From Cyanophyceae cyanobacterium (GTDB lineage Bacteria; Cyanobacteriota; Cyanobacteriia; Cyanobacteriales; JBHJGN01): DNA of 64,000 nucleotides. Location of the stretch: positions 1 to 64,000 of the forward strand of contig JBHJGN010000001.1 in the NCBI GenBank assembly GCA_050331735.1, read 5' to 3'. How positions within the stretch are numbered: the first letter of the stretch is position 1; each line of letters starts with the position of its first letter. A program made the position numbers and the translations under genes. Shown piece after piece: positions 1 to 64,000 of the stretch. A model generated the notes under the pieces. The model was not told the origin of the DNA, searched no databases, and was given only the letters and a program-made list of their open reading frames with translations.

Positions 1-211
1 CCACCGGCGGGGCGCATCCCGCCCGCCGGCCGCGGCCCCGACGCGTCCCAGCCGCCCCGCGGCGCCCCCGGCCCTCCCCAGCCAGCCCCCCCGCCGGCCC
101 CCCCGCGCCCCCCCCCAAAGGGTGTTTTTGAACACACTCTGTTGGTTACCTCGGAGCTTAAATGCCGACTGCTAACTACCGACTCCCGACTCCCGTTACC
201 TAGGAGCCAAG

Positions 212-2476
212 CTAACGACTGCCAAACTCTAGTGGACCCGGTTTTCCGATGCCGTAGCCCTGAGCATAATTCACTCCCAGGTGGCGCAGTTTTTCTAGGG
301 TGGCATCGTTCTCTACAAATTCAGCAACCGTTTGCATGCCCATCACCTGACCAACCCGGTTAAAACATTCGACAAGAGCATAGTTGACGCGATCGCTGGT
401 AATGTTTTTGACGAAGCTGCCGTCGATTTTGAGGTAGTCAACGGGGAGATTTTTAAGATACGCCAGCGAACTCATGCCGCTGCCAAAGTCGTCGAGGGCG
501 AAGCGACAGCCAAGCTGCTTCAGTTCGCCGATGAGCTGAGCGGCTCGGGCTAAATTTCCCACCGCCGTTGTTTCGGTAATTTCAAAGCAGATTGCCTGGG
601 GTGGAACTCCATGTTCGGCAAACTGCTCTTTCAGAAAATCGGTAAAGCGATCGCTGTTAACGGTGGTTCCGGAAAGATTGATGGTGTAAACGGTGGAGTC
701 CGACGGGGAAGCTTGATAGTAGCGGCTGTAGCCCTCAAAGAAGGTGCGAATGACCCAGCGATCGATGGTCGTCATCAGGCTATACCGTTCGGCGGCGGGA
801 ATAAACGCCATCGGCGGCACGAGAGCACCCTGTTCGTCGCGCAACCGCAATAAAATTTCGTAGTGGACCGCATCGGCTGTTCCAATCGGAGCAATTTTCT
901 GAGCGTAGAGACAGAAACGATCTTCTTCTAGCGCCGAGTTAATGCGCAAAATCCACTGGCGCTCGCCTCGCTGCCGCACGAGCTGCTCGTCGTTAGAGCG
1001 ATACACCTGAATGCAGTTGCGCCCGCGCTCTTTGGCTCCATAACAGGCGGCATCTGCCGCGCCGAGGATGCTGTTTAAGTTTTGACTGCTGCGGTCGATT
1101 TCGACTAAGCCTAGGCTGGCTCCAATCGTGAAAGATTTGCCGTCCCACACAAAGCGGAACTCCTGGATTTGCCTTTGCAGCGTGTGGGCAATCTGTTCTG
1201 CTTTTTCAATCGGGCAGTTATAGAGCAGCAGACCGAACTCATCGCCTCCTAAACGAGCCAGCAGATCCGTCGAGCGGATTTGTTTTTTCAGCAGGGCGCT
1301 GACCTGACACAGCAGCTCATCGCCAGCGACGTGTCCGCAGGTGTCGTTGACGACCTTAAACTGATCGAGGTCCAGGTAGCAGAGCGCGTGTTGGGTATTG
1401 TGCTGAGCTGAGGCGATCGCCTCAGCGAGATACTGCTTGAATCCGCGTCGGTTAATGAGTTTGGTTAACGTATCGTGAGTGGCCTGCCAGGTAAGCTGAT
1501 GGGCGAGGTTCCGCGAGCGGGTATTGTCTCGCAAGACTAAGACCGTGCCCACCAACACGCCTTGATAACAGCCGATGGGGGTAGCCGAAATATCCACGGC
1601 CTGTTGGCTGCCGTTACGGGCGATGAGCACCAGGCGATCGAAAAGCTTAATCGTCTTTCTCGCCTGCAAAATTCTTTCCACCAAATTTTCGAGCGGCTGC
1701 TCTGTGTCCTCCCGGACGAGTTTGAAGGCTTCTGAAAACGGTTTTCCTGCGGTTTCTGCCGTCGTCCAGCCCGTCAATTGTTCTGCCGCCGGATTAAGAT
1801 ACCTCACTCTACCGCGCCAGTCCGTCGCAATCACGGCATCTCCTAAAGATTGCAGCGTCACCTGAGCCAGCTCTTCGCTTGTCCACAGTTTATCTAGCCG
1901 CTGACGCTCGGCTTGGTAAGTATGCCCCACCGCGTTAGCGAGCATTTCTCCACAGAGGTGCAGCCGACGATGGCTCGTCGTGTGAGCCTGCTCAGCCTCG
2001 AACCCCACCGCTCCCAGCAGATTTTGGTCCACAACAACGGGAAACAGGCTTATTTGATCTTGAGCCGCTAAAGTCCCTCTATTCAGGGCAATTTGTAGCG
2101 CATCAAGCTCGCTCAGATTAGGTAACTCCTCAACATTAACCTGCCCCAATGACGTTCTGCCGCTGGCAGACCATTCTTGGCGCACCTTCCACACCAAAGG
2201 CTTTGCTAAAGAGGTTTGCAGCACAAAAATTCGCTCTAGATGAAAGAACTCTCCCACCGCCTGTAGTGCCGTTCCGATGGCGACACTGGCGTTACCAGAA
2301 TTGATTAAAGTAATCGCTAAACGACAAATAAGCTCTTCAAAGTCAGCCAACTTCTCCAGTTCCAGAGGTTTTTCTCTAGTCAGCCACGGCTTCTCCAAGA
2401 GTGCCTTTTGGGTGTCCAGCAGCGGGAGTTGCTCGGTCAGCAGGCAATTATCAGCGTCTCTCACAATTTTCTTCAT
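212..2476 (-). CDS. PAS-GGDEF-EAL diguanylate cyclase/phosphodiesterase with GAF-like N-terminus
   Basis: PAS (YLNPAAEQLTGW), GGDEF preceded by RSTD I-site, EAL domain (EILLRL, DDFGSG, LKIDGSF). Start set at ATG 2476; ORF track extends to 2518. Confidence 0.9.
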   Translation of the reverse strand: MKKIVRDADNCLLTEQLPLLDTQKALLEKPWLTREKPLELEKLADFEELICRLAITLINSGNASVAIGTALQAVGEFFHLERIFVLQTSLAKPLVWKVRQEWSASGRTSLGQVNVEELPNLSELDALQIALNRGTLAAQDQISLFPVVVDQNLLGAVGFEAEQAHTTSHRRLHLCGEMLANAVGHTYQAERQRLDKLWTSEELAQVTLQSLGDAVIATDWRGRVRYLNPAAEQLTGWTTAETAGKPFSEAFKLVREDTEQPLENLVERILQARKTIKLFDRLVLIARNGSQQAVDISATPIGCYQGVLVGTVLVLRDNTRSRNLAHQLTWQATHDTLTKLINRRGFKQYLAEAIASAQHNTQHALCYLDLDQFKVVNDTCGHVAGDELLCQVSALLKKQIRSTDLLARLGGDEFGLLLYNCPIEKAEQIAHTLQRQIQEFRFVWDGKSFTIGASLGLVEIDRSSQNLNSILGAADAACYGAKERGRNCIQVYRSNDEQLVRQRGERQWILRINSALEEDRFCLYAQKIAPIGTADAVHYEILLRLRDEQGALVPPMAFIPAAERYSLMTTIDRWVIRTFFEGYSRYYQASPSDSTVYTINLSGTTVNSDRFTDFLKEQFAEHGVPPQAICFEITETTAVGNLARAAQLIGELKQLGCRFALDDFGSGMSSLAYLKNLPVDYLKIDGSFVKNITSDRVNYALVECFNRVGQVMGMQTVAEFVENDATLEKLRHLGVNYAQGYGIGKPGPLEFGSR

Positions 2477-2597
2477 AGTCAGCAAACACAACCTTCGCTC
2501 TACCCTAGCTCTGCCCAAAATTCCCCGTCATCACTGTAAACACCGAGATTTCGCGCCTATTTGCCGTCATTCTCACGAAAAGCACTGGAGCGCTATA

Positions 2598-2903
2598 AGC
2601 GCCGTCGGCGCGGGAAAAGGGGAAGGGGGAAATTGTCCCTGACGGGACGGGGAAGGGGGAAAGGGGAAAGGGGAAAGGGAAGCATTGTTTAGCTTCGTTT
2701 TCTATTGTTCGTAACGACAAGCAAAAAGCGGGCAAACTGCCCGCCTTTGCTGTTTATACCATTTACCGCAAGTAGTCAGATAGTTCCTTAAACTAACTAA
2801 GCATTGGAGGTTCAAGGGCAAAGAGCTGCTGTGCTTCCCTTTTTCCCTTGCCCCTTCCCCTTTTCCCCGCAGCGCTAGCTGCTTCCCCCGCGCCGACGGC
2901 GCT
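2598..2903. repeat. Composite intergenic repeat: 17-bp outer inverted repeats, GGGGAAA-type heptamers, mini-hairpin, truncated MITE and a hairpin at 2721-2750
   Basis: AGCGCCGTCGGCGCGGG (2598-2614) and its exact reverse complement (2887-2903); MITE left end TACCATTTA at 2757. Confidence 0.75.
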
Positions 2904-5469
2904 ATAGCCAAGGGCTAACGTCCACCGCCAGCTTTTTCCCTAACCCGAGCAAGATTGGCATCTGAGTGACGTTCCAGCGACAGGTAATTTGGCTATAGCT
3001 GCGGTCTGGGTAGAAACACTGCGGCACGATTTGCTCGTGTAGACATTTGTAGTAAAGTTCTTGCGCTCTATCGAGGGAGAGAGTCAGATGAAGCTGGTTG
3101 CCAACGCTGACTGTTCTTTCTAGGCGAGCGACATCTGCTTCTAGAGTGCTGGGATCGGCGTTGTGCAGCAGTTGCCACAGCGAGCGCAGAATGAGGCGTT
3201 CTAATGTCTTCTTAGCTTGCGGAATTTGTAGCTGACAGCCCAAGCGCTCAGCTTCGATGGCGATCGCCTCTAAATCGGCTAAATGGCGGTCGAGCTTCTG
3301 GGGACTATCGGCGGCTCGTTCGAGCTGCGTGACAATCGTAGAGCAGCGGTGGGATAGCGATACTTCCGCCGCTACCTGGAGCTCTTGAGGAACCGGTAGA
3401 GCATCTCGCCGGAAAGCGACCAGAATGCCGTAGTTATCTCGATACACCTGAGCGTAGAGCTGATCGAGGCGCTTTTTCGTCTTGGTGGTGAGCTGCTGCA
3501 TGATGCGATGCCGTTCTTCGGCAAACAGATGTTGGAGGTTAAAGGCTTGCCCGCCGAACACCTGGGTCATCTTCATAATGGTTTGGGCGGCGCTGGCTTC
3601 GTTGAGCGCTTCAAATAGCTCCTCCTTGACCTGGGTGTACCCCCGCCGTCCGGCGAAGGGCTGAATGCAGCAGTGGAAATCCCAGCCGCCGAGATGCAGC
3701 ACCGCAAACACTAAATGGGTGCTTTCCCACGTAATATCCGAAACCAGCCGCACCTGACCGACGGCCAAATTGAGCGCTCCCATCTGCTGGCGCTGGTAGT
3801 CAAGCTGCTGGACGCTATAGCAGTAAATCTGCTGCTTTTGCGGATAGCTAGTAAACAGCGAACTAATGGCGTAGTGAGCTGCTACCTGCTTAAATCCGAC
3901 CTGGGACGACACCACCAACTGGCGATAAACCTCCGCTCCGTTGCCAAACTGCTCCACATTGCTAGGGGCCAGGGCCAATCGCTCTAAAAACTCCCTTTCA
4001 AGCTGTACTCCCGCTACGTCTCCGGCCAGTTCGAGAGCGCGAGCCGCATAGCGGAGAATCTGGACTCCTTCCGGTCGCGAAATCTCTTCAAAGAACCAGC
4101 CACAACTGGTGTACATCAGCAGAGTATGGCGCTGCATCTCCAGCAGCCGCAGCGCATCCACCTGTTCGGAAGGACTGAGCTGACGGCACTGATGACGGCT
4201 GAGAAAGCGATCAACGGTTTTAGCGGAGCGATCGAGAATGACCTCGATGTACTCCTCCCTTGCCTGCCAGGGATCGCGGAAAAACCGGCGTCCCGTTTCC
4301 TCGTAGATTGGCATTAAGCGATCGCGCAGCCAGTCTAGGACATCCCGCAGCGGTCGTCGCCACTGCTGATGCCATTCCCCACCGCCACCGCAGCCACAGT
4401 GGTCCTGCCAGCGGTCTACGCCGTGGGAGCAACTCCACGCCGTTACTGGCTTCAGCCTCACTTCCCACTGCGGCGGATGCAGGCTCAAGTAGTGGGCAAA
4501 GTTGGTGATCGTCCAGCCAGACTCAGGAAACGTCTGGGTAAAAGCATAGGCTAAACATTTTTCGGTGCCTTTTTTATGATGCCCAAAGGTTTCCCCATCG
4601 GTAGCCACGTTGATTAACTGGGCATTGAGGCGATCTCCACGAACCGCCTGCCCAATGCGTCCAGTAAAGTTGTCCGAACTATTCAATACATCGTTGAAAC
4701 CGAGGTCGCGGGAGATCGGACCATCGTAAAAGAATATATCAATGTAGTCTACTTCGTTGATCGAGCAGCGATAGGGACGAGTGGTATCAATCTGCGATTC
4801 TCCCACTTCCTGCCACTGAGGATCGGGATTGTCTCGGGTTGGGCAAGGGCGACAGCGTTCGGCTTGCGACGGGGCCAAAATGATAAAGCGGATGTCCTGA
4901 GCCACCAGCGCCTCTAAAGTGGCGTAATCCACTGCCGTTTCCGCAAGCCACATGCCTTCGGGATCGCGCCCGAAGCGGGAGCGGAAATCTTCTTTCCCCC
5001 AATGAATTTGGGTATACTTGTCGCGTTCGTTGGCTAGCGGCAAAATAATGTGGTTGTAAACCTGAGCCACGGCGTTGCCGTGACCGTTGAGGCGATCGCT
5101 ACTTTTCCGGTCGGCTTCGATGATGCGCTGATACACTTCAATATCGTAGTTTTCCAGCCACGACATCAGGGTGGGGCCCACGTTAAAGCTTAGATACTCG
5201 AAGTTATTAACGATCCCCACCACCTCACTCTGCTCATTCAAAACACGAGCAAAAGCGTTCGGTCGATAGCATTCGTGATGGATGCGTTCGTTCCAGTCGT
5301 GAAAAGGCGAGGCACTCGGCTGCCGCTCGATGGTGTTGAGATAAGGGTTTTCGCGGGGCGGCTGGTAAAAATGGCCGTGAACCGTGACGTAAACACCAAG
5401 AGCCGTTCTGGAATCGTGGGTTACTTCAGGGGCGACAAGTCCTGAAGCACGCTTGGCAACAGAAGTCAT
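2902..5469 (-). CDS. Glycoside hydrolase family 57 / DUF3536 protein
   Basis: HGHFYQPPRENP, GMWLAETAVD, ATDGETFGHH and YTSCGWFF motifs. Confidence 0.85.
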   Translation of the reverse strand: MTSVAKRASGLVAPEVTHDSRTALGVYVTVHGHFYQPPRENPYLNTIERQPSASPFHDWNERIHHECYRPNAFARVLNEQSEVVGIVNNFEYLSFNVGPTLMSWLENYDIEVYQRIIEADRKSSDRLNGHGNAVAQVYNHIILPLANERDKYTQIHWGKEDFRSRFGRDPEGMWLAETAVDYATLEALVAQDIRFIILAPSQAERCRPCPTRDNPDPQWQEVGESQIDTTRPYRCSINEVDYIDIFFYDGPISRDLGFNDVLNSSDNFTGRIGQAVRGDRLNAQLINVATDGETFGHHKKGTEKCLAYAFTQTFPESGWTITNFAHYLSLHPPQWEVRLKPVTAWSCSHGVDRWQDHCGCGGGGEWHQQWRRPLRDVLDWLRDRLMPIYEETGRRFFRDPWQAREEYIEVILDRSAKTVDRFLSRHQCRQLSPSEQVDALRLLEMQRHTLLMYTSCGWFFEEISRPEGVQILRYAARALELAGDVAGVQLEREFLERLALAPSNVEQFGNGAEVYRQLVVSSQVGFKQVAAHYAISSLFTSYPQKQQIYCYSVQQLDYQRQQMGALNLAVGQVRLVSDITWESTHLVFAVLHLGGWDFHCCIQPFAGRRGYTQVKEELFEALNEASAAQTIMKMTQVFGGQAFNLQHLFAEERHRIMQQLTTKTKKRLDQLYAQVYRDNYGILVAFRRDALPVPQELQVAAEVSLSHRCSTIVTQLERAADSPQKLDRHLADLEAIAIEAERLGCQLQIPQAKKTLERLILRSLWQLLHNADPSTLEADVARLERTVSVGNQLHLTLSLDRAQELYYKCLHEQIVPQCFYPDRSYSQITCRWNVTQMPILLGLGKKLAVDVSPWL

Positions 5470-5890
5470 AATCTATTCGGGTGAGGTAAAATTTAGAGAC
5501 GCTTCTTCGGGCGGAGCGAAGGGGGCAAGCAGCTTACGAAGGAATCGATGAGTCTAGGCGATCGCCTAATTCTTCTTAGTCACTCTATTAAAACGCAATC
5601 CCGACAATTTTTAAACCGTTTCTCAAGAAACTTCAGTCAGTGAACCCAAAAAACGAGTTAACCTGCCGTCTTCTAGAAGGATGCTCAGGTCCGGGAGAAA
5701 CTGAGATAAAGCGTAGCGAATCTGTTTCTCGAGCCCGACACTAGCTTCCGATGAATCGGTTCGTCCTTTGTCTTTAGTCGTTCGTTATTGATCCCCTGCT
5801 ACAGATCACTCATGACGCCTGACAAAGGACACGACAGGGCAGAGATTCAATCATTGAGAATTACGTTCCCGCCGCTTGTGACGTGACGAT

Positions 5891-6133
5891 CTAGCCTTTT
5901 GTGGCATCAAGATGTTCCCTCACCTTACGCTTGCGCTGCTCCTCGCTAACAGCGGCAGTCAGATCCGTTTTACCTTTACTGCGCTCCAGGTGGTCTTGAA
6001 TGTCCTTTTTCTTGCTGTCTGGCATCGGCTCATCCGCAGGGTCATAATTCTGAGGAGTCCGTTCGTAATTTAGATCGCCACCAGAAGTGCGAGCGATGTG
6101 TTCCATTACGCTTCTTTTTTGTTCGTCTGCCAT
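5891..6133 (-). CDS. Small hypothetical protein with three internal K-x-x-[VI]-x-[ED]-H-[IL]-x-x-[ST]-x-G repeats
   Basis: ATG with AAGGA upstream; threefold repeated motif in 80 aa. Confidence 0.7.
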   Translation of the reverse strand: MADEQKRSVMEHIARTSGGDLNYERTPQNYDPADEPMPDSKKKDIQDHLERSKGKTDLTAAVSEEQRKRKVREHLDATKG

Positions 6134-6214
6134 GAGCTGGTCCTTTAAGTTTTGTGTACGAATTTCATTTTCACCGATTTTCAGCTTTGATCATTCGCCC
6201 AAAAGAGAGAAAAG

Positions 6215-6363
6215 TGTCCCTGCGGGGCGGGGAAGGGGGAAACTGTCCCTGCGGGACGGGGAAAGAACACAGAGCCAAGACCTAGGCTAAGTCCTCCTCC
6301 CTTTCCCCCGTGCCGTTTCCCCGTTGCGAAGCAACTCCCCCCGGCCCCTGCGCCTAGGAGCGC
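6215..6363. repeat. Heptamer/mini-hairpin repeat element at the 3' end of hemB
   Basis: GTCCCTGCGGGAC (6245), GGGGAAAGAACACAG, GTTGCGAAGCAAC (6323). Confidence 0.7.
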
Positions 6364-7343
6364 TATCCTAGCCAGCGAACGGCATCTTTGGCATGATAGG
6401 TCAAAATTAGGTCGGCTCCGGCGCGTTTGAAGCTGGTGAGAGTTTCTAGGGCGACTTTTTGCTCGTCGATCCAGCCGTTTAGCGCTGCGGCTTTGATCAT
6501 TGAGTATTCGCCAGAGACGTTGTAGGCGGCGACGGGAAGCTCAGTAACTTCTTTAATGCGCCAGATAATGTCCATGTAGGAAAGGGCGGGTTTAACCATC
6601 AGCATGTCCGCTCCTTCAGCGATATCGAGCTGAACTTCTTTAAGCGCCTCTTGGCCGTTGGCAGGGTCCATTTGATAGGTGCGGCGATCGCCAAATTGAG
6701 GGGCTGACTCGGCGGCATCGCGGAAAGGACCGTAGTAGGCAGAAGCGTATTTAGCCGCGTAGGACAGAATCGGCGTGTTGTGAAACCCGGCTTCATCAAG
6801 TCCTTGGCGAATGGCCTGCACAAAGCCATCCATCATCCCGGAGGGCGCAATAATATCGGCTCCGGCTTTGGCTTGAGAGACAGCGGTTTTTTGCAGGAGT
6901 GCTAGCGTCGGATCGTTGAGGACGCGCCCGGTCAAATCTCCCGTCTCAAGATAGCCGCAGTGACCGTGACTCGTATATTCACACAGGCAGGTATCCGCGA
7001 TCACAATTAAGTCGGGAACCGCCTCTTTAACCGCCGTTGCTGCCTGCTGTACGATGCCGTGATCGTGCCAAGCCCCAGTCGCATCGGTATCTTTGGTTTC
7101 GGGAATTCCAAACAGAATAATGGCCGGAATGCCGAGCTCGTATACTTCTTTGGCTTCATCAACAATTTTATCGACCGAAAGCTGATAAACTCCAGGCATC
7201 GACTTTACTTCTTGAGCGACGGCCATTCCAGGAACAGCAAACAGAGGATAGACCAGATCGCTCGCCGTCAAGGTGGTTTCGCGGACCATGCGGCGCAGTT
7301 GAGGGTGTTGGCGCAAACGGCGCGGGCGGTTGATGGGAAACAT
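6363..7343 (-). CDS. hemB: Porphobilinogen synthase (ALA dehydratase)
   Basis: [39 protein letters not shown]. Start set at MFPINR (7343). Confidence 0.97.
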
Positions 7344-7622
7344 AATTGAACTTACAGCACAGTGCATCTCCCCTCAGTGTAGAGCGATCGCGCCGCCCCT
7401 GAATCACACCCTCCAGTTCTCGTAACCGTTTTTTAACGAAATCCTCACTAGGCTAGCAGTAGCCCGAGAGATAACAAGCTACTCAGGGGCAAACCAGCCG
7501 ACTCCTGACCTACTCCTCTATCTTGCTATAGCGATTTGTTACCGACAAGACCCATGAACAATCAACCATTAACAGAAATCAGGACGTAGCACTGCCGAAC
7601 AATAAAGGACAAGCTGTCCCAT

Positions 7623-7651
7623 TTGCCGATTCGATCTCAAACCGCTATAAT
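7623..7651 (+). promoter_or_regulatory. Sigma70-type promoter of ssrA
   Basis: TTGCCG-N17-TATAAT, 16 nt before the tmRNA 5' end. Confidence 0.7.
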
Positions 7652-7667
7652 GTATGCATAAGCACAT

Positions 7668-8056
7668 GGGGCCGTAATGGTTTCGACAGGTTGGTGAAAG
7701 CTAGCCCGTGCAGGTCGAGAGTGAGTCATCTCTCGTAAATCCCTGATTCAAAACAATGTAATTGCGAACAACATCGTAAAATTTGAGCGCGTAGCAGTTG
7801 CTGCATAAAACTGCTTAGCCAGTCTCTTTTAGACTCGCTCGTTCTTAGCTGGACGCCGTTAAAGGCTAAGAACAAAACCCCAACGGCTGCACTCGCGAGC
7901 TGCCTCTGGTCGGCTTGTTAGTAAAGACTCAACCAGAGCATCCCACTGTCAGGGATAAGTGACGGTTCCCGCCCTGAGGGTCAGAAGGGCTAAACCTGTG
8001 AACGAGCGGAAAGTCAATATCCAGTCTGGACAGCAGTTCGACTCTGCTCGGCTCCA
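7668..8056 (+). ncRNA. ssrA: tmRNA; tag reading frame 7764-7808 encodes ANNIVKFERVAVAA*
   Basis: 5' GGGGCCGTAATGGTTTCGAC; 3' T-arm and acceptor GCAGTTCGACTCTGCTCGGCTCCA; cyanobacterial-type tag; CCA not encoded. Confidence 0.97.
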
Positions 8057-8075
8057 CTTCTAACTTTTAGAGTTT

Positions 8076-8105
8076 TGCCTCTAGTTGGCTGATGAACTAG
8101 AGGCA
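8076..8105. terminator. Probable bidirectional terminator between ssrA and the FG-GAP gene
   Basis: TGCCTCTAGTT-N8-AACTAGAGGCA followed by a T-rich tract. Confidence 0.75.
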
Positions 8106-8119
8106 TTATTTTTCATGGT

Positions 8120-10798
8120 TTAGATAACGGTAAGGTTTTCCTCCATCATTGCCTGTAGCTCAGCCGGAGGAGCCTCTAGGCTAAGATCGGCGTAGTTCGT
8201 TGGGGCTGCTGACGCTGCGGGGTCGCCTAGATCAGGAAAAGCAGCGTCAGGAGCAACTGTTCCGCCCACCAGCAGCACATCATCTTCATCGGCTAATAAA
8301 CTAGATGCTATCGTCAGCGCTGCTGATGTCCCGGATCCGCTCAAGTCTCCGGCGACATTTTCAAAGAAATTGAGTCTGCCGCGATTATTAGTGCCAAGAA
8401 TAGTAAAGTCGCCGCCAACGGCAGTATCTAAATCACCGTCGCCGTCAACATCGGCAAAGCTGGGTGCCGCATAAAAGCCAACGTCGATCGTATCGAAGGG
8501 ATTGCTGCTGCCAGTCACCTCTGTAAAGGTGCCGCCATCATTGCGATAAAAGCGGGTTTCTCCAAAGGCTTCTCCAATCAACGCATCCGCATCGCCATCG
8601 CCGTCAGCGTCAGCAAAACTGGGGAAGCTAAAGAAGCCAGCATCAACTCCGTTGAGGGGGTTGAGCGTCCCTCCCCGTTGCACAAAGCTGCCGTTCTCGT
8701 TGCGTAAGTAACGAATGGTTCCATCAGCTAAGCCCAAGAAAGCATCTTCATCTCCGTCCCCGTCAATGTTGGCAAACGCAATATTGCTATAGGAGCCAAC
8801 ATCGACTCCATTGAAGGGATTATTCGTCCCAACTTGTTCAACAAACTGGCCATTGTCGTTCCGATAAAAATTGATCGTTCCGGCAAACTCTCCGGAAAAC
8901 AAATCTAGATCCCCATCGGTATCGATATCGACGAAGGTGGGAGTGCTGACGAAACCAACATCAATGCCGTTGAAAGGGTTGCCGTTCCCGGCAACTGGGC
9001 TGAAAGTCCCGTTGGTGTTCCGGAAGAACAAAATGGTGCCATTGATCTCGCCTAAGAAAAGATCGAGGTCGCCATCGCGGTCTAGGTCTGCAAAGGTCGG
9101 TACAGGACTGGAAAGAACATCCACGCCATTAAAGGGATTCGCTGCCCCGGTGCGGGCCGCTAAAACAAGCGGGGTATCTTCTAAAAAATTGATGGTGCCG
9201 TCAGCCGCACCGATGAAAGCATCGGCATCTCCATCGGTATCGATATCGACAAAGCCAGGAGAACTAGCATTGCCAACATTAACCGTAGCAAGTGGATTGA
9301 GAGTTCCTGGCTGAAACGCAAACGTGCCTTGGTTGTTGCGATAGAGGAACGTATTACCCGCAGAATTGCCTACATAAGCATCTAAATCGCCATCGCCATC
9401 AGCATCGGCAAAACTGGGAGAACTCCCAAAGCCGACGTTAACGCCAGCAAGCGGGTTTTCTGCTGCCTGGAGAGTAAAGCTGCCGCCGTCGTTTCGGAAG
9501 TAGCTAACGGTCCCGTTCGCTGCGCCAACAAAAACGTCTTCATCTCCATCCGCATCAACATCGAGAAAGGCTGGAGAGCTGTTCGTGCCAACATCGAAGC
9601 CCAGAAAAGGGTTGAACGTGCCGCGCTGCTGCACAAAAGTGCCGCCGTTGTTTTGGAAATAAAATAGGCTGCCAGCCTGGTTGCCAATCGCTACATCCAG
9701 GTCTCCGTCGGCATCAAGGTCGGCAAAAGCGGGAACGCTGTTGATGCCAACATCAATGCCCAGAAAAGGGTTAGACGTGCCGCTCTGCTGAACGAAAGTG
9801 CCGCCGTTGTTTTGGAAATAAAATAGGCTGCCAGCCTGGTTACCGATCGCTACATCCAGGTCTCCGTCATTATCAAGATCGGCAAAAGCCGGAGCGGTGT
9901 TTGCGGGGAAGTTAGCGTTGAGAGGATTCGACGTTCCGGTTCGTTCAACGTAGTTAGCCAGCCTCAGTCGGTTGAGAAAATCAACGCTGCCAAATCCTCT
10001 AGAACCAACAAAACCATCAACATCACCGTCTTCATCCAGGTCGGCAAAGGCAGGAGCGCTAAATGAGCCAAAATCGATGCCTAAAAAAGGATTGAGGGTG
10101 CCTTGTTGCTGCACAAAGGTGCTGCCGTTGTTGCGGAAATAAAACAGGCTCCCAGCCTGGTTACCAATCACCACGTCAACGTTGCCATCGCCATCAATAT
10201 CGACGAAAGCCGGGGCGCTATAGCCGCCAATATCAATGCCTAAAAAAGGATTGAGAGTGCCGCTCTGCTGGACAAAGGTGCCGCCGTCATTGCGAAAATA
10301 AAACAGGCTTCCCAGACGGTTCCCAATGACCGCATCTCCGTCCCCATCCCCGTCAACGTCCGCAAAGAAGGGTAGGCTATTGTCGCCAACATCAATGCCT
10401 AAAAAAGGATTGAGAGTGCCGCTCTGCTGCGCAAAGGTGCCGCCGTTGTTGCGAAAATAAAACAGGCTTCCTAGACGGTTCCCAATGACCGCATCTAGAT
10501 CTCCATCGCCCTCCACATCGACAAAGGCTGGAGCACTATACCCTCCGAGGCTGTCGTTCGGGTTCGTATCAACGTTAACCGCATTGAGAGGATTGAGGTT
10601 TCCGGTTTGCTCAGTAAAGTTGCCCCCATCGTTGCGATAGAAGAAAATTACTCCATCTCGATTGCCAATAAAAGCATCCAGGTCGCCATCGGCATCAACA
10701 TCGATAAAGGCAGGAACGCTATTGTTGTCTACATCGACAACGTTTAGCGGATTGAGGCTACCGCGTTGCTGTAAAAAGGCGAAGGTCAAATTGCTCAT
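8120..10798 (-). CDS. FG-GAP/VCBS repeat protein, probably Ca-binding beta-propeller, 15 repeats
   Basis: 15 DxDxDGDxD-type motifs in ~53-aa repeats; GAGGAG RBS; no obvious signal peptide. Confidence 0.85.
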   Translation of the reverse strand: MSNLTFAFLQQRGSLNPLNVVDVDNNSVPAFIDVDADGDLDAFIGNRDGVIFFYRNDGGNFTEQTGNLNPLNAVNVDTNPNDSLGGYSAPAFVDVEGDGDLDAVIGNRLGSLFYFRNNGGTFAQQSGTLNPFLGIDVGDNSLPFFADVDGDGDGDAVIGNRLGSLFYFRNDGGTFVQQSGTLNPFLGIDIGGYSAPAFVDIDGDGNVDVVIGNQAGSLFYFRNNGSTFVQQQGTLNPFLGIDFGSFSAPAFADLDEDGDVDGFVGSRGFGSVDFLNRLRLANYVERTGTSNPLNANFPANTAPAFADLDNDGDLDVAIGNQAGSLFYFQNNGGTFVQQSGTSNPFLGIDVGINSVPAFADLDADGDLDVAIGNQAGSLFYFQNNGGTFVQQRGTFNPFLGFDVGTNSSPAFLDVDADGDEDVFVGAANGTVSYFRNDGGSFTLQAAENPLAGVNVGFGSSPSFADADGDGDLDAYVGNSAGNTFLYRNNQGTFAFQPGTLNPLATVNVGNASSPGFVDIDTDGDADAFIGAADGTINFLEDTPLVLAARTGAANPFNGVDVLSSPVPTFADLDRDGDLDLFLGEINGTILFFRNTNGTFSPVAGNGNPFNGIDVGFVSTPTFVDIDTDGDLDLFSGEFAGTINFYRNDNGQFVEQVGTNNPFNGVDVGSYSNIAFANIDGDGDEDAFLGLADGTIRYLRNENGSFVQRGGTLNPLNGVDAGFFSFPSFADADGDGDADALIGEAFGETRFYRNDGGTFTEVTGSSNPFDTIDVGFYAAPSFADVDGDGDLDTAVGGDFTILGTNNRGRLNFFENVAGDLSGSGTSAALTIASSLLADEDDVLLVGGTVAPDAAFPDLGDPAASAAPTNYADLSLEAPPAELQAMMEENLTVI

Positions 10799-11224
10799 AA
10801 TTGCTCCTCACTAATCTGGCAGTGCTGACTGTTTAGGTCCAAAATGAAAGTTGCTGATCATTTAGTCAAAGGTTGCTCTGAAAAAAATGGGCAGTCGTGC
10901 TGCTAAGCTCGTTCGATTCTAGACCACTATAGCCAGTCCCATTCTGAGCGACAATAGTATAAAAAATAGCAATTACGGTTCCTGGCTGAGAGCGATTGCT
11001 CTTGATTAGAGACCCCTCAGTACCCAAAAAAGTTTCTTTTGTGACCAGAGCCGTTGTCTCCTCCTTCTGGGCAGAAGGAAACCAATTAAGCAAGCCGCTT
11101 CCCACCTGCTTTCTGACCTGAGCAGATAATTTGACCCAGAACGAGACCGATTGCTAAAGCGAGCAGTCGGTGTGTAAGTTTAAACTACGATTTTCTCCAG
11201 ACCAGTCGCCGAAGGATTGCTGCC

Positions 11225-14200
11225 GTGCAACGACCCGATGTATCTTCTCTCTCGCTTGAGGTAAGCTGTTCCCCGTATTTCCTCTCGTGGCTTCAGGAGC
11301 AGCAGCTTAGTCTTGCCCTCACCACCTATCAAACCAATCGCTTGTTTTTGGTAGGAACGAAACCGGATGGGCAGCTTTCTACTTTTGAGCGCTATTTCGA
11401 GCGAGCGATGGGTCTTTACGGGTCTTCAGAACGACTGTATTTGAGTACGCGCTATCAGCTTTGGCAGTTAGATAATGTACTGCAAACGGGCGAGCAGTAT
11501 CGGGGGTACGATAAGCTCTATGTTCCCCGCATTGGTTATACGACCGGAGATCTGAATATTCATGATGTTGCCGTTTCTGGGGAGCGGCAGCAGGTGGTGT
11601 TTGTCAATACGGCCTATAGCTGCTTAGCTACTTTGAGCGATCGCCACAGCTTTACTCCCCTCTGGCAGCCGTCATTTATTTCTAAGCTCGCTCCGGAAGA
11701 TCGCTGCCATCTCAACGGTGTAGCCATGGCCGACGGTAAGCCGCGCTACGTCACCGCCATCAGTCGCTCAGATGTGGCCTCTGGCTGGCGCGAGCGCCGA
11801 CAGGATGGTGGGGTAGTGGTCGATGTTGAAACCAACGAAGTTGTGCTCAGCGGCCTCTCGATGCCCCATTCACCGCGAGTCTACCAAAATCGTCTCTGGC
11901 TGCTCAATTCCGGAACGGGGGAGTTTGGCTACCTCGATGAGCAGTTTGTGCCCGTAGCCTTTTGTCCGGGGTTTCTGCGCGGACTGGCGTTTCACCACAA
12001 CTTTGCCATTGTCGGTCTTTCTAAACCCCGCGATCGCCACTTCACCGGACTGGCTTTGGATGAGCGGCTGGCGGCCAAAGATGCCGTTCCTCGCTGCGGC
12101 TTGATGGTGATTGACTTAACCACCGGCAACATTGCTCACTGGCTCCAGATGGAAGGAGTCGTTAAGGAACTGTTTGATGTCGTGGTGCTACCGGGAGTGC
12201 GGCTGCCCACCGCTTTAGGGTTTAAAACCGATGAAATCTGCCAGGTAGTAACGTTTGAGCAGTCGGGCGGCGGCAGTCAAGTTGTGCCTGCTACGCCCCC
12301 GCCTCCTCAACCCTCCGCCCAGCCTCGGCTGCTGTTTCGTCAGGGCAAAGCGCTCACGGCGCAGGGAAACCTGGCGGCTGCCGTCACCGCCTTTCAAGAG
12401 GCCATTCGCAGCGCCCCAGACTATCTAGCCGCCTATAACCAGCTAGGCAACGTCTTGCAGGCTCAAGGACGGGTGGAAGAGGCGATCGCCGCCTATCAGC
12501 AGGGATTAGCCGTTAATCCTAACGTCGCCGCGCTCCAGTGCAATCTAGGCAACGCCTGGCAGATGCAGGGACAGGTTGAAGAGGCGATCACCGCCTACCA
12601 ACGCGCCATTGAGCTAGACTCTACCTTTGCTCTGGCCTACTTTAATTTAGGTCAACTGCTGGCGGCGCAGCACCAACCAGATGCCGCTGAACACCACTTT
12701 CAGCAAGCCCTCCGCCACCAGCCCCACGCCGCTGAAATTTATCTCCAGTACGGGAATCTGCTTCAGCAGCAGGGGCGCACTGAAGAGGCGATCGCTCAGT
12801 TTCGAGAGGCAATCGGGCGGCAGCCCAGCGCTGAGGCCTACGTGAGTTTAGGGACGGCGCTTCAAAGTCAGCAGGCATTTGAGCTCGCTCAATCTTGCTA
12901 TCAACGGGCGCTCCAGCTTAAGCCTGACCTGGCTGCTGCCCACTTTAAGCTCGGTTTACTGCAAGACTATCAAAACGACCTCGAGGCCGCGAGAGCGAGC
13001 TACGAGCAGGCTCTCTCTCTCTCTCCCCAGGCGACGGATGTTGTGTACTACTTAAGCAATCTTTATTTAAAGCTCGGCGACTGGGAAGACTACGAAGCCC
13101 GAACGCAAGCGCTCATTCAAGCTACCCACACTCATCTGAGCAGCAACGCCTCCACGGCGCTGCCGCCGCTGACGCTCAACTACTTTCCCGTTCCCCTCTC
13201 TCTGCACGCGGCGGTAGCTCGTCAGCGGGCCACCCTGATTACTCGGCTGATGGCGGCGACTCAAGCCAACTGTCTCTTTCAGGATGCCCCCGTTCTCTCA
13301 GATGGCAAAATCCGGTTAGGCTACCTGTCCCCAGATTTTCGCGAACACGCCGTGGGGATTCTTATTGGCGATCTGTTTCCCCACCACGACCGCGATCGCT
13401 TCGAGGTATATGCCTACAGTCTGCTCGCCTCCGATGATGCCATTGCTCAGAAGATTCAAGGCAGATGCGATCGCTTCATCGACCTGTCTAGCCATTCTCC
13501 GGTCGCCGCCGCTCGCCAAATCCATCGCGATTGTGTTCAAATCTTGATCGACTTGGCAGGCTACACGACCTACTCTCGCCCAGAAATCTTGGCTCTTCAG
13601 CCTGCCCCGGTTCAGTGTCTGTATCTGGGCTACCCAGACACGATGGGAGCCGCTTTTGTGCAGTACCTGATCGCCGACCGCTGGGTTGCACCGCCAGAAA
13701 TTGCGAGCACCTACACCGAAAAAGTGATTTACCTTCCCCATCAGTTCATGGCCTCTGAGCTAGAGATAGCTCCCCCGCTGACAAGACCGGAAGTGGGCTT
13801 ACCGCAAGAGGCGTTTGTGTTTTGCTGCTTTAATGCCCATCACAAAATCGAGCCGACCGTCTTTACGAGCTGGATGAACATTCTCAAGCAGGTTCCCGGT
13901 TCAGTGCTGTGGCTCTCCGCCGGAGCAGATCCCCTAATGAACAACCTCCGGACTCAAGCCGAACAGCGCGGAGTAGCCGCCTCTCGCCTGATTTTTGCCC
14001 CCCAGCTACCGCTCCCCCAATACTTAGCTCGCTGTCAACTTGCCGATCTGTTTCTCGATACCTTTTCCTACAGTGCTGGCTCCACTGCTGTTTGTGCCTT
14101 ATCTGCGGGCTTACCCCTGTTGACGAAGTTAGGAGAAACGAACGCCTCGCGCATGGGAGCCAGCATTTGTGCAGCCGCTGGCTTAGAAGCGATGATTTGT

Positions 14201-14416
14201 TCTAGTGTGCCCGAATACGAGCAGCGAGCCATCGAGCTCGCGACCCAGCCCCACGAACTCGCCTTCCTTCGTCACCACCTCCGCGACCAGAAATCGAGTC
14301 TCCCCCTGTTCAACCCCCAGCAGCACGTTCGACACTTAGAAAAGGCGTTTCTAGAAATGTGGCAGCAGTACATCTCAACGAACAATCAACAATCAACCGT
14401 CAACAAAAAACTTTAA
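11225..14416 (+). CDS. TIGR03032/DUF4915 domain + TPR array + GT41 (OGT/SPINDLY-like) glycosyltransferase fusion
   Basis: N-term PEDRCHLNG, GLSMPHSPR, FCPGFLRGL; about 7-8 TPRs; C-term IRLGYLSPDFREHAVG, ILIDLAGYT, APVQ..YLGYPDTMG, FCCFN..HKI, ADLFLDTFSY. Confidence 0.85.
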   Translation: MQRPDVSSLSLEVSCSPYFLSWLQEQQLSLALTTYQTNRLFLVGTKPDGQLSTFERYFERAMGLYGSSERLYLSTRYQLWQLDNVLQTGEQYRGYDKLYVPRIGYTTGDLNIHDVAVSGERQQVVFVNTAYSCLATLSDRHSFTPLWQPSFISKLAPEDRCHLNGVAMADGKPRYVTAISRSDVASGWRERRQDGGVVVDVETNEVVLSGLSMPHSPRVYQNRLWLLNSGTGEFGYLDEQFVPVAFCPGFLRGLAFHHNFAIVGLSKPRDRHFTGLALDERLAAKDAVPRCGLMVIDLTTGNIAHWLQMEGVVKELFDVVVLPGVRLPTALGFKTDEICQVVTFEQSGGGSQVVPATPPPPQPSAQPRLLFRQGKALTAQGNLAAAVTAFQEAIRSAPDYLAAYNQLGNVLQAQGRVEEAIAAYQQGLAVNPNVAALQCNLGNAWQMQGQVEEAITAYQRAIELDSTFALAYFNLGQLLAAQHQPDAAEHHFQQALRHQPHAAEIYLQYGNLLQQQGRTEEAIAQFREAIGRQPSAEAYVSLGTALQSQQAFELAQSCYQRALQLKPDLAAAHFKLGLLQDYQNDLEAARASYEQALSLSPQATDVVYYLSNLYLKLGDWEDYEARTQALIQATHTHLSSNASTALPPLTLNYFPVPLSLHAAVARQRATLITRLMAATQANCLFQDAPVLSDGKIRLGYLSPDFREHAVGILIGDLFPHHDRDRFEVYAYSLLASDDAIAQKIQGRCDRFIDLSSHSPVAAARQIHRDCVQILIDLAGYTTYSRPEILALQPAPVQCLYLGYPDTMGAAFVQYLIADRWVAPPEIASTYTEKVIYLPHQFMASELEIAPPLTRPEVGLPQEAFVFCCFNAHHKIEPTVFTSWMNILKQVPGSVLWLSAGADPLMNNLRTQAEQRGVAASRLIFAPQLPLPQYLARCQLADLFLDTFSYSAGSTAVCALSAGLPLLTKLGETNASRMGASICAAAGLEAMICSSVPEYEQRAIELATQPHELAFLRHHLRDQKSSLPLFNPQQHVRHLEKAFLEMWQQYISTNNQQSTVNKKL

Positions 14417-14428
14417 TCGGAGTAACTT

Positions 14429-15637
14429 TTACGATCCACTGCTCACCGTGATTCGCGGTGCGGCTAAGCGGTGGGTGTAGGTCACCTGGAAGCGTTCTCC
14501 TAATGAGACGGGGAGCGGCTTCCCTAACGCCCAGACCAGGCTATACCAGTGGTTATCGGGCGGAACCTGGGCCGGATGGGTGGTGAGCCAGTTGTTGGGA
14601 CTAAATTCTACGTCAAAGTAGATGAGTAGCCCGTTAATTGTTCCTGCTGTTTGAGCGATCGCGCTGACGGTATGGGAGAACCCGGTGTTGGTGACGGTGG
14701 CAAAATCTACGTCTGCCAGCAGCAGTGGTTCGCTCAACGTCAGCCACTCCTTTGGTGTATCTGCCCGGACATAGAAGGTATGATCCGAGCGAGCCATCGC
14801 CGCCAGCGCTCTAAAGTCAATGCCGTACCAGGACTGCCAGGTTTTTAGCGTTGGCGCTGTCCAGGTTTTTTGGGCGAGTTTCTCTGGCGGAATGGTAATG
14901 GCGAGTCCCATCACCTGTAGTTTCCCCGGTACAAAGCGAGGCTTAGGCTGGAGCAACCGCTTGCGGGCATCGATGGTTACTTCTAGCGCCCGCTCAGATA
15001 GAGGTTCATCGCCGATCATTTCCGTCACTAGAACATCAGCTCGCTCGGGTAAACTGACCTGTGTAGACCATCCCGGCACTAGCGTGATCCGGTCTGCCAA
15101 TCCGTTGACCTCGAACAGAGCTTGAGCCGACTTCCCAATGCTGCTCGCTTCGATGGCATAAACCTGTTTTGCTCCAGCCTGCGCTGCGGCGATCGCCAAT
15201 ACGCCGGTTCCGGTTCCAATATCAACGACCACATCGCCGGGACGAACCACTGCTTGAATACCGGAGATCAATTGAGATGTCCGCTGGCGGTCATTGAGCA
15301 TGGCAATATGAACGGCAGCAGCATCGTAGCCGAGCGGATCGGCTCTCAGCACCGCTGGCAGTTGCCCGGCCTCTTGCAGAATGCCGACCTGATGCAGCCG
15401 CAGAACGGTACTGGTCAAATTCATCCAGTCTTGAACCCCCTGAACCTGAGCTTTGAGCCGCTCCAGTGCCTCAGAAACTGATGTGGGGTAGGCAAACACC
15501 TCCAGCACAGCTAAAGCATGTTGACCACCGCGATAGCTTCTTCCCGACCAGACAATCTGCACCTGGTTGCTAGCATCAATTTCAATGGTCAGGTTAGGCA
15601 CTCGCTGTAGACGAGTATCAATAGAAAAGTTACTCAT
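14429..15637 (-). CDS. PRMT-like SAM-dependent methyltransferase with RRE/winged-helix-like N-terminus (lasso cluster tailoring enzyme)
   Basis: HIAMLNDRQRT, VVDIGTGTG, YAIEAS, double-E loop (TEMIGDEPLSE), NHW loop. Start set at 15637 because the upstream extension is repeat DNA. Confidence 0.8.
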   Translation of the reverse strand: MSNFSIDTRLQRVPNLTIEIDASNQVQIVWSGRSYRGGQHALAVLEVFAYPTSVSEALERLKAQVQGVQDWMNLTSTVLRLHQVGILQEAGQLPAVLRADPLGYDAAAVHIAMLNDRQRTSQLISGIQAVVRPGDVVVDIGTGTGVLAIAAAQAGAKQVYAIEASSIGKSAQALFEVNGLADRITLVPGWSTQVSLPERADVLVTEMIGDEPLSERALEVTIDARKRLLQPKPRFVPGKLQVMGLAITIPPEKLAQKTWTAPTLKTWQSWYGIDFRALAAMARSDHTFYVRADTPKEWLTLSEPLLLADVDFATVTNTGFSHTVSAIAQTAGTINGLLIYFDVEFSPNNWLTTHPAQVPPDNHWYSLVWALGKPLPVSLGERFQVTYTHRLAAPRITVSSGS

Positions 15638-15639
15638 GA

Positions 15640-15865
15640 CACGACATCCCTCCGGGACGGGGAAGCGGTGCGACCCTGCGCCGCCGGAAGGCGCAAGGGA
15701 ACGCGCACCAAGACAGGGAAAATAGTTCCTCCGGAACGGGGAAAGGGGAAACAACTGCCGCCGTAGGAAGCACACGACGGGGAAAGAACACAGGACTAGG
15801 GAATAGGCTGATTTATTCTCCCTTTCCCCCTTCCCCTTTGCCCTTTTCCCGCGCCTGTGGCGCTA
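15640..15865. repeat. Heptamer/mini-hairpin repeat element overlapping the kinase 3' end
   Basis: CCCTCCGGGAC, GTTCCTCCGGAAC (15725), GGGGAAAGAACACAGG, CCCGCGCCTGTGGCGC. Confidence 0.75.
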
Positions 15866-16832
15866 TGCAAGCGGCGCCTATGATCGTCGCGCAGAGCTTG
15901 TCTAGGCGACCAGCGTCCGCGTGGGGAACGAGCTGCTGTACTGGAATCTGCTTGACTAGGCGGCTGAGGTGCTCAAATTCCTGGGCTCGTAGGGAGCGAT
16001 CCAATAAATAATTAACGTAGGTATTTTTGACAAGAGCCATCAGACTCTCTTGCTGAGAGAGCGGCTTGACAAAGGGAGCTTTTGGGTCGAGAGTGCGGGG
16101 ACTAAATAAATAAATTTGAGCGAGCGGCAGGGGATGCTGTTGGAAGCGATAGCCCGCTTGCGTGAGGTCGAGATAGCGCTTGTCCCAGGTAGGATGGGTG
16201 GGCACAATGCGCGGCAGAGCATCAGGAGATTGGTATAAAGCCTTGACCGATTCTGACCAGAGACGAATGCGCGGATAGGCGGGCTGCACTAGAAAGCGAT
16301 CGCCTTCCTCGATTAACGGCACTACATCATCCGATAGCACCGGATAGCCCAGCTTCGCTAAGGCGGCAGCGGTGGTCGATTTGCCAGCCCCCGCCCGACC
16401 AACCAGCGCCACGGCCTGATTGCCAATGGCGATCGCACTGGCATGCAGACAGGTTATTCGACGCAGGCGCAGCCCCCATCCCAATACAGGACCAAGCAAG
16501 TAAGTCGCTGTGTCTTCTAGGGTTAAATCAGCGGGCCAGTTTGCCCAAATCCGCTGGCCCTGAGCATCAATAATAAATTGGGTTCCGTCCCCGTACTGCA
16601 ACCAGAAAGCCTGGTTTTCTAGAGACATCACCTGCACCACCGGTTTTCCTTCGATCTGAGTCGGGCTGCTATACCACGGCGTACGCTCTTTGTCTACAAC
16701 GCCTGCCAGCCACTGAGGTGATTCTCGCAGCCATACCTGAACTCGATTGAACTTTGACCTTACTTGAGGAATCAGCCCAGGAATTGGTTGATTAGTACAC
16801 AAATCGAGTCCGTAGATCCGATAGCAGGGCAT
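15813..16832 (-). CDS. HPr-kinase-like P-loop kinase of the lasso cluster
   Basis: LHASAI, Walker A GRAGAGKSTT, LSDDV, PAYPRIRLW; start overlaps the precursor stop (TGATG). Confidence 0.85.
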   Translation of the reverse strand: MPCYRIYGLDLCTNQPIPGLIPQVRSKFNRVQVWLRESPQWLAGVVDKERTPWYSSPTQIEGKPVVQVMSLENQAFWLQYGDGTQFIIDAQGQRIWANWPADLTLEDTATYLLGPVLGWGLRLRRITCLHASAIAIGNQAVALVGRAGAGKSTTAAALAKLGYPVLSDDVVPLIEEGDRFLVQPAYPRIRLWSESVKALYQSPDALPRIVPTHPTWDKRYLDLTQAGYRFQQHPLPLAQIYLFSPRTLDPKAPFVKPLSQQESLMALVKNTYVNYLLDRSLRAQEFEHLSRLVKQIPVQQLVPHADAGRLDKLCATIIGAACIAPQAREKGKGEGGKGE

Positions 16833-16984
16833 CAGCCCGTTTTAACGACAACAATACCGCGAAGCACCTCCCCGTCGGGAGTACCTTGGTCGCCCAGGGC
16901 CAAGGTTGATTCTGCGACACTCCCGTACACCGAAAATTGAGGGCTGTGATACGGTTGCTTTGACTGTTGTGATGCGCTCATCAT
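16832..16984 (-). CDS. Lasso peptide precursor (50 aa, not in ORF track): MMSASQQSKQPYHSPQFSVYGSVAESTL|ALGDQGTPDGEVLRGIVVVKTG
   Basis: Hand translation. GGAGG RBS at 16990-16994; leader motif YxxPx[L/F]xxxGxxxxxTx; core starts Ala with Asp at position 9. Confidence 0.9.
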   Translation of the reverse strand: MMSASQQSKQPYHSPQFSVYGSVAESTLALGDQGTPDGEVLRGIVVVKTG

Positions 16985-17049
16985 CCTATCCTCCACCAAT
17001 AAAATCTAATCCATACTACCCGACAGAGAAACTTTAGAGCAATATTTCT

Positions 17050-17440
17050 CCGGAAAGGGAAGGCAGCGAAGCTGCGGGGAAAGGGTAAACTGTCGCGTTC
17101 GCGACGGGGAAAGGGAAAGCTGTCCCTCCGGGACGGGGAAAGGGAAAAGAGGAAACTGTCGCGTTCGCGACGGGGAAAGAACACAGGACCAAGGAATAAG
17201 CTGATACCATTTACCGAAAGTAGTCAGATAGTTCCCAAACGAACCAAGAATGGGAGGTTCAAGGGCAAAGAGCTGCTGTGCTTCCCTTTCCCCTTTACCC
17301 CTTCCCCTTTCCCCCAACTCATCAAGTCTCCTATTACTTGTTCTAATTGGTATGAGTTATTCTTCCCTTCCCCCTTCCCCTTTCCCCCGCGCCGACGGCG
17401 CTTCCCTTTTCCCCGCGCCGACAGCGCTTTCCCTTTACCC
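17050..17440. repeat. Heptamer/mini-hairpin repeat array containing a nested MITE
   Basis: GTCGCGTTCGCGAC x2 (17092, 17158), GTCCCTCCGGGAC (17122), CCCGCGCCGAC[GA]GCGCT x2. Confidence 0.8.
17205..17352. mobile_element. 148-bp MITE-like element with 9-bp imperfect TIRs and TGA target duplication
   Basis: TACCATTTA...TAATTGGTA flanked by TGA on both sides; near-identical inverted copy at 29723-29856; partial copy at 2757. Confidence 0.75.
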
Positions 17441-17441
17441 G

Positions 17442-19214
17442 TCACGCACCGGACATTAGCCAGTAGCCTAAACTGACCGGGCGGAGATTTAGCCAAGCTG
17501 TTGAGGGATCTAAAGACTGGGTGGCTGCTGTTAGTAAATTGATATCTACGTAATCTCTAATCGGCAACTGAGCAAGATGTTGCCAGGGGTTTGGCCCCTG
17601 GTGTAAATGCTGAGCTAGAGGAGAGCCGACCAGCGGCGTTTTCGGACGCTGAAGCACTTCAGGCGGTAGCTTCCCCTTCATCGCGACTCGCAAGAGCTGT
17701 TTGCCAACACACCAAGGCAGCGGCGGCAGTGCCAGCAGGTAGCTTAGTAATCGAAGATCTAGAAAAGGAAACCGCACCTCAATCGGACACAGAGAAACTC
17801 CCGGATCTTGAGATTCAAACAGTGCTGACCAAAGCGGCAGAACCATGCCCTGATAGGCTTTGGCTCGCGGCGCATCCGCGACTGGTTTCTGGGTCACCTG
17901 TTGCCATCGCTCAACTAGGTGTAGACGCCGAGCAAAATCGGTCCTCAGCCAGGGGGGATAGGTAGACGCGGCTTTTCTCCTCCGCCACCAGGCATACACC
18001 CCAGTTCCCCAGCGTGGACGCAGTTTGTGAATGAGCAAACAGCGCAGCACATCAACCGCAACTTGACTGGCTGACCCCATCTTCAGCATCTCGGCAACGG
18101 TCGCATAGGCAAAGGCTTCGTCGCCGCCTTCTCCATAGAGAGCCACGCGGCTATAGCGAGCCACCTGCTGAGACTGTTCCCAACCGCCGAGGGCGAGAGG
18201 ACGATGGTAAGGCTCTTGCCCCTTTAATTCCGGTCGTTCCCATCCCTGGTAGAACTGATAGTCGTCGCAACTCCAGTAATGAATAGGAATGCCAAGGTGT
18301 TGGGCAACTAAGCCTGAATAGTAACGCTCTTGACTAGGAATAAGGCGATCGTAAACAGTGGTAAAAGCCTGGATCTCGGTGGAGCCACTCCCCACTTCCA
18401 CAGCCGTGGCGGCGATCGCCGTTGAATCGAGTCCGCCGCTCATGTAGATGGCTACGCGCTCGGTGTTGAGGCGATCGCCTACTGCCACCGCCATGAGTTC
18501 CTGAAACTGATCAATATAGTCTTGCGATCGCCGGTAGCGAATCGGTTCATAAACGGGCAGTTCCCAGTAGCGCTGCTGCTGAATCTCGGTAGTGACGGAG
18601 AGCGTATGGGCTCTGGGTAAGCGCTGAATATCCGCCCAGACGGTTGTTTCAAGATTGTAGTTCATCTCGAAAAGCAGAAAATCGCCGATGGCCTGCTCGT
18701 TAAGCCGATCAGAAATGAGTGGATGTTGACGCAGACAGCTTAAGGTGTTGCTGAAGATGAAGCAGTGACCGACCAGGGCATAATAAAACAGCTTGACCCC
18801 AAAGCGATCGCGGGCGCAAAACAAACGTTGCTGGCTGCTATCCCAAATTGCAAAGGCAAAATCTCCCATGAGGAACTGAACGCAGCCTTCTCCCCAAACG
18901 AGATAGGCTCTCAAGATTAGCTCGCTGTCGGTTTTTCCCAGTTGCTCAACGCCCAGCTTGTCAGCCAGTTCAGCTCGTCCGTCAAGGCGAGCATCGGCAG
19001 TAATCCACGCCTGTCCGTCTACACTGACAGGTTGTTGCTCATTCGCTGACTTCCAAGTAGTGTGCAGCAGCGCGTGTCCTAAACCCACCGCCTGTTCTAG
19101 CCAAATCTCCTGAGCATCCGGCCCTCGAAAAGCCAGCGATTGAGTCAGACGGTGCAGTAGCTCCCGCTCAACAGGAGATCCATTGAGATGAACAATACCG
19201 ACAATGCCACTCAA
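17442..19214 (-). CDS. Lasso peptide cyclase (asparagine synthetase-like C protein)
   Basis: N-terminus MSGIVG lacks the catalytic Cys of AsnB; RGPD, ARDRFGVK, SGGLDS, GEGGDE, RFPFLD; lies between PqqD and precursor; TTG start. Confidence 0.88.
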   Translation of the reverse strand: MSGIVGIVHLNGSPVERELLHRLTQSLAFRGPDAQEIWLEQAVGLGHALLHTTWKSANEQQPVSVDGQAWITADARLDGRAELADKLGVEQLGKTDSELILRAYLVWGEGCVQFLMGDFAFAIWDSSQQRLFCARDRFGVKLFYYALVGHCFIFSNTLSCLRQHPLISDRLNEQAIGDFLLFEMNYNLETTVWADIQRLPRAHTLSVTTEIQQQRYWELPVYEPIRYRRSQDYIDQFQELMAVAVGDRLNTERVAIYMSGGLDSTAIAATAVEVGSGSTEIQAFTTVYDRLIPSQERYYSGLVAQHLGIPIHYWSCDDYQFYQGWERPELKGQEPYHRPLALGGWEQSQQVARYSRVALYGEGGDEAFAYATVAEMLKMGSASQVAVDVLRCLLIHKLRPRWGTGVYAWWRRRKAASTYPPWLRTDFARRLHLVERWQQVTQKPVADAPRAKAYQGMVLPLWSALFESQDPGVSLCPIEVRFPFLDLRLLSYLLALPPLPWCVGKQLLRVAMKGKLPPEVLQRPKTPLVGSPLAQHLHQGPNPWQHLAQLPIRDYVDINLLTAATQSLDPSTAWLNLRPVSLGYWLMSGA

Positions 19215-19223
19215 AACCTTTCC

Positions 19224-19514
19224 TCAACGCTCAGATGAAGTTCCTGATTGCTCCTCAGTAACGCTCAGTAACCCGTGGTCTACGAGCTTTTGAATCAACT
19301 GCTGTAGGTCTCGACGAAGCTGTTCTGGTTCTACATCGTACTCTGCTAGCAAGGTTTTATAGGCCGCTTCCACTTCTGTTTTTTCAACCAGGGTGGTCCA
19401 CATGCGAGTTCCCACATCGTCTAACCCAAAATACTGCTCGCTAGCCAGATTCAGCAGCACCGATTCACCACCAACATCTTGAATCAAAACCTCTTGCGGC
19501 ACAGAAACTTTCAT
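19224..19514 (-). CDS. PqqD-family RiPP recognition element (lasso B1/E protein)
   Basis: GESVLLNL..EQYFGLDDVGTRMW...EYDVEPEQLRRDL..L...GLL; GAGGAG RBS. Confidence 0.92.
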   Translation of the reverse strand: MKVSVPQEVLIQDVGGESVLLNLASEQYFGLDDVGTRMWTTLVEKTEVEAAYKTLLAEYDVEPEQLRRDLQQLIQKLVDHGLLSVTEEQSGTSSER

Positions 19515-19550
19515 GACCACTCCTCAGTTAACTCGGTAGATTCTATATTA

Positions 19551-19707
19551 AGTCCCTCCGGGACGGGGAAAGGGGAAACTGTTCCTCCGGAACGGGTCAA
19601 GAACACAGGGTTAAGAAACAAGCTGTATAGTTCATCCCCTTCCCCCTTCCCCTTTGTCCTTTTCCCCGCGCCTGTGGCGCTTCCCTTTTCCCGAGCGCGG
19701 AAGCTGC
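19551..19707. repeat. Heptamer/mini-hairpin repeat element
   Basis: GTCCCTCCGGGAC (19552), GTTCCTCCGGAAC (19581), AAGAACACAGG, CCCGCGCCTGTGGCGC. Confidence 0.75.
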
Positions 19708-19708
19708 T

Positions 19709-20290
19709 TTATACTCGCACAAGCGTCACTGCCTCTGGCTGATCTTGATACTTGCCTTGCCGAGTCTCGTAGCTAACGCTACAGGGTTCGCCTTCTAAAA
19801 ATAGTAGCTGGACCACCCCTTCATTGGCATAGATGCGGCAGTCAGCGCTCGATGAATTGGAAAATTCTAGGGTCAAATGTCCGCGCCAGCTTGCTTCGGC
19901 GGGAGTTAAATTGGCAATTAACCCCACCCGGGCATAGGAACTTTTGCCAATACACAGGACAGTAATGTTGCTAGGGACCGCTAATTTTTCCAAAGCTACG
20001 CCCAGACCGTAGGAATGAGCGGGCAAGATAAAAAAGCGGCCATTTTCGTCGCAATGAAGTTGAGTCGGCTCTAAGTTTTCGGGATTAAAATTTTTCGGAT
20101 CGACCACGGTACCGGGAATATGTCGGAAAATGCGAAACTCGGTCGGCGAGAGTCGAATATCATAGCCGAAGCTGCTCAATCCATAGGAAATTACTGGTAA
20201 ATTTTCAACGCGACGAATGAGCTGAGGCTCAAAGGGAGCAATCATGCCTTCGTGAGCCATTTGAGAAATCCAGTTATCGTTTTTGATCAC
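19709..20290 (-). CDS. dcd: dCTP deaminase
   Basis: ISYGLSSFGYDIRL, GKSSYARVG, WRGHLTLEFSN, GKYQDQ. Confidence 0.95.
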   Translation of the reverse strand: MIKNDNWISQMAHEGMIAPFEPQLIRRVENLPVISYGLSSFGYDIRLSPTEFRIFRHIPGTVVDPKNFNPENLEPTQLHCDENGRFFILPAHSYGLGVALEKLAVPSNITVLCIGKSSYARVGLIANLTPAEASWRGHLTLEFSNSSSADCRIYANEGVVQLLFLEGEPCSVSYETRQGKYQDQPEAVTLVRV

Positions 20291-20370
20291 TCGCTCAACC
20301 TCTTGTGCTGCCAGTGAAGTATTATGCCATGAAAACGATTGATTTGACTGGTGAGAAGACCTTTCCTGAA

Positions 20371-20574
20371 TTAGCTTCTCAGTAGCTTTTTCAAGGATTT
20401 TTTATAGTTAATCGGATGGTCTTTAGAGAGAGCTGTATAGGGAACCGCCCGCAGCGGCAACTTGAAAAAGCTCGGAGCTCCGTAACGTGTAGATAGATTA
20501 ATGCCAACAGCGGACTTGAAGAGATATAAGCTGTACAGCAACAGAATAAGCCAGATAATGCGTTTAGGGGACAA
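20371..20574 (-). CDS. Small hypothetical membrane protein
   Basis: One N-terminal hydrophobic segment followed by YLFKSAVGINLS. Confidence 0.5.
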   Translation of the reverse strand: MSPKRIIWLILLLYSLYLFKSAVGINLSTRYGAPSFFKLPLRAVPYTALSKDHPINYKKSLKKLLRS

Positions 20575-20739
20575 AGTTTACCTAATTTTAGTTTTCAATA
20601 GAGCTTTTCTATTAAAACACTTGAAAAAACAAAATGTCGGTCAAAACGGCTTGTTCCGTCAATTGGTTTCAGGCTGGGATTCGTCGCTGGCTGTCAGCAT
20701 TTTCGATGGTGCGCTCAGTTCAATTTTGGTTATTGGTCA

Positions 20740-21279
20740 CTAAATGCTGCCAACCGGGGGCCACGTATTCAGAACAAAAACGATTACAGCCGCACTGGCT
20801 AAGATGGCCTGAATAAAATTACCAACTAAAGAACCAATGACAACTCCTAAGCTAACCTGAAAAGCTTTTTTGACTCTTAAGGGGAGCTTAAGCTCGTAAC
20901 GATAGAGAAACTCGCCCACAAAAGCACCTACAATGGGTCCGAGCAAAATACCGAGCAGTGGTCCCCCGACGGGCAACGCGGGTAACAGTCCCAGAAAACC
21001 GAGCACTAGACCGATTAATGCCCCAAGCTGGCTCCATTTACTAGCGCCAACGCGTTTGGCCCCCCAGTAGGCCGCTAGAATATCCACTCCGGTACTGAGA
21101 ATGAGAACACCGATCACAACCGCTAAAGGAACGCCAACCCCGGCAAAACCGGTCGCTACGCCCCATACGAGAATCGCGATGAGGATTAGGCTGCTGCCAG
21201 GAAGACCAGGAACGATCGCGCCAACCACGCCAACGAGCATGACAGCCAGCAGTAGCCAGTAGAAGACGGTGATGAGCAT
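20740..21279 (-). CDS. DUF456 family membrane protein
   Basis: VGVVGAIVPGLPG, GAKRVGASKW, GPIVGAFVGE. Confidence 0.85.
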   Translation of the reverse strand: MLITVFYWLLLAVMLVGVVGAIVPGLPGSSLILIAILVWGVATGFAGVGVPLAVVIGVLILSTGVDILAAYWGAKRVGASKWSQLGALIGLVLGFLGLLPALPVGGPLLGILLGPIVGAFVGEFLYRYELKLPLRVKKAFQVSLGVVIGSLVGNFIQAILASAAVIVFVLNTWPPVGSI

Positions 21280-21510
21280 AGCAATCTGGTTAAAGGCAAA
21301 ATTTATTTAAATCAATTATCACCGAATTGCTAAATTTTAGTGATGCCTTTGCTGAGATGTTTTCACAGACACCATTTAAAATAAGATTTCAAGACGAAGG
21401 AAGTAACTAACCTTTTCCCTTTGCCCCTTCCCCTTTTCCCTGTCGCAAAGCAACTCTTAATTAATTGGTATCAGTTAAAATCCTGATAACGTGCTAGTGA
21501 TGCTGATGCT

Positions 21511-23334
21511 ATGAGTGATACTGTTCTCGACGTTCGCAACCTTCAAGTCCAGTTTCTCACCGACGGTGAGCCAGTAACGGCAGTTGATGATATTAGCTTT
21601 GCGCTCCAACGAGGACAAACGTTAGGCATTGTCGGCGAGTCGGGTTCAGGCAAATCGGTAACATCGCTAGCCATTATGGGGTTGGTTCCGAATCCCGGCA
21701 TTGTTGCTGGCGGAGAAGTCTGGTTTCGAGGCGCCGGGCAGCAGCCTGTCAACTTAGTCCAGCTTGCCGATGAGGAGAAACGGCACTACCGAGGCGGCAA
21801 AGTCGCCATGATTTTTCAAGAACCAATGAGTTCTTTGAATCCGGTTTATACAATTGGTTTTCAGCTCACAGAAGCGATTCGGCTGCACCAAGACGTTTCT
21901 CAAGCAGAAGCGAGACGAACGGCGATCGCCTCTTTGCAAGAAGTGCGGCTGCTGCCAAGCGACGAGGAGATTCGGCAGTTAGTTGACGACGCGAGCGATC
22001 GCGCTATCAACGAGTACAAACAGGCCATGCTGAAGCGCTATCCCCACGAACTGTCGGGCGGGCAATTGCAGCGGGTGATGATTGCAATGGCCATTTCCTG
22101 TAACCCCACAGTCCTAATTGCCGACGAACCAACAACAGCGTTAGACGTGACGGTACAGGCAACCATTCTCGACCTGTTAAAGGATTTGTGCCGATGCCGG
22201 GATATGTCGTTGATTTTTATTACTCACGATCTCGGAGTCATTGCCAAGATTGCCGATGCGGTGGCGGTGATGTATCGCGGCAAAATTGTTGAATACGGCA
22301 GCATCGACAACATTTTATCCCATCCTCAGCATCCCTATACTAAGGGTCTGTTGGCCTGTCGTCCTCGTTTAGACCAGCGCTTGCGCTATCTTCCGACGAT
22401 CGCCGATTTTATGGCGGTAGAAGCAGACGGAGAGGTGGTAGAAATAGCCTCAACGAAGCGACCACAGGTCGTAGAGTCAGCAGAACTAGAGCAGAGATTA
22501 GGGCAGCTTTCGGCTCAGGAACCGCTGATTCGCGTACAGAAATTGCGGGTGGGGTTTCCGCTCAAAGGCATGTTTGGTCGGACGAAGCGCTATCTGTTCG
22601 CGGTGAACGATGTTTCTTTTGAAGTCTATCCGGGAGAAACGTTAGGGTTAGTGGGAGAATCTGGCTGCGGCAAATCGACCCTCGCTCGCGCTCTCCTGCG
22701 GCTGCTTCCGGCTCTCCAGGGAGATATCCTCTTTCAAGGAGAAAACGTGGCTCGGTTGTCCAGGCGACACCGACGGTTGCGCTCTCTGCGGCGCGAGATG
22801 CAAATTGTCTTTCAAAATCCCTACAATTCGCTCAACCCCCGCCTGACCATCGGCAAGGCTATTGAGGAGCCGATGCGGGTTCACGGCGTGGGCAACGGAC
22901 GTAGCCGCCAAGAACGAGTCGCTGATTTGCTAGAGCGCGTCGGACTGACGCCAGACTGGAGCAACCGCTACCCCCACGAGTTTTCGGGCGGACAGCGCCA
23001 GCGGGTCTGTATCGCGCGGGCGTTAGCGCTGAACCCTCAGTTTATTATCTGCGATGAATCGGTTTCGGCGCTCGATGTCTCGGTCCAGGCGCAGGTCTTG
23101 AATCTGCTCAAAGAACTTCAGGAAGAGTTCGGCTTAACCTATATTTTCATTTCTCACGATCTCAGCGTGGTCAAGTTTATGAGCGATCGCATTATGGTGA
23201 TGAACCGAGGCAAAATCGAAGAAATTGGAGCCGCTGAGCAAATTTATCGTCAGCCGCAAAAAGAATACACCCGGCAGCTTATTGCGTCTATTCCCACGGG
23301 AGGATTTGAAGAATCACAGCTTTTGCAGGGGTAG
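21511..23334 (+). CDS. Peptide ABC transporter ATP-binding protein with two ATPase domains
   Basis: Two GESG[SC]GKS Walker A motifs, YPHE[LF]SGGQ signatures, HPYTKGLL. Confidence 0.92.
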
Positions 23335-23393
23335 ATTGTTGATTGTTCATCGTTAATGGTTGATGGGAAATCGGAACAATGAGCAATTAGCCA

Positions 23394-25007
23394 TCAACCA
23401 TGCAGACGATTGCCCTTGACCGCCGCATATAAATTGAAGCGAACGACCGGAGCGCGAAGATTTAACCCGCAGAGCTTTTCAATTCGCTCCAGGCGATGCA
23501 GGAGGGTATTGCGGTGGATAAACAGCGCCTCAGCCGTCTCCGCAACGGCTCCCATCCGATCGAGATAGGCTTCGAGAGTGGGAAGAAGCTGAGCCTGTCG
23601 TTTAGTATCGTAGGCAGCAATGGTTTGGACGTGCTGCCAGTAGATGTTTTCAGCCAGCCGTTCGGCAGGAAGATGATACAGCCAGTGCAGCAGACCCAAG
23701 TCGGCAAAGGCGATCGCTCGTTGTCCTAGCGCTAAGCCGATTTGCAGTGCTTCCCGCGCCTGTTCGTAACTCTGTCGGATTTCTGTGTCGGGGGAGGAAA
23801 CGTTCCCGATGCCAACGACAAGGTGCTGACCAACATGCTGTAGTTCTTCGACTAACTGAAGTGCGATTTGTTGACCCCGATGGGCCGTGGCACACTCCAA
23901 CACCACCACCAGAAAATTTTCCCGCCAGACGCTGAGAAACGCTTGATGTCTGCGGTGGAGCCACTGCTTGACATCTTCGTGCAGCGTGGACGCGGACGCA
24001 GTAGCCGACGCAATCACGAATACTTGGTGCGGATGGTCGAGGCGATAGTTTAACTGCTGTGCCTGTTCTAGCAGAGGAGCGGTTCTTTCACCCTTCAGCA
24101 GCCGACTGAAGAAATCCCCCTGCAAAGCTTCGTGCGCTTTCCGCACCGACTGCTCTTTAAACAGCATCAGCGCCGCCACCGTTGCTCCGTGACGCAAGCC
24201 GAGTTCATCGAGGGGAGTTAGAGGGCGATCGCCAGCGATAATCCAAATATAGCCGTGGAGTTCGCGGTTAACAATAATGGGCGCGACGACTCTTTCTTTC
24301 GTCATCCCCAAGGAGGGAATTGGCGCAATATGCTGCGGCTGCATCTCCGCTAGCAGGCGATCGTATACTCCAGAGCTGACTAAATGTTGAACAATTTCGG
24401 GAGTGCCTCGTCCCCTCTCGACGCTGCGTTCTCGTGCTCGATCCACAGCGCCATGCTGTGCTGTTGCCAACACGGAGAAGGTCGGAGATTCAATGGTGAT
24501 TGAGCGCTGCAAAAGCCTAGCCAGGGTCGTCGCCAGTTCGGCTAAACCGCCTCCCTGGAGCACCAAATCGGTCAACTGCTGATTAAGCTGTGTAGACTGC
24601 TGCAAGAGCGTGTATTGCTGATTAACGATGCGCTCTAAAATGGCCTCCGTAATGTTGATAAACAGTAGCTCAGGAGGAGTTTCAATCAGGGGAAAATTAT
24701 GCAGATTCGCTTCTTGACAAATAATCTCTGGAATCTGGGTAAAGAAATGCCCGACGCTGATAACTAAGCCAGCAAAGCCTAGCTGGGATAGCCGAGACAC
24801 CAGCGTTTGCTGCTGTTCGCGGTTGTCCCGCAGACCAAACCCTGCCGTGAGGAGCAAAACACCCTGTCGTTGCCATTGGTAATGGGCATTGGCCATATCC
24901 ACAACATGAACCCAGTTAACAATATTGTCTAAACCAGCTTCTCCAGCCACCAGACGAGCCGGAGCCAGAGTAGAGAGGTTCAAGGCTTGCCGAACCGTAA
25001 GCACCAT
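23394..25007 (-). CDS. PucR-family transcriptional regulator
   Basis: N-term LVAGEAGLDNIVNWVHVVD; C-term HTH TAEALFIHRNTLLHRLERIE. Start set at 25007. Confidence 0.9.
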   Translation of the reverse strand: MVLTVRQALNLSTLAPARLVAGEAGLDNIVNWVHVVDMANAHYQWQRQGVLLLTAGFGLRDNREQQQTLVSRLSQLGFAGLVISVGHFFTQIPEIICQEANLHNFPLIETPPELLFINITEAILERIVNQQYTLLQQSTQLNQQLTDLVLQGGGLAELATTLARLLQRSITIESPTFSVLATAQHGAVDRARERSVERGRGTPEIVQHLVSSGVYDRLLAEMQPQHIAPIPSLGMTKERVVAPIIVNRELHGYIWIIAGDRPLTPLDELGLRHGATVAALMLFKEQSVRKAHEALQGDFFSRLLKGERTAPLLEQAQQLNYRLDHPHQVFVIASATASASTLHEDVKQWLHRRHQAFLSVWRENFLVVVLECATAHRGQQIALQLVEELQHVGQHLVVGIGNVSSPDTEIRQSYEQAREALQIGLALGQRAIAFADLGLLHWLYHLPAERLAENIYWQHVQTIAAYDTKRQAQLLPTLEAYLDRMGAVAETAEALFIHRNTLLHRLERIEKLCGLNLRAPVVRFNLYAAVKGNRLHG

Positions 25008-25804
25008 AACTTTTAAATGAATATCAATGTTAATAGAAAAAGATATCTCGTTTCTCGAGCTCATGAGGCACACTTAGCACCGGCCTCAAACCTAAAAATT
25101 CTACACCGCACCAGGATGAGAACTGCTATAAAAGGTTAATTGTGTCCCTCAGCTAATCAGACTCGGTAATTTACCGCAGCGCTTGCAGAATGTTTCGTCA
25201 TCATGATGAGCTCGGTGGTTTTCGGGAGACAAAAATAAATGCCAGCATGAGATAAATAAGCCAGATCGGGAACTGCTTGAACGACAACAAAACAGTTTTT
25301 GATTGATCGCCAATGTTGATCTTCTCAAGTGCATTTTTGTACATTTGAGAAGAAGCTAGTTTTTAGCAGCCACAATTTTCAACAAGTTTGCTGATTGAAA
25401 AGATGGTTGATGTTAGCAATGCGGCTACTTTGAGTGACAAATTTTATACAGATTCATCGCGATATCGACTATAAATTTAAGTTTTAATTGCTCAGGAAGG
25501 CGCTGCGGATCTTGCTGATTTATCAGTGGCCAAGAGGAAGCTTTGGAGAAAGCAGTAAATGTGGTAGGATTCTTAGGAAGCTAGTAACGATTGCTGGCCT
25601 GCATAAATCCTGCAAGCATCAGCTCAAAAATATTTCAGTGCCGACAGCAAAATATTCAGTTATTGAACAAACTTGAAGCTCGCTTACTGGTGCTGGCTTG
25701 GTTTGGCATCAGCTTATATTTATAAGGCTAAAAGCCTATATCTGAACTCGATCAGCTAGCCAACAAACGCTTTTAACCTAGCAAGCTTTAATGCCTAAAA
25801 TAAT

Positions 25805-26929
25805 ATGATTCGATTTAATAATGTTACCAAGACTTATCCTGGAGTCGAGAGACCGGCTGTCCAAAGCCTGACGATGACGGTTCCTGAAGGTGAGACCTGC
25901 GTCGTGATTGGTCCGTCAGGATGTGGTAAAACCACCACAATGAAAATGGTGAATCGCCTGATTGAGCCAACTTCTGGGGAAATTTACGTGGCTGAGCGCA
26001 ACGTGCTTAAACAAAAGCCAGCAGAGTTAAGACGCAACATTGGCTACGTCATTCAGCAAATTGGTCTTTTCCCTCACTTTACCATTCGCGATAATATTGC
26101 CACAGTGCCGAAGCTGCTTGGGTGGAGCAAAACGCGGATCGACAAGCGAGTGGACGAACTCCTCGATATTGTTGGTTTAGAACCGGCTCGCTTCCGCGAT
26201 GCCTACCCCAAACAGCTATCGGGCGGACAGCGGCAGCGGGTCGGAGTGGCGCGAGCCTTGGCTGCCGATCCCCCTGTGATGCTGATGGACGAACCCTTTG
26301 GAGCCATTGACCCCATTACCAGAGAGCGCCTGCAAAACGAGTTTCTGCGTCTGCAAAAGCAGATGCGGAAAACAATTATGTTTGTCACCCACGACATCGA
26401 CGAAGCCCTCAAGATGGGAACGCTAATCTGCATTTTGCAGGTGGGAGGAGTGCTTCAGCAGCTCGATACCCCTAAGAATATTTTGTCCAATCCGGCCAAT
26501 AGCTTTGTCGCTGATTTTGTCGGGTCAGATCGCGGGCTGAAGAAGCTGACCCTAGTGCGCGTTCGAGAAGAAATGGACACGAATTTAGTGGTCGGCAGAA
26601 CCGACGAGATGGCCGGGGAGCTAGTGAGCCGAATGCGCGATCGCGATCTAGATAGCTTATACATCGTTGACGAGAAAGAGCGGCTCGTTGGCTACGTCAC
26701 TCCAGAGGCTTGTAAAGCGCAGCGACATAGAAGAGCCATTGAAATTGTGCAGCGCCCGATCGCGACAATTCAAGAAGAAGCCACCATGAAGGATGCCTTC
26801 TCCCAAATGCTGAGCTACGGCATTGTCAATCTCCCCGTTGTCAACAACGATTCAACGGTGGTCGGCATGATTACGGCAGATGATGCTCAGCGCCTGGTGC
26901 AGCAGAAAACCGTTCCCGTGCAGGCTTAA
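25805..26929 (+). CDS. Osmoprotectant (Opu/Osm-type) ABC transporter ATPase with CBS domains
   Basis: [42 protein letters not shown]-terminal CBS pair. Confidence 0.92.
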   Translation: MIRFNNVTKTYPGVERPAVQSLTMTVPEGETCVVIGPSGCGKTTTMKMVNRLIEPTSGEIYVAERNVLKQKPAELRRNIGYVIQQIGLFPHFTIRDNIATVPKLLGWSKTRIDKRVDELLDIVGLEPARFRDAYPKQLSGGQRQRVGVARALAADPPVMLMDEPFGAIDPITRERLQNEFLRLQKQMRKTIMFVTHDIDEALKMGTLICILQVGGVLQQLDTPKNILSNPANSFVADFVGSDRGLKKLTLVRVREEMDTNLVVGRTDEMAGELVSRMRDRDLDSLYIVDEKERLVGYVTPEACKAQRHRRAIEIVQRPIATIQEEATMKDAFSQMLSYGIVNLPVVNNDSTVVGMITADDAQRLVQQKTVPVQA

Positions 26930-26944
26930 CGAGAGGCGATCATT

Positions 26945-27628
26945 ATGCTGCAAGATATTGGCAACTTTCTGAGCGCCCTGTGGGAAGGAATTCTCTACTA
27001 CTTCCCCGGCGTTGGTCGCCCCGACCGAGTTTTAGAATTTCTCTGGGGTCATCTCCTGATTACCTTTGTGACCATGTTTTTTGCGATTTTGGTCAGCGTT
27101 CCGTTGGGGATTTTAATTACGCGAGTGCGCTGGCTCTACGACCCGGTGATTAAGCTATCGGGGATGCTGTACACCGTTCCCAGCTTAGCGATGTTTGGGA
27201 TTTTGATTCCCATCGTTGGCATTGGCTTTACTCCTGCCGTGATCGCCCTGACGCTTTACTCCTTGCTGGCCATTATCCGCAACACGGCAGTCGGCATCGA
27301 TAGCGTTGACGAAGCCATTATTGAAGCGGCTAGAGGCATCGGCATGAAGAATTGGCAAATTCTGCTTCAGGTCGAGCTGCCGCTGGCGCTGCCGATCATT
27401 TTTGCCGGAATTCGCATTGCGGTCGTTTCCACCATCAGTTTGGCAACGCTAGCCTCCTTCTTTGGAGCCAATAGCCTCGGAAACTTAATTTTTGAGGGGA
27501 TCTCAGCGGGAGGAACGCGGAACGATAAAGTCGTGGCTGGCGCTCTCGGAGCCGCCCTGCTAGCCATCTTGTTTGATTTCGTCATCAGCAGGGCCGAGCG
27601 GGCCTTGCCTGGTGTAGCACAGAAATAG
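26945..27628 (+). CDS. Osmoprotectant ABC transporter permease
   Basis: YTVPSLAMFG, EAARGIGM, VELPLALP. Confidence 0.9.
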   Translation: MLQDIGNFLSALWEGILYYFPGVGRPDRVLEFLWGHLLITFVTMFFAILVSVPLGILITRVRWLYDPVIKLSGMLYTVPSLAMFGILIPIVGIGFTPAVIALTLYSLLAIIRNTAVGIDSVDEAIIEAARGIGMKNWQILLQVELPLALPIIFAGIRIAVVSTISLATLASFFGANSLGNLIFEGISAGGTRNDKVVAGALGAALLAILFDFVISRAERALPGVAQK

Positions 27629-27636
27629 GAGGAACT

Positions 27637-28716
27637 ATGCTCAGCGAAGTGATGAGCTACATCATTGAAAGTTCTCGGGACTTTACCACCGCCCTGCGCC
27701 AACACTTAGCGATTACCTTCATTGCCCTCGGCATCTCGATCGTGCTGGGACTGGGACTCGGAATTATTGGCTCGCGCTATCCTTGGCTGCGGCGGTTTCT
27801 GCTCAACTTGGGCAAGTTTGGACGCACCATTCCTAGCTTAGCGGTGCTGGCGCTAGCCCTGCCTCTGCTCGGAATTGGCAGACCGCCCACTTTACTGGCG
27901 CTGACGTTTATCGGGACGCTGCCGATCTTGATCAACACCACCGTCGGGATTGAACAGGTCGATCGAGATACCAAAGAAGCCGCGCGAGGCATGGGCATGA
28001 AAGACCGACAGGTGCTGTGGCAGCTAGAGCTCCCCCTGGCCCTTCCCGTGATTATGGCGGGGATTCGGACAGCGGCGGTGGTCGTGGTTGCTAGCACCAC
28101 CCTGGCAGCCTTCATCGGTGGGGGCGGCTTGGGAGACCTGATTCTGCGGGGGCACTCCCTAGGGCGGGACTACATTATGCTGGCAGGAGCGATTCCGGCA
28201 ACGCTGCTGGCGTTTTACTTTGAGGAAGTCTTTGGTCGTCTGCAAAATTGGGTTACGCCCAAAGGACTCCGGGAAGGACAGTACTCAGGCGGCTTGATTG
28301 GCCTCCTCAGTGCGATCGCCCTGATGCCCATCATCTTTGGAACCCTGCTGCCGTGGTCAACCGCCACGGGCGAAGGGGGCGAAACGATTGTGCTGACGGG
28401 GCTACATCCCGAGTATCTTAGTATTGGTCTGCCCGTACTGATTTTAGGCTTAATCGCAGCGCTCTGGCCCCGTCGGGGAGAAAGCGGCAACGGGTGGCCC
28501 GTGTCCATTGTCACCTGGCTAGCGGCGGTGGCGGCGCTGGTCTGGCTTATTATTGGCTTAATTACGACCGTTGGCGGTCTGCAAACCTTTGGGCTGACTC
28601 TGTTGCTGGGGGCGATCGTGAGCATTACCCTAATTACTAGCGTCGAATTAGTGCTCAGCTACTACAAACATCGAGCCAGTCCGCAACGCTTGCAGGAGCT
28701 ACAGGCTGCTTCCTAA
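27637..28716 (+). CDS. Osmoprotectant ABC transporter permease with extra C-terminal TM region
   Basis: RTIPSLAVL, EAARGMGM, IGGGGLGDLI; about 150 additional hydrophobic residues. Confidence 0.88.
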   Translation: MLSEVMSYIIESSRDFTTALRQHLAITFIALGISIVLGLGLGIIGSRYPWLRRFLLNLGKFGRTIPSLAVLALALPLLGIGRPPTLLALTFIGTLPILINTTVGIEQVDRDTKEAARGMGMKDRQVLWQLELPLALPVIMAGIRTAAVVVVASTTLAAFIGGGGLGDLILRGHSLGRDYIMLAGAIPATLLAFYFEEVFGRLQNWVTPKGLREGQYSGGLIGLLSAIALMPIIFGTLLPWSTATGEGGETIVLTGLHPEYLSIGLPVLILGLIAALWPRRGESGNGWPVSIVTWLAAVAALVWLIIGLITTVGGLQTFGLTLLLGAIVSITLITSVELVLSYYKHRASPQRLQELQAAS

Positions 28717-28776
28717 AACGGCTATTCAACTCCAATCGTCCTCTGTCATCCTTTAGATAAGCATTTGGAAGAAAAT

Positions 28777-29682
28777 ATGTTACGACAATCCGCGATCAGC
28801 GCAGTGCTGATATCCACAACGAGCCTCTTAGCCGCCTGCGGTGGCGGGGGTGAGAATGCCGACGCTCCCACCATTAGAGTAGGCGCAAAGGATTTCACCG
28901 AACAGTACATCCTCGGCAATATGTACGAAATTCTGCTAGATGATGCCGGGTTCGATGCTGAATACACCTCCGTTGGCGGCACGAATGAAAATCATGATGC
29001 CATTGTTGCTGGTGAAATCGATATTTATCCTGAATACACAGGTACGTCCTTGTTAACCATTCTGGGAATGGAGTTCGACTCCAACATGAGTGCAGAAGAA
29101 GTTTACGAAACGGTCAAGGACAACTATGCCGAACAATTCAATCTTGCCGTGCTAGAACCAACCTCCTACAACAATACTTATGTCTTGACGATGGAGCAGG
29201 CACAGGCAGAAGAATTAGGCATCAAAACCGTTAGTGACCTGTCGGAAAAAGCCAACGATTTAGTGTTTGGAACGACGCAAGAATTCACAGAACGTCAGGA
29301 TGGTCTGCCCGGTTTAAGAGATGTTTACGGCGGCTTCAATTTTGAAGAAGTGGTGGCCCTAGACCCGGGTCTGCTCTATTCCGGCATCGAAGCCGGGGAC
29401 ATTGACGTTACCACAGGGTTTGGCACAGATGGTCAGATTGCGGCTTACGATCTCTTGGTTCTAGAAGATAATCTCAACTTTTGGCCCCCCTATCCGGCGG
29501 CACCAATCGTGCGTCAAGAGGTTCTCGACGCGAACCCAGAAATTGCCGATCGCCTTAATGAGCTATCGGCACAGCTCGATGGAGAAACCATGCGGACCCT
29601 CAACTGGGAAGTGGCGGGCAACGGACGCGAAGCCGATGAAGTGGCGCGCGAGTTTTTAGAAGAGCAGGGACTAATTGAGTAA
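28777..29682 (+). CDS. Glycine betaine/choline-type ABC substrate-binding lipoprotein
   Basis: Lipobox LAAC; VGAKDFTEQYILG, IYPEYTGT, NNTY, ERQDGLPGL, FWPPY. Confidence 0.9.
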   Translation: MLRQSAISAVLISTTSLLAACGGGGENADAPTIRVGAKDFTEQYILGNMYEILLDDAGFDAEYTSVGGTNENHDAIVAGEIDIYPEYTGTSLLTILGMEFDSNMSAEEVYETVKDNYAEQFNLAVLEPTSYNNTYVLTMEQAQAEELGIKTVSDLSEKANDLVFGTTQEFTERQDGLPGLRDVYGGFNFEEVVALDPGLLYSGIEAGDIDVTTGFGTDGQIAAYDLLVLEDNLNFWPPYPAAPIVRQEVLDANPEIADRLNELSAQLDGETMRTLNWEVAGNGREADEVAREFLEEQGLIE

Positions 29683-29722
29683 GTTCGACGCGAATTTAGC
29701 TGAGTAGACGAGCTTGGAGTAA

Positions 29723-29856
29723 TACCAATTAGAAAAAGTAATAGGAGACTTGATGAGTTGGGGGAAAGGGGAAAGGGAAGCACAGCAGCTCTTTGCCCTT
29801 GAACCTCCAATTGTTGGTTAGTTTGGGAACTATCTGACTACTTTCGGTAAATGGTA
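29723..29856. mobile_element. 134-bp MITE copy, inverted relative to 17205-17352
   Basis: TACCAATTA...TAAATGGTA, flanks TAA/TGA; two heptamers shorter than the 17.2-kb copy. Confidence 0.75.
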
Positions 29857-29859
29857 TGA

Positions 29860-30030
29860 TTTGCGTCGAACGGGGAAACTGTCCCTACGGGACGGGGAAA
29901 ATGTTCGGTGCGGAACGGGAAAAGAACACAGGATTAAGGGAAAAACTTGGTAATTACTCCTTTCCCCTTTTCCCTTTTCCCCTTTCCCGTTGCGGAGCAA
30001 CTTTCCCCTTGTCCCGTCGTGCAGCGACTT
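29860..30030. repeat. Heptamer/mini-hairpin repeat element overlapping the 3' end of the DUF4336 gene
   Basis: GTCCCTACGGGAC (29881), AAGAACACAGG, GTTGCGGAGCAAC (29989). Confidence 0.7.
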
Positions 30031-31237
30031 GCTCTTTTGAGGGCGGTACAATGCCAGATTGAGTCAGTCGGCGATTGATGTCTTGAAGAAGCTGAAAATC
30101 TTCTTCGGGTAGGGGATAGCAGTTGCTCCGAGACCCGATAGCGGGATACTTTTCCAAAAAGGAAAAAGCCCGGCGAAATTGCTGGGGGGTAGCGGCAACA
30201 GGCGCATCAAAGTGACAGGGAATAATCCGCTGAAAATTCCAGTTCGCTACTCGCTCCGCCCACTCCAGGGTTTCTTGAGGGGCACGGTTGAGAATAAGAG
30301 TCTGAAGTACTGGGGCGACAAACAGCCCGCCGTTTCCCTGGAGAGCCTCAAAAGACCACTGCCAGTTGTCTGCCCAGCGAAAGGGAAAGAGACCAAAGTA
30401 GTTCTTTGTGGAGCGATCTGAGGACTGGAGAGCATCGCGGAGGACTTGCCCCCATCCAGGAACCGTTAATTTGTGAGGTCGAAAGTACAGCGCAAAGAGA
30501 ACAATGCGCTGCCATCCTCGGCGACGATTTGTGTAGGTATCTGTGACCTTAGCAGCGCTATTCCGGGCGTGGAACAGGAGAGGGAATGGCTCGGACTGAA
30601 GCAGTGCCGGTGGGTGCTCGGGCACAGACACCACCGCATCAGTAACCAGGAGAGTGCGTGATCGCCGATGAAACAGCGCCACTTCCTCAAACTGACCTGG
30701 TCCCAAATAAATTGGCCCTAGCCTAGCGTAGTCAAATTCCTGGGCAAAGGGAGCGTCATTACTGTTGTCCGGCAGGACATGAGTGCGGTGGCGAGGAAAT
30801 CCCAGCCAACTTAGGGGCAAGTCCACCGGAAAACTCCACTGATGAGGAGCCACAAACACTTGAGCATCCGGAAAGCGGCGGGCAAATGGTCCCACAAATA
30901 CTTTATGTTCCAACCCCGAAATCGTGGGTAGAATAATGTACTTGACCTCCCCGTGTTCAGCCACTAACTCGTTAACGAGCTGAATGCACTCAGAAGTGGG
31001 CGCAACAGGAGCATACACCAGCAAACCTCCTGCATCGAGCTTCACGACCGTCATGCGCACCGAAACAATGACGTAAAAGATGCCTTGAAGTTGTTCAAAC
31101 GTCCAAATGGTGTCTTTGAGCACTGCCCGGCGAATCGTGCGCCGCTTGCCGTAGGGATAAATTGGTAAAGCAGGCCAATAGGGCCACGAACGGTCTCGGT
31201 CGGGCGATCGTTGTTGCTGAGGGGAGGTCAGAGTCAT
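29954..31237 (-). CDS. DUF4336 family protein
   Basis: LYPY-like N-terminus (IYPYGKRRT), RMTVVKL, LEHKVF, LLVTDAV, RIIPCHF. Confidence 0.8.
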   Translation of the reverse strand: MTLTSPQQQRSPDRDRSWPYWPALPIYPYGKRRTIRRAVLKDTIWTFEQLQGIFYVIVSVRMTVVKLDAGGLLVYAPVAPTSECIQLVNELVAEHGEVKYIILPTISGLEHKVFVGPFARRFPDAQVFVAPHQWSFPVDLPLSWLGFPRHRTHVLPDNSNDAPFAQEFDYARLGPIYLGPGQFEEVALFHRRSRTLLVTDAVVSVPEHPPALLQSEPFPLLFHARNSAAKVTDTYTNRRRGWQRIVLFALYFRPHKLTVPGWGQVLRDALQSSDRSTKNYFGLFPFRWADNWQWSFEALQGNGGLFVAPVLQTLILNRAPQETLEWAERVANWNFQRIIPCHFDAPVAATPQQFRRAFSFLEKYPAIGSRSNCYPLPEEDFQLLQDINRRLTQSGIVPPSKEQVAARRDKGKVAPQRERGKGKRGKE

Positions 31238-31557
31238 CGAGCAAGGGCAAGCTAGTGGATAGCGTTAAGTAAGCAACGGTTGTTGCCAGTCCCGCTTCTA
31301 GAAAGAGCGCTACTTTCTACTATATCGAGGAAGCAGAAGCGCGATCGCCTTCCCTACTGAAGAGCCTAATCGATTGGCAGTTGTTGAATCAACTCCGCTT
31401 CATGAATCACCAGTTGAGCGGTTTGCTTGGCGTTAATCGTTCGTGAGTCAACGTCTTTGTCTGTCGCGACTAACCACTAACTTTCTGTCAAATTAGATGT
31501 CATCATTGTGGCTGGTTAAGTGGTCAGGAAGACAATCAGCAACGAAAAGATAAAAAT

Positions 31558-32283
31558 TTAAGTAAGCTCTTCTAAATCCCCCGGAGCGGTGGTGTAAAGT
31601 TTAGTCGCCACTTCTAGACTGAGAATGCAGGTCAACAGCCATACGGTCCCTGCCGCATATCCAGCCGCAATGTCGGTAGGCCAATGAACCCCCAGGTAGA
31701 GACGACTGAGACCAATCGCAGCAATCAAGCAAACGATGGTCGTAATGGTGAGGCTGCGCCAGCGCCGATAGCGCGTTGCGACCCAATAGCCCACAAATCC
31801 ATAGACGACCAGAGAAATCATGGCGTGACCGCTAGGAAAGCTGTATTGCTTAACATCTACAATCCGCTCCCAAAGTGCAGGTCGCTGGCGAGCAAAAAAA
31901 TCTTTGAGCAAATAATTGAGGCCGACCCCTCCTCCTGTCGTAATTGTCAAGGCAGCGGCACTCACCCATTGCTGCTGCCACAGGAGCATAGCGCCAAAAG
32001 CGGCACTTAAAATGACCAACACCAGTGGCTCTCCTAGAAACGTTACGCCCAGCGCTATTTGATCGAGCAAAAGAGTATGATTTGCTCTCAGCGCCTGTAG
32101 AATTGCCGTATCAATTGCTTGAGTTTCTTGCCCGAGAACGTCATCGGCTAGTTCAACAAAGCTCCAGAGTGCTAAAACCGTTACGCCCAAACCACTAACA
32201 AAGACAACCGACAGGAGAGGCTCTAGCTTTGAGCTGATGTGATTGTTCCACCCCTGAATCAGCCACTGAATTAAATTACTCAT
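31558..32283 (-). CDS. PAP2 family phosphatase
   Basis: K..FARQRP, SFPSGH, SRLYLGVHWPTD. Confidence 0.92.
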   Translation of the reverse strand: MSNLIQWLIQGWNNHISSKLEPLLSVVFVSGLGVTVLALWSFVELADDVLGQETQAIDTAILQALRANHTLLLDQIALGVTFLGEPLVLVILSAAFGAMLLWQQQWVSAAALTITTGGGVGLNYLLKDFFARQRPALWERIVDVKQYSFPSGHAMISLVVYGFVGYWVATRYRRWRSLTITTIVCLIAAIGLSRLYLGVHWPTDIAAGYAAGTVWLLTCILSLEVATKLYTTAPGDLEELT

Positions 32284-32423
32284 TGCTAATGCGATCGCTA
32301 CGCCTACAATACGTCTTCAGTATAAGTAAGAATGATGGCTCTTCAGCGACAGCTAAGCACAAGCACTCTTCCTAGGATTAGCCAAACGCTACGCAACAGC
32401 GGCTCGCCAAAGTTTGCTCACCT

Positions 32424-32612
32424 TCAAAGCGTGAGGTTTTGTTTGATTAGATCTTTGATAACGTTGTCCTTAACCATCAATAACCGGGATGCCTTGAGCA
32501 GAAGAGAAACCGCCTGTTCCCGGCTCATCTCTTGAGCAGAGTCCTGAAATCGTCTTAGCTCAAATTCCTGTTCCAGGGTGAGATCCAAGTCTAAATAAGC
32601 AGAACTATCCAT
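32424..32612 (-). CDS. nblA: NblA/Ycf18 phycobilisome degradation protein (paralog 1)
   Basis: LTLEQEFEL...MSREQA..LL....RLLMVKDNVIK. Confidence 0.85.
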   Translation of the reverse strand: MDSSAYLDLDLTLEQEFELRRFQDSAQEMSREQAVSLLLKASRLLMVKDNVIKDLIKQNLTL

Positions 32613-32991
32613 TTTGCCTCTTTAATCATTCAAAAGGTGTGTTCGGGTCGCCCGTTTTAATGAGCTATAGGCAATTTTGACTAAGCTTAACCAACCGTCT
32701 TTTTGCCGTTGGTTTTATGCTATATTTCCTCAATTCATACGTGCTTCTGTCTAAGGGAATAACAAAAGCTTGTATTTATATTGGCTGATTTATGGCCGCT
32801 TCTATTAGTTGTTTTATGCGATAAAATATCAGCTCATTCTTTAGATAGATTTTCAAAAGATCGTTGGCTAATTAAAAGAAAATGCGTGTTCTAACTGAGG
32901 TATGCTCAGAATTTTCTCTGTTAGGTTGTGCTTAGGATTTTGGACATTCTGCTTTCAATTAGCAGAAAACTATCATTAAAAACTATTAGCC

Positions 32992-33873
32992 ATGAAACTA
33001 ACAACACTATTGAGTCTTTTGCCAGTAATTTATTTATGTTCCGCTGATTTAGCGAAGGCACAACCTAGTCCACCAACCCCTGTACCGTCACCCTCGGTTT
33101 CAGTGGCGGAAGATAGCCCGGTTACCCGTGAATCTGCCTACAACGAGTACATGCGCCTCGGCTATGCCGCCGCCAAACGAGAGGACTACCAATCGGCTGC
33201 TCGGTATTTTAGATCGGCCCTATTCTATCGACCTCAAGACAGAGATGCAACAATCGCCTACTGGAACGCGAAAGATGCTCTCCGTCAAAACCCAGGTGAG
33301 TCAGCTCGTTCTGACTATGATCGCTATATGGAAATTGGGTACGATGCGGTTGAGCAAGAAGATTATCAGACCGCGTTAATTAACTTTCGCAGAGCCTTAG
33401 AAGAACGACCCGATGACTATTACGCCACTCAAGCCGTCCGTAACGTTAACACCTATATTAATCGCGGGGAAGAAGAACCAGAAGCAAGTCCGACGGTATA
33501 TACCGGTGAATCTGCCTACGACCGCTATATGAGGCTCGGCTTTGCCGCCGCCAAGCGCGAAGATTACCGCAGGGCTGCTCGCTATTTTCGCAGCGCTTTG
33601 TACGAACGTCCCGACGACCGACAGGCAACCATTGCCTTTTGGAATGCTCAAGATGTCGTCAAAGAGGGAACCGAGAGTGCGACAGAGACAGAATCAGATT
33701 ACGATCGCTACATGAGAATTGGTTACGATGCCGCTGAACGAGAAAACTACCAAACGGCACTCATTAATTTTAGAAGAGCACTGCGAGAACGTCCCGATGA
33801 CTACTATGCGACTCAGGCGGTGCGCAACGTGCAAACCTATATTAACCGAGGCGAGGCCCGCTCGACGCCGTAA
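32992..33873 (+). CDS. Exported TPR-like repeat protein (ABAB repeats)
   Basis: Signal peptide, Pro-rich linker, four YxxYMxxG[YF]xA repeats. Confidence 0.8.
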   Translation: MKLTTLLSLLPVIYLCSADLAKAQPSPPTPVPSPSVSVAEDSPVTRESAYNEYMRLGYAAAKREDYQSAARYFRSALFYRPQDRDATIAYWNAKDALRQNPGESARSDYDRYMEIGYDAVEQEDYQTALINFRRALEERPDDYYATQAVRNVNTYINRGEEEPEASPTVYTGESAYDRYMRLGFAAAKREDYRRAARYFRSALYERPDDRQATIAFWNAQDVVKEGTESATETESDYDRYMRIGYDAAERENYQTALINFRRALRERPDDYYATQAVRNVQTYINRGEARSTP

Positions 33874-34265
33874 CAGCCTAGCTTCTCTCGACTGTTGTAA
33901 AGGCCATGCCAGTCAATATCTGAAGCTTGATCCGTCATTGGCAACACTGTGAGTGTGAGGCGCTCATGAGCAACGGGGGCGATCGCTACCATTGCTCGTG
34001 AGCGCTATGATTGTTGTACTGACACAATTAAACTTCGCCCGGTTAGCGAACGCGAACGGGTATCCATCGAACTCAGCTCCTCTGAAAGAGGCACTTCTTC
34101 CAGGTGCTGCTTTTAGACTGTTTAATCGCCCTAGAATAATGGCTGATCCCAGCTAAAAAGTTGACAATCGAGCAGCAATCGGAAAAACTGTGTCGTATTA
34201 TACTCAATATTAAAAATAATCAGCCCAAGATAAGAAGAAACTTAGCAGGAATGAATCAAGTATCA

Positions 34266-35318
34266 ATGCAGAAGTGGAATTCTTTACTGGTAGCCACTGT
34301 ACTCTTGGCCGCTCCATTGGCTGCCTGTGGGGGGGGAGACGTTGCCCAGGAAGGAGAAGGCGGTGGCAACGGTGGCGGTCTTCTCAGTACCGTCCAGGAC
34401 CGAGGCACCGTTGTCTGTGGAGTCAATGGTCAGTTGCCTGGGTTTAGCTTTGTCAATGAAAGCGGCGAGTATTCTGGGATGGATGTTGATATCTGTCGGG
34501 CCGTTGCCGCGGCTCTATTTGACGATCCCTCTCAGGTAGAATTCCGCAACCTGAGCGCTCAAGAGCGATTTACAGCCGTTCAGGCCGGAGAAGTCGATTT
34601 ACTCAGTCGCAATACCACCTGGACCATCAGCCGCGATACTTCAGTCGGAATGGAGTTTGCGCCCACAACTTTCTACGATGGTCAAGGAATGCTGGTGACT
34701 CGCTCCAGCGGTATTCAAGATTTAGCGGGACTGGAAGGCCAAGCGATTTGCGTTCAGTCGGGAACGACCACCGAACTGAACCTCGCCGACCAAATGCGCA
34801 AGCGCGGCATCAACTACGAGTCCGTGGTGTTTGATGACGAAGATGCCCTCTATGCGGCTTACGAACAGGGGCGCTGTCAAGCCGCCACCTCCGACCGTTC
34901 CCAGCTCATTGCTCGCAAAAACAACCTTCCTACTCCAGACGACCACATTATTCTGGATGCGGTTCTGTCTAAAGAACCTCTCGGTCCAACGGTAGCCGAC
35001 GGCGATAACCAATGGTCTGATGCAATCGAGTGGATTACCTATGCGCTGATTGAAGCCGAAGAATTGGGGATCAACTCAGAAAACATCGATAGCTTTCAAA
35101 ATAGCGAAGACCCCAATATCCGTCGCTTCTTAGGACTAGAAGGAAACTTAGGAGAAGATATGGGACTGCCCAACGATTTTGCGGCTCGCATCGTGCGTCA
35201 TGTGGGCAACTATGGTGAAGTCTACGAGCGCAACATTGGAGAACCCTTCGATTTAGAGCGAGGAGCAAATGCTCTTTGGACTAACGGAGGATTGCTCTAT
35301 TCGCCGCCTTTCCGCTAA
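34266..35318 (+). CDS. General L-amino-acid ABC substrate-binding lipoprotein (NatF/AapJ/BztA-like)
   Basis: Lipobox LAAC; LSRNTTWTISRD, FYDGQG, SKEPLGP, VGNYGEVYERN, LYSPPFR. Confidence 0.9.
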   Translation: MQKWNSLLVATVLLAAPLAACGGGDVAQEGEGGGNGGGLLSTVQDRGTVVCGVNGQLPGFSFVNESGEYSGMDVDICRAVAAALFDDPSQVEFRNLSAQERFTAVQAGEVDLLSRNTTWTISRDTSVGMEFAPTTFYDGQGMLVTRSSGIQDLAGLEGQAICVQSGTTTELNLADQMRKRGINYESVVFDDEDALYAAYEQGRCQAATSDRSQLIARKNNLPTPDDHIILDAVLSKEPLGPTVADGDNQWSDAIEWITYALIEAEELGINSENIDSFQNSEDPNIRRFLGLEGNLGEDMGLPNDFAARIVRHVGNYGEVYERNIGEPFDLERGANALWTNGGLLYSPPFR

Positions 35319-35504
35319 AAAGTCAGGGGTGAGAACATCGCAGCGGGATTGGTTCAGCTATTGGCTGTTAGCTCTTAGCAATGAGGAAACGCTCAGTTTG
35401 CCTATCCAGATAGCTCTAAGGTTTTTACGAATCGAGCAGCTAATTGCTAACGGCTCAAAGCTGTTAGTGAATTCTTCACGATTGGATGTCCTACGGGTTC
35501 AAAA

Positions 35505-36665
35505 ATGGCTCAAGAAAAAATTCCTTTTTGGCGAAACCAGCGCGTTCTGCAAATTGTTGGGCAGGCGATCGTTGTTCTGATTCTCATTGCTGTTGTAGCG
35601 GTGCTGGGCAGCAATTTGTCGCGCAACTTCCGGCAGCTAGGACTGAGTTTTGGATTTGGCTTTCTCGACCGCACCGCCTCCTTTGGCATTAGCGATACCG
35701 TCATTCCCTATCGCCCGACCGACCCTTATCTCCAGGCACTTCTAGTCGGGTTGCTCAATTCGCTGCGGGTGATGATTTTAGGCATTATCCTGGCTTCGGT
35801 GCTTGGCATCACCGTGGGGATTGGTCGGTTATCCGACAACTGGCTAGTTGAGCGGATTGCCACGGTTTATGTCGAAACCATTCGCAATACGCCACTCCTC
35901 CTTCAGCTATTCTTTTGGTATTTTGCCGTCTTTCTCAAGCTGCCATCGATCGATAATGCTGTCCGGTTTCCCGGTCCAATTTTCTTGACGCAGCGAGGTA
36001 TGGATATTCCCTGGTTTGCCGCAACGACTCAAACCTGGTTATCTATTGCCGTCATCATTGCCAGCGTTGTCCTAATTGGGTTTTTATGGCAGCGACGAAC
36101 AAGAGTGATGGTGCAGCAGGGGCAGTCAGGACAGACTCTTAAGCTAGCAATCATTGCCTTAGCCGTTGTTGCCGTTCTCGCGATTATTTTTGGGCTAGAT
36201 TGGTCTCAGCCCCAGCTTAATGCGAGTGCTAATACCATCGGTGGTGGACTCAACTTGTCCCCAGAGTTCGCCACCATTCTGTTTGGTTTGGTCATTTATA
36301 CAGCAGCTTTTATTGCCGAAGTCGTGCGGGCTGGAATTCAGTCGGTCAATCGCGGACAGTGGGAAGCGGCGAGGGCATTAGGGCTAAAATCGGGGTTAGT
36401 AATGCAGCTAGTGATCTTCCCGCAGGCTCTCCGGGTGATGATTCCGCCGCTGACGAGCGAGTATCTCAACTTGGCGAAAAACTCCAGCTTAGCGATCGCC
36501 GTCGGCTACGCTGATATTTACGCCGTTTCCAACACCACCTCTAACCAAACAGGTCGGTCTTTAGAGATGTTGCTGATTGTGATGTCGAGCTACCTGACCA
36601 TCAATCTTGTGATTGCCCTAATCATGAACGGGTTCAATCGCTCAGCACAGATGAAAGAAAGATAA
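35505..36665 (+). CDS. Amino-acid ABC permease (NatG/AapQ-like)
   Basis: IRNTPLLLQLFFWY, AFIAEVVRAGIQS, YLNLAKNSSLA. Confidence 0.9.
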   Translation: MAQEKIPFWRNQRVLQIVGQAIVVLILIAVVAVLGSNLSRNFRQLGLSFGFGFLDRTASFGISDTVIPYRPTDPYLQALLVGLLNSLRVMILGIILASVLGITVGIGRLSDNWLVERIATVYVETIRNTPLLLQLFFWYFAVFLKLPSIDNAVRFPGPIFLTQRGMDIPWFAATTQTWLSIAVIIASVVLIGFLWQRRTRVMVQQGQSGQTLKLAIIALAVVAVLAIIFGLDWSQPQLNASANTIGGGLNLSPEFATILFGLVIYTAAFIAEVVRAGIQSVNRGQWEAARALGLKSGLVMQLVIFPQALRVMIPPLTSEYLNLAKNSSLAIAVGYADIYAVSNTTSNQTGRSLEMLLIVMSSYLTINLVIALIMNGFNRSAQMKER

Positions 36666-36775
36666 ATCGAGGCCAATTCGGACGGCCCCTAATGCCTCCG
36701 CAAATGCTCCGCTAACGAAGGAACTGCGTTCATTCTCTCCTTTTCCCTTTGCCCCTTCCCCTTGCCCCTGCGACG

Positions 36776-37783
36776 CTAAGCGACTGCAACGGGGTCGCAC
36801 TTAGTTGTATTAGTCACAGTGTCTATGCAGTAACGATTGCGTCCTTGCTCTTTGGCTAAATACAGGAGGCGATCAGCAGCGGCGACCAAAGACTCAACCT
36901 CTGTCTGAGGAGCTGGAATTTGGCTACTGATTCCCATACTAAGAGTAACGTACTGATAGGCAGTGCGTTCGTGAGGAATCTTGAGCTGCTGAATCTGGCG
37001 CTGAATCAGCTTAGCAATGCGGATCGCTCCCGCGGGCTCTGTCTCTGGCAGAACGATGCCGAATTCTTCGCCTCCGTAACGAGCCAGCAGATCGGCGGGT
37101 CGTCTGAGAACTCCTCCGATGGCTTGAGCCACTCGCTTTAAACAGACATCTCCTGCCAAATGCCCATAGCAGTCGTTGTATTGCTTAAAGTAGTCGATAT
37201 CGCACATAATCAAGCTAACGGACATTTGTTTCCTCAGCATCCGTCGCCACTCCTGTTGAAGACACTGATCGAAGCGGCGGCGGTTAGCCACCTGAGTGAG
37301 GCTATCGATAATTGCCAGGCGCTGAAGCTCCTGATTTGCTTGTTCTAGCTCTGCTGCTTGTTCTACGACCTTTTGAGTTAATAATCGGAGCTTGAGATGA
37401 ACCTTAACTCTCGCAATGACTTCTTCTTGGTAGAACGGTTTAGTAATGTAGTCTACCGCTCCTAAAGATAGCCCTTTGACTTTGTTTTCTCCATCTGAAA
37501 GAGCTGTCATAAAAATGATCGGAACTTCTCGGGTAACAGCAAGGGCTTTAAGCCGACTACAGGTTTCAAAGCCGTCTATTCCCGGCATCTGAACGTCAAG
37601 TAAGATTAGCTCCGGTGGGTCTTCTTGAATTTGTTCAATAGCACTTTCCCCATCAACGGCGACTCGCACCTTCAACCCAGCATTTTTGAGGGCCTTAGAT
37701 AACACCGATAGATTCACAGGATTATCGTCAACGATGAGAAGATGACCAATATTAGCGAATGGCTCTGTCAGATAACGATTCAT
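36776..37783 (-). CDS. Response regulator-diguanylate cyclase (REC-GGEEF)
   Basis: IVDD, LLDVQMP, ITKPF; RPAD I-site and GGEEF. Confidence 0.93.
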   Translation of the reverse strand: MNRYLTEPFANIGHLLIVDDNPVNLSVLSKALKNAGLKVRVAVDGESAIEQIQEDPPELILLDVQMPGIDGFETCSRLKALAVTREVPIIFMTALSDGENKVKGLSLGAVDYITKPFYQEEVIARVKVHLKLRLLTQKVVEQAAELEQANQELQRLAIIDSLTQVANRRRFDQCLQQEWRRMLRKQMSVSLIMCDIDYFKQYNDCYGHLAGDVCLKRVAQAIGGVLRRPADLLARYGGEEFGIVLPETEPAGAIRIAKLIQRQIQQLKIPHERTAYQYVTLSMGISSQIPAPQTEVESLVAAADRLLYLAKEQGRNRYCIDTVTNTTKCDPVAVA

Positions 37784-38002
37784 GTTTCAGTTAAATTTGG
37801 AGAAGTCGTCAACAGCTTGAGTGAACATTGAGCTGGCTCAAAGCAGCCGGGGCATAGTGCAGACTCAGGTTCCGCACGTAAGACTGCCCCAAAGCCGGAG
37901 AAAGCTCCGGCGGAACATTGAGCAGTACAGGCTAATCACTGGTAGGCTACGGGTGTCGGTTGGTATCGCCACTTTAAGGAGCAGCCAGTGATTCTTCTCG
38001 CA

Positions 38003-38045
38003 GTATGCGAATATACATTTAAGAGCCGACGAGGAATCTTATAAT
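38003..38045 (+). promoter_or_regulatory. NtcA-activated-type promoter
   Basis: GTA-TGCGAATA-TAC (38003-38016), 23 nt, then TATAAT (38040-38045). Confidence 0.75.
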
Positions 38046-38230
38046 TTGCATCATAAAAATTAAAGAATAGACTTGTAATCAGTAAAATCGCGGTCTTTTG
38101 CTCTTCTCTGGGAAGAGAAGCGGCGGGGATCGCCTAGTCATCACAACCAGGAATTGATACTCAAAGCGCAGCTAGAACCTTTGCCAAATGATGCTTTGAG
38201 CCAGCTCAGTTTTAAGCTTGTTTATTGTCT

Positions 38231-39448
38231 ATGACTTCAACCAACATCTCGCAAGAACCAGCCCCCCTCGCCCGACAAACTAAACCGCTGGTTTGGCTTA
38301 AGAAAAATTTATTTAGTACCTGGTACAACAGTATTCTCACCGTTGTCAGTCTCTTGCTGATCTATTGGTTAGCAACGGGATTTGTTTCTTGGCTCTTAAC
38401 TGAAGCAGATTGGGGAGTTATTCAAGCGAATCTGCGTCTATTTTTTGTCGGTCGCTACCCGGCGGAGCTACTGTGGCGTACCTGGGCCACTCTGGGCTTG
38501 ATTGTGGCCCTAGGAGGATTTAGCTGGGGCGTTCTGGCGCGTTCGTCGCGGCTGTTCAATCGAACTAGCTTAATTGTATTAGCGATCGCCGCCGCCGTTA
38601 GCGTTGTCCTGGCCTTGCCCGTCAGTGCAGTAGCGACGCTACTGCTGCTGGGGATGCTGATACTGCTCGTTGTGGCCGCGGTCCTAGGACAACAAATTGC
38701 TCAGCGGGCAGAATCATTGGCCAACTGGCTGCCGCTGCTGTGGCTGCTGGCTTTTTTTGTCGGGCTGTGGCTGCTTCAGGGTGGGTTCTTCCTGCGGCGC
38801 GTCCGCCTCGACAACTTCAGCGGACTAATCCTGACGCTGCTGGTGGCGGTGGTCAGTATTGTGCTGTCGTTTCCGTTTGGGGTGCTGCTTGCCTTGGGGC
38901 GGCAAAGCCATCTCCCCGTGATTCGCTGGCTGTCGATTGCCTACATCGAAGTGATTCGGGGCTTGCCTCTAATTGGAATTCTGTTTATGGCTCAGGTGAT
39001 GCTGCCCCTGGTGCTGCCGGTGGGGGTGCGACCTGATCGGGTCGTGCGGGCGATCGCCGGATTTACCCTCTTTAGCGCAGCCTACCTAGCAGAAAACGTG
39101 CGGGGCGGCCTACAGTCGGTTCCGAGAGGTCAAGCCGAAGCCGCCAGAGCCTTGGGTCTTAATTCTCTGCTGGTCGTGGGCCTGATTGTGCTGCCCCAGG
39201 CGCTGAAGGCGGTTATTCCCACGATTGTCGGCCAGTTTATCAGTCTGTTTAAAGATACCTCCCTGCTGGCGATCGTCGGCTTGGTGGAGCTTCTCGGCAT
39301 CTCTCAATCGATTCTGTCTAACCCGAAGTTTATTGGCGAGTACGCAGAAGTGTATCTATTTGTCGCGTTAATCTATTGGCTCTGCTGCTATTCAATGGCT
39401 TTAGCGAGTAGAAGATTAGAAAAGCAGTTAAATGCTGGTCAGAGATGA
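38231..39448 (+). CDS. Amino-acid ABC permease (NatH/AapM-like)
   Basis: WLKKNLFSTW, IRGLPLIGILFM, AYLAENVRGGLQS, FKDTSL. Confidence 0.9.
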   Translation: MTSTNISQEPAPLARQTKPLVWLKKNLFSTWYNSILTVVSLLLIYWLATGFVSWLLTEADWGVIQANLRLFFVGRYPAELLWRTWATLGLIVALGGFSWGVLARSSRLFNRTSLIVLAIAAAVSVVLALPVSAVATLLLLGMLILLVVAAVLGQQIAQRAESLANWLPLLWLLAFFVGLWLLQGGFFLRRVRLDNFSGLILTLLVAVVSIVLSFPFGVLLALGRQSHLPVIRWLSIAYIEVIRGLPLIGILFMAQVMLPLVLPVGVRPDRVVRAIAGFTLFSAAYLAENVRGGLQSVPRGQAEAARALGLNSLLVVGLIVLPQALKAVIPTIVGQFISLFKDTSLLAIVGLVELLGISQSILSNPKFIGEYAEVYLFVALIYWLCCYSMALASRRLEKQLNAGQR

Positions 39449-39583
39449 AGCAAGCAGTAACGCTTGAGAAGCGTACTAGCGAGGCAGAGAGGTACAAGCT
39501 TATGCTTTTGTTGCAAAATCAACAGATTAGCCCGAATAAACCGAGATAATTGATCTATAATTTAGCGTTTTCAATTTTTTGAT

Positions 39584-40363
39584 ATGACCCGCTCCGATCT
39601 TGATACAGATATGGCTCAAGAAGCTTCCGTCAGCGACATTATCGTGGCCGATGATGTCCATAAGTGGTACGACAATGACTTTCACGTGCTGCGGGGAGTC
39701 AATCTGACCGTGAATAAGCAGGAAGTGGTCGTCATTATGGGGCCTTCTGGTTCGGGAAAATCGACTTTCATCCGCACGTTTAATGCTTTAGAGCCTTATC
39801 AAAAAGGCAAAATCGTCGTGGACGGCACTGAGCTGTCCCACGATTTAAAAAACATTGAAACAATTCGCCGGGAAGTGGGCATGGTGTTTCAGCAGTTTAA
39901 CTTGTTTCCCCATCTCAGCGTTCTCAAAAATGTGACGCTCGCGCCAATTTGGGTGCGTCGCTGGCCCAAGAAAAAAGCCGAAGAAGTGGCCATGCAGCTT
40001 CTCGAGCGAGTGGGAATTTTAGAACAGGCCCATAAGTATCCCGGGCAACTTTCTGGCGGGCAACAGCAGCGAGTGGCGATCGCCCGCGCCCTCGCCATGC
40101 AGCCCAAAGTCATGCTGTTTGACGAACCCACCTCCGCCCTCGATCCAGAAATGGTCAGAGAAGTGCTAGACACCATGCGCAGCTTAGCCAGTTCTGGCAT
40201 GACAATGGTTTGCGTCACCCACGAAGTCGGCTTCGCCCGGGAAGTAGCCGACCGCGTAGTGCTGATGGACGAAGGAACCATTGTCGAAATTGCCAAGCCA
40301 GAAGAATTTTTCAACAATCCCCAAGAAGAACGTTCCCAAAAGTTCCTCTCCCAAATTCTTTAG
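39584..40363 (+). CDS. Amino-acid ABC ATPase (AapP/GlnQ-like)
   Basis: [37 protein letters not shown]. Confidence 0.93.
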
Positions 40364-40399
40364 CCCTGACAGAAGTTGGCAGTCAGCAATTCGCTCATT

Positions 40400-42517
40400 C
40401 TAATACCTCCGTTCTCTTTCCCCTTTCCCCTTTTCCCGTTGCGGAGCAACAGTTTCCCTGCCCCCTCCCGCAGGGACCAACGGCCTAGACGCATGCACCA
40501 ACGGCAGTAAGGGTCCGGTCTGTTCGGTGCCGTTAACTCCCAAATCGCTGTGGCACAGAAACACTCTTTCCTCGACCCGCCCAAGAACATCCTTGAGGAT
40601 ACGCTGCAAACGCTGTTGGTCCGCCTCTAGCTGCTCTTCCGATGTCCACCGATGCCCAGACCATCCCCTCAGAAACAGCGGTGCGGCAAACAACGTCGCC
40701 GCGCCGCCCTTCTCCCAAAGACTCGATGAGGCATCTAGCCAAAACTGCCAGCGGTGGGCGCTCCGCCGCGAGCGGTACTGAAAGATGGTGGCCATCATCA
40801 CCGCGCCCTGGTCGCCAAACGAACGCGTTGGGCGTGGATTGGCGGTAATGGTTCCCCGGCGCAATAGCTGCACAAACTGGGCCACCGTTGCCGTTGCCGA
40901 CTGGAAACTCGGCTCGTTCTGCCGCAGTCGGCGGTCTACCTCCCAGTAGTGCTGAGCGGTTTCCATCAGTTCGCGGAGGGCAGAGAGCTGGTCGTAGGCA
41001 CAATAGCTGCTGAGAAACCGCTCGCTGGCCTGGTTCAACAACGCGATCGCACTGGTAGGCTTCGGTAGCGCTTTGGCCCATTTTAGCCACTCCACAATCT
41101 CTTGATAAGCAGCCGTAGCGCGGTGTCCGAGGCGGTCCCAGCGCGGAAATGCTTCGACCGCTAGCAGGCGCGGCTGTTCTGGATCGACCTGGTAGCAATA
41201 ATCGGCTAGTAACCCAGCTCGAACGGGGTCTATCCTGGGTGCTAATCGTCCCGGCTCGGCATCGTTATCTTGACTCAGCATTACTAGCATTTCAGCGACT
41301 GCATCTCGATCTACTAAACGTCCTAACCCCGGATACACCAGCGATAGTAACGTCAGCAGAGCGCGAATCAGCGGCGAACTGGCCAGAGGACGCTGTTCGT
41401 TGAGCGGCTCAACGGGAATACCGTGACCAGAGAGAATTTCAATGAGGGTATAGCGAGCAATTTCGTCTAAACCAGGAGCAATAATGACAATTTCTGAGGG
41501 TTCGACGGCTCCGGTTGTCACTCCGTGGGCGATTGTCGCGGCAGTTTCGCGCAGCAGTTCGGCGCGAGAGATAGTCTGAATCGACTGCACCGAGGCTGGT
41601 AGACTGACGAGAATTGGCTCTGTGACCAAGGCAACAGCAGTTTGGGGCAAGTCATCCTTCTCTAAAGAAAGGGTTATCTGTTGACAGCGAGACGCTAAGC
41701 TCGCTAGGTACTCCGGATCGGCCCCTAAACCAAGCCGGACCTGAGAGTTGGGGTTATAGGTAAACACGCCCCAGGCTTTCTGGTCGAGCAGAAAATCAAA
41801 CAAATCTTTAGCAATGGCCGGGTAGTCATCTACATCATCAGCAAAGACGGCCCGATAGCGATGGGAAAGATGTTGCTGATAGGTCGGGTCTGGAAGGAGG
41901 TAACGCCAGTACAGTTCGTACATCAGACCGTAGGTGAGCAAGCCTCGATGCAGGCACCACTGCCGCCATGACCTCAGCAGCGCTTCCTCATCAAGAGCCA
42001 CAGCAGGTGATCGCTCTTCGTCTAGTCCCTGCTCAAGAATAGTTCCAATCTGCTCGGCCTCAATTCCGCTGGCTCCCGCTAGCTGGAAGAGATCGAGTAA
42101 GCGGCGGACCAGGCGATATTGAGGAATGTCGGTAAGCTGAAGCTGCTCTAGCGGCTCTCGCCACAGTTGCGTTGCCAGTTCCTGCTCTGTTTCAGGACGC
42201 AGCCGGACCGGGAATTGAGCTTTCAGATTCAGCTTGTTAAATAGCAGCGGCCAAAACAAAATTACTTCATCGGAAATAAATCCCAGAGGCGTTTTCGAGA
42301 TCGCTGGATAACTTCCTTCGATGGCTGTCGAGAGGCGGTCGGCTAGGTTTTGACGACACTCGTCATTGGCTGCCAGAACTAACACCGCCGCTGTCATCTG
42401 CTTCGCGGGATGTTTGCTTCTGCTCCCCTTCACCCACCGACGAAACTCCTGCACCAACCGACTGGTTTTGCCAGTGCGCGTAGCTCCGGTAATCCAAACT
42501 GATAAAAGCAGCACCAT
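40400..42517 (-). CDS. Conserved cyanobacterial P-loop protein with a degenerate UvrD/AddB-like layout
   Basis: GATRTGKT, VFADDVDD, IVIIAPGLD; C-terminal tail encoded by repeat DNA. Confidence 0.65.
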   Translation of the reverse strand: MVLLLSVWITGATRTGKTSRLVQEFRRWVKGSRSKHPAKQMTAAVLVLAANDECRQNLADRLSTAIEGSYPAISKTPLGFISDEVILFWPLLFNKLNLKAQFPVRLRPETEQELATQLWREPLEQLQLTDIPQYRLVRRLLDLFQLAGASGIEAEQIGTILEQGLDEERSPAVALDEEALLRSWRQWCLHRGLLTYGLMYELYWRYLLPDPTYQQHLSHRYRAVFADDVDDYPAIAKDLFDFLLDQKAWGVFTYNPNSQVRLGLGADPEYLASLASRCQQITLSLEKDDLPQTAVALVTEPILVSLPASVQSIQTISRAELLRETAATIAHGVTTGAVEPSEIVIIAPGLDEIARYTLIEILSGHGIPVEPLNEQRPLASSPLIRALLTLLSLVYPGLGRLVDRDAVAEMLVMLSQDNDAEPGRLAPRIDPVRAGLLADYCYQVDPEQPRLLAVEAFPRWDRLGHRATAAYQEIVEWLKWAKALPKPTSAIALLNQASERFLSSYCAYDQLSALRELMETAQHYWEVDRRLRQNEPSFQSATATVAQFVQLLRRGTITANPRPTRSFGDQGAVMMATIFQYRSRRSAHRWQFWLDASSSLWEKGGAATLFAAPLFLRGWSGHRWTSEEQLEADQQRLQRILKDVLGRVEERVFLCHSDLGVNGTEQTGPLLPLVHASRPLVPAGGGRETVAPQREKGKGERERRY

Positions 42518-42713
42518 TTCCCTTCAGTTAGTTTGATAGCATTTTTGCTACATTCAGTATGATGTTTTTGGTCGTCTTCATCACCTTAACAGCTTGTCAA
42601 GAGCAGCAAGCAGCAAATTAACTGACTCCCGGCTGTCTTCTCTTCTACAGTTAAAGCTGGGAGGTTTTCACTATCTCCAACCGACATCTATTGTTAAAAC
42701 TGTAGCAGTTTCA

Positions 42714-44063
42714 ATGATTAATGCTATTTTTCGGGTTGCTAAGCAATGGTTTTCTGATACGCCAGAAAGTTCCTTGGAGCAGGCCTATCAAGCAGCTCTC
42801 ACGGTCAAAGCTATCGAAGAACAACACTTCAACGGTCAACAAGTTTCTCAATTCCCTAACTACAGCGAAAGTGTCGCTGCTTATTTTCAAGCAGAAGTCA
42901 AGAAATATGTCAAGATAGCCCGAATTAAGCTGGCCGAGTTTCAGGCTAGTAGCTCACTCCCGCTCACTCCAACCAGCAAAACAGGAACCCGCACTGCTCT
43001 AAGAACCAACAGCTTAGAATCCTCTAGCCGGGAATATTCTGCGATTTTAGAGAAGCTAAAATTGATTGACAGCGTTATCTCGAAATATTCTCACGAAGAG
43101 ATAGCAAGCGGCACTTCTCCTCGGGCTCAGGCTGACAAGCTTGGCAAAATAGCTCAGAGTCAAGGCAAATTAAGACCCCCCAGTAGCCAAATTAGCTTGC
43201 AGAACAAAAAGATTAGTAGAGCTAAGGTTGAGCATGAAGCAAGCATGGAAACCGTTACGGATAAAACAGGAGTTCTCCCGCGCTCTTTCTTAAGAACATT
43301 TAATAGAATTAAGCAGGAAATAGATCCTAATTCAGAAGAGACAGAAGAAAAAGTTCTGAAAAAATTTAGAACCTCTAGAAACAAAACAACCGTCTCTGTC
43401 AAATTCTTTTTGCTGCTAATTATTATTCCACTGCTAACGCATCAGGTCACTAAAGCCTTTATTGTTAGTCCCATTGTTGAATACTATTTTGCTAGACACC
43501 CGCAGATCGTGTTTGTCAATCAAGACTTGCAAGAAGAAGCTTTTATCGAGCTACAGAGATTTGAAGAGGGATTGCGCTTCAAAAGCTTGCTCGGTTTAGC
43601 TCCTAATTTTACAGCAGAAAAAGCCGAGGAGCAGCTCAGAGAAAAAGCAACGGAAGTTGCCGAAAATTTCCGCCATCGAGGAGCAGATGCCGTAGAGAAT
43701 ATTTTTGCCGACATTTTTTCGCTGGCGGCCTTTGCGACAATTATTTATACAAGCAAAAAAGAAATCTTAATTGTTAAATCATTTCTGGATGAGATTATCT
43801 ACGGACTCAGTGATTCTGCCAAAGCTTTTCTAATTATTCTCTTAACGGATATGTTCGTTGGCTATCACTCTCCGCACGGCTGGGAAGTCATTCTAGAGGG
43901 CGTTAGTCGGCACTTCGGTCTCCCAGAAAACCGAGAGTTTAATTTTCTCTTTATTGCTACTTTTCCAGTTATCTTAGATACAGTATTAAAGTATTGGATC
44001 TTTCGCTACCTCAACCGGATTTCTCCGTCTGCTGTTGCTACCTACAGAAATATGAATGAGTAA
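42714..44063 (+). CDS. pxcA: Proton extrusion protein PxcA (CemA family)
   Basis: LSDSAKAFLIILLTDMFVGYHSPHGWE, FIATFPVILDT, SPSAVATYRNMNE. Confidence 0.95.
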   Translation: MINAIFRVAKQWFSDTPESSLEQAYQAALTVKAIEEQHFNGQQVSQFPNYSESVAAYFQAEVKKYVKIARIKLAEFQASSSLPLTPTSKTGTRTALRTNSLESSSREYSAILEKLKLIDSVISKYSHEEIASGTSPRAQADKLGKIAQSQGKLRPPSSQISLQNKKISRAKVEHEASMETVTDKTGVLPRSFLRTFNRIKQEIDPNSEETEEKVLKKFRTSRNKTTVSVKFFLLLIIIPLLTHQVTKAFIVSPIVEYYFARHPQIVFVNQDLQEEAFIELQRFEEGLRFKSLLGLAPNFTAEKAEEQLREKATEVAENFRHRGADAVENIFADIFSLAAFATIIYTSKKEILIVKSFLDEIIYGLSDSAKAFLIILLTDMFVGYHSPHGWEVILEGVSRHFGLPENREFNFLFIATFPVILDTVLKYWIFRYLNRISPSAVATYRNMNE

Positions 44064-44320
44064 TGGGGGTTCTTGATGCGATTGCTAGGGAAGAGAGCTT
44101 CAATCCCTTGATACATCATATTCTAAGACGGCGATCTGGCTGATTGAGTTGTGTGGCCCTCAACTAGGCCTGCTGGCCATCAACAACGAATCACCAGCGA
44201 TTTTTCGGCTCTATTCTACTCCATTTAGTAACGCCAAGAGATAAATTGTCAGTTAATTTAAACTATGCTCGATCACTCTTATAGATTGCTATAGTAGACA
44301 AGGCTTGAATAAAGATTATT

Positions 44321-44416
44321 ATGTCTCCCCACGATCTACTCCTGTTGGTTCTGTTGCTCAGTCCCGGTCTGCTGCTGTCGGTGCTGGTGATGCTGACTTT
44401 TGCCAAGGGTGGCTAG
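44321..44416 (+). CDS. Unannotated 31-aa membrane microprotein MSPHDLLLLVLLLSPGLLLSVLVMLTFAKGG
   Basis: Hand translation; ATG-TAG, single hydrophobic helix, TATAGT about 25 nt upstream. Confidence 0.65.
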   Translation: MSPHDLLLLVLLLSPGLLLSVLVMLTFAKGG

Positions 44417-44462
44417 CGCTAATAGAGAACTAGCTGATTCTGCGACCGTGTTCTGAACCCAG

Positions 44463-44810
44463 TTATGATTCTTCGCTATCGTTTTTGACATTGAGAGAGT
44501 TAGAGTCAGACAGCGTTTCTTCTAAATCCCGACGCTGTTCCATCTGCCGCAGAAAATACCCCGTCATCATCGCGGAGGCTAGCAAATTAGCGAGGTTCTC
44601 TCGATTGGTCGTGACGTGGACATTAAAATTCTCCATCGGCAGCATCCCTACGAGGCCGCGAACGTTCTGAGAAATAATTTGTTTAATTTCTGGGCTGGCC
44701 GATTGAGCCACCTGCGCTAAAATTTCTGGATGCTGTTGCTGAAGATACTGCCAAAGAGTATTACTTTGCTGTTCTGGGTCAGAATTAAAAAAATCAGCGT
44801 CAAAAAACAT
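44463..44810 (-). CDS. DUF760 family protein
   Basis: NVRGLVGMLP, RENLANLLASAMMTGYFLRQMEQR. Confidence 0.88.
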   Translation of the reverse strand: MFFDADFFNSDPEQQSNTLWQYLQQQHPEILAQVAQSASPEIKQIISQNVRGLVGMLPMENFNVHVTTNRENLANLLASAMMTGYFLRQMEQRRDLEETLSDSNSLNVKNDSEES

Positions 44811-44880
44811 GTAGATCTTCGGTGATACACAGAGATATTTCTATTTTACTGTACCGAATAGGAAGCCGAAGTCCGAAAAA

Positions 44881-45405
44881 CTAACTAACGTGAGGTTTAA
44901 TTGGGGTAGCTTCTTGAGTGGCTTGGGTATCCAGCTCAAAATACTGGTGAAACTTATCCGTTAACTCTAGCCAGTAAGAACGGCCATCAGCTTGACGGCG
45001 TTTGCGCACAAACCCAAGCTGCACTAGCTCCTGAATTTGTCCGTAGGCACTGCTCCCCCGGAGTTCAATCAAAGCCGTTTGTAGGACGGGAGATTTCAGG
45101 GCGATCGCCGCGAGCGTTCTTAGAGTACCAGTACCGAGTTCTGCTGGCACCAAATTATGCAGCAGCCCCGCAAACGGCGGACGTAACTGGAGAGCATATC
45201 CCCGAGAAGTTTCGACCACTTCTAAAGCGCTGTCTCGATGGGCATAATCTGCCATCAGCTCAATCAGGGCGGCTTCTGTGGCCGGGCGATCGCTCTGCAC
45301 GTACTGGGCAATTTCTGCTAGAGAAAGAGGCTGTCCTTTGAGGTACAGCACCGCTTCAATACGAGTAGCTAATCGCAACTTCTGCCTCCATAGACGCTCA
45401 CTCAA
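44881..45405 (-). CDS. scpB: SMC-Scp complex subunit ScpB
   Basis: IEAVLYL...PLS, TLAAIA...P, LIELRG, LTDKFHQYF. Real start may be slightly downstream. Confidence 0.9.
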   Translation of the reverse strand: MSERLWRQKLRLATRIEAVLYLKGQPLSLAEIAQYVQSDRPATEAALIELMADYAHRDSALEVVETSRGYALQLRPPFAGLLHNLVPAELGTGTLRTLAAIALKSPVLQTALIELRGSSAYGQIQELVQLGFVRKRRQADGRSYWLELTDKFHQYFELDTQATQEATPIKPHVS

Positions 45406-45583
45406 TTAAGCCTTAATTTATCAGTAGACGCTGAGCGGTGACCAGTGGCCAGACCAAGTAGCTTACTGCTCACTCTGGCATTGCTGCCCATCGTCATAAT
45501 TGCCTAGACCAAACTCGTTTAAAGACAATCCCCCATCAACAATTATCCCACCTAATCCTTACCGCTCCAGCAACCCCCTTACT

Positions 45584-46429
45584 CTAACCAAGCTGTCTGC
45601 CAGTTAACTCGACGAAAATATCTTCTAAGTTAGATTCGCGACTCATCATGCCCGTTTTATCCGGCTGGGAGTCAAGATAACGATGAGCTGCGGCGAGATC
45701 GGCAAAGAATTTGTATTCTAAACGGTCGCCTCCTTGCACGACGAGTCCCTTGCCGTAGCGAGAGCGCAGGGCTTCAGGAGTCCCCAACTCGATCAGTCGT
45801 CCCGCATTCATAATGCCAAGGCGATCGCACAAAAATTCGGCCTCTTCCATGTAGTGAGTGGTCAGTACAATGGTCATTCCTTGGCGATTAAGATCTCGAA
45901 TGATTTCCCACAGACGACGACGAGTTTGTGGATCTAAACCAACAGTAGGTTCGTCTAAAAAGAGCACCTGGGGATAATGCAGCAGCGCTCTTGCAATCTG
46001 CAAGCGGCGCTTCATCCCGCCAGAAAGAGTTTTAGCAAGGGCATCCCGGCGCTCGGTTAGCTCTACATACTCTAGCCATTGCTCAATTAACTGCTGCCGT
46101 CTCGGATGCGGAATATGGTGCATACGCCCGTGAAACTCCATGTTCTCCCACACCGAGAGGTCGCCGTCAACGCTAGTTTGCTGCAAAACAACCCCGATGT
46201 TCTGTTTAATCTTGGCTGGTTGACTAATCGGGAATCCCGCTACCTCAATCTGACCTTGAGTTGGCTTGGTCAGAGTAATCAACATCCGAATCGTGGTTGT
46301 TTTTCCGGCTCCATTAGGACCGAGTAAGCCAAACATTTCTCCAGCTTCAATTGAGAAAGACAAACCATCGACGACTGGAACCTGTTTATAGAGCTTGTAA
46401 ACGTCTTTAAGAACAACAGCGGCAACCAT
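45584..46429 (-). CDS. ABC-2 type (NodI/DrrA-like) transporter ATPase
   Basis: GPNGAGKTT, LSGGMKRRL, LDEPTVGLDPQ, LTTHYMEEA. Confidence 0.9.
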   Translation of the reverse strand: MVAAVVLKDVYKLYKQVPVVDGLSFSIEAGEMFGLLGPNGAGKTTTIRMLITLTKPTQGQIEVAGFPISQPAKIKQNIGVVLQQTSVDGDLSVWENMEFHGRMHHIPHPRRQQLIEQWLEYVELTERRDALAKTLSGGMKRRLQIARALLHYPQVLFLDEPTVGLDPQTRRRLWEIIRDLNRQGMTIVLTTHYMEEAEFLCDRLGIMNAGRLIELGTPEALRSRYGKGLVVQGGDRLEYKFFADLAAAHRYLDSQPDKTGMMSRESNLEDIFVELTGRQLG

Positions 46430-46544
46430 AGAATTAACTTTTCAGAGAAGTGTGGGGAAAGAACAAAGGGACAAGCAAGCGCTTTAAGCAAGCCTTGAGG
46501 AGCAGCTCAATCCTGAATGACCATTTATAATCTACAATCTTCTG

Positions 46545-46814
46545 CTATTCAATAATGCTCGCTTCCCAATCGCTGTCTGGATACTCAATTTCCCGGAGAG
46601 TTTTCCAACCTGAATGCCAGAGAGCCTCATCTTTAAGCTGTTTGGCATTGACCCAAAACCGCACACTGGGGTCGCAAGAGGCCACCATCTCAGCAAATAC
46701 CCACTGGCCCTGATTTTTCCGGTTGATCACCTGAAAATGACGCCAGCCCCAGGTTTTTTGTCTGGCAGTCCACTTGGAGCCGAGGAGATGAGGAAATTTG
46801 AGTTTTTTCGTCAT
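46545..46814 (-). CDS. TIGR02450-type Trp-rich protein
   Basis: KFPHLLGSKWTA...GWRHFQV...LKD...WHSGW. Start set at 46814. Confidence 0.8.
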   Translation of the reverse strand: MTKKLKFPHLLGSKWTARQKTWGWRHFQVINRKNQGQWVFAEMVASCDPSVRFWVNAKQLKDEALWHSGWKTLREIEYPDSDWEASIIE

Positions 46815-46989
46815 TTTCACTATTGCGTCGCTACTATAGGTTATGACTATCAGGAAAGCAAGATCCTCGTAAAGAGGGGCTAGGACTGCCTCAAAAGTAT
46901 TAGCAAAATTATTTTTTGCCGCCAATTCGGTCATTAATAGTGTTAATCTAATCGCAATTGTGCATACCAATCACTTCGACAGTTGTTCT

Positions 46990-48411
46990 ATGAGGTTCTT
47001 CGCTGTTTTTAGTTTATCGGCTCAGTGGCTCCCCACGGCTGGCCTTCTGCTGAGTGCTTCCTTCTTGCCGCCAACCCTAGCTCAGCCTGCCCCAGCCCTG
47101 CCCTCTCTCGGCGCAAGCGTTAATTCGGTAGAAACCGACTATACGCTAGGGGCGGGCGATCGCCTCCGCATTGATATTTTGCAGGTTGAAGAGTTCAGCG
47201 GCGAATATCTGGTATTGGTCGATGGCACCATCAGCTTACCTCTAGTTGGCAGAATTCAGGCCGAAGGACAAACAATTCCGCAGGTTTCTACGGCTGTTAG
47301 TCAGGCCTACACTCAGTACTTAAAGCGTCCCGTTGTTACCGTTAGTCTGCTGTCGCCTCGTCCTCTTAAGCTCGCTATTTCTGGAGAAGTCAATCGCCCC
47401 GGTTCCTATACGGTCGATCTTAACGAGACGGGAAAATTTCCCTCGGTAACCGATTTAATTAGGCAAGCCGGAGGATTGAGAGCTACGGCGAATATTCGTT
47501 CTGTTCAGGTGCGCCGCTTTCTAGAGGGCAGAGAACAGGTTTTAAACGTTAACCTGTGGGAGCTTCTCGAACAGGGAAATCTGGCTCAGGATGTGACTCT
47601 GCGCGATGGAGATACCGTCATCATTCCGACCCAAGACAGAATTGATGTTGCAGAAACGTTCCAGCTTGCCGATGCCAGCTTCGGTATCGCCACTAATCAG
47701 CCCGTCAACGTTGCCGTTGTCGGCGAGGTTAACCGTCCTGGGTCTTACCAGGTAACGCCCCAGCAGATCACAAGAGACACCGGACAAAGCGTTCCGCTAC
47801 CGCCTAGACTCACTCAGGCAGTTGCCCAAGCTGGAGGCATTGAACCGCTAGCTGACGTTCGTAACGTTGAGGTTCGTCGCTTAACTCGCTCTGGGGCGGT
47901 GCAAACGATTGAGGTCAATCTTTGGGAGCTGCTTCAATCAGGCAACACCTATGAAGATGTCATTCTCCAAGAGGGCGATACCATTGTGATTCCTACCGCT
48001 ACAGACCTCGACCCAGAAGAAGCCGAATCATTAGCATCAGCAAGCTTCGCTCCAGAAACAATTCAGGTCAACGTAGTCGGTGAAGTAGAAAACCCCGGCG
48101 TTGTCCAAGTTGACCCCAATACGCCCCTCAATCAGGCACTGCTCGCCGCCGGCGGATTTGACGAGCAAAGAGCCGACGAAAGTGAAGTCGAACTCATTCG
48201 CCTCAATCCAAACGGAACAGTCTCTAAACGAGAGGTAAACATCGATTTGTCTGCTGGGATCAACGAGGAAACTAACCCCACCTTACGCAATAACGACGTG
48301 GTTGTGGTAGAGCGCTCCGGATTTACTCAGGCAACGGATGTTTTAGGAAATGTCTTAAGACCCGTTGTGAATGCATTTACGCTATTTCAGCTATTTGGAG
48401 TCGATTTCTAA
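46990..48411 (+). CDS. Polysaccharide export protein (Wza/KpsD-like, SLBB repeats)
   Basis: YTLGAGDRLRI, DGTISLPLVG, repeated GEVNRPG...AGG. Confidence 0.9.
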   Translation: MRFFAVFSLSAQWLPTAGLLLSASFLPPTLAQPAPALPSLGASVNSVETDYTLGAGDRLRIDILQVEEFSGEYLVLVDGTISLPLVGRIQAEGQTIPQVSTAVSQAYTQYLKRPVVTVSLLSPRPLKLAISGEVNRPGSYTVDLNETGKFPSVTDLIRQAGGLRATANIRSVQVRRFLEGREQVLNVNLWELLEQGNLAQDVTLRDGDTVIIPTQDRIDVAETFQLADASFGIATNQPVNVAVVGEVNRPGSYQVTPQQITRDTGQSVPLPPRLTQAVAQAGGIEPLADVRNVEVRRLTRSGAVQTIEVNLWELLQSGNTYEDVILQEGDTIVIPTATDLDPEEAESLASASFAPETIQVNVVGEVENPGVVQVDPNTPLNQALLAAGGFDEQRADESEVELIRLNPNGTVSKREVNIDLSAGINEETNPTLRNNDVVVVERSGFTQATDVLGNVLRPVVNAFTLFQLFGVDF

Positions 48412-48466
48412 CGGACTAGCTAGTCTAAATGTAATGTGAGGATACTGAGGAGTGAAAGAGTGACGA

Positions 48467-50752
48467 ATGAAAAATACTCATTCTGAAGAGTTGAGACTGC
48501 CGAGCGGAAATAATGGATATCAAGCTTATCCATTTCCTCCAGCTCCCCCGGTTCGCGTCGATGAAGATGAATCTAATCTCGATCTCCGCCAGCTCTGGAC
48601 GGTGGTTCGGCATCGGATGCGCTTGTTTGCTGGGGTGGCGTTAGGCGTGACGACCGTGATTGGATTGTGGACGTTTAATCAAACGCCTAAGTACCAAGGA
48701 GATTTCGATTTGCTGATTGAGTCAGCAACCGGAGGAGAATCAAACGAATCGTTTCTGGGCTGGGGTGTGCCTCTTGTTGATTATGAAACAAAAATTGAGC
48801 TTCTCAGCAGCCCGAGCGTATTAGAACCCATTGCCGAGCAAATTGCTCAACAGTATCCAGGAACAACCTACAAAAAGATTGTTGGCGCACCGCTGAGAAT
48901 TACTCAAGTTAAAGACACCAAGATCCTACAGGTAACCTATCAAGATGAAGATCCTGAGAAAGTGGAGTACGTGCTTGAGCAGATTGCTCAGGGGTATCTA
49001 AACTATTCTCTCTCTGAACGGCAAATAGAAATTAATCAGGGAATTGAGTTTGTTGAAGAGCTGTTGCCGGGGTTGCGAGAGCGAGTAGATGGTTTGCAGG
49101 AAAGATTGCAAAAATTTCGGCAACAGTATAATCTTCTCGATCCAGAAAATCAGGCAGGAACGTTATCCAATCAGCTTATTAATTATGAATCTCAGTATTT
49201 CGAAACGCAGGTAGAGCTCGGCGAAGCCCGTTCTCGCTATCAGCTTTTACAGAACCAACTGGGTCTCGATCCTCAAGAGGCATTAGTATCTAGCTATTTG
49301 AGTGAGTCTCCCCGCTACCAAAATCTGCTCAATCAGCTTCAGGAAATAGAAATTGAGCTGGCTGAACAGTCGGCCATATTTCGCGAAGGGACACCAACCA
49401 TTGCCGCCCTTGAAGAAGAACGAGCTAATTTACTGCCTCTCCTTCAGCAGGAAGCACAAACTGTTCTAGGACAAGTTTTTAATCCAGATAACATAGAAAC
49501 CTTAGCGTCACCCAGCTCCCTGCGCCTAGAGCTGAAGCAAGACTTCATCCTCACGGCAAACGAGCTTCAAATTCTGGAGCTGCGCCGTCAAGCTTTAGAG
49601 CAAGCCACTCGTTCGCTCAATCAGCAGGTCCAGCAAATGCCGGTTTTGGCTCGCTATTACACAGATATTCAGCGAGAACTTGAAGTAGCCACAGAAAGCC
49701 TCAATCGCTTCCTCAAGGCGCGGGAAGAGCTGCAGTTTGAGGCGGCGCAAAAAGCCTTGAAATGGAAGATTATTGCGCATCCTGAAGAACCTTCTAATCC
49801 AATCTCTCCGCGCCCGGTTCAAGCCATAAGCTTTGGCATTGTTGCTGGCCTGTTGCTGGGTCTTGTTGCGGCTTACATTGCTGAACGACTCGATCCCGTT
49901 TTCCACTCCTCCGAGGAACTCAAAGACGCGATTAAACTGCCAATTCTGGCTAATATTCCCATTCAAAAGGATCTAGACGTCATTGAGCAAACCTTAGAAG
50001 GCAGCGTTCCTCAGCTACAAATTGGCGATCGCAAGCTCAACATCACTTCCCCTGCTAATGGTCATCAGAAAGAGCAGCGCTATCAGTCTTCTCCCTTCTT
50101 GGAAGCGTTTCGTTCACTCAATACTAATATTCGCTTGTTGGGGTCTGAAACTCGCAATACGTCTTTGGTGGTGAGTTCTTCAGCTCCAGCCGAGGGAAAA
50201 TCCACCGTTTCGGTTCATTTGGCTAAAGCAGCGGCGGCTATGGGTCAGCGGGTGCTCATTATCGATGCTGACCTGCGACGACCGCAGGTTCACAAGCGTC
50301 TTGGCCTTGAACAGGATGGCCCGGGGTTAAGTAACGTCATTGCTGATGGCTTAGATGTTGAAGAGGTCATTCAGCGAGTGCCGCAGACAGACAACTTGTT
50401 TGTGCTTACGGCTGGAGAAACCGCTCCCGATCCGCCTAGACTGCTCTCTTCGAGAAGAATGCATCAAATCATGGAGCATCTCCAGAAAGAAAATAATTAC
50501 GATCTCATCGTTTACGATACCCCGCCTCTGCTGGGATTCGCAGACGGTAGACTGCTCGCTCCTCGCACCAACGGGGTAGTCTTGGTCGTCAAAATGAGTA
50601 AAACCGATCGTAGTGCTCTTAAACAAACCATCGACCAGCTCAAGCTAGCGCGAGCTTCCGTCCTGGGCGTGGTTGCTAATGGAGTTAGCCGTCACGGTCA
50701 TGGCTCCTACTACTACAGTCACTACTATCGCTACTACAATAAAGAGCGGTAA
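48467..50752 (+). CDS. wzc: Polysaccharide co-polymerase / BY-kinase (Wzc-like)
   Basis: Two TMs, coiled coil, AEGKST, IDADLRRP, YDTPP, C-terminal Tyr cluster SYYYSHYYRYY. Confidence 0.9.
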   Translation: MKNTHSEELRLPSGNNGYQAYPFPPAPPVRVDEDESNLDLRQLWTVVRHRMRLFAGVALGVTTVIGLWTFNQTPKYQGDFDLLIESATGGESNESFLGWGVPLVDYETKIELLSSPSVLEPIAEQIAQQYPGTTYKKIVGAPLRITQVKDTKILQVTYQDEDPEKVEYVLEQIAQGYLNYSLSERQIEINQGIEFVEELLPGLRERVDGLQERLQKFRQQYNLLDPENQAGTLSNQLINYESQYFETQVELGEARSRYQLLQNQLGLDPQEALVSSYLSESPRYQNLLNQLQEIEIELAEQSAIFREGTPTIAALEEERANLLPLLQQEAQTVLGQVFNPDNIETLASPSSLRLELKQDFILTANELQILELRRQALEQATRSLNQQVQQMPVLARYYTDIQRELEVATESLNRFLKAREELQFEAAQKALKWKIIAHPEEPSNPISPRPVQAISFGIVAGLLLGLVAAYIAERLDPVFHSSEELKDAIKLPILANIPIQKDLDVIEQTLEGSVPQLQIGDRKLNITSPANGHQKEQRYQSSPFLEAFRSLNTNIRLLGSETRNTSLVVSSSAPAEGKSTVSVHLAKAAAAMGQRVLIIDADLRRPQVHKRLGLEQDGPGLSNVIADGLDVEEVIQRVPQTDNLFVLTAGETAPDPPRLLSSRRMHQIMEHLQKENNYDLIVYDTPPLLGFADGRLLAPRTNGVVLVVKMSKTDRSALKQTIDQLKLARASVLGVVANGVSRHGHGSYYYSHYYRYYNKER

Positions 50753-50787
50753 TCCCTTTAAGAAAGCGGCAGCATGTGGTTTTGAGC

Positions 50788-51324
50788 GTGAATACGTCAG
50801 TTCTTTCCTCAACTTTCCTGCTCACCCTTCTCCTGATGGTGGGACTGTTTTTTTTCATCCGGGCTTCAACCAAGGATCGCACTCAGCAGCTCGAACTGGT
50901 AGCGCAGGCTCCCGGAACCCAGCTCATGAATCAAATGCGAGAATACTTTGAACGCCGCGCTTACCGAACGACTGCTGTTGATGAGACGAAGCAGGTGGTG
51001 ACTTTAGAGGGGTTTGTCCGCCCGAGTCTTTTTTTGGCTCTCTTTCTGACTGCTTTAGCAGGAATAGGTTTTCTTTGTCTCGCCCTCGTCTTGGCGATCC
51101 TGTCTCCGCCGCTCAAGTTTAGTTTTGCTCTCATTCTCCTTGCTCCGGGAGCCGGGATTTTCTACTGGCGGCGAGCTGGGCGGGTAGAACAGGTTCAATT
51201 TGAGGTTCAACCGCTAGCAACGGAGAAGAGTCTGCTAACGGTTACAGCCCACAGAGACGAGTTGAATCAGCTACGACAGGCCTATCCGCAGTTGACCGCG
51301 AGCAGTAATCAGCAACTCAGTTAA
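50788..51324 (+). CDS. ccb1: Cofactor assembly of complex C subunit B (CCB1/DUF3529)
   Basis: STFLLTLLLMVGLFFFIRASTKDR, EGFVRPS, FYW, AHRDEL. Confidence 0.85.
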   Translation: MNTSVLSSTFLLTLLLMVGLFFFIRASTKDRTQQLELVAQAPGTQLMNQMREYFERRAYRTTAVDETKQVVTLEGFVRPSLFLALFLTALAGIGFLCLALVLAILSPPLKFSFALILLAPGAGIFYWRRAGRVEQVQFEVQPLATEKSLLTVTAHRDELNQLRQAYPQLTASSNQQLS

Positions 51325-51396
51325 CTGAATCACCGTGAGGAGCCAGTCGTAAAGTTTCTTAATCTACAATAGATGAAGATGAGTTGACTAACAAAA

Positions 51397-52050
51397 ATGG
51401 TTTTGTTTGGATTTAATAAAAAGCGCCTGCCGTCTCCGGAGGAAGCCTTACCGGGACGCACGGAGCCCATCCCGGTTCCAGAGCATCACTTCGTTAATGG
51501 CAATCCCCTGAAGCCTCCTTTCCCAGAAGGCATGGAAATGGCTCTATTTGGTCTGGGCTGCTTCTGGGGAGCAGAACGCCGATTCTGGCAGCAGCAAGGA
51601 GTTTATGTAACCGCCGTTGGCTATGCTGGCGGGAGCACTCCTAACCCAACCTACCAGGAAGTCTGTACTGGCATGACAGGACACAATGAAGTAGTGCGTG
51701 TCGTTTTTGACCCTGAAAAAATTACCTATGAGACACTGCTCAAAGTCTTTTGGGAAAGTCACGATCCCACTCAGGGAATGCGCCAGGGCAATGATGTCGG
51801 TACGCAGTATCGCTCTGGGATTTACACAACTTCTGCTGCACAAATGCAGCTAGCGCGAGCCTCACAAGCGGCCTTTCAGGAAGCTTTAGAGCAAGCTGGA
51901 TACGGCAAAATTACAACAGAAATTCAAGAAGCTCCCGAATTTTATTATGCGGAAGGCTATCATCAGCAGTATCTGGCTAAGAATCCTAACGGCTACTGCG
52001 GCTTAGGCGGAACCAACGTGAGTTGTCCCGTTGGCAACTTGACTGCCTAG
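51397..52050 (+). CDS. msrA: Peptide methionine sulfoxide reductase A
   Basis: [34 protein letters not shown]. Confidence 0.97.
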
Positions 52051-52296
52051 CAACTGCGCAAACCGAGAGCCAACAGCACCGAATCTGAAGGCAATTCTGC
52101 TCAGGCAGCCTAGCCGTAAACGATTAAGCTCCTTCAATAGCGCTGGCTTAAAGTAAGCTACGCTACACCTGCCCTCCAGTACCGGAGAGCAGGTGGGAGT
52201 ACCCAAATTAAACTCTGAGCAATAGCTGGATGAGAAAGTGTAGCGCAGCTTTGCAGATTAGGCTATCTCTTAAACGGAAGCTTAAGTTGATTTACG

Positions 52297-52653
52297 TTAT
52301 CGGACAACAGCAGTCGCCGCCGTCTGTTTATCCCGAGAATTGATAGCAGCAGTCGTTGCCGTTTTTTTGTCTTGAGGAATATGTAAACGTAAACTAGGAA
52401 ACAAAAAATGATTCTCTTCAACGTATTGGGCTCCAAATAGCCCTTTCTCTGCCCAGAAATATCTATCTGTCGTATGTTCGTTTCTTCTCACCACTAGCAC
52501 TGCCGGAGGTGCAATATTTAGAGAGGCTATATATTTTCTCGCGGCGGTGACTGGTTTATCTTCTCCACTTTCAATACTATACTGGGGTACTAGTTCTAAG
52601 ATTTTCCGTCCTTCTTGGCGGCGGCGGCTTTTCCGTTTTCGTTTTCTTGCCAA
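52297..52653 (-). CDS. DUF3155 family protein
   Basis: RKSRRRQEGR, KPVTAARK, NEHTTDRYFWAEKGLFGAQY; TTG start with GAGGAGG RBS. Confidence 0.85.
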   Translation of the reverse strand: MARKRKRKSRRRQEGRKILELVPQYSIESGEDKPVTAARKYIASLNIAPPAVLVVRRNEHTTDRYFWAEKGLFGAQYVEENHFLFPSLRLHIPQDKKTATTAAINSRDKQTAATAVVR

Positions 52654-52683
52654 CCTACTTACCTCCTCTTTTATTAACTAGCT

Positions 52684-52739
52684 GTAATCGTGGTTACAAA
52701 AGTCGAGGCAATTGTATCCATTCTGTCAAAGAAAAGCAA
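52684..52739 (-). promoter_or_regulatory. Sigma70-type promoter with a downstream NtcA-like box
   Basis: Minus strand TTGCTT-N17-TACAAT (52739-52711); GTA-N8-TAC at 52684-52697. Confidence 0.5.
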
Positions 52740-53000
52740 CTCCTCAACAAACTCCTTGAGAACTGAAGAAGAAGCTTAAAAAACAGCCAAAAACCTCAAA
52801 TATGAGCTCTCGGTGTTTGAGGTTTAAAAGATAAAGATTTTTATGTGGTTAAAAAAGTAATTATTATTTAAAGAAACTACACATATAGGGAGCCATTACG
52901 TCAATATCCAGCTAAAGAGAGAGGAAATTAGCGTTCTAGGTGAACAATAAATGGGAAAGGGTCAGTTTCTCTTGAGTGCCGCTGTCTAAGATTAAAATGC

Positions 53001-54314
53001 ATGTTTCATTCTGATTTTTCAATTTCTGCTAGCTCGGATTTTATTGCTCTTTGTCAGTCGCAGGTCGCTTTACTATCCCAAATCGGAGCCGTCTGGAGTG
53101 CTGTATACGTAACAGAAGGGCTGGCAGAGAACTATGCAGACAAGCTCGTTGCTGTTGCTGTCTATCCTCGTGAAGCCGCTCAAAAATCTGCTCTTCAAGA
53201 TCAGCGGCCAGAGGTTCCGGCTGCTTTGAGCAAGCTTAATCTTCCCACCCAACTTCCTTCTCGCTTACTCACGGCTGTTCCAGAGGAAGCAGGGGCGACT
53301 GCTGAGACAGCAATTGAATTTCCTGGGGTACAGGAATTACAAGTCTTGCCAAAATATCAGCTAGTGCTTCCACTCAGTTATCAGGAGGGAGTGGTGGGAC
53401 TACTGGTAACGCGGCGCGAAGACAGACCGTGGCTTCAAGGAGAACTCGCTCAAATTCACAATGTTGCTCAGACCCTTGCGATCGCCCGCCTGCTCGATCG
53501 TCACCAGGCGTGGTACAAGCAGCAGTTGGAGGCTCAGCAGCAGATTCGTATCCAAGAACGCGATCGCCTCGAAACCCTGCTTCATCAGCTCCGTAATCCA
53601 CTAACCGCCCTGCGCACCTTCAGCAAGCTGCTGCTCAAGCGTTTACTGCCAGAAGACCGCAACCATCCCGTTGCCAACAGCATCCTGCGAGAAAGCGATC
53701 GTCTCCAGGACTTATTGCAGCAGTTCGAGCAGGTGCAGCAGCCTCTAGACTCATCTTTACTTACCCTTGAAGCTTCGACTACACCAGCCCTCCCCGAAGC
53801 CACCTCCTTTATCCAGGCCGAAGCAACAGCCGTCGCTGTTGAGGAGCTTTTAGAACTGCTGCTGGTTTCTGCCCAGGCGATCGCTCAAGAACGAAACATC
53901 GAGCTAACGGCAGACCTGCCGCCGATGCCCCCCGTACGAGGAAATGCGAAAGCTCTACGGGAAGTGTTTAGCAACTTGCTCGATAACGCCTTAAAATACA
54001 CTCCGGCGGGCGGTCAGGTAAGGATTTATAAGGTTCCGCAGCGAGGCATTTGGCAAGGAATTGCCATTCAAGACACGGGCTACGGCATTCCCGCCTCCGA
54101 GCAGAAACGAATTTTTGAGCGTCACTATCGAGGTATACAGGCAGATAGTGAAATTCCCGGTAGCGGATTAGGACTAGCGATCGCCCGAGAACTCGTTGAG
54201 CAAATGCAGGGAAAAATCGAGCTGATCAGCCCCAATCCGGAGCAGACAACACCGCTACCAGGCACGACATTTATTGTTTGGCTTCCTACCGCTGACAGTT
54301 CAGTACAGAATTAG
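53001..54314 (+). CDS. GAF-domain sensor histidine kinase
   Basis: H-box LHQLRNPLT, N-box NLLDNALKYT, DTGYGI, GSGLGL. Confidence 0.92.
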   Translation: MFHSDFSISASSDFIALCQSQVALLSQIGAVWSAVYVTEGLAENYADKLVAVAVYPREAAQKSALQDQRPEVPAALSKLNLPTQLPSRLLTAVPEEAGATAETAIEFPGVQELQVLPKYQLVLPLSYQEGVVGLLVTRREDRPWLQGELAQIHNVAQTLAIARLLDRHQAWYKQQLEAQQQIRIQERDRLETLLHQLRNPLTALRTFSKLLLKRLLPEDRNHPVANSILRESDRLQDLLQQFEQVQQPLDSSLLTLEASTTPALPEATSFIQAEATAVAVEELLELLLVSAQAIAQERNIELTADLPPMPPVRGNAKALREVFSNLLDNALKYTPAGGQVRIYKVPQRGIWQGIAIQDTGYGIPASEQKRIFERHYRGIQADSEIPGSGLGLAIARELVEQMQGKIELISPNPEQTTPLPGTTFIVWLPTADSSVQN

Positions 54315-54470
54315 GCGCAGGGAAACGGGGAAATTGTCCCTGACGGGACGGGGAAAGGGCAAAAAGTTCCTCCGAACGGGGAAGGGGGAATTCGTCTCTG
54401 AACGGACAGAGAAAGAACACAGGGGTCAAGGAACCAGCTATCGGTCCTCTTTTCCCGCGCCGGCAGCGCT
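54315..54470. repeat. Heptamer/mini-hairpin repeat element between convergent genes
   Basis: GTCCCTGACGGGAC (54336), AAAGAACACAGG, CCCGCGCCGGCAGCGC. Confidence 0.7.
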
Positions 54471-54880
54471 TAAACTTCTTGATGGATTTGCTGCCGATAT
54501 AGCTTCTGAATAATTTTCAAAAGTCTGTAAAAAACTCCTTTCGGAGTTTCTCGGGCCGGATCGAGGCCCTGTAAGCGCGTGAGCAGTTTAGCTTCTTGAG
54601 TATCGATGTTGCCATCGCTGTAGATGAGAGCGCTCATAGCCTTCAGCAGACGCTCATAATCTTCCTGGGAAGGATGATCGCCTAAGTAATCTTCCAACCA
54701 GCCATAACATTCCGCTGGCTTAACGGGTTTTAATTCAAACAGAAGCGGTCTAATTTCTACATCGTCAGCCACTCCTTGTTCGGCTGCCATGCGACGTAAA
54801 TAACGCCGTTCTTCTGGCTGTACCATGCCATCAATCCAAGCCGCCCCAATGAGAATCTTGAGTAGTTGTTTAGTGTTCAT
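54470..54880 (-). CDS. TerB-family protein
   Basis: LIGAAWIDGMVQPEE; LIYSDGNIDTQE. Confidence 0.85.
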   Translation of the reverse strand: MNTKQLLKILIGAAWIDGMVQPEERRYLRRMAAEQGVADDVEIRPLLFELKPVKPAECYGWLEDYLGDHPSQEDYERLLKAMSALIYSDGNIDTQEAKLLTRLQGLDPARETPKGVFYRLLKIIQKLYRQQIHQEV

Positions 54881-56232
54881 TGCTCTTTGACGAGGTAATC
54901 TTGTTTAAGCTTGACCATGAAAAAACCGTCCATCTGATGGTGGTGCGGCAACACTTTAATCCAGCCAGATGAGCTGACATAATCCGCTATTGGTTCTGAC
55001 GGGATCTCGATCTGCCAATGAGGATGGTAGTTGAGAAACGAGTGCAGCACCGCTTCGTTTTCTGGCTGACTGAGGGTACACGTAGCATATACTAATGTAC
55101 CTCCCGGTTTAACCCAAGTGGCTGCTTGTGCTAATAGTTGGTACTGTAGCTCTGAAAGTTCCTGAATCCGGTCAGGAGATTGTCGCCAGCGAATATCAGG
55201 ACGACGGTGCAGTGTTCCTAAACCAGAACAGGGAGCATCAATGAGGACGCGATCCGCCCGCTGGGGAAATTGAAACTGACGGCTATCGACCTCATGAATG
55301 ATAATCGACTGAAGCTGTAGGCGCTTGCTGTTGGCTTTGAGCTTGCGCAGCCGACTCGCGGCGCGATCACAGGCCCAGATTTGACCGCGATCGCCCATTA
55401 GTTCAGCGATGTGAGTGGTTTTGCCCCCGGGAGCTGCACAGGCATCAATAATCACTTCTCCCGGTTGCGGCGCGAGGAGGTGGGTCACTAGCTGAGCACT
55501 ACTGTCTTGAACAGTCCACCAGCCGGCTGCAAAGCCGGGCAACTGCTCGATCGAGCGGGTTCCGCCTGTTAACCTTAGAGACTGGGGCAAGTGGGGCACT
55601 CGTTCAACGGCTACTCCCGCAGCGATCAATGTGGCCTCTACTTTATCAACTGATGTTTGCAAAATATTCACCCGAAGGTCAATTGGGGGGGGGTGGTTAA
55701 ACCAGTGGCATAGCTGTTCGGTTTCATGAAGACCAATTTGCTTACCCCAGGTTTCGATTAGCCAGTCAGGAAAACTATGCAAGATCCCAATCCGTTGGTG
55801 CGGTTCATCGGGTAACACCAGCGGATCGCCCCTGCGCGAGAGGCGTTCGTAGTGTCTGAGCAACCCGTTCACAACCCCTGATAATTTAGCCAACCGGTTC
55901 TGTTTCGCTAACTCAACGCTGGTATCAACAGCAGCAGCAGCAGGAACTTGGGTAAGATAGCGTAGCTGGTATAGCCCGAGATGAAGAATAATTCGTAGGT
56001 CTGGAGGCTGCTGCACAGCCTTTTTGGTGCCTAACTGATCGATTAAAGCGTCAAGAGAGCGCTGTCTGCGCACCGTTCCATAGACCAGTTCTGTAAACAA
56101 TCCACGGTCTATAGTCTTAATGTGAGCTTGGCTGAGGACTCGATCAAGAGCCACATCTGTGTAGGCTTCCTGCCGATAGACACTCCGAAGCGCCCTAAAG
56201 GCAAGTTGACGGGGATTGGCAGCAGAGGACAT
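54877..56232 (-). CDS. rsmB: 16S rRNA m5C967 methyltransferase
   Basis: NusB-like N-term, QDSSAQ, DACAAPGGKT, DAPCSGLG, YATCT..EN, DGFF. Confidence 0.95.
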   Translation of the reverse strand: MSSAANPRQLAFRALRSVYRQEAYTDVALDRVLSQAHIKTIDRGLFTELVYGTVRRQRSLDALIDQLGTKKAVQQPPDLRIILHLGLYQLRYLTQVPAAAAVDTSVELAKQNRLAKLSGVVNGLLRHYERLSRRGDPLVLPDEPHQRIGILHSFPDWLIETWGKQIGLHETEQLCHWFNHPPPIDLRVNILQTSVDKVEATLIAAGVAVERVPHLPQSLRLTGGTRSIEQLPGFAAGWWTVQDSSAQLVTHLLAPQPGEVIIDACAAPGGKTTHIAELMGDRGQIWACDRAASRLRKLKANSKRLQLQSIIIHEVDSRQFQFPQRADRVLIDAPCSGLGTLHRRPDIRWRQSPDRIQELSELQYQLLAQAATWVKPGGTLVYATCTLSQPENEAVLHSFLNYHPHWQIEIPSEPIADYVSSSGWIKVLPHHHQMDGFFMVKLKQDYLVKEQ

Positions 56233-56362
56233 AGCAAGGATTGACAGCACCTGATGGCATGAAGGACAGACTCATATCCTAGCTTCTTGTTTACTGATTA
56301 ACGATTGTGCTTCTTTGCCTGATGATTTTAAGGCCGCTATAGAGTGCGCTTCAAAAATAAAA

Positions 56363-56384
56363 GTACTCTTCGATTGAAGAGTAC
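56363..56384 (-). terminator. Intrinsic terminator downstream of gifA
   Basis: GTACTCTTC-N4-GAAGAGTAC with a T-tract on the minus strand. Confidence 0.7.
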
Positions 56385-56481
56385 CCAACTGTCGCTTAAA
56401 TTAAGTTTTTATTAATCAACAGTCAGGCGGCGGTCTGCCTAACTTATTAAAGTCAACAATGCTGACAAGTTGTGCTCGTCG

Positions 56482-56679
56482 TTAGCTTAATGAAGCTTGA
56501 GAGCGGTCGTAGGTGTTGCGAAAGCTGGAGTGGAGTTTGCCCTGAACAGTGCCTTCGTAGTTTTCTGTAACCTCTAGCCCAATTTCAGCCGCTGCTCGGC
56601 CCAACATAGATTGCTGACGATTTTTGATTGTGTGATGATGCCGATGCATTAAAGCACGAGCTTGTTCTTGAGTAGACAT
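56482..56679 (-). CDS. gifA: Glutamine synthetase inactivating factor IF7 (65 aa)
   Basis: MSTQEQARALM.RHH..IKNRQQSML.RAAAEIG...VQGK..SSFR.TYDRS.ASLS; GGAGG RBS; start 56679. Confidence 0.93.
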   Translation of the reverse strand: MSTQEQARALMHRHHHTIKNRQQSMLGRAAAEIGLEVTENYEGTVQGKLHSSFRNTYDRSQASLS

Positions 56680-56756
56680 GGGACTTCCTCCTAATTGCTG
56701 ACTGCTAATGGAATGATTGCTTTGATGGCTTACAAATATAATGCTAGCAATTTTCT

Positions 56757-56770
56757 GTATCATTTTTTAC
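56757..56770 (-). promoter_or_regulatory. NtcA box in a repressing position over the gifA promoter
   Basis: GTATCATTTTTTAC (GTA-N8-TAC), 10 nt upstream of the minus-strand TAGCAT -10 candidate. Confidence 0.8.
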
Positions 56771-57115
56771 AAAAGTGCTTTGACATAAGCAATAAAAATA
56801 TCTCAAGCCAGTAAAATAAAAAAAAGCAATTAGAATCTCTTGACCGACCGTGTTTATTTTTCGTCCATTGAATAATGGACTCAAGCTCACGCTATCTTCA
56901 CGTTCTTGTGATACTTTAAGCACCGCGATCGCTCGTCATCAATTCATCAGATTCGTCATTTACAGCAACTTAACAAATATCTGCCGTTTAAGAACTCTTT
57001 AAGACTTTAAATAGATGCAATGGCCTTTAAAAGCGCTTTTTTGCTCGCTTTAAGTCTTTATAGTCGGGCAGTTTAACTAAACAACCTTAAACGCAGACAC
57101 CTAAGCTTTCCAACA

Positions 57116-57397
57116 ATGCCTATCACGGACTTTTTTTTCGGATACTTCATCTTTGCCTTGCTCTTTTTCGGTGTTGGTCTTCAAGCTTTGCTCAAAGATT
57201 CTACAACCCCCAAAACTCACTGTGAATCTTGGCTAGCGTTATCAATCGTATTTCTGTTTTGGCCGCTTGTCGTTGTCTGTGCCTGTCAGGAACTAGCAAT
57301 CAGAGAGCTACGCACTAATCGCGGCGATACCGCAGATAAACAAGCGGAAAGAGCTATTGTGAATGCGATCCAATCCACTCCTGCAAAATGGAATTGA
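57116..57397 (+). CDS. Small hypothetical membrane protein
   Basis: Two hydrophobic segments around LKDSTTPKT..SW; FWPLVV. Confidence 0.6.
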   Translation: MPITDFFFGYFIFALLFFGVGLQALLKDSTTPKTHCESWLALSIVFLFWPLVVVCACQELAIRELRTNRGDTADKQAERAIVNAIQSTPAKWN

Positions 57398-58250
57398 CAA
57401 GCTCTGGAGCTTCATCTTGAGGACAGTGCCCCAATCCTGCTAAAGGAACGAATTTTTCTACGGCGGCATAGTCAGCATAGTTGCGTCCTAGCGCGATTGG
57501 TTCCCACGGATCTTCCTCTCCCCAAAGAATAATTGTTGGACAGGGTAGATTGGGCAATAAATCTTCTGGCAGTGGCCCTTGCGAATACCGAGTAAACGCT
57601 AGAAAAACATCAGCGGCTCCCACATCAGCGGCTGGCTTCATCAACATCTCTACTAGTTCATCGGTGACCGCTTCTGGATCTCGGTAGGCCTGCTTGAGAA
57701 TGTTGCGCACCACTCTCGGTTTGGCAATTTGCCCAAAGAAAAAATTTCCCACTCTTCGATTCGCCAGAAGCTTCTGAAATAGAGGAGCTCCAATCCGGCG
57801 ATACCAGGGCAACCCACCTCGCTTGCGATCGTGAAGTAGCCGAAGCGAGCAGTTAAGCGCAGCAATGCCCAAAGCAATTTCTGGAGACTCTACCGCCGCC
57901 TGCATAATCACAATACAGCCAATCGAGTTGCCAACCAAAAAAGCCGGACCGCCCACCACTTCGCAACAAAAATCAGCAACCTGCTGTCCCCAAGTTTCAA
58001 AAGTATAGGCAACGTCTTGGGGATTTGGTTTAGCTGAGGCCCCAAAACCAATCAAATCAAGTGCATAACAGCGACAGGTTTTTCCCAGCACCGGAAGATT
58101 TTTGCGCCAGTGCCCCCAGGAAGCTCCAAAGCCATGTACCATAACGACTGCCGGTCCAGAGTGGCCTGTTGTTTGATAGCAAATCGAATAGCCTCGCCAG
58201 GTCCAGGTTTGAGGAGCGTTTAATTGAGTGAGGAGATCGGCAGACGACAT
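57354..58250 (-). CDS. Alpha/beta-fold hydrolase
   Basis: HGFGAS, DLIGFG, GNSIG nucleophile elbow, GHCPQDE. Confidence 0.92.
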   Translation of the reverse strand: MSSADLLTQLNAPQTWTWRGYSICYQTTGHSGPAVVMVHGFGASWGHWRKNLPVLGKTCRCYALDLIGFGASAKPNPQDVAYTFETWGQQVADFCCEVVGGPAFLVGNSIGCIVIMQAAVESPEIALGIAALNCSLRLLHDRKRGGLPWYRRIGAPLFQKLLANRRVGNFFFGQIAKPRVVRNILKQAYRDPEAVTDELVEMLMKPAADVGAADVFLAFTRYSQGPLPEDLLPNLPCPTIILWGEEDPWEPIALGRNYADYAAVEKFVPLAGLGHCPQDEAPELVNSILQEWIGSHSQ

Positions 58251-58361
58251 GGAGAATGAGCAGTGAGCAGTTACCAGTTACCAGTTACCAGTGTAGTGCT
58301 TAGTCCTGGTATCTTGAGGATAGAATATTGTTGAGCGAAATACCATGAGTCTATTTGAGCA

Positions 58362-59255
58362 GTGCCGCGACAATTTTTAGGGTCTGAAGTTGAAACCGCC
58401 TATGGAGCGGCTAAAGCCGTTATTTTGCCCATTCCCTATGAGGCCACAACGACTTACCGGAGAGGCTGCCAACATGGGCCAGCAGCTCTCTTAACGGCCT
58501 CAGACCAGCTAGAGGCCTACGATGAAGAACTAGAACGAGAAACCTGCTTTGAAATTGGCATTCACACTCATGCAGCGATCGCCGATACTCGCCCTGGCCC
58601 AGTTGCGGCTCAAGACATGCTTCAAATAACGTCTCAAACGGTATCGCGGTTGCTGGCAGAACAAAAATTCGTGATTGCCATCGGCGGTGAGCACAGTATT
58701 ACCGCCGCAGTGGTGGCTGCCTACCAGCAGGAGCATGGGCCATTTACGGTCATTCAGATTGATGCCCACGGCGACCTGCGTCACGAATATGAAGGCTCTA
58801 TCTACAACCATGCCTGCGTAATGCGGCGCATTGTCGATCTGGAGTTGCCGACTTTACCGGTGGGCATTCGCAGTATTTGCTTAGAAGAAGCGCAACTGAT
58901 TAAAAAACACCAGATTCCGGTGGTGTGGGCTCGGGAAATAGCCACCAATCCCGACTGGATTGAAGCAGCGATCGCCCGCATTGCAACGGACAAGGTTTTT
59001 ATCACCATCGATGTTGACGGCATTGACCCTAGTTTGTTACCGGGAGTCGGCACCCCAGAACCCGGAGGATTAACCTGGTACGCTCTCTTAAAGTTTTTGC
59101 ATCGCCTTCACCAAACGCATCAGGTAATTGGGTGCGATGTCATGGAGTTGGCCCCAGTCGTGGATTCGGTGGTTTCTGAATTTACGGCGGCCAAATTGGT
59201 GTATAAATTGATCGGCTACCAGGGGATGAGTCGAGGATGGTTCAAGCAGCAGTAA
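58362..59255 (+). CDS. speB: Agmatinase
   Basis: GGEHS, DAHGD, DVDGIDP, GTPEPGG. Confidence 0.9.
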   Translation: MPRQFLGSEVETAYGAAKAVILPIPYEATTTYRRGCQHGPAALLTASDQLEAYDEELERETCFEIGIHTHAAIADTRPGPVAAQDMLQITSQTVSRLLAEQKFVIAIGGEHSITAAVVAAYQQEHGPFTVIQIDAHGDLRHEYEGSIYNHACVMRRIVDLELPTLPVGIRSICLEEAQLIKKHQIPVVWAREIATNPDWIEAAIARIATDKVFITIDVDGIDPSLLPGVGTPEPGGLTWYALLKFLHRLHQTHQVIGCDVMELAPVVDSVVSEFTAAKLVYKLIGYQGMSRGWFKQQ

Positions 59256-59410
59256 CCGGTGACCGAATCAATCTAGTCACTGGTCATCGACTAAGCGCCA
59301 TCTCTGAATGCTCAGCACTGCTAACTGAGTTAACGAGTCACTGATTAGTTGGTAACTGATTACTGATGCCTGCTAAGATGTTGAGGCAGTCATTTAATTG
59401 TTAACCGTAG

Positions 59411-60683
<1,273 letters not shown>

Positions 60684-60686
60684 AGA

Positions 60687-60738
60687 AAGTTTGCAGGATC
60701 AAGGACTAGCGTCAGTGGCGATCTCATCCTGCAAACTT
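60687..60738. terminator. Inverted repeat between convergent frr and rpiA
   Basis: AAGTTTGCAGGAT-N26-ATCCTGCAAACTT (13-bp stem). Confidence 0.55.
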
Positions 60739-60739
60739 G

Positions 60740-61450
60740 CTAGAGTTCCCGCACCAGCGGCTTGCCATCTTGGATTTCTCCGACTAACACGACATCAGCA
60801 ACACCAACAAACAGACCGTTTTCTAAAACTCCCGGAATATTGTTGAGCGTTTTTTCTAGGGTGGCGGGGTCGCCAATGCTCTCGAACTTGACATCGATAA
60901 CGAGGTTGCCCTGGTCGGTGACTACTGGACCAGCCTTTCTGACTCCCATGCGCAGTTCCGGCTGACCGCCAAGCTTTTTGAGTGCCCGCATCACGGGGGC
61001 GAGCGCCATCGGAATCACTTCGACTGGCAGCAAGAAAGTCGACCCTAGGCGATCGACTAGTTTGCCGCTGTCTACCACCACGATAAATTCTTCGGCTAAG
61101 GAGTCAACGATTTTTTCTCGCGTATGAGCTGCGCCTCCTCCTTTAATCAGATTCTTGTTCGGATCGACTTCATCCGCTCCATCGATGGCGACATCAATGC
61201 GCTCGATGGCATCTAGCGTGGTGAGCGGGACGCCGTACTGTTTGGCTAATACTTCTGCCCCAAAGGAAGTGGGAACGCCCACAATATTGTCAATCTCGCC
61301 TTTAGCGAGGCGATCGCCTAAATACTCGATGGTGTAGGCGGTTGTTGAACCCGTGCCTAGGCCAACCACCGAGTTTGACTGAACGCGTTCTGCGGCTTGT
61401 TTCCCCACTTCTTGCTTCATCAGTTGAACGGGGTCGTCTTTATCGGCCAT
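60740..61450 (-). CDS. rpiA: Ribose-5-phosphate isomerase A
   Basis: [30 protein letters not shown]. Confidence 0.97.
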
Positions 61451-61681
61451 TTTTCAAGCTCCTTCTATCATGTTTAACAATGTTTTCATTGGGCTTTTCC
61501 TCCCCATCCTGATTAACTGAGCAAAGCAACGGTAGTTAGCTGAGTCTACCGATGACTTTGCCCTGGAGGCTCTGACTATGGGCTGTTAGCGTCCGCAACG
61601 ATCGAACGATACGATGACGGGTCGAGGTCGCTCGCCTCACCAGGACTAGACGCGAGAAAACACAGGTTAGCTCTTGACCGC

Positions 61682-62137
61682 TTAGGAATTGGTTGTCTGT
61701 GCCGCTAGCATCTCTTTGAGCTTCGCTAGCTCATCAGCCCAGCGCGGATCTGGCTGTACAGAACCACTATTAGAGCTACTGTCTTGGCGAGACCGTTTTT
61801 TGCCTCGCTTGTTCGGTGTGCTGGTCGGTTTGGCTGGCGATTCTGACGCTGGAGCAGCACCAGAGGGCTCTTCGCCTTTGCCTTTTGAACGGGGCAGCGC
61901 TTTTTCGATCTTGAGCGCACTTTCTCTAAAGGACTGACCGTTGTATTTTTCGATCAGTTCATCTGCCATTTCATCGGTGGGGACAGTGACAAAAGCAAAG
62001 CCTCGACACTTACCGGTTTTACGGTCTTTGATCACCTTAGTTGAGACGGATTCGCCAGCGTCAGCGAATACTGCCTGTAAATCGTCACGCTCGATGGGTT
62101 CTTTTGGCAAATTACCAACGTATAAGCGAACTGACAT
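61682..62137 (-). CDS. rbp3: RRM RNA-binding protein, Rbp3/RbpG type
   Basis: RLYVGNLP, KCRGFAFV, C-terminal QPDPRWADELAKLK. Confidence 0.88.
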   Translation of the reverse strand: MSVRLYVGNLPKEPIERDDLQAVFADAGESVSTKVIKDRKTGKCRGFAFVTVPTDEMADELIEKYNGQSFRESALKIEKALPRSKGKGEEPSGAAPASESPAKPTSTPNKRGKKRSRQDSSSNSGSVQPDPRWADELAKLKEMLAAQTTNS

Positions 62138-62554
62138 AAAATGACCTCCAAATTTGGCTTAATAATTTACTGTATTTCTGCAAACTGAAAAAATCGGGAC
62201 AGACACAGGTTCTCCCGATAGCAGTCCTGATTGCTTTTTTCGACTCGGCTTGGCTGTGTCAAAACGACCGTCCTTGTCAACCTCATCACCAGGAATCGGC
62301 GGATATTCGCTATTCAAAAATCTTAGTGGCAGACTGAACCCGATTTTTACTTCTTCTTTGATTATTACAGAATGTTTACGTGATTGATCACCGGATTGTG
62401 ATTTCGCCGCTAAATTTGGTGCTCGCCTCCTCAAAAATTAAGGCTTTGTTCGTTTTGAGCAGTTCTAGTTGAAATCGGCTGCTAAAACTCTTCATAAGCT
62501 GATGATTCAACCGAAAGTACACCCAAGGGAAGAGGGACATCTTGTCAAACGATT

Positions 62555-62572
62555 GTTACATTACTTAAACTA
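62555..62572 (+). promoter_or_regulatory. Possible HLR1 (RpaB) site upstream of nblA
   Basis: GTTACATT-AC-TTAAACTA; second half-site is degenerate. Confidence 0.35.
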
Positions 62573-62654
62573 AAGACAGCAGTGCCCACAAGCATTGTTG
62601 ATTGTCCTTAGTTGAGTGACACAAACAGTAACCTTATAGTAGGGGAGTTTACCA

Positions 62655-62843
62655 ATGTCTCAACCAGCCCAGCTTACGCTAGAGCAGCAGTTTAACGTTC
62701 GCTCCTTTGAAACCCAGGTGAAAAGGATGAGTCGAGAACAAGCTCAAGACTTCTTAGTCAAACTGTATGAACAGATGATGCTCAGAGAAAATATGTACAA
62801 AGAGTTCATCAAGCATCAGTGGGGCATTGAGCCGACTGCATAG
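62655..62843 (+). CDS. nblA: NblA phycobilisome degradation protein (paralog 2)
   Basis: LTLEQQFNVRSFETQV..MSREQAQDFLVKLYEQMMLRE..YK...KHQWG; GGGGAG RBS. Confidence 0.95.
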   Translation: MSQPAQLTLEQQFNVRSFETQVKRMSREQAQDFLVKLYEQMMLRENMYKEFIKHQWGIEPTA

Positions 62844-63001
62844 CAAGAGCGCCAGTGATACTGGACGACCTCCTTCTCTGGCTCGGTTCCAACTGGAAAA
62901 AAGCTGGGGATCTGGGGCGTCACCACCAAACTTTGTCAGATTACTATTGCCCGCGTCAATCTTTCTGCTAGGGTAAAGGGAAACTAAGCACTTCCTTACG
63001 T

Positions 63002-63880
63002 ATGTTTCAGCGTTGCCTTATCTGTACAGATTTCTCAGACGGTCTGGAGCGCCTTGTTAGTTTCGTTCCCCAGTTAGCGAGCAGCGGACTACAGCAAATC
63101 GTTTTTTTGCACAGCGTACCTTTGTGGGAGCAGGGCAGCATCCCAAGAGTGGATGAAGATAAAGTCGCAGCAGCCAAAGAGCACTTATCGCAAGCCCTCA
63201 ACAAGGTTCCTGAAGGAGTTGACGTTAGGATAGAAGTTCCTTCAGGCAAACCAACAGATCATATTCTTCGGACCCTCAAAGAATACCAGAGCGAGGTTGT
63301 TCTGTTGGGAACTCCAGTGCGTAGCTCACTCCAGGAGAAATTTGTTGGCAGTACTAGTATGGGGCTAGCCAAGCAAACGCCCACTCCCCTGATGATCTTT
63401 CGTCCCCAACTGATTACCACCTATACTCAAGAGGAATTGGCCCTACGCTGTCAGCACCTGTGGCGATACTTACTGATTCCCTTCAACGACAGTAAAACCG
63501 CTCAGTACCTCATCGAACGGATCAAAGACTATACCCAAAACTGCCCCTCAAGCACCTTAGAAAAGTGCATGCTCATCTGGGTAATTGAAGATGGACCACG
63601 CCAGGAAGTGATTAGAGAAAGTCGGCGCGAAGAGGCTCAGAAGAAGCTAGCAGCGGTAAAAGCCGAGCTAGAGGAGCTTGGGTTGCAGGTGAATACAGCA
63701 GTCAGAGAAGGTAATGGTCTACAGGAAATTTTGCAGGCTGCCCTCACCTTCGACATTAGCGCGATCGCCATTGCCACCGATTATCGCAGCAATCCGCTGG
63801 AGTGGACAGTATCAAGCTTTGCGAACGAGGTGTTGCATAAAAGTTGGTTTCCACTGCTGTTTTTCTCTCCCAAAAAGTAA
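63002..63880 (+). CDS. Universal stress protein (tandem USP domains)
   Basis: LICTDFSD, EKFVGSTS, second USP domain ending SSFANEVL...PLLF. Confidence 0.88.
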   Translation: MFQRCLICTDFSDGLERLVSFVPQLASSGLQQIVFLHSVPLWEQGSIPRVDEDKVAAAKEHLSQALNKVPEGVDVRIEVPSGKPTDHILRTLKEYQSEVVLLGTPVRSSLQEKFVGSTSMGLAKQTPTPLMIFRPQLITTYTQEELALRCQHLWRYLLIPFNDSKTAQYLIERIKDYTQNCPSSTLEKCMLIWVIEDGPRQEVIRESRREEAQKKLAAVKAELEELGLQVNTAVREGNGLQEILQAALTFDISAIAIATDYRSNPLEWTVSSFANEVLHKSWFPLLFFSPKK

Positions 63881-64000
63881 CCACCGCCCTTGGTGCGGGG
63901 AAAGGGATTAACTAATCAGTGACGAACGAGTATAAACGGACTTGAGCTTGAGCAGAATTTGCGGCTTGAGCTTTTGGTACTCTTGCTTGAGGAGCTTTTT

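Follow-up and report, generated by a model that had tools for sequence, protein, structure and literature searches.

A candidate lasso peptide operon of a cyanobacterium containing an HprK-like kinase and an RRE-fused PRMT-fold methyltransferase

Organisation of the locus

The 64,000-nucleotide stretch of cyanobacterial DNA that we analysed (the window) contains a lasso peptide gene set that, judged from the sequence, is far beyond chance. We propose, with a probability of about 0.6 for the explanation as a whole, that the locus is a class II lasso operon of the B1-C-A-K type with an extra tailoring enzyme, in which an RRE-fused, PRMT-fold, SAM-dependent N-methyltransferase would tailor a phosphorylated lasso peptide, the B2 protease being supplied in trans. 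As the first-pass annotation had described, the open reading frame list gave five co-oriented genes, all on the minus strand, for a PqqD-type RiPP recognition element (RRE), an AsnB-like cyclase, a precursor, an HprK-like kinase and a methyltransferase. The features considered below are the following:

19530..19700, strand not assigned: dispersed GC-hairpin/GGGGAAAG repeats upstream of the RRE gene (repeat families D1-D5)
19224..19520, minus strand: B1, PqqD-family RiPP recognition element (PF05402, 64 bits)
17442..19214, minus strand: C, lasso macrolactam cyclase (NF033535, E 3e-109)
17060..17440, strand not assigned: dispersed GC-hairpin/GGGGAAAG repeats in the 442-nt cyclase-precursor gap (repeat families D1-D5)
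16832..16984, minus strand: A, precursor of 50 aa (GGAGGA before the ATG; conserved leader residues)
16901-16984, minus strand: predicted precursor leader, 28 aa, from ATG 16984
16835-16900, minus strand: predicted precursor core, 22 aa, after the leader
16832-16834, minus strand: precursor stop codon, overlapping the kinase start
15813..16832, minus strand: K, HprK-like lasso peptide kinase (TIGR04352 HprK_rel_A, E 3.7e-11)
15640..15870, strand not assigned: dispersed GC-hairpin/GGGGAAAG repeats in the kinase-methyltransferase gap (repeat families D1-D5)
14429..15637, minus strand: methyltransferase, whole gene, 402 aa (ATG preceded by GGAGGG)
15344..15637, minus strand: methyltransferase N-terminal domain, residues 1-98, RRE fold, presumed to bind the leader (AF2 model and structural matches)
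14429..15343, minus strand: methyltransferase catalytic part, residues ~99-402, PRMT fold (profile search and Foldseek)

The reading frames of all five genes were intact and of full length compared with their relatives, and good ribosome-binding sites were found in front of the operon genes. Since a repeat-laden 175-nt spacer with a weak terminator-like hairpin lies between the kinase and the methyltransferase genes, the co-transcription of these two genes is only putative. The locus is incomplete in cis, as it has no B2, exporter, nucleotidyltransferase or second methyltransferase.

The RRE, cyclase and precursor

The RRE gene probably starts at the ATG in position 19514, with AGGAG 5 nt upstream, giving a protein of 96 aa. 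This protein passed the cut-off of PF05402 PqqD (64 bits against 23.4), scored under that of NF033536 lasso_PqqD_Bac (56 bits against 80) and was 56-69% identical to RREs adjoining B2 and cyclase genes in other genomes. The cyclase gene starts with a TTG located 9 nt past the RRE stop codon, so there is no room for a B2 gene between them.

The cyclase contained Asn_synthase and GATase domains (GATase_7 was matched), and its best NCBIfam model was NF033535, 'lasso peptide isopeptide bond-forming cyclase', with 366 bits (cut-off 525, not reached); the asparagine synthase model TIGR01536 scored 240 bits. The N-terminus of the protein, MSGIVG, has Ser where a glutaminase would have its Cys, in agreement with the Cys-less asparagine-synthetase homologue that had been annotated, and the PP-loop SGGLDS was present. 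Homologues of the cyclase were found in loci with an RRE, B2 and a precursor, and it was 43-51% identical to the cyclases of RRE-cyclase-precursor-kinase loci in relatives. The protein falls with the lasso cyclases and not with the other AsnB-like genes of the same genome, to which it is 26-27% identical. This placement, together with the conservation of the precursor at homologous loci, bears out the reading of the locus as a lasso cluster.

In the open reading frame list the precursor begins with a TTG and has 55 aa. Translation from the ATG at 16984, located 6 nt behind GGAGGA, gives the 50 aa proposed before, and the precursor stop codon overlaps the start of the kinase gene as TGATG, the signature on which translational coupling of the kinase had been suggested. 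The leader followed the pattern Y(-17)xxP(-14)xF(-12)...T(-2), with the expected Tyr, Pro and Thr and with Phe at -12, where Leu had been noted. Residues Y12, P15, G21 and T27, corresponding to Y(-17), P(-14), G(-8) and T(-2), were invariant across 13 aligned precursors from homologous loci, showing that the peptide is conserved. Because T(-2) is invariant and Asp recurs at core position 9 with Gly next, the predicted 22-aa core with an Ala1-Asp9 ring was retained. This core (Ala1...Asp9-Gly10) has Gly at position 3, two candidate Thr acceptors (Thr7 and Thr21), Arg14 in an LRG context, a K-T-G C-terminus and no His. The match of the precursor to NF033528 lasso_cyano was weak (20.6 bits, cut-off 33).

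The kinase

The kinase matched HprK_rel_A (TIGR04352, E 3.7e-11) and Hpr_kinase_C (E 7e-5) weakly. Its catalytic residues, H130-G145-G148-G150-K151-S152-D168-D169, have the H-x14-G-x2-G-x-GKS-x15-DD spacing published for BsfK (H148...D187), which is reported to phosphorylate its precursor with the aid of B1 (PMC10368454). The His/Gly-rich, GKS and Asp-Asp motif of lasso kinases is therefore present, as anticipated for an HprK-like enzyme. The protein was 49-52% identical to the kinases of loci L019-L021, L027 and L106, and its Gly/Lys-rich tail is encoded by dispersed repeats. The acceptor sites known from other systems, the C-terminal Ser of the paeninodin type and Ser3 of BsfA, are absent from the window core, so any assignment of the phosphosite is a guess.

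The methyltransferase

The methyltransferase matched PRMT_C (48.5 bits) and PrmA (45.3 bits). In profile searches of the PDB it matched PRMT7 (8e-45), PRMT10 (5e-43) and PRMT1 (~1e-40), the eukaryotic PRMTs overall lying between E 8e-45 and 1e-33 at ~23-28% identity and with TMt up to 0.84, and Foldseek gave PRMT3 (8g2g, E 2.5e-24, TMt 0.80). Motif I reads VVVDIGTGTG, E206-x8-E215 aligns with the PRMT double-E loop and NHW aligns with the THW loop. Both glutamates were nearly invariant in an alignment of 26 homologues, and the THW-loop histidine varies within class A (defined below).

The AF2 model of residues 1-98 (pLDDT 89.7) comprised strands 9-12, 17-20, 26-30 and 33-37 followed by helices 40-47, 54-62 and 68-83. 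Its top Foldseek matches were PqqD (5sxy), TigE, TbiB1, TruD and ThcOx (E 2e-3 to 2e-2, TM 0.55-0.68), and VIA-align gave Z scores of 10.6 for MccB, 10.2 for TigE, 9.3 for MibB, 8.0 for the PbtF RRE, 7.5 for TbiB1 and 7.0 for both PqqD and the lasso B1 6jx3. The match of the same residues to lasso RRE profiles was weak (hhalign E 0.0035, probability 9%). By sequence and modelled fold, the enzyme is thus a true PRMT homologue, as the label PRMT-like had implied, fused to an N-terminal RRE-fold domain, which makes the precursor with its leader still attached the probable substrate. Prediction of the methyltransferase-precursor complex gave weak support, with an ipSAE of 0.33 (best control 0.00), at least 36% of contacts agreeing between runs and a partner pLDDT of at least 34. 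Of 157 solved complexes, 116 attained the ipSAE mark, as did 2 of 215 mismatches, and scores above the mark but not exceeding 0.60 came from 18 of the 157 solved complexes and from both passing mismatches.

Methyltransferase classes and the likely substrate

Related enzymes were divided into class A (RRE-fused, PRMT fold), class B (RRE-less), class C (short, without the double-E loop) and class D (TsaG-like). Class A keeps both double-E glutamates, and these are replaced in classes C and D. Class D, which has D..M instead of E..E (L045, L053 and L061), is nested within the class-A clade, and its genes occupy the TsaG position in thioamitide-like clusters. TsaG is reported to bis-N-methylate His in thioamitides (PMC8153245), which suggests that this methyltransferase clade tailors cationic RiPP side chains. 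The orthology of L045 and L061 to TsaG was taken from synteny. The thioamitide context (YcaO, TfuA and flavoprotein decarboxylase) was not found in the window.

Each of the 13 distinct cores that accompany class A contained at least one Arg, compared with 7 of the 20 that accompany class C (Fisher p 1.6e-4, kinship ignored), and Arg14 is thus the best guess for the methylation site that these sequences offer. The class-A-paired cores were longer (mean 25.5 residues against 18.6 for class C), and the position of Arg varied among them. In a looser listing, RG or GR was found in 7 of 15 distinct class-A cores, including the LRG of the window.

Distribution in other genomes

A lasso gene was found near the methyltransferase gene in 17 of 50 class-A loci, all but one of these 17 also containing the kinase (16 loci), compared with 4 of 59 loci of class B. 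Class A is not confined to lasso clusters, because tblastn showed no lasso gene in 33 of the 50 loci, 12 of them with 7-8 kb on both sides. Locus L027, from an acidobacterial MAG (Pyrinomonadaceae), reads RRE-B2-cyclase-precursor-kinase-methyltransferase (class A), with the shared genes in the order of the window. It unites all nine genes, namely the five of the window, B2, the exporter, the nucleotidyltransferase and the second methyltransferase; the five shared proteins were 43-56% identical and B2 was 39% identical. Class-A genes also adjoin lasso genes in MAGs labelled Gemmatimonadales, Gammaproteobacteria, Anaerolineae and Myxococcota.

The pairing of kinase and PRMT-like methyltransferase, which the first-pass annotation called unusual, therefore recurs across many phyla. 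Its other statement, that no characterised lasso peptide with this pair was known, agrees with the literature searched, reviews included, in which we found none, so that the pairing is widespread and its chemical product seems to be undescribed. The locus is incomplete and the Arg methylation is predicted; we regard the locus as a good genome-mining lead instead of the new system for which it had been put forward as the best candidate.

Genes in trans and dispersed repeats

The open reading frame list showed no B2 in the window, and neither an ABC exporter nor a nucleotidyltransferase was found in cis. The sole B2 of the genome lies at a contig end (C80:360-803), scores above the curated cut-off of NF033537 (99.5 bits) and has the Cys/His/Asp core motifs. 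Its nearest relatives (57% and 55% identity) adjoin the RREs closest to that of the window (69% and 68%). A class C methyltransferase (short, PRMT fold), an ABC exporter and an NTP_transf_5 nucleotidyltransferase are encoded at C20:106221-110529, at a contig end. Since the genome was assembled from a metagenome and these genes lie on contigs other than that of the window, their placement may be due to a binning or assembly error. The core of the repeats that lie between the genes, GGGACGGGGAAAG, had 96 copies in the genome.

Proposed pathway and alternative explanations

From the gene content, families, motifs, folds, synteny and Arg correlation we infer the following chemistry, modified residues, order of steps and use of genes in trans. 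The stand-alone RRE and, independently of it, the RRE domain of the methyltransferase would bind the YxxPxF...T(-2) leader of the 50-aa precursor. With the leader still on, the kinase would phosphorylate a Thr, Thr21 in the recurrent C-terminal K-T-small motif being favoured and Thr7 the alternative, and the methyltransferase would methylate the guanidino group of Arg14. The B2 cysteine protease of contig C80 would then cut off the leader in trans, and the cyclase would link Ala1 to Asp9, giving a 22-residue lasso. Three proteins encoded on C20, an ABC transporter, an NTP_transf_5 nucleotidyltransferase and the short PRMT-fold methyltransferase, may take care of export and of whatever else is added to the phosphate. 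A bolder extension, which we hold only tentatively and at somewhat less than even odds, is that the RRE-fused class-A enzymes are the first bacterial PRMTs dedicated to ribosomal peptides and the product of this operon the first Arg-N-methylated, and also phosphorylated, lasso peptide, that a switch from E-x8-E to Asp/Met inside a single clade changed the target from Arg in lasso peptides to His in thioamitides, and that a dispersed regulon of this genome provides B2, exporter, nucleotidyltransferase and a second methyltransferase from other loci.

The enzyme could belong to the pathway and methylate, in place of Arg, Lys20, the phosphate that the kinase adds, or a group of the backbone or of a terminus. 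The closest functionally studied relatives, of the TsaG type by inferred orthology, methylate His, and PrmA, which the window enzyme also matched, methylates Lys and alpha-amino groups. The kinase in nearly all lasso-linked class-A loci would fit a phosphate-dependent step, and related cores repeatedly have K-T close to the C-terminus; however, this motif is also found in L021, whose kinase gene has no methyltransferase gene behind it. Lys is missing from 5 of the 13 class-A cores (present in 8) and His from 12 (present in 1), whereas Arg is in every one, and class C and the His-directed class D have other residues in place of the guanidinium-binding glutamates retained by class A, so we consider a different target unlikely. 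A mere neighbour with an unrelated cellular substrate seems very improbable: the hairpin-containing gap in front of the gene and the 12 well-flanked class-A loci without a lasso gene would agree with it, but the enzyme carries an RRE-fold domain, the gene order is repeated in L027, lasso genes lie beside class A in four further MAG groups, and class A is enriched near lasso genes relative to class B.

A decaying or silent remnant, invaded by repeats and making no mature lasso peptide in this organism after loss of B2, exporter and nucleotidyltransferase, is also rather unlikely, slightly more so than a different target. In its favour, all three genes are missing in cis, a repeat of ~96 genomic copies occupies all intergenic gaps, a tnpB-like IS element directly borders the B2 locus, and the sequence of C20 breaks off 154 nt upstream of the methyltransferase gene found there. 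On the other hand, the five frames are intact with good ribosome-binding sites, elsewhere in the genome there is a complete B2 that scores above the curated cut-off, the relatives G028 and G040 likewise have B2 on a contig different from that of the lasso cluster, and the lasso peptide pseudomycoidin, going by the title of its report (PMC6993621), is made without the leader peptidase.

Comparison with known systems

Our preferred reading, an RRE-fused N-methyltransferase acting on a phosphorylated lasso peptide, places the locus near the phosphorylated lasso clusters (paeninodin PadeK/ThcoK, SyanK, pseudomycoidin PsmK/PsmN and Bradymonas sediminis bsf/BsfK). As far as the available parts of the reports go, it shares with them the split B1/B2, the AsnB-like cyclase, the YxxPxL...(-2) leader and an HprK-like kinase with the H/G/G/GKS/DD motif that acts on the linear precursor (PMC9266682, PMC8498205, PMC10368454). 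The C-A-K order is of the firmicute type (PMC5067487), and an NTP_transf_5 protein and an ABC exporter are present in this genome. In contrast to these clusters, the operon has no B2, exporter or nucleotidyltransferase of its own and the core lacks the C-terminal Ser and Ser3, so the phosphosite must differ from that of the paeninodin/Bsf type. None of these clusters is described with a PRMT-fold methyltransferase in the portions of the literature available, whereas the window operon has one.

The actinobacterial proteins of L045 and L061 were 36% identical to the window enzyme over residues 7-389, the RRE-like domain included. Their genes lie between Flavoprotein and YcaO-TfuA-C1 peptidase genes, beside APH genes, which is the tsaG position in the published text available (PMC8153245). 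These homologues nest in the clade of the window enzyme, and TsaG/TvaG and the window enzyme are both PF06325-type RiPP N-methyltransferases, but the two PRMT glutamates kept by the window enzyme are Asp and Met in the TsaG-like members, the window core lacks His, and the products belong to different RiPP classes. With eukaryotic PRMT1, 3, 6, 7 and CARM1 the enzyme shares fold, sequence, motif I, the double-E loop, a THW-like loop and the PRMT_C beta-barrel/oligomerisation subdomain; it differs in being bacterial, RRE-fused and encoded in a RiPP operon, and its substrate would be a 50-aa precursor and not proteins with GAR motifs.

The lasso methyltransferases StspM/LasF and TceM/LihM are also SAM-dependent tailoring enzymes, and StspM uses the linear precursor, according to the part of the literature consulted. 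They belong to families unrelated to that of the window enzyme; StspM/LasF carry out C-terminal carboxyl O-methylation and TceM/LihM a PIMT-type Asp methylation leading to aspartimide, both being O-methylations, whereas the PRMT fold and the cation-binding loop point to N-methylation here. Side-chain N-methylation of Arg or Lys is absent from the ~10 secondary lasso modifications in the available parts of reviews up to June 2026.

Lasso peptides are prized as antibiotic and peptide-engineering scaffolds. Mining rules that demand B2 in cis would miss clusters with a dispersed layout such as this one, in which a core operon is combined with B2 in trans and with export and tailoring genes elsewhere. 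The contrast between E/E and the TsaG-like D/M suggests a rule, open to testing, by which specificity for Arg could be told from that for His. A leader-guided PRMT, if true, would provide a tractable bacterial model of PRMT substrate recognition and would represent a new lasso modification, giving a fixed, bulkier cationic plug residue.

Gene content of the operon

Five ORFs, all with the same orientation, were found in the ORF list of the window at 14429-19520 of the minus strand, as follows:

19224-19520, minus strand: B1, PqqD protein (RRE) of 96-98 aa, ATG at 19514 preceded by AGGAG
17442-19214, minus strand: C, AsnB homologue (cyclase) of 590 aa, TTG start
16832 (end) to 16984 (ATG), minus strand: A, small precursor ORF, GGAGGA 6 nt before the ATG
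15813-16832, minus strand: K, P-loop protein (kinase) of 339 aa, start overlapping the precursor stop (TGATG)
14429 (end) to 15637 (ATG), minus strand: methyltransferase, ATG preceded by GGAGGG

This list and the family matches confirmed the five co-oriented genes of the first-pass annotation, as well as its 50-aa precursor and the coupling of the kinase to it. B1 matched the PqqD family of Pfam with 64 bits (cut-off 23.4). The cyclase contained Asn_synthase and GATase domains (Pfam/NCBIfam), and its top NCBIfam model was NF033535, 'lasso peptide isopeptide bond-forming cyclase' (E 3e-109, 366 bits, below the strict cut-off of 525), compared with 240 bits for the asparagine synthase model TIGR01536. 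Its N-terminus, MSGIVG, has Ser in place of the glutaminase Cys of AsnB, and the PP-loop SGGLDS is retained. The precursor matched NF033528 ('lasso_cyano') weakly (20.6 bits, cut-off 33), the kinase matched HprK_rel_A and Hpr_kinase_C, both weakly, and the methyltransferase, whose N-terminus from ATG 15637 agrees with its homologues, matched PRMT_C (48.5 bits) and PrmA (45.3 bits).

Between the RRE stop and the start of the cyclase lie 9 nt, and between the kinase and methyltransferase genes 175 nt. GC-hairpin/GGGGAAAG repeats occupy all three intergenic gaps of the operon (15640-15870, 17060-17440 and 19530-19700); the repeat core GGGACGGGGAAAG has 96 copies genome-wide, and one repeat copy encodes the Gly/Lys-rich C-terminal tail of the kinase (GKGEGGKGE). 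A scan for sigma-70-like promoters gave 0 sites vs 3.2 expected, and terminator-like hairpins numbered 12 vs 5.4 expected, an excess due to the dispersed repeats, which make up most of them.

Convergent with the methyltransferase gene lies a gene (11225-14416, plus strand) for a 1063-aa protein in which a TIGR03032/DUF4915 domain is fused to TPR repeats and to a GT41 (O-GlcNAc-transferase-like) domain; its membership of the cluster is not evident. Further on, an 892-aa protein (8120-10798, minus strand) has many tandem repeats of about 55-60 residues with Asp-Gly-rich motifs (VDxDGDGDxD...FYRNxGG), which we take to resemble FG-GAP/VCBS repeats.

Cyclase, precursor and core peptide

Relatives of the cyclase at E <= 1e-40 were found in 11 of the 41 genomes from the window's order (its own genome counted); one of the fetched cyclase loci (L007) was a 2.3-kb fragment. 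The order RRE-cyclase-precursor-kinase recurred in four loci of three genomes (L019, L020, L021 and L022), with identities to the window of 40-49% for the cyclase and 37-53% for the kinase. Tyr, Pro, Gly and Thr were invariant across 13 aligned precursors from cyanobacterial, acidobacterial and other loci, corresponding to Y(-17), P(-14), G(-8) and T(-2) of the window leader, and Asp at core position 9 followed by Gly was recurrent among them. The invariant residues match the lasso leader code given in PMC10368454. Leader code and recurrent Asp9-Gly together indicate a core of 22 residues, from Ala1 to Gly22, as proposed in the first-pass annotation, with Asp9 as the likely macrolactam acceptor.

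An ordinary AsnB in place of a cyclase was ruled out, the other AsnB-like genes of the genome being only 26-27% identical to it. The lasso assignment thus withstood grouping with AsnB, and likewise the question of whether the peptide ORF is conserved, since 13 precursors align with four invariant residues. The gene set of the window is a genuine lasso operon.

Remaining parts in the genome

According to the ORF list of the window, the operon has no leader peptidase (B2), exporter or nucleotidyltransferase gene. A B2 hidden in the window was ruled out by the lack of such an ORF, the short RRE-cyclase gap and the position of the sole NF033537/PF13471 match of the genome on another contig, C80. 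This single B2 (C80:360-803, NF033537 99.5 bits) begins 22 nt past the stop of leuA; C80:1-2241 (locus L001) contains leuA, B2, a 71-aa ORF and, at the contig start, a tnpB-like (IS200/605-type) gene. The best relatives of the C80 B2 (57% in genome G025 and 55% in G002) each lie between an RRE and a cyclase gene, and these neighbouring RREs are the closest to that of the window (69% and 68%); judged by sequence, a common origin of the C80 B2 and the window operon would fit. Another relative, G018, has the order leuA-RRE-B2, and in G028 and G040 the B2 is likewise on a different contig from the cluster.

The end of contig C20 carries the tail of a kinase-type lasso cluster:

C20:106221-110529 (locus L198, 6221-10529), minus strand: co-oriented genes of a class-C methyltransferase, an ABC exporter and an NTP_transf_5 nucleotidyltransferase

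The methyltransferase (373 aa) is 51% identical to those of L027 and L020, the exporter has 596 aa, and the NTP_transf_5 protein has 407 aa (223.6 bits). The contig stops 154 nt upstream of the methyltransferase gene, and this end had no k-mer overlap with any contig end of the genome. The starts of C80 and C48 overlap by 44 nt inside the tnpB-like gene, a multi-copy element. The best synteny match was L027, from a Pyrinomonadaceae MAG, with the order RRE-B2-cyclase-precursor-kinase-class-A methyltransferase-gap-class-C methyltransferase-ABC-nucleotidyltransferase and identities to proteins of the window's genome of 56, 39, 43, 49, 50, 51, 41 and 34%. With the window operon, the C80 B2 and the C20 genes, the genome has all nine parts of the L027 type, in three places. 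This dispersed layout may be an effect of assembly or binning, which is possible because the genome is metagenome-assembled (99 contigs, 99.98% complete, 0.52% contamination).

Fold of the methyltransferase

A profile of 26 homologues of the methyltransferase (METHYLTRANSFERASE) matched the solved PRMTs PRMT7 (8e-45), plant PRMT10 (5e-43) and PRMT1/PRMT8 (about 1e-40), and the AlphaFold model (pLDDT 88.7) matched PRMT3, PRMT6, PRMT7 and CARM1 (E about 1e-24, TMt <=0.84). In the HMMER alignment, the S-E-x8-E motif of the family coincided with the double-E loop of PRMTs, and N-H-W with their THW loop; E206 and E215 were each conserved in 90% or more of the 26 sequences.

Residues 1-98 make up a domain of their own, which folded alone with pLDDT 89.7 into four strands and three helices. 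Its top Foldseek matches were PqqD (5sxy), TigE, the lasso B1 TbiB1 with leader, TruD/LynD, ThcOx, MccB and PbtF-RRE (E 2e-3 to 9e-2, TM 0.54-0.68), and its VIA-align Z scores were 10.6 for MccB, 10.2 for TigE, 9.3 for MibB, 8.0 for the PbtF RRE, 7.8 for NisB, 7.5 for TbiB1, 7.0 for PqqD and 7.0 for the lasso B1 6jx3. As nearly all of the top structural matches are RiPP leader-binding domains, we call this predicted domain an RRE fold, with putative leader binding; comparison with 14 lasso RREs by hhalign was weak (E 0.0035, probability 9%), so that the assignment is based on structure comparison. The predicted complex of methyltransferase and precursor gave an ipSAE of 0.33 vs 0.00 for the best control, with contact agreement between runs of at least 36% and partner pLDDT of at least 34. 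Of the solved complexes, 116 of 157 reach the ipSAE mark, as do 2 of 215 mismatches, and scores <=0.60 belong to only 18 of the 157 and to both mismatches that passed; the prediction thus weakly favours the pairing.

Classes and distribution of the methyltransferases

Among 8000 scored candidates, 1165 relatives of the methyltransferase were found at E <= 1e-10, many of about 404 aa and about 50% identical, spanning many phyla. We classed 160 loci (80 genome loci, 79 metagenome loci and L020) by whether the N-terminal domain is present and by which residues occupy the two double-E positions, and scored nearby lasso genes (RRE, B2, cyclase, kinase) by tblastn.

Table. Classes of methyltransferase loci and lasso genes nearby
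Class A (RRE, E/E; window's type): 50 loci, 17 with a lasso gene nearby, 16 with kinase
Class A? (doubtful): 6 loci, 0 with a lasso gene
Class B (E/E, RRE absent): 59 loci, lasso genes nearby in 4
Class C (no N-terminal RRE, Asp first, no second Glu): 30 loci, 23 with a lasso gene, 20 with kinase
Class D (RRE, Asp/Met): 4 loci, 0 with lasso genes
Unclassifiable fragments: 11 loci

By tblastn, 33 class-A loci had no lasso match; many of them are on contigs with <3 kb of flank, and 12 have 7-8 kb on both sides, which indicates that class A is not confined to lasso clusters. Nine of these 12 (L037-L039, L041, L042, L044 and L046-L048) are labelled Actinomycetes, Acidimicrobiales/Acidimicrobiaceae, Solirubrobacterales/Solirubrobacteraceae or Thermoleophilia, and a tenth, the metagenome contig L132, has no label and stands next to them in the tree. 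The loci L037-L044 and L046-L048, from MAGs with such labels, form a class-A subclade, with RRE and double-E, of 33-38% identity, and lasso genes were found in 0 of these 11 within flanks that span 7-8 kb to either side, except at L040, where one side has 2 kb.

At L109, a class-A gene follows ABC and NTP_transf_5 genes as the tail of a kinase-type cluster. Three lasso clusters (L027, L106 and L036) contain an RRE-fused class-A enzyme with double-E together with a short class-C enzyme, suggesting that the two probably do different jobs on one peptide. In L138 and L139, class-B enzymes, which keep the double-E and have no N-terminal RRE, are located between the lasso RRE and B2, which looks like one more case of the PRMT fold being recruited independently to lasso clusters. 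The cores of class-C2 loci, which belong to one clade of short methyltransferases (L063, L166, L172, L177-L179, L182 and others), often have Cys-Leu or a Met-rich tail at their end, a hint of some recognition or modification motif at the C-terminus. The closest methyltransferase of the genome collection (52%) is at a contig end of Plectonema cf. radiosum LEGE 06105 (L026, 148-6955); after it come genes for an ISL3 transposase and a flavin amine oxidase, and a lasso-like precursor ORF with YEKPKL...TTL and an Arg-rich core of 20 aa.

Homologues from Nonomuraea (L045) and Streptosporangium (L061), 36% identical over residues 7-389, lie between a Flavoprotein gene and YcaO-TfuA-C1 peptidase genes, with APH genes adjoining. 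This is the order tsaF-tsaG-tsaH-tsaI...tsaK reported in PMC8153245, where a deletion showed that bis-N-methylation of thiostreptamide S4 at His12 requires TsaG (PF06325). From synteny, we infer that the two enzymes are TsaG orthologues. Class D has Asp and Met at the positions where class A, the type of the window, has two glutamates; in a FastTree tree of the catalytic domain (141 sequences, midpoint root, read by topology alone) class-D enzymes nest inside the class-A clade, and class C forms two other clades.

Candidate modification sites

Cores were delimited eight residues past the Gly of the YG motif, with T or V at -2, by an expression demanding Y or W at the first leader position; no class-A row was removed by hand. 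This left out of class A the F-start precursor of L031, whose core has Arg, and an F-start match of L030, read as spurious, as were the second L086, third L091 and second L179 matches of a looser listing, left out of class C. The identical cores of L134 and L135 were counted once. Arg was present in all 13 distinct class-A cores and in 7/20 class-C cores (Fisher p 1.6e-4, uncorrected for kinship); Lys was present in 8/13 class-A and 16/20 class-C cores, and His in 1/13 class-A cores. Class-A cores were longer (mean 25.5 vs 18.6 residues), and at the Arg frequency of class C and with the core lengths of class A, 13/13 would arise with a probability of 3.6e-4, also uncorrected for kinship. RG or GR occurred in 7 of the 15 distinct class-A cores of the looser listing, including L-R-G of the window. 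The Arg correlation and the kept guanidinium-binding loop make Arg14 the best candidate for the methylated residue. Lys20 or another residue may be the acceptor instead of Arg14.

The kinase has the motif residues H130-G145-G148-G150-K151-S152-D168-D169, with spacing identical to that of BsfK, the kinase of the bsf lasso cluster, and earlier lasso kinases (H148-G163-G166-G168-K169-S170-D186-D187, in PMC10368454). According to PMC9266682, paeninodin-type kinases phosphorylate the C-terminal Ser of the linear precursor, and in PMC10368454 BsfK acts on the linear precursor BsfA at Ser3, accelerated by B1; neither acceptor Ser is present in the window core. Among precursors with kinases 43-52% identical to that of the window, a Lys-Thr pair in the last seven core residues was found in the window, L020, L021, L027, L078 and L088, and was missing in L019. 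On this recurrence, Thr21 is favoured as the candidate phosphosite, with Thr7 as the alternative.

Relation to known lasso modifications

The consulted portions of three reviews (PMC9266682, 2022; PMC8498205, 2021; PMC13352647, June 2026) describe C-terminal O-methylation, PIMT-type Asp methylation, phosphorylation, glycosylation, acetylation, hydroxylation, epimerisation, citrullination, prenylation and a second isopeptide bond, and N-methylation of Arg or Lys is absent from the modifications in these portions. Full-text literature searches for 'lasso peptide' with arginine methylation or methyltransferase returned only unrelated work, and a further search gave papers on PRMT and ADMA alone, although tables or supplements of earlier surveys may mention the gene. 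The operon, put forward at first as a candidate for a new system, is not categorically new: it belongs to a widespread subfamily which pairs a peptide kinase with PRMT-fold methyltransferases and is apparently uncharacterised. What the window contributes to this subfamily is a clean class-A enzyme, with its double-E loop intact and an RRE at the N-terminus, together with the Arg correlation, the connection to TsaG and a dispersed gene layout; the operon is a worthwhile target for reconstitution.

Follow-up and report, generated by a model that had tools for sequence, protein, structure and literature searches.

Results

Gene organization of the lasso locus

Five genes lie in a row on the minus strand of the window (the whole stretch of cyanobacterial DNA analysed here, 64,000 nucleotides), in an operon-like arrangement that ends with a methyltransferase gene. 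The row opens with a stand-alone PqqD-family RRE gene (lasso B1; 19224..19520, 98 aa), whose product matches PF05402 with 64 bits against a cut-off of 23.4 and NF033536 with 56 bits, under the cut-off of 80. An asparagine-synthetase-like lasso cyclase gene follows (17442..19214, 590 aa; Asn_synthase E 1.9e-30, GATase_7), for which NF033535 scores highest among the NCBIfam models, with 366 bits and thus under its cut-off of 525. Next come the precursor gene (16832..16984) and an HprK-related kinase gene (15813..16832, 339 aa), whose matches to Hpr_kinase_C (E 7.3e-5) and TIGR04352 (E 3.7e-11) both fall below cut-off and whose ATG overlaps the TGA of the precursor (TGATG). The methyltransferase gene (14429..15637) was delimited from its open reading frame and translation and encodes 402 aa plus the stop. 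The lasso-cluster setting implied in an earlier note on this DNA is borne out, and it recurs around relatives of the methyltransferase, as described below.

No transglutaminase-like leader peptidase (B2) was found within the window. The sole PF13471 match in the source genome (G000) lies at the start of another contig, beside leuA (G000:C80:363-803). The end of contig C20 carries a second PRMT-fold gene, an ABC exporter and a nucleotidyltransferase, and there is no sequence overlap between this end and the start of contig C80, where the B2 match lies.

The precursor gene starts with the ATG at 16984, preceded by GGAGGA, and encodes 50 aa; the surrounding open reading frame of 55 codons (16832-16999) opens at a TTG at 16999. 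Its match to NF033528 (lasso_cyano; E 3.3e-4) is below cut-off. The leader, which reads YHSPQFSVYGSVAESTL, agrees with YxxPxLxxxGxxxxxTx, the pattern that we take to be the lasso leader motif. Lasso precursors combine a conserved leader with a Thr at position −2 and an Asp or Glu at core position 7-9. The predicted core of 22 aa (16835-16900) has D9 and exactly one arginine, R14 (codon 16859-16861), which is followed by Gly.

The reading frame of the methyltransferase can be read further upstream to a GTG at 15775, and homologues give no backing for this longer form. Thirty full-length homologues share the start at 15637, which supports this position.

The methyltransferase contains a complete PRMT catalytic core

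The PRMT core occupies residues 104-402 (14432..15328), as delimited by residue-level alignments to CARM1 and PRMT6, by conservation and by fold. It comprises the alpha-Y helix motif, a Rossmann SAM domain, a double-E loop (E206, E215), a helical arm and a beta-barrel with an NHW loop. All of the PRMT motifs quoted in the earlier note were found in the translation, and HMMER aligned them to the matching PRMT motifs: HIAMLNDRQRT (residues 110-120), VVDIGTGTGVL (137-147, SAM-binding motif I), TEMIGDEPLSE (205-215), in which E206 and E215 form the E-x8-E, TTHP (352-355) and NHW (362-364). Residues Y104, H110, M113, L114, D116, R119 and T120 align with PRMT6 'Y..VHEEMIADRVRT'; motif I and the post-I acidic residue, E163 (within 'VYAIEAS'), align to CARM1 and PRMT6; E206 and E215 stand opposite both glutamates of CARM1 'SEPMGYMLFNE'; and NHW stands opposite CARM1 'THW'. 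In PRMTs, residues of the E206/E215 type hold the guanidinium.

Conservation follows these motifs closely. In 31 full-length homologues M113, L114, D116, R119, T120, the GTGTG of motif I and E163 are invariant and E206 and E215 nearly so, and both glutamates are present in 69 of 74 PRMT-core sequences of the family. In the NHW loop the Trp is nearly invariant, and many relatives have Ser, Asn or Cys instead of H363.

Matches to known PRMTs are far beyond chance, both in sequence and in fold. A phmmer search of PDB sequences returned CARM1 (E 2.5e-28) and PRMT6 (E 7e-26), with PRMT7, PRMT8 and PRMT1 also matched, and Foldseek returned PRMT3, PRMT6, PRMT7, CARM1 and PRMT1 at E of about 1e-23 and target-normalised TM of 0.72-0.83. 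The PRMT beta-barrel, on which the earlier note had staked its assignment, is present, as seen both in this fold and in a Pfam PRMT_C match of 48.5 bits against a cut-off of 27. In the AF2 model of the whole protein (mean pLDDT 88.8), helices 251-282 are an insertion in the barrel, in keeping with the architecture of PRMTs, a barrel plus a dimerisation arm.

Pfam PrmA also matches residues 120-208, with 45.3 bits. An identity as PrmA was rejected, as the NCBIfam equivalogs score far under their cut-offs (TIGR00406, 38.9 bits against 183.15) and PrmA lacks the PRMT beta-barrel. Homologues nevertheless carry the source annotation 'L11 methyltransferase (PrmA)', just the kind of automatic label that had been foreseen for this protein, and the family is at present mislabelled.

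The N-terminal domain has the fold of a RiPP recognition element

Residues 1-95 (15353..15637) form a separate domain, modelled by AF2 with a mean pLDDT of 84.9 as four short strands, three helices and one strand, a model that includes the three-stranded sheet and three helices of a winged helix. The best Foldseek matches were TigE, PqqD, LynD, TruD, TbiB1, lasso B1, ThcOx, MccB and PbtF-RRE, with TigE at the top (query-normalised TM 0.67) and target-normalised TM of 0.61-0.68 for PqqD, TbiB1, lasso B1 and PbtF-RRE; E values ran from 5e-3 to 0.15, none of them reaching 1e-3. The listed VIA matches (Z 10.2-6.1) included MccB (10.2), TigE (9.8), MibB (9.0), MadB (8.3), ThcOx (7.8), NisB, PbtF-RRE and TbtB (7.6 each), TbiB1 (7.3), CteB (7.2), lasso B1 and PqqD (6.8 each), values to be read against VIA's own guidance that a Z of 7-8 is common among unrelated small domains. 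RiPP recognition elements make up the majority of the best structural matches from Foldseek and VIA together. In addition, hhalign placed the domain in its full length against the PqqD alignment of the clusters, over 87 collinear columns, with a probability of 41.9% and an E of 2.7e-4.

Searches by sequence gave a different picture: residues 1-100 had no match in Pfam, PqqD (PF05402) included, and a profile of the domain found nothing meaningful among PDB sequences (best E 0.19). The domain is thus RRE-like by its predicted fold and is not filed as a member of PF05402, so that the RRE assignment made in the earlier note holds at the level of structure and is not echoed by Pfam.

The same profile identified 478 representative clusters at 50% identity, which makes the RRE-PRMT family a large one. 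In the best 150 of the 478 the domain is always N-terminal; 95 of these sequences have at least 380 aa and 24 are shorter than 130 aa. Several of the short ones end within the first PRMT-core motifs and therefore look like fragments.

Relatives and their neighbourhoods

The lasso context of the methyltransferase is genuine and is found again among its relatives. One or more lasso genes are present at 19 of 79 metagenome loci of relatives, and the order cyclase-precursor-kinase-methyltransferase is repeated at three of them (L022, L053, L062). A kinase homologue stands beside the methyltransferase at 14 of the 79 loci, one of which holds two, and these represent 14 of the 19 lasso-positive loci. 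In a quick tree, the group of 15 rows that contains the window enzyme includes six with lasso genes, seven too short to tell and two lasso-free rows that also lack the N-terminal domain.

Among 13 loci of relatives without lasso matches that were scanned with Pfam, seven have plainly unrelated neighbours. No lasso gene was found within 6 kb at L032, L039, L047, L068, L069, L070 and L073, whose methyltransferases are about 400 aa long and 33-45% identical to the window enzyme. At L025 the neighbours are NTP_transf_5, an ABC ATPase and a glycosyltransferase, and at L028, L029, L052, L054 and L059 they are unrelated or without a Pfam assignment. Because distant relatives that bear the N-terminal domain have unrelated neighbours, the RRE-PRMT fusion is not confined to lasso clusters. 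Degenerate copies exist in the family as well, since in one member of a tandem pair at L022 Asp replaces E206 and Arg replaces W364.

The full-length form occurs only in the source genome among 401 sampled genomes of its phylum, and no such copy was found at E ≤ 1e-60 in a sample of 401 genomes from the phylum of G419; these searches are samples and do not show absence of the full-length form. A single-sequence search of the genome contigs returned distant, core-only relatives alone.

A second PRMT-fold enzyme in the source genome

The second PRMT-fold copy of the source genome (G000:C20:109410-110528) is 29% identical to the window enzyme and has Asp and Gly in place of E206 and E215, and LIY in place of NHW. 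At L021 genes of both types adjoin, in the order kinase, second type, first type. The two can be described as sister methyltransferases of kinase-containing lasso clusters, which both have the PRMT fold and a PqqD-like appendage and occur in the company of lasso and kinase genes. They differ in that the sister type has its appendage at the C-terminus and has lost the double-E and THW residues, whereas in the window enzyme the RRE is N-terminal and these residues are intact. Because the second copy lacks equivalents of E206 and E215, it appears that lasso pathways have employed the PRMT fold for other purposes as well.

Arginine in the cognate core peptides

Nine predicted cognate cores, chosen by the lasso leader motif given above and with predicted boundaries, were compared. 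Arginine occurs in all nine and exactly once in seven, a pattern with a chance of 0.01-0.12 at an arginine frequency of 4-7%. Only Gly and Arg are common to every core; Lys, Ser and Thr are each found in seven of the nine. The 12 arginines are followed by Gly in three cases, with an additional Gly in front in the case of L027, and are preceded by Gly in two others; the rest stand in contexts such as PRV, KRA, FRA and CRV. The RG context, taken in the earlier note as the classic one for PRMTs, is not conserved among the cognate cores.

Discussion

Because a relative of the PRMTs, a fused domain of the leader-binding type and a lasso cluster come together in one gene, the enzyme probably methylates the single arginine of the precursor. 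As a specific assignment, drawn from sequence comparison and structural models, a leader-guided guanidino N-methyltransferase acting on R14 is the likeliest reading, which we hold at about even odds. We infer that the N-terminal winged-helix domain would bind the leader of the precursor, whose gene lies two genes upstream, and that this binding would hold the core peptide in position at the PRMT-type active site. With SAM as donor, the PRMT core would then methylate a guanidino nitrogen of R14 once or twice, presumably while the precursor is still linear and has neither lost its leader nor been closed into a ring, as is reported for other lasso tailoring enzymes. A complex prediction of methyltransferase, precursor and SAM scored 0.41 (runs 0.58, 0.41 and 0.40), with the best of three controls at 0.00. 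Of 157 solved complexes, 116 attain the mark for this score, as do 2 of 215 mismatched pairs, and scores of 0.60 or less account for only 18 of the 157 and for both passing mismatches. The prediction lends weak support. At least 24% of contacts agree between the runs, and the pLDDT of the partner is 30 or more.

The RRE could instead recruit the enzyme to the lasso precursor for methylation of another acceptor, such as a Lys amine, a carboxylate (Asp, Glu or the C-terminus) or a phosphate added by the kinase. Several observations fit such a chemistry: the kinase keeps constant company with the enzyme (14 of the 19 lasso-positive metagenome loci), Lys is present in seven of nine cores, the RG context is not conserved and the second PRMT-fold copy of the source genome lacks the Arg-binding residues. 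From what is understood of the PRMT mechanism, however, an acidic double-E pocket suits a cationic guanidinium and would repel a carboxylate or phosphate, and this pocket is kept in 69 of the 74 PRMT-core sequences. The cores themselves also favor arginine (nine of nine) over Lys, Ser or Thr (seven of nine each). Precedent stands on the other side, as the known lasso methyltransferase is described as targeting the C-terminal carboxyl (PMC8498205). On balance we consider a different acceptor unlikely.

A further alternative removes the precursor from the reaction altogether: the enzyme would methylate free L-arginine, in the manner of SznE, or a cellular protein, and its lasso neighbourhood would be incidental or regulatory. 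A bacterial free-arginine methyltransferase, SznE, is on record (PMC12637814), and the neighbourhoods of seven more distant relatives, each about 400 aa long, are free of lasso genes. The restriction of the full-length form to the source genome among 401 sampled genomes of the phylum suggests a mobile gene, which also speaks for an incidental neighbourhood. Against this, the fused domain shares its fold with peptide-leader binders, the order cyclase-precursor-kinase-methyltransferase recurs on unrelated metagenome contigs, and the nearest relatives with informative flanks lie in lasso clusters, the two lasso-free rows being those without the N-terminal domain. The complex prediction, weak as it is, points the same way, so that activity apart from the precursor seems improbable. 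The altered copy in the L022 tandem pair might even suggest a protein that is catalytically dead or a mere scaffold or chaperone for the precursor, but the window copy keeps all SAM-binding and catalytic motifs, and such a role is very hard to credit.

Returning to methylation of the precursor arginine, we propose, at somewhat less than even confidence, a broader picture in which a RiPP-dedicated PRMT with an intact Arg pocket is aimed by the leader and makes a methyl-arginine lasso peptide, alongside a peptide kinase and a second PRMT-fold enzyme re-tooled for another acceptor. Among protein marks, N-methylation of arginine is a hallmark of eukaryotes. In full-text searches of the literature we found no report of its use in tailoring a lasso peptide or any other ribosomal peptide natural product, and none of a PRMT fused to a leader-binding domain. 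If our proposal is correct, this would be the first RiPP-dedicated protein arginine methyltransferase, and the modification would be new to lasso peptides, giving a bulkier, less basic and trypsin-resistant arginine, possibly at the steric plug. The enzyme would then offer a compact, leader-addressable PRMT for peptide engineering and a one-enzyme, one-peptide system for the choice that PRMTs make among mono-, asymmetric and symmetric dimethylation. It would also mean that bacterial natural-product pathways have been a setting for diversification of the PRMT fold, the RRE-PRMT fusion by itself accounting for at least 478 sequence clusters.

Several known systems bear comparison with this enzyme. 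It has the alpha-Y motif, motif I, post-I Glu, E-x8-E, (T/N)HW and beta-barrel with helical arm in common with the eukaryotic PRMTs (CARM1/PRMT4, PRMT6, PRMT3, PRMT1 and TbPRMT7), from which it differs in being bacterial, in its identity of 23-29%, in its N-terminal RRE-fold domain and in being encoded in a RiPP cluster. The accessory modules of eukaryotic PRMTs are SH3, zinc-finger, PH and TIM-barrel domains. The presumed substrate of the window enzyme is one peptide, whereas eukaryotic PRMTs act on many proteins. With RRE enzymes and lasso B1 proteins (TbiB1, PDB 5v1v; 6jx3; PqqD, 5sxy), its N-terminal domain shares the winged-helix fold of strands plus three helices and the kind of cluster; unlike them, it is invisible to Pfam PqqD and fused to a PRMT core, in a cluster that has a separate canonical PqqD too. 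PrmA shares the Rossmann SAM domain and not the beta-barrel.

SznE is not known to carry an RRE. This enzyme is a free-arginine N-methyltransferase that carries out guanidino methylation in the streptozotocin pathway (PMC12637814), and by this description it resembles the window enzyme, as predicted here, in bacterial guanidino N-methylation within a natural-product pathway and differs in acting on a free amino acid. The known lasso methyltransferases (StspM and the lassomycin-type C-terminal O-methyltransferase) are SAM-dependent, are encoded within lasso clusters and have the linear precursor as their substrate (PMC8498205). They are set apart by that described function, methyl transfer to the carboxyl at the C-terminus, from the window enzyme with its arginine-type pocket.

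A PRMT core behind a predicted RRE domain

The 402-aa product of the gene at 14429-15637 (minus strand) contains, in translation, all of the PRMT motifs quoted in the earlier note, and its catalytic core is a PRMT. Pfam PRMT_C spans residues 261-386 (48.5 bits, cut-off 27), and the Pfam PrmA match is confined to the Rossmann part. A search of PDB sequences returned CARM1 first (E 2.5e-28), then PRMT6, PRMT7, PRMT8, PRMT1, PRMT3 and PRMT2. E206 and E215 align to both glutamates of the CARM1 double-E loop, N362-H363-W364 to its THW loop, and Y104, H110, M113, L114, D116, R119 and T120 to the PRMT6 helix 'Y..VHEEMIADRVRT'. The PRMT-like identity also held when an AlphaFold2 model (31 homologues as input, mean pLDDT 88.8) was compared by Foldseek, which returned PRMT6, TbPRMT7, PRMT3, CARM1 and PRMT1 (E ~1e-23, target-normalised TM 0.72-0.83). 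As had been guessed from the sequence, sources do call homologues L11 methyltransferase, others being labelled hypothetical or PRMT1; the usual automatic label is wrong, because the L11 methyltransferase (PrmA) equivalog reaches 38.9 bits where its cut-off is 183, and that identity was rejected.

The claim of an RRE-like (RiPP recognition element) N-terminal domain was borne out by structural modelling, in which the domain has an RRE fold. Pfam gave no match on the N-terminal 100 residues, and membership of Pfam PqqD was not assigned; a profile of 27 such domains likewise gave no match among PDB sequences. Folded alone, the domain is modelled as four short strands, three helices and one strand (pLDDT 84.9), a winged helix whose Foldseek list consists mostly of RiPP leader-binding modules (TigE, PqqD, LynD, TruD, TbiB1 with leader and lasso B1 with leader, and further ThcOx, MccB, McbBCD and the PbtF RRE), at best E values that are weak (5e-3 to 0.15, all above 1e-3). 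An independent all-against-all alignment gave Z scores of 10.2 for MccB, 9.8 for TigE, 9.0 for MibB, 8.3 for MadB, 7.8 for ThcOx, 7.6 each for NisB, PbtF-RRE and TbtB, 7.3 for TbiB1, 7.2 for CteB, 6.8 for lasso B1 and PqqD, and 6.1 for LynD, with a few unrelated winged helices interspersed. Because the tool itself warns that Z 7-8 is common for small domains, weight is placed on the consistency of the list and on the four matches with Z of at least 8. With hhalign, the domain alignment gave one collinear match to 14 PqqD proteins of these clusters (87 columns, probability 41.9%, E 2.7e-4).

The lasso gene row of the window

Upstream on the same minus strand lie a PqqD-family protein (19224-19520; PF05402, 64 bits), an asparagine-synthetase-like lasso cyclase (17442-19214; best NCBIfam model NF033535, 366 bits, below its cut-off of 525), a short precursor ORF (16832-16999; weak match to NF033528 'lasso_cyano', E 3.3e-4) and an HprK-related kinase (15813-16832; TIGR04352, E 3.7e-11, below cut-off). 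Lasso leaders follow the pattern YxxPxLxxxGxxxxxTx, with which the precursor leader YHSPQFSVYGSVAESTL agrees. GGAGGA precedes an ATG at 16984 in this ORF, and its TGA shares bases with the ATG of the kinase (TGATG, 16830-16834), an arrangement that points to translational coupling between peptide and kinase. The predicted core peptide has 22 residues, with Asp at position 9 and a single Arg (R14) followed by Gly. No leader peptidase was found within the window; the sole PF13471 match in the genome is a 147-aa transglutaminase-like lasso leader peptidase on another contig (G000:C80:363-803, minus), at the contig start beside leuA and apart from the cyclase cluster.

All three intergenic spacers of the cluster, at 15640-15870, 17060-17440 and 19530-19700, hold copies of a small dispersed repeat made of short GC hairpins and a 38-nt unit. 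When up to 2 mismatches are allowed, a 22-nt core of this repeat is present at 19 sites in the genome; the copies could stem from a MITE-like element or serve as a shared regulatory cassette. The gene at 11225-14416 (plus) runs towards the methyltransferase gene and ends 13 bases short of it; its 1063-aa product combines a TIGR03032/DUF4915 domain, TPR repeats and a GT41 (O-GlcNAc-transferase-like) domain. The 892-aa protein at 8120-10798 (minus) has ~60-residue repeats with many 'FxDxDGDGDxDxxxG' motifs, judged by eye to be FG-GAP/VCBS-like.

Relatives and a second PRMT-fold enzyme

The fusion of this N-terminal domain to a PRMT is a family. A word-indexed search found 1171 relatives, full-length (~400 aa) proteins being 46-55% identical; the few with an organism name are labelled Kouleothrix, Actinomycetota, Thermodesulfobacteriota and Thermomicrobiales, and sampling of 401 genomes from the window's phylum found the full-length form in the window's own genome alone. 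The N-domain profile alone matched 478 representative clusters, 288 with E at or below 1e-10. In all of the best 150 of these 478 the domain is N-terminal; 95 are at least 380 aa long, of which 82 pass an E-x8-E loop regex, and 24 are shorter than 130 aa, several looking like fragments because they stop within the first PRMT-core motifs.

At least one lasso gene was detected in 19 of 79 metagenome loci with HMMs from the window's proteins; single-sequence searches found one in 13/40 loci with a detectable N-domain and in 7/16 of those with 3 kb or more on one side. The order cyclase-precursor-kinase-methyltransferase recurs in L022, L053 and L062, and L026 has methyltransferase-cyclase-precursor-kinase. 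A quick maximum-likelihood tree built from 74 cores puts the window in a group of 15 rows (SH-aLRT 84), six with lasso genes and seven too short to tell; the other two, L038 and L048, have long flanks with no lasso gene. Both are members of a subgroup close to the window's enzyme (L038, L041, L045, L048, L049 and L055; SH-aLRT 100) that has no N-terminal domain, so that the RRE looks to have been lost together with the lasso context. L022 carries tandem N-domain methyltransferase genes after the kinase (2200-3450 and 3486-4721); the first looks degenerate or re-tooled because it carries Asp in place of E206 and Arg in place of W364, and the second is canonical.

The genome encodes a second PRMT-fold enzyme of 373 aa at the very end of a contig (G000:C20:109410-110528, equivalent to L106:8911-10029, minus), adjoining an ABC exporter and an NTP_transf_5 nucleotidyltransferase (L106:7052-8839 and L106:5724-6944). 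Its identity to the window's enzyme is 29%, with Asp and Gly at the E206 and E215 positions and LIY for NHW; its identity to L021:936-1937, which in a kinase-MT2-MT1 row is flanked by the kinase and an N-domain methyltransferase, is 54%. It probably belongs to the window's lasso pathway although its gene lies outside the window, so these pathways have two PRMT-fold types, of which the window's keeps the arginine pocket. No sequence overlap was found between the C20 end and the C80 start, where the leader peptidase lies.

The likely substrate

Of 74 PRMT cores, 69 keep both double-E glutamates, whereas L022_2200, L051, the two L086 copies and L021_936 do not; an inactive protein, as the degenerate copies might suggest for the window's enzyme, is very improbable given its own intact motifs. 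A leader-motif search of the loci yielded nine precursors beside N-domain methyltransferases. Their predicted core peptides all contain Arg, exactly one in 7/9, and Gly and Arg are the only residues common to all nine; the chance of Arg in every one of the nine is 0.01-0.12 at Arg frequencies of 4-7%, which is suggestive, not decisive, of an Arg substrate. Lys, Ser and Thr are each found in 7/9, and another acceptor on the same lasso peptide is conceivable but unlikely. The earlier note had stressed a core with exactly one Arg in an R-G dipeptide. This is true of the window's core, but the 'RG' argument is weak because the neighbours of the core Arg vary (LRG, KRG, GRG, GRS, GRD, CRV, PRV, KRA and FRA).

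A substrate other than the lasso precursor would fit distant relatives of ~400 aa (L032, L039, L047, L069, L068, L070 and L073; 33-45% identical), which lie among unrelated genes and show that the family is wider than lasso biosynthesis; set against the window's own gene row, we think this a rather poor prospect. A predicted complex of enzyme, precursor and SAM lent weak support, scoring 0.41 (runs 0.58, 0.41 and 0.40; best of three controls 0.00), the runs sharing at least 24% of contacts with partner pLDDT of at least 30. For calibration, 116 of 157 solved complexes and 2 of 215 mismatches pass the mark for this score, but scores past it yet no higher than 0.60 come from only 18 of the 157 and from both passing mismatches. 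Leader-guided methylation of R14 by the window's enzyme is the reading we favor, at about even confidence: the observation in the earlier note is confirmed, and sequence and structure prediction, as far as they go, support its interpretation.

Among nine kinase-associated cores (window 16835-16900, L022, L023, L026, L027, L042, L053, L062 and L074), Ser is the last residue in L026 alone, and the window's core finishes in KTG. The target of characterised HPr-kinase-type lasso kinases is described in a 2021 review as the C-terminal Ser (PMC8498205).

Relation to known systems

Lasso tailoring as listed in that review includes C-terminal O-methylation, Ser phosphorylation by HPr-kinase homologues, glycosylation, citrullination, acetylation, hydroxylation and epimerisation, and several of the enzymes use the linear precursor as substrate (PMC8498205). 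A full-text literature search, with most subscription journals outside its reach, turned up no description of a PRMT-like enzyme from lasso or other RiPP pathways. A 2025 preprint names SznE as an arginine methyltransferase encoded in the streptozotocin cluster (PMC12637814). SznE, with the free amino acid as its substrate, is the nearest bacterial precedent of guanidino methylation. PRMTs, RRE-fused tailoring enzymes and lasso clusters are all kinds already known, and the window's enzyme, which joins them, is no new category.
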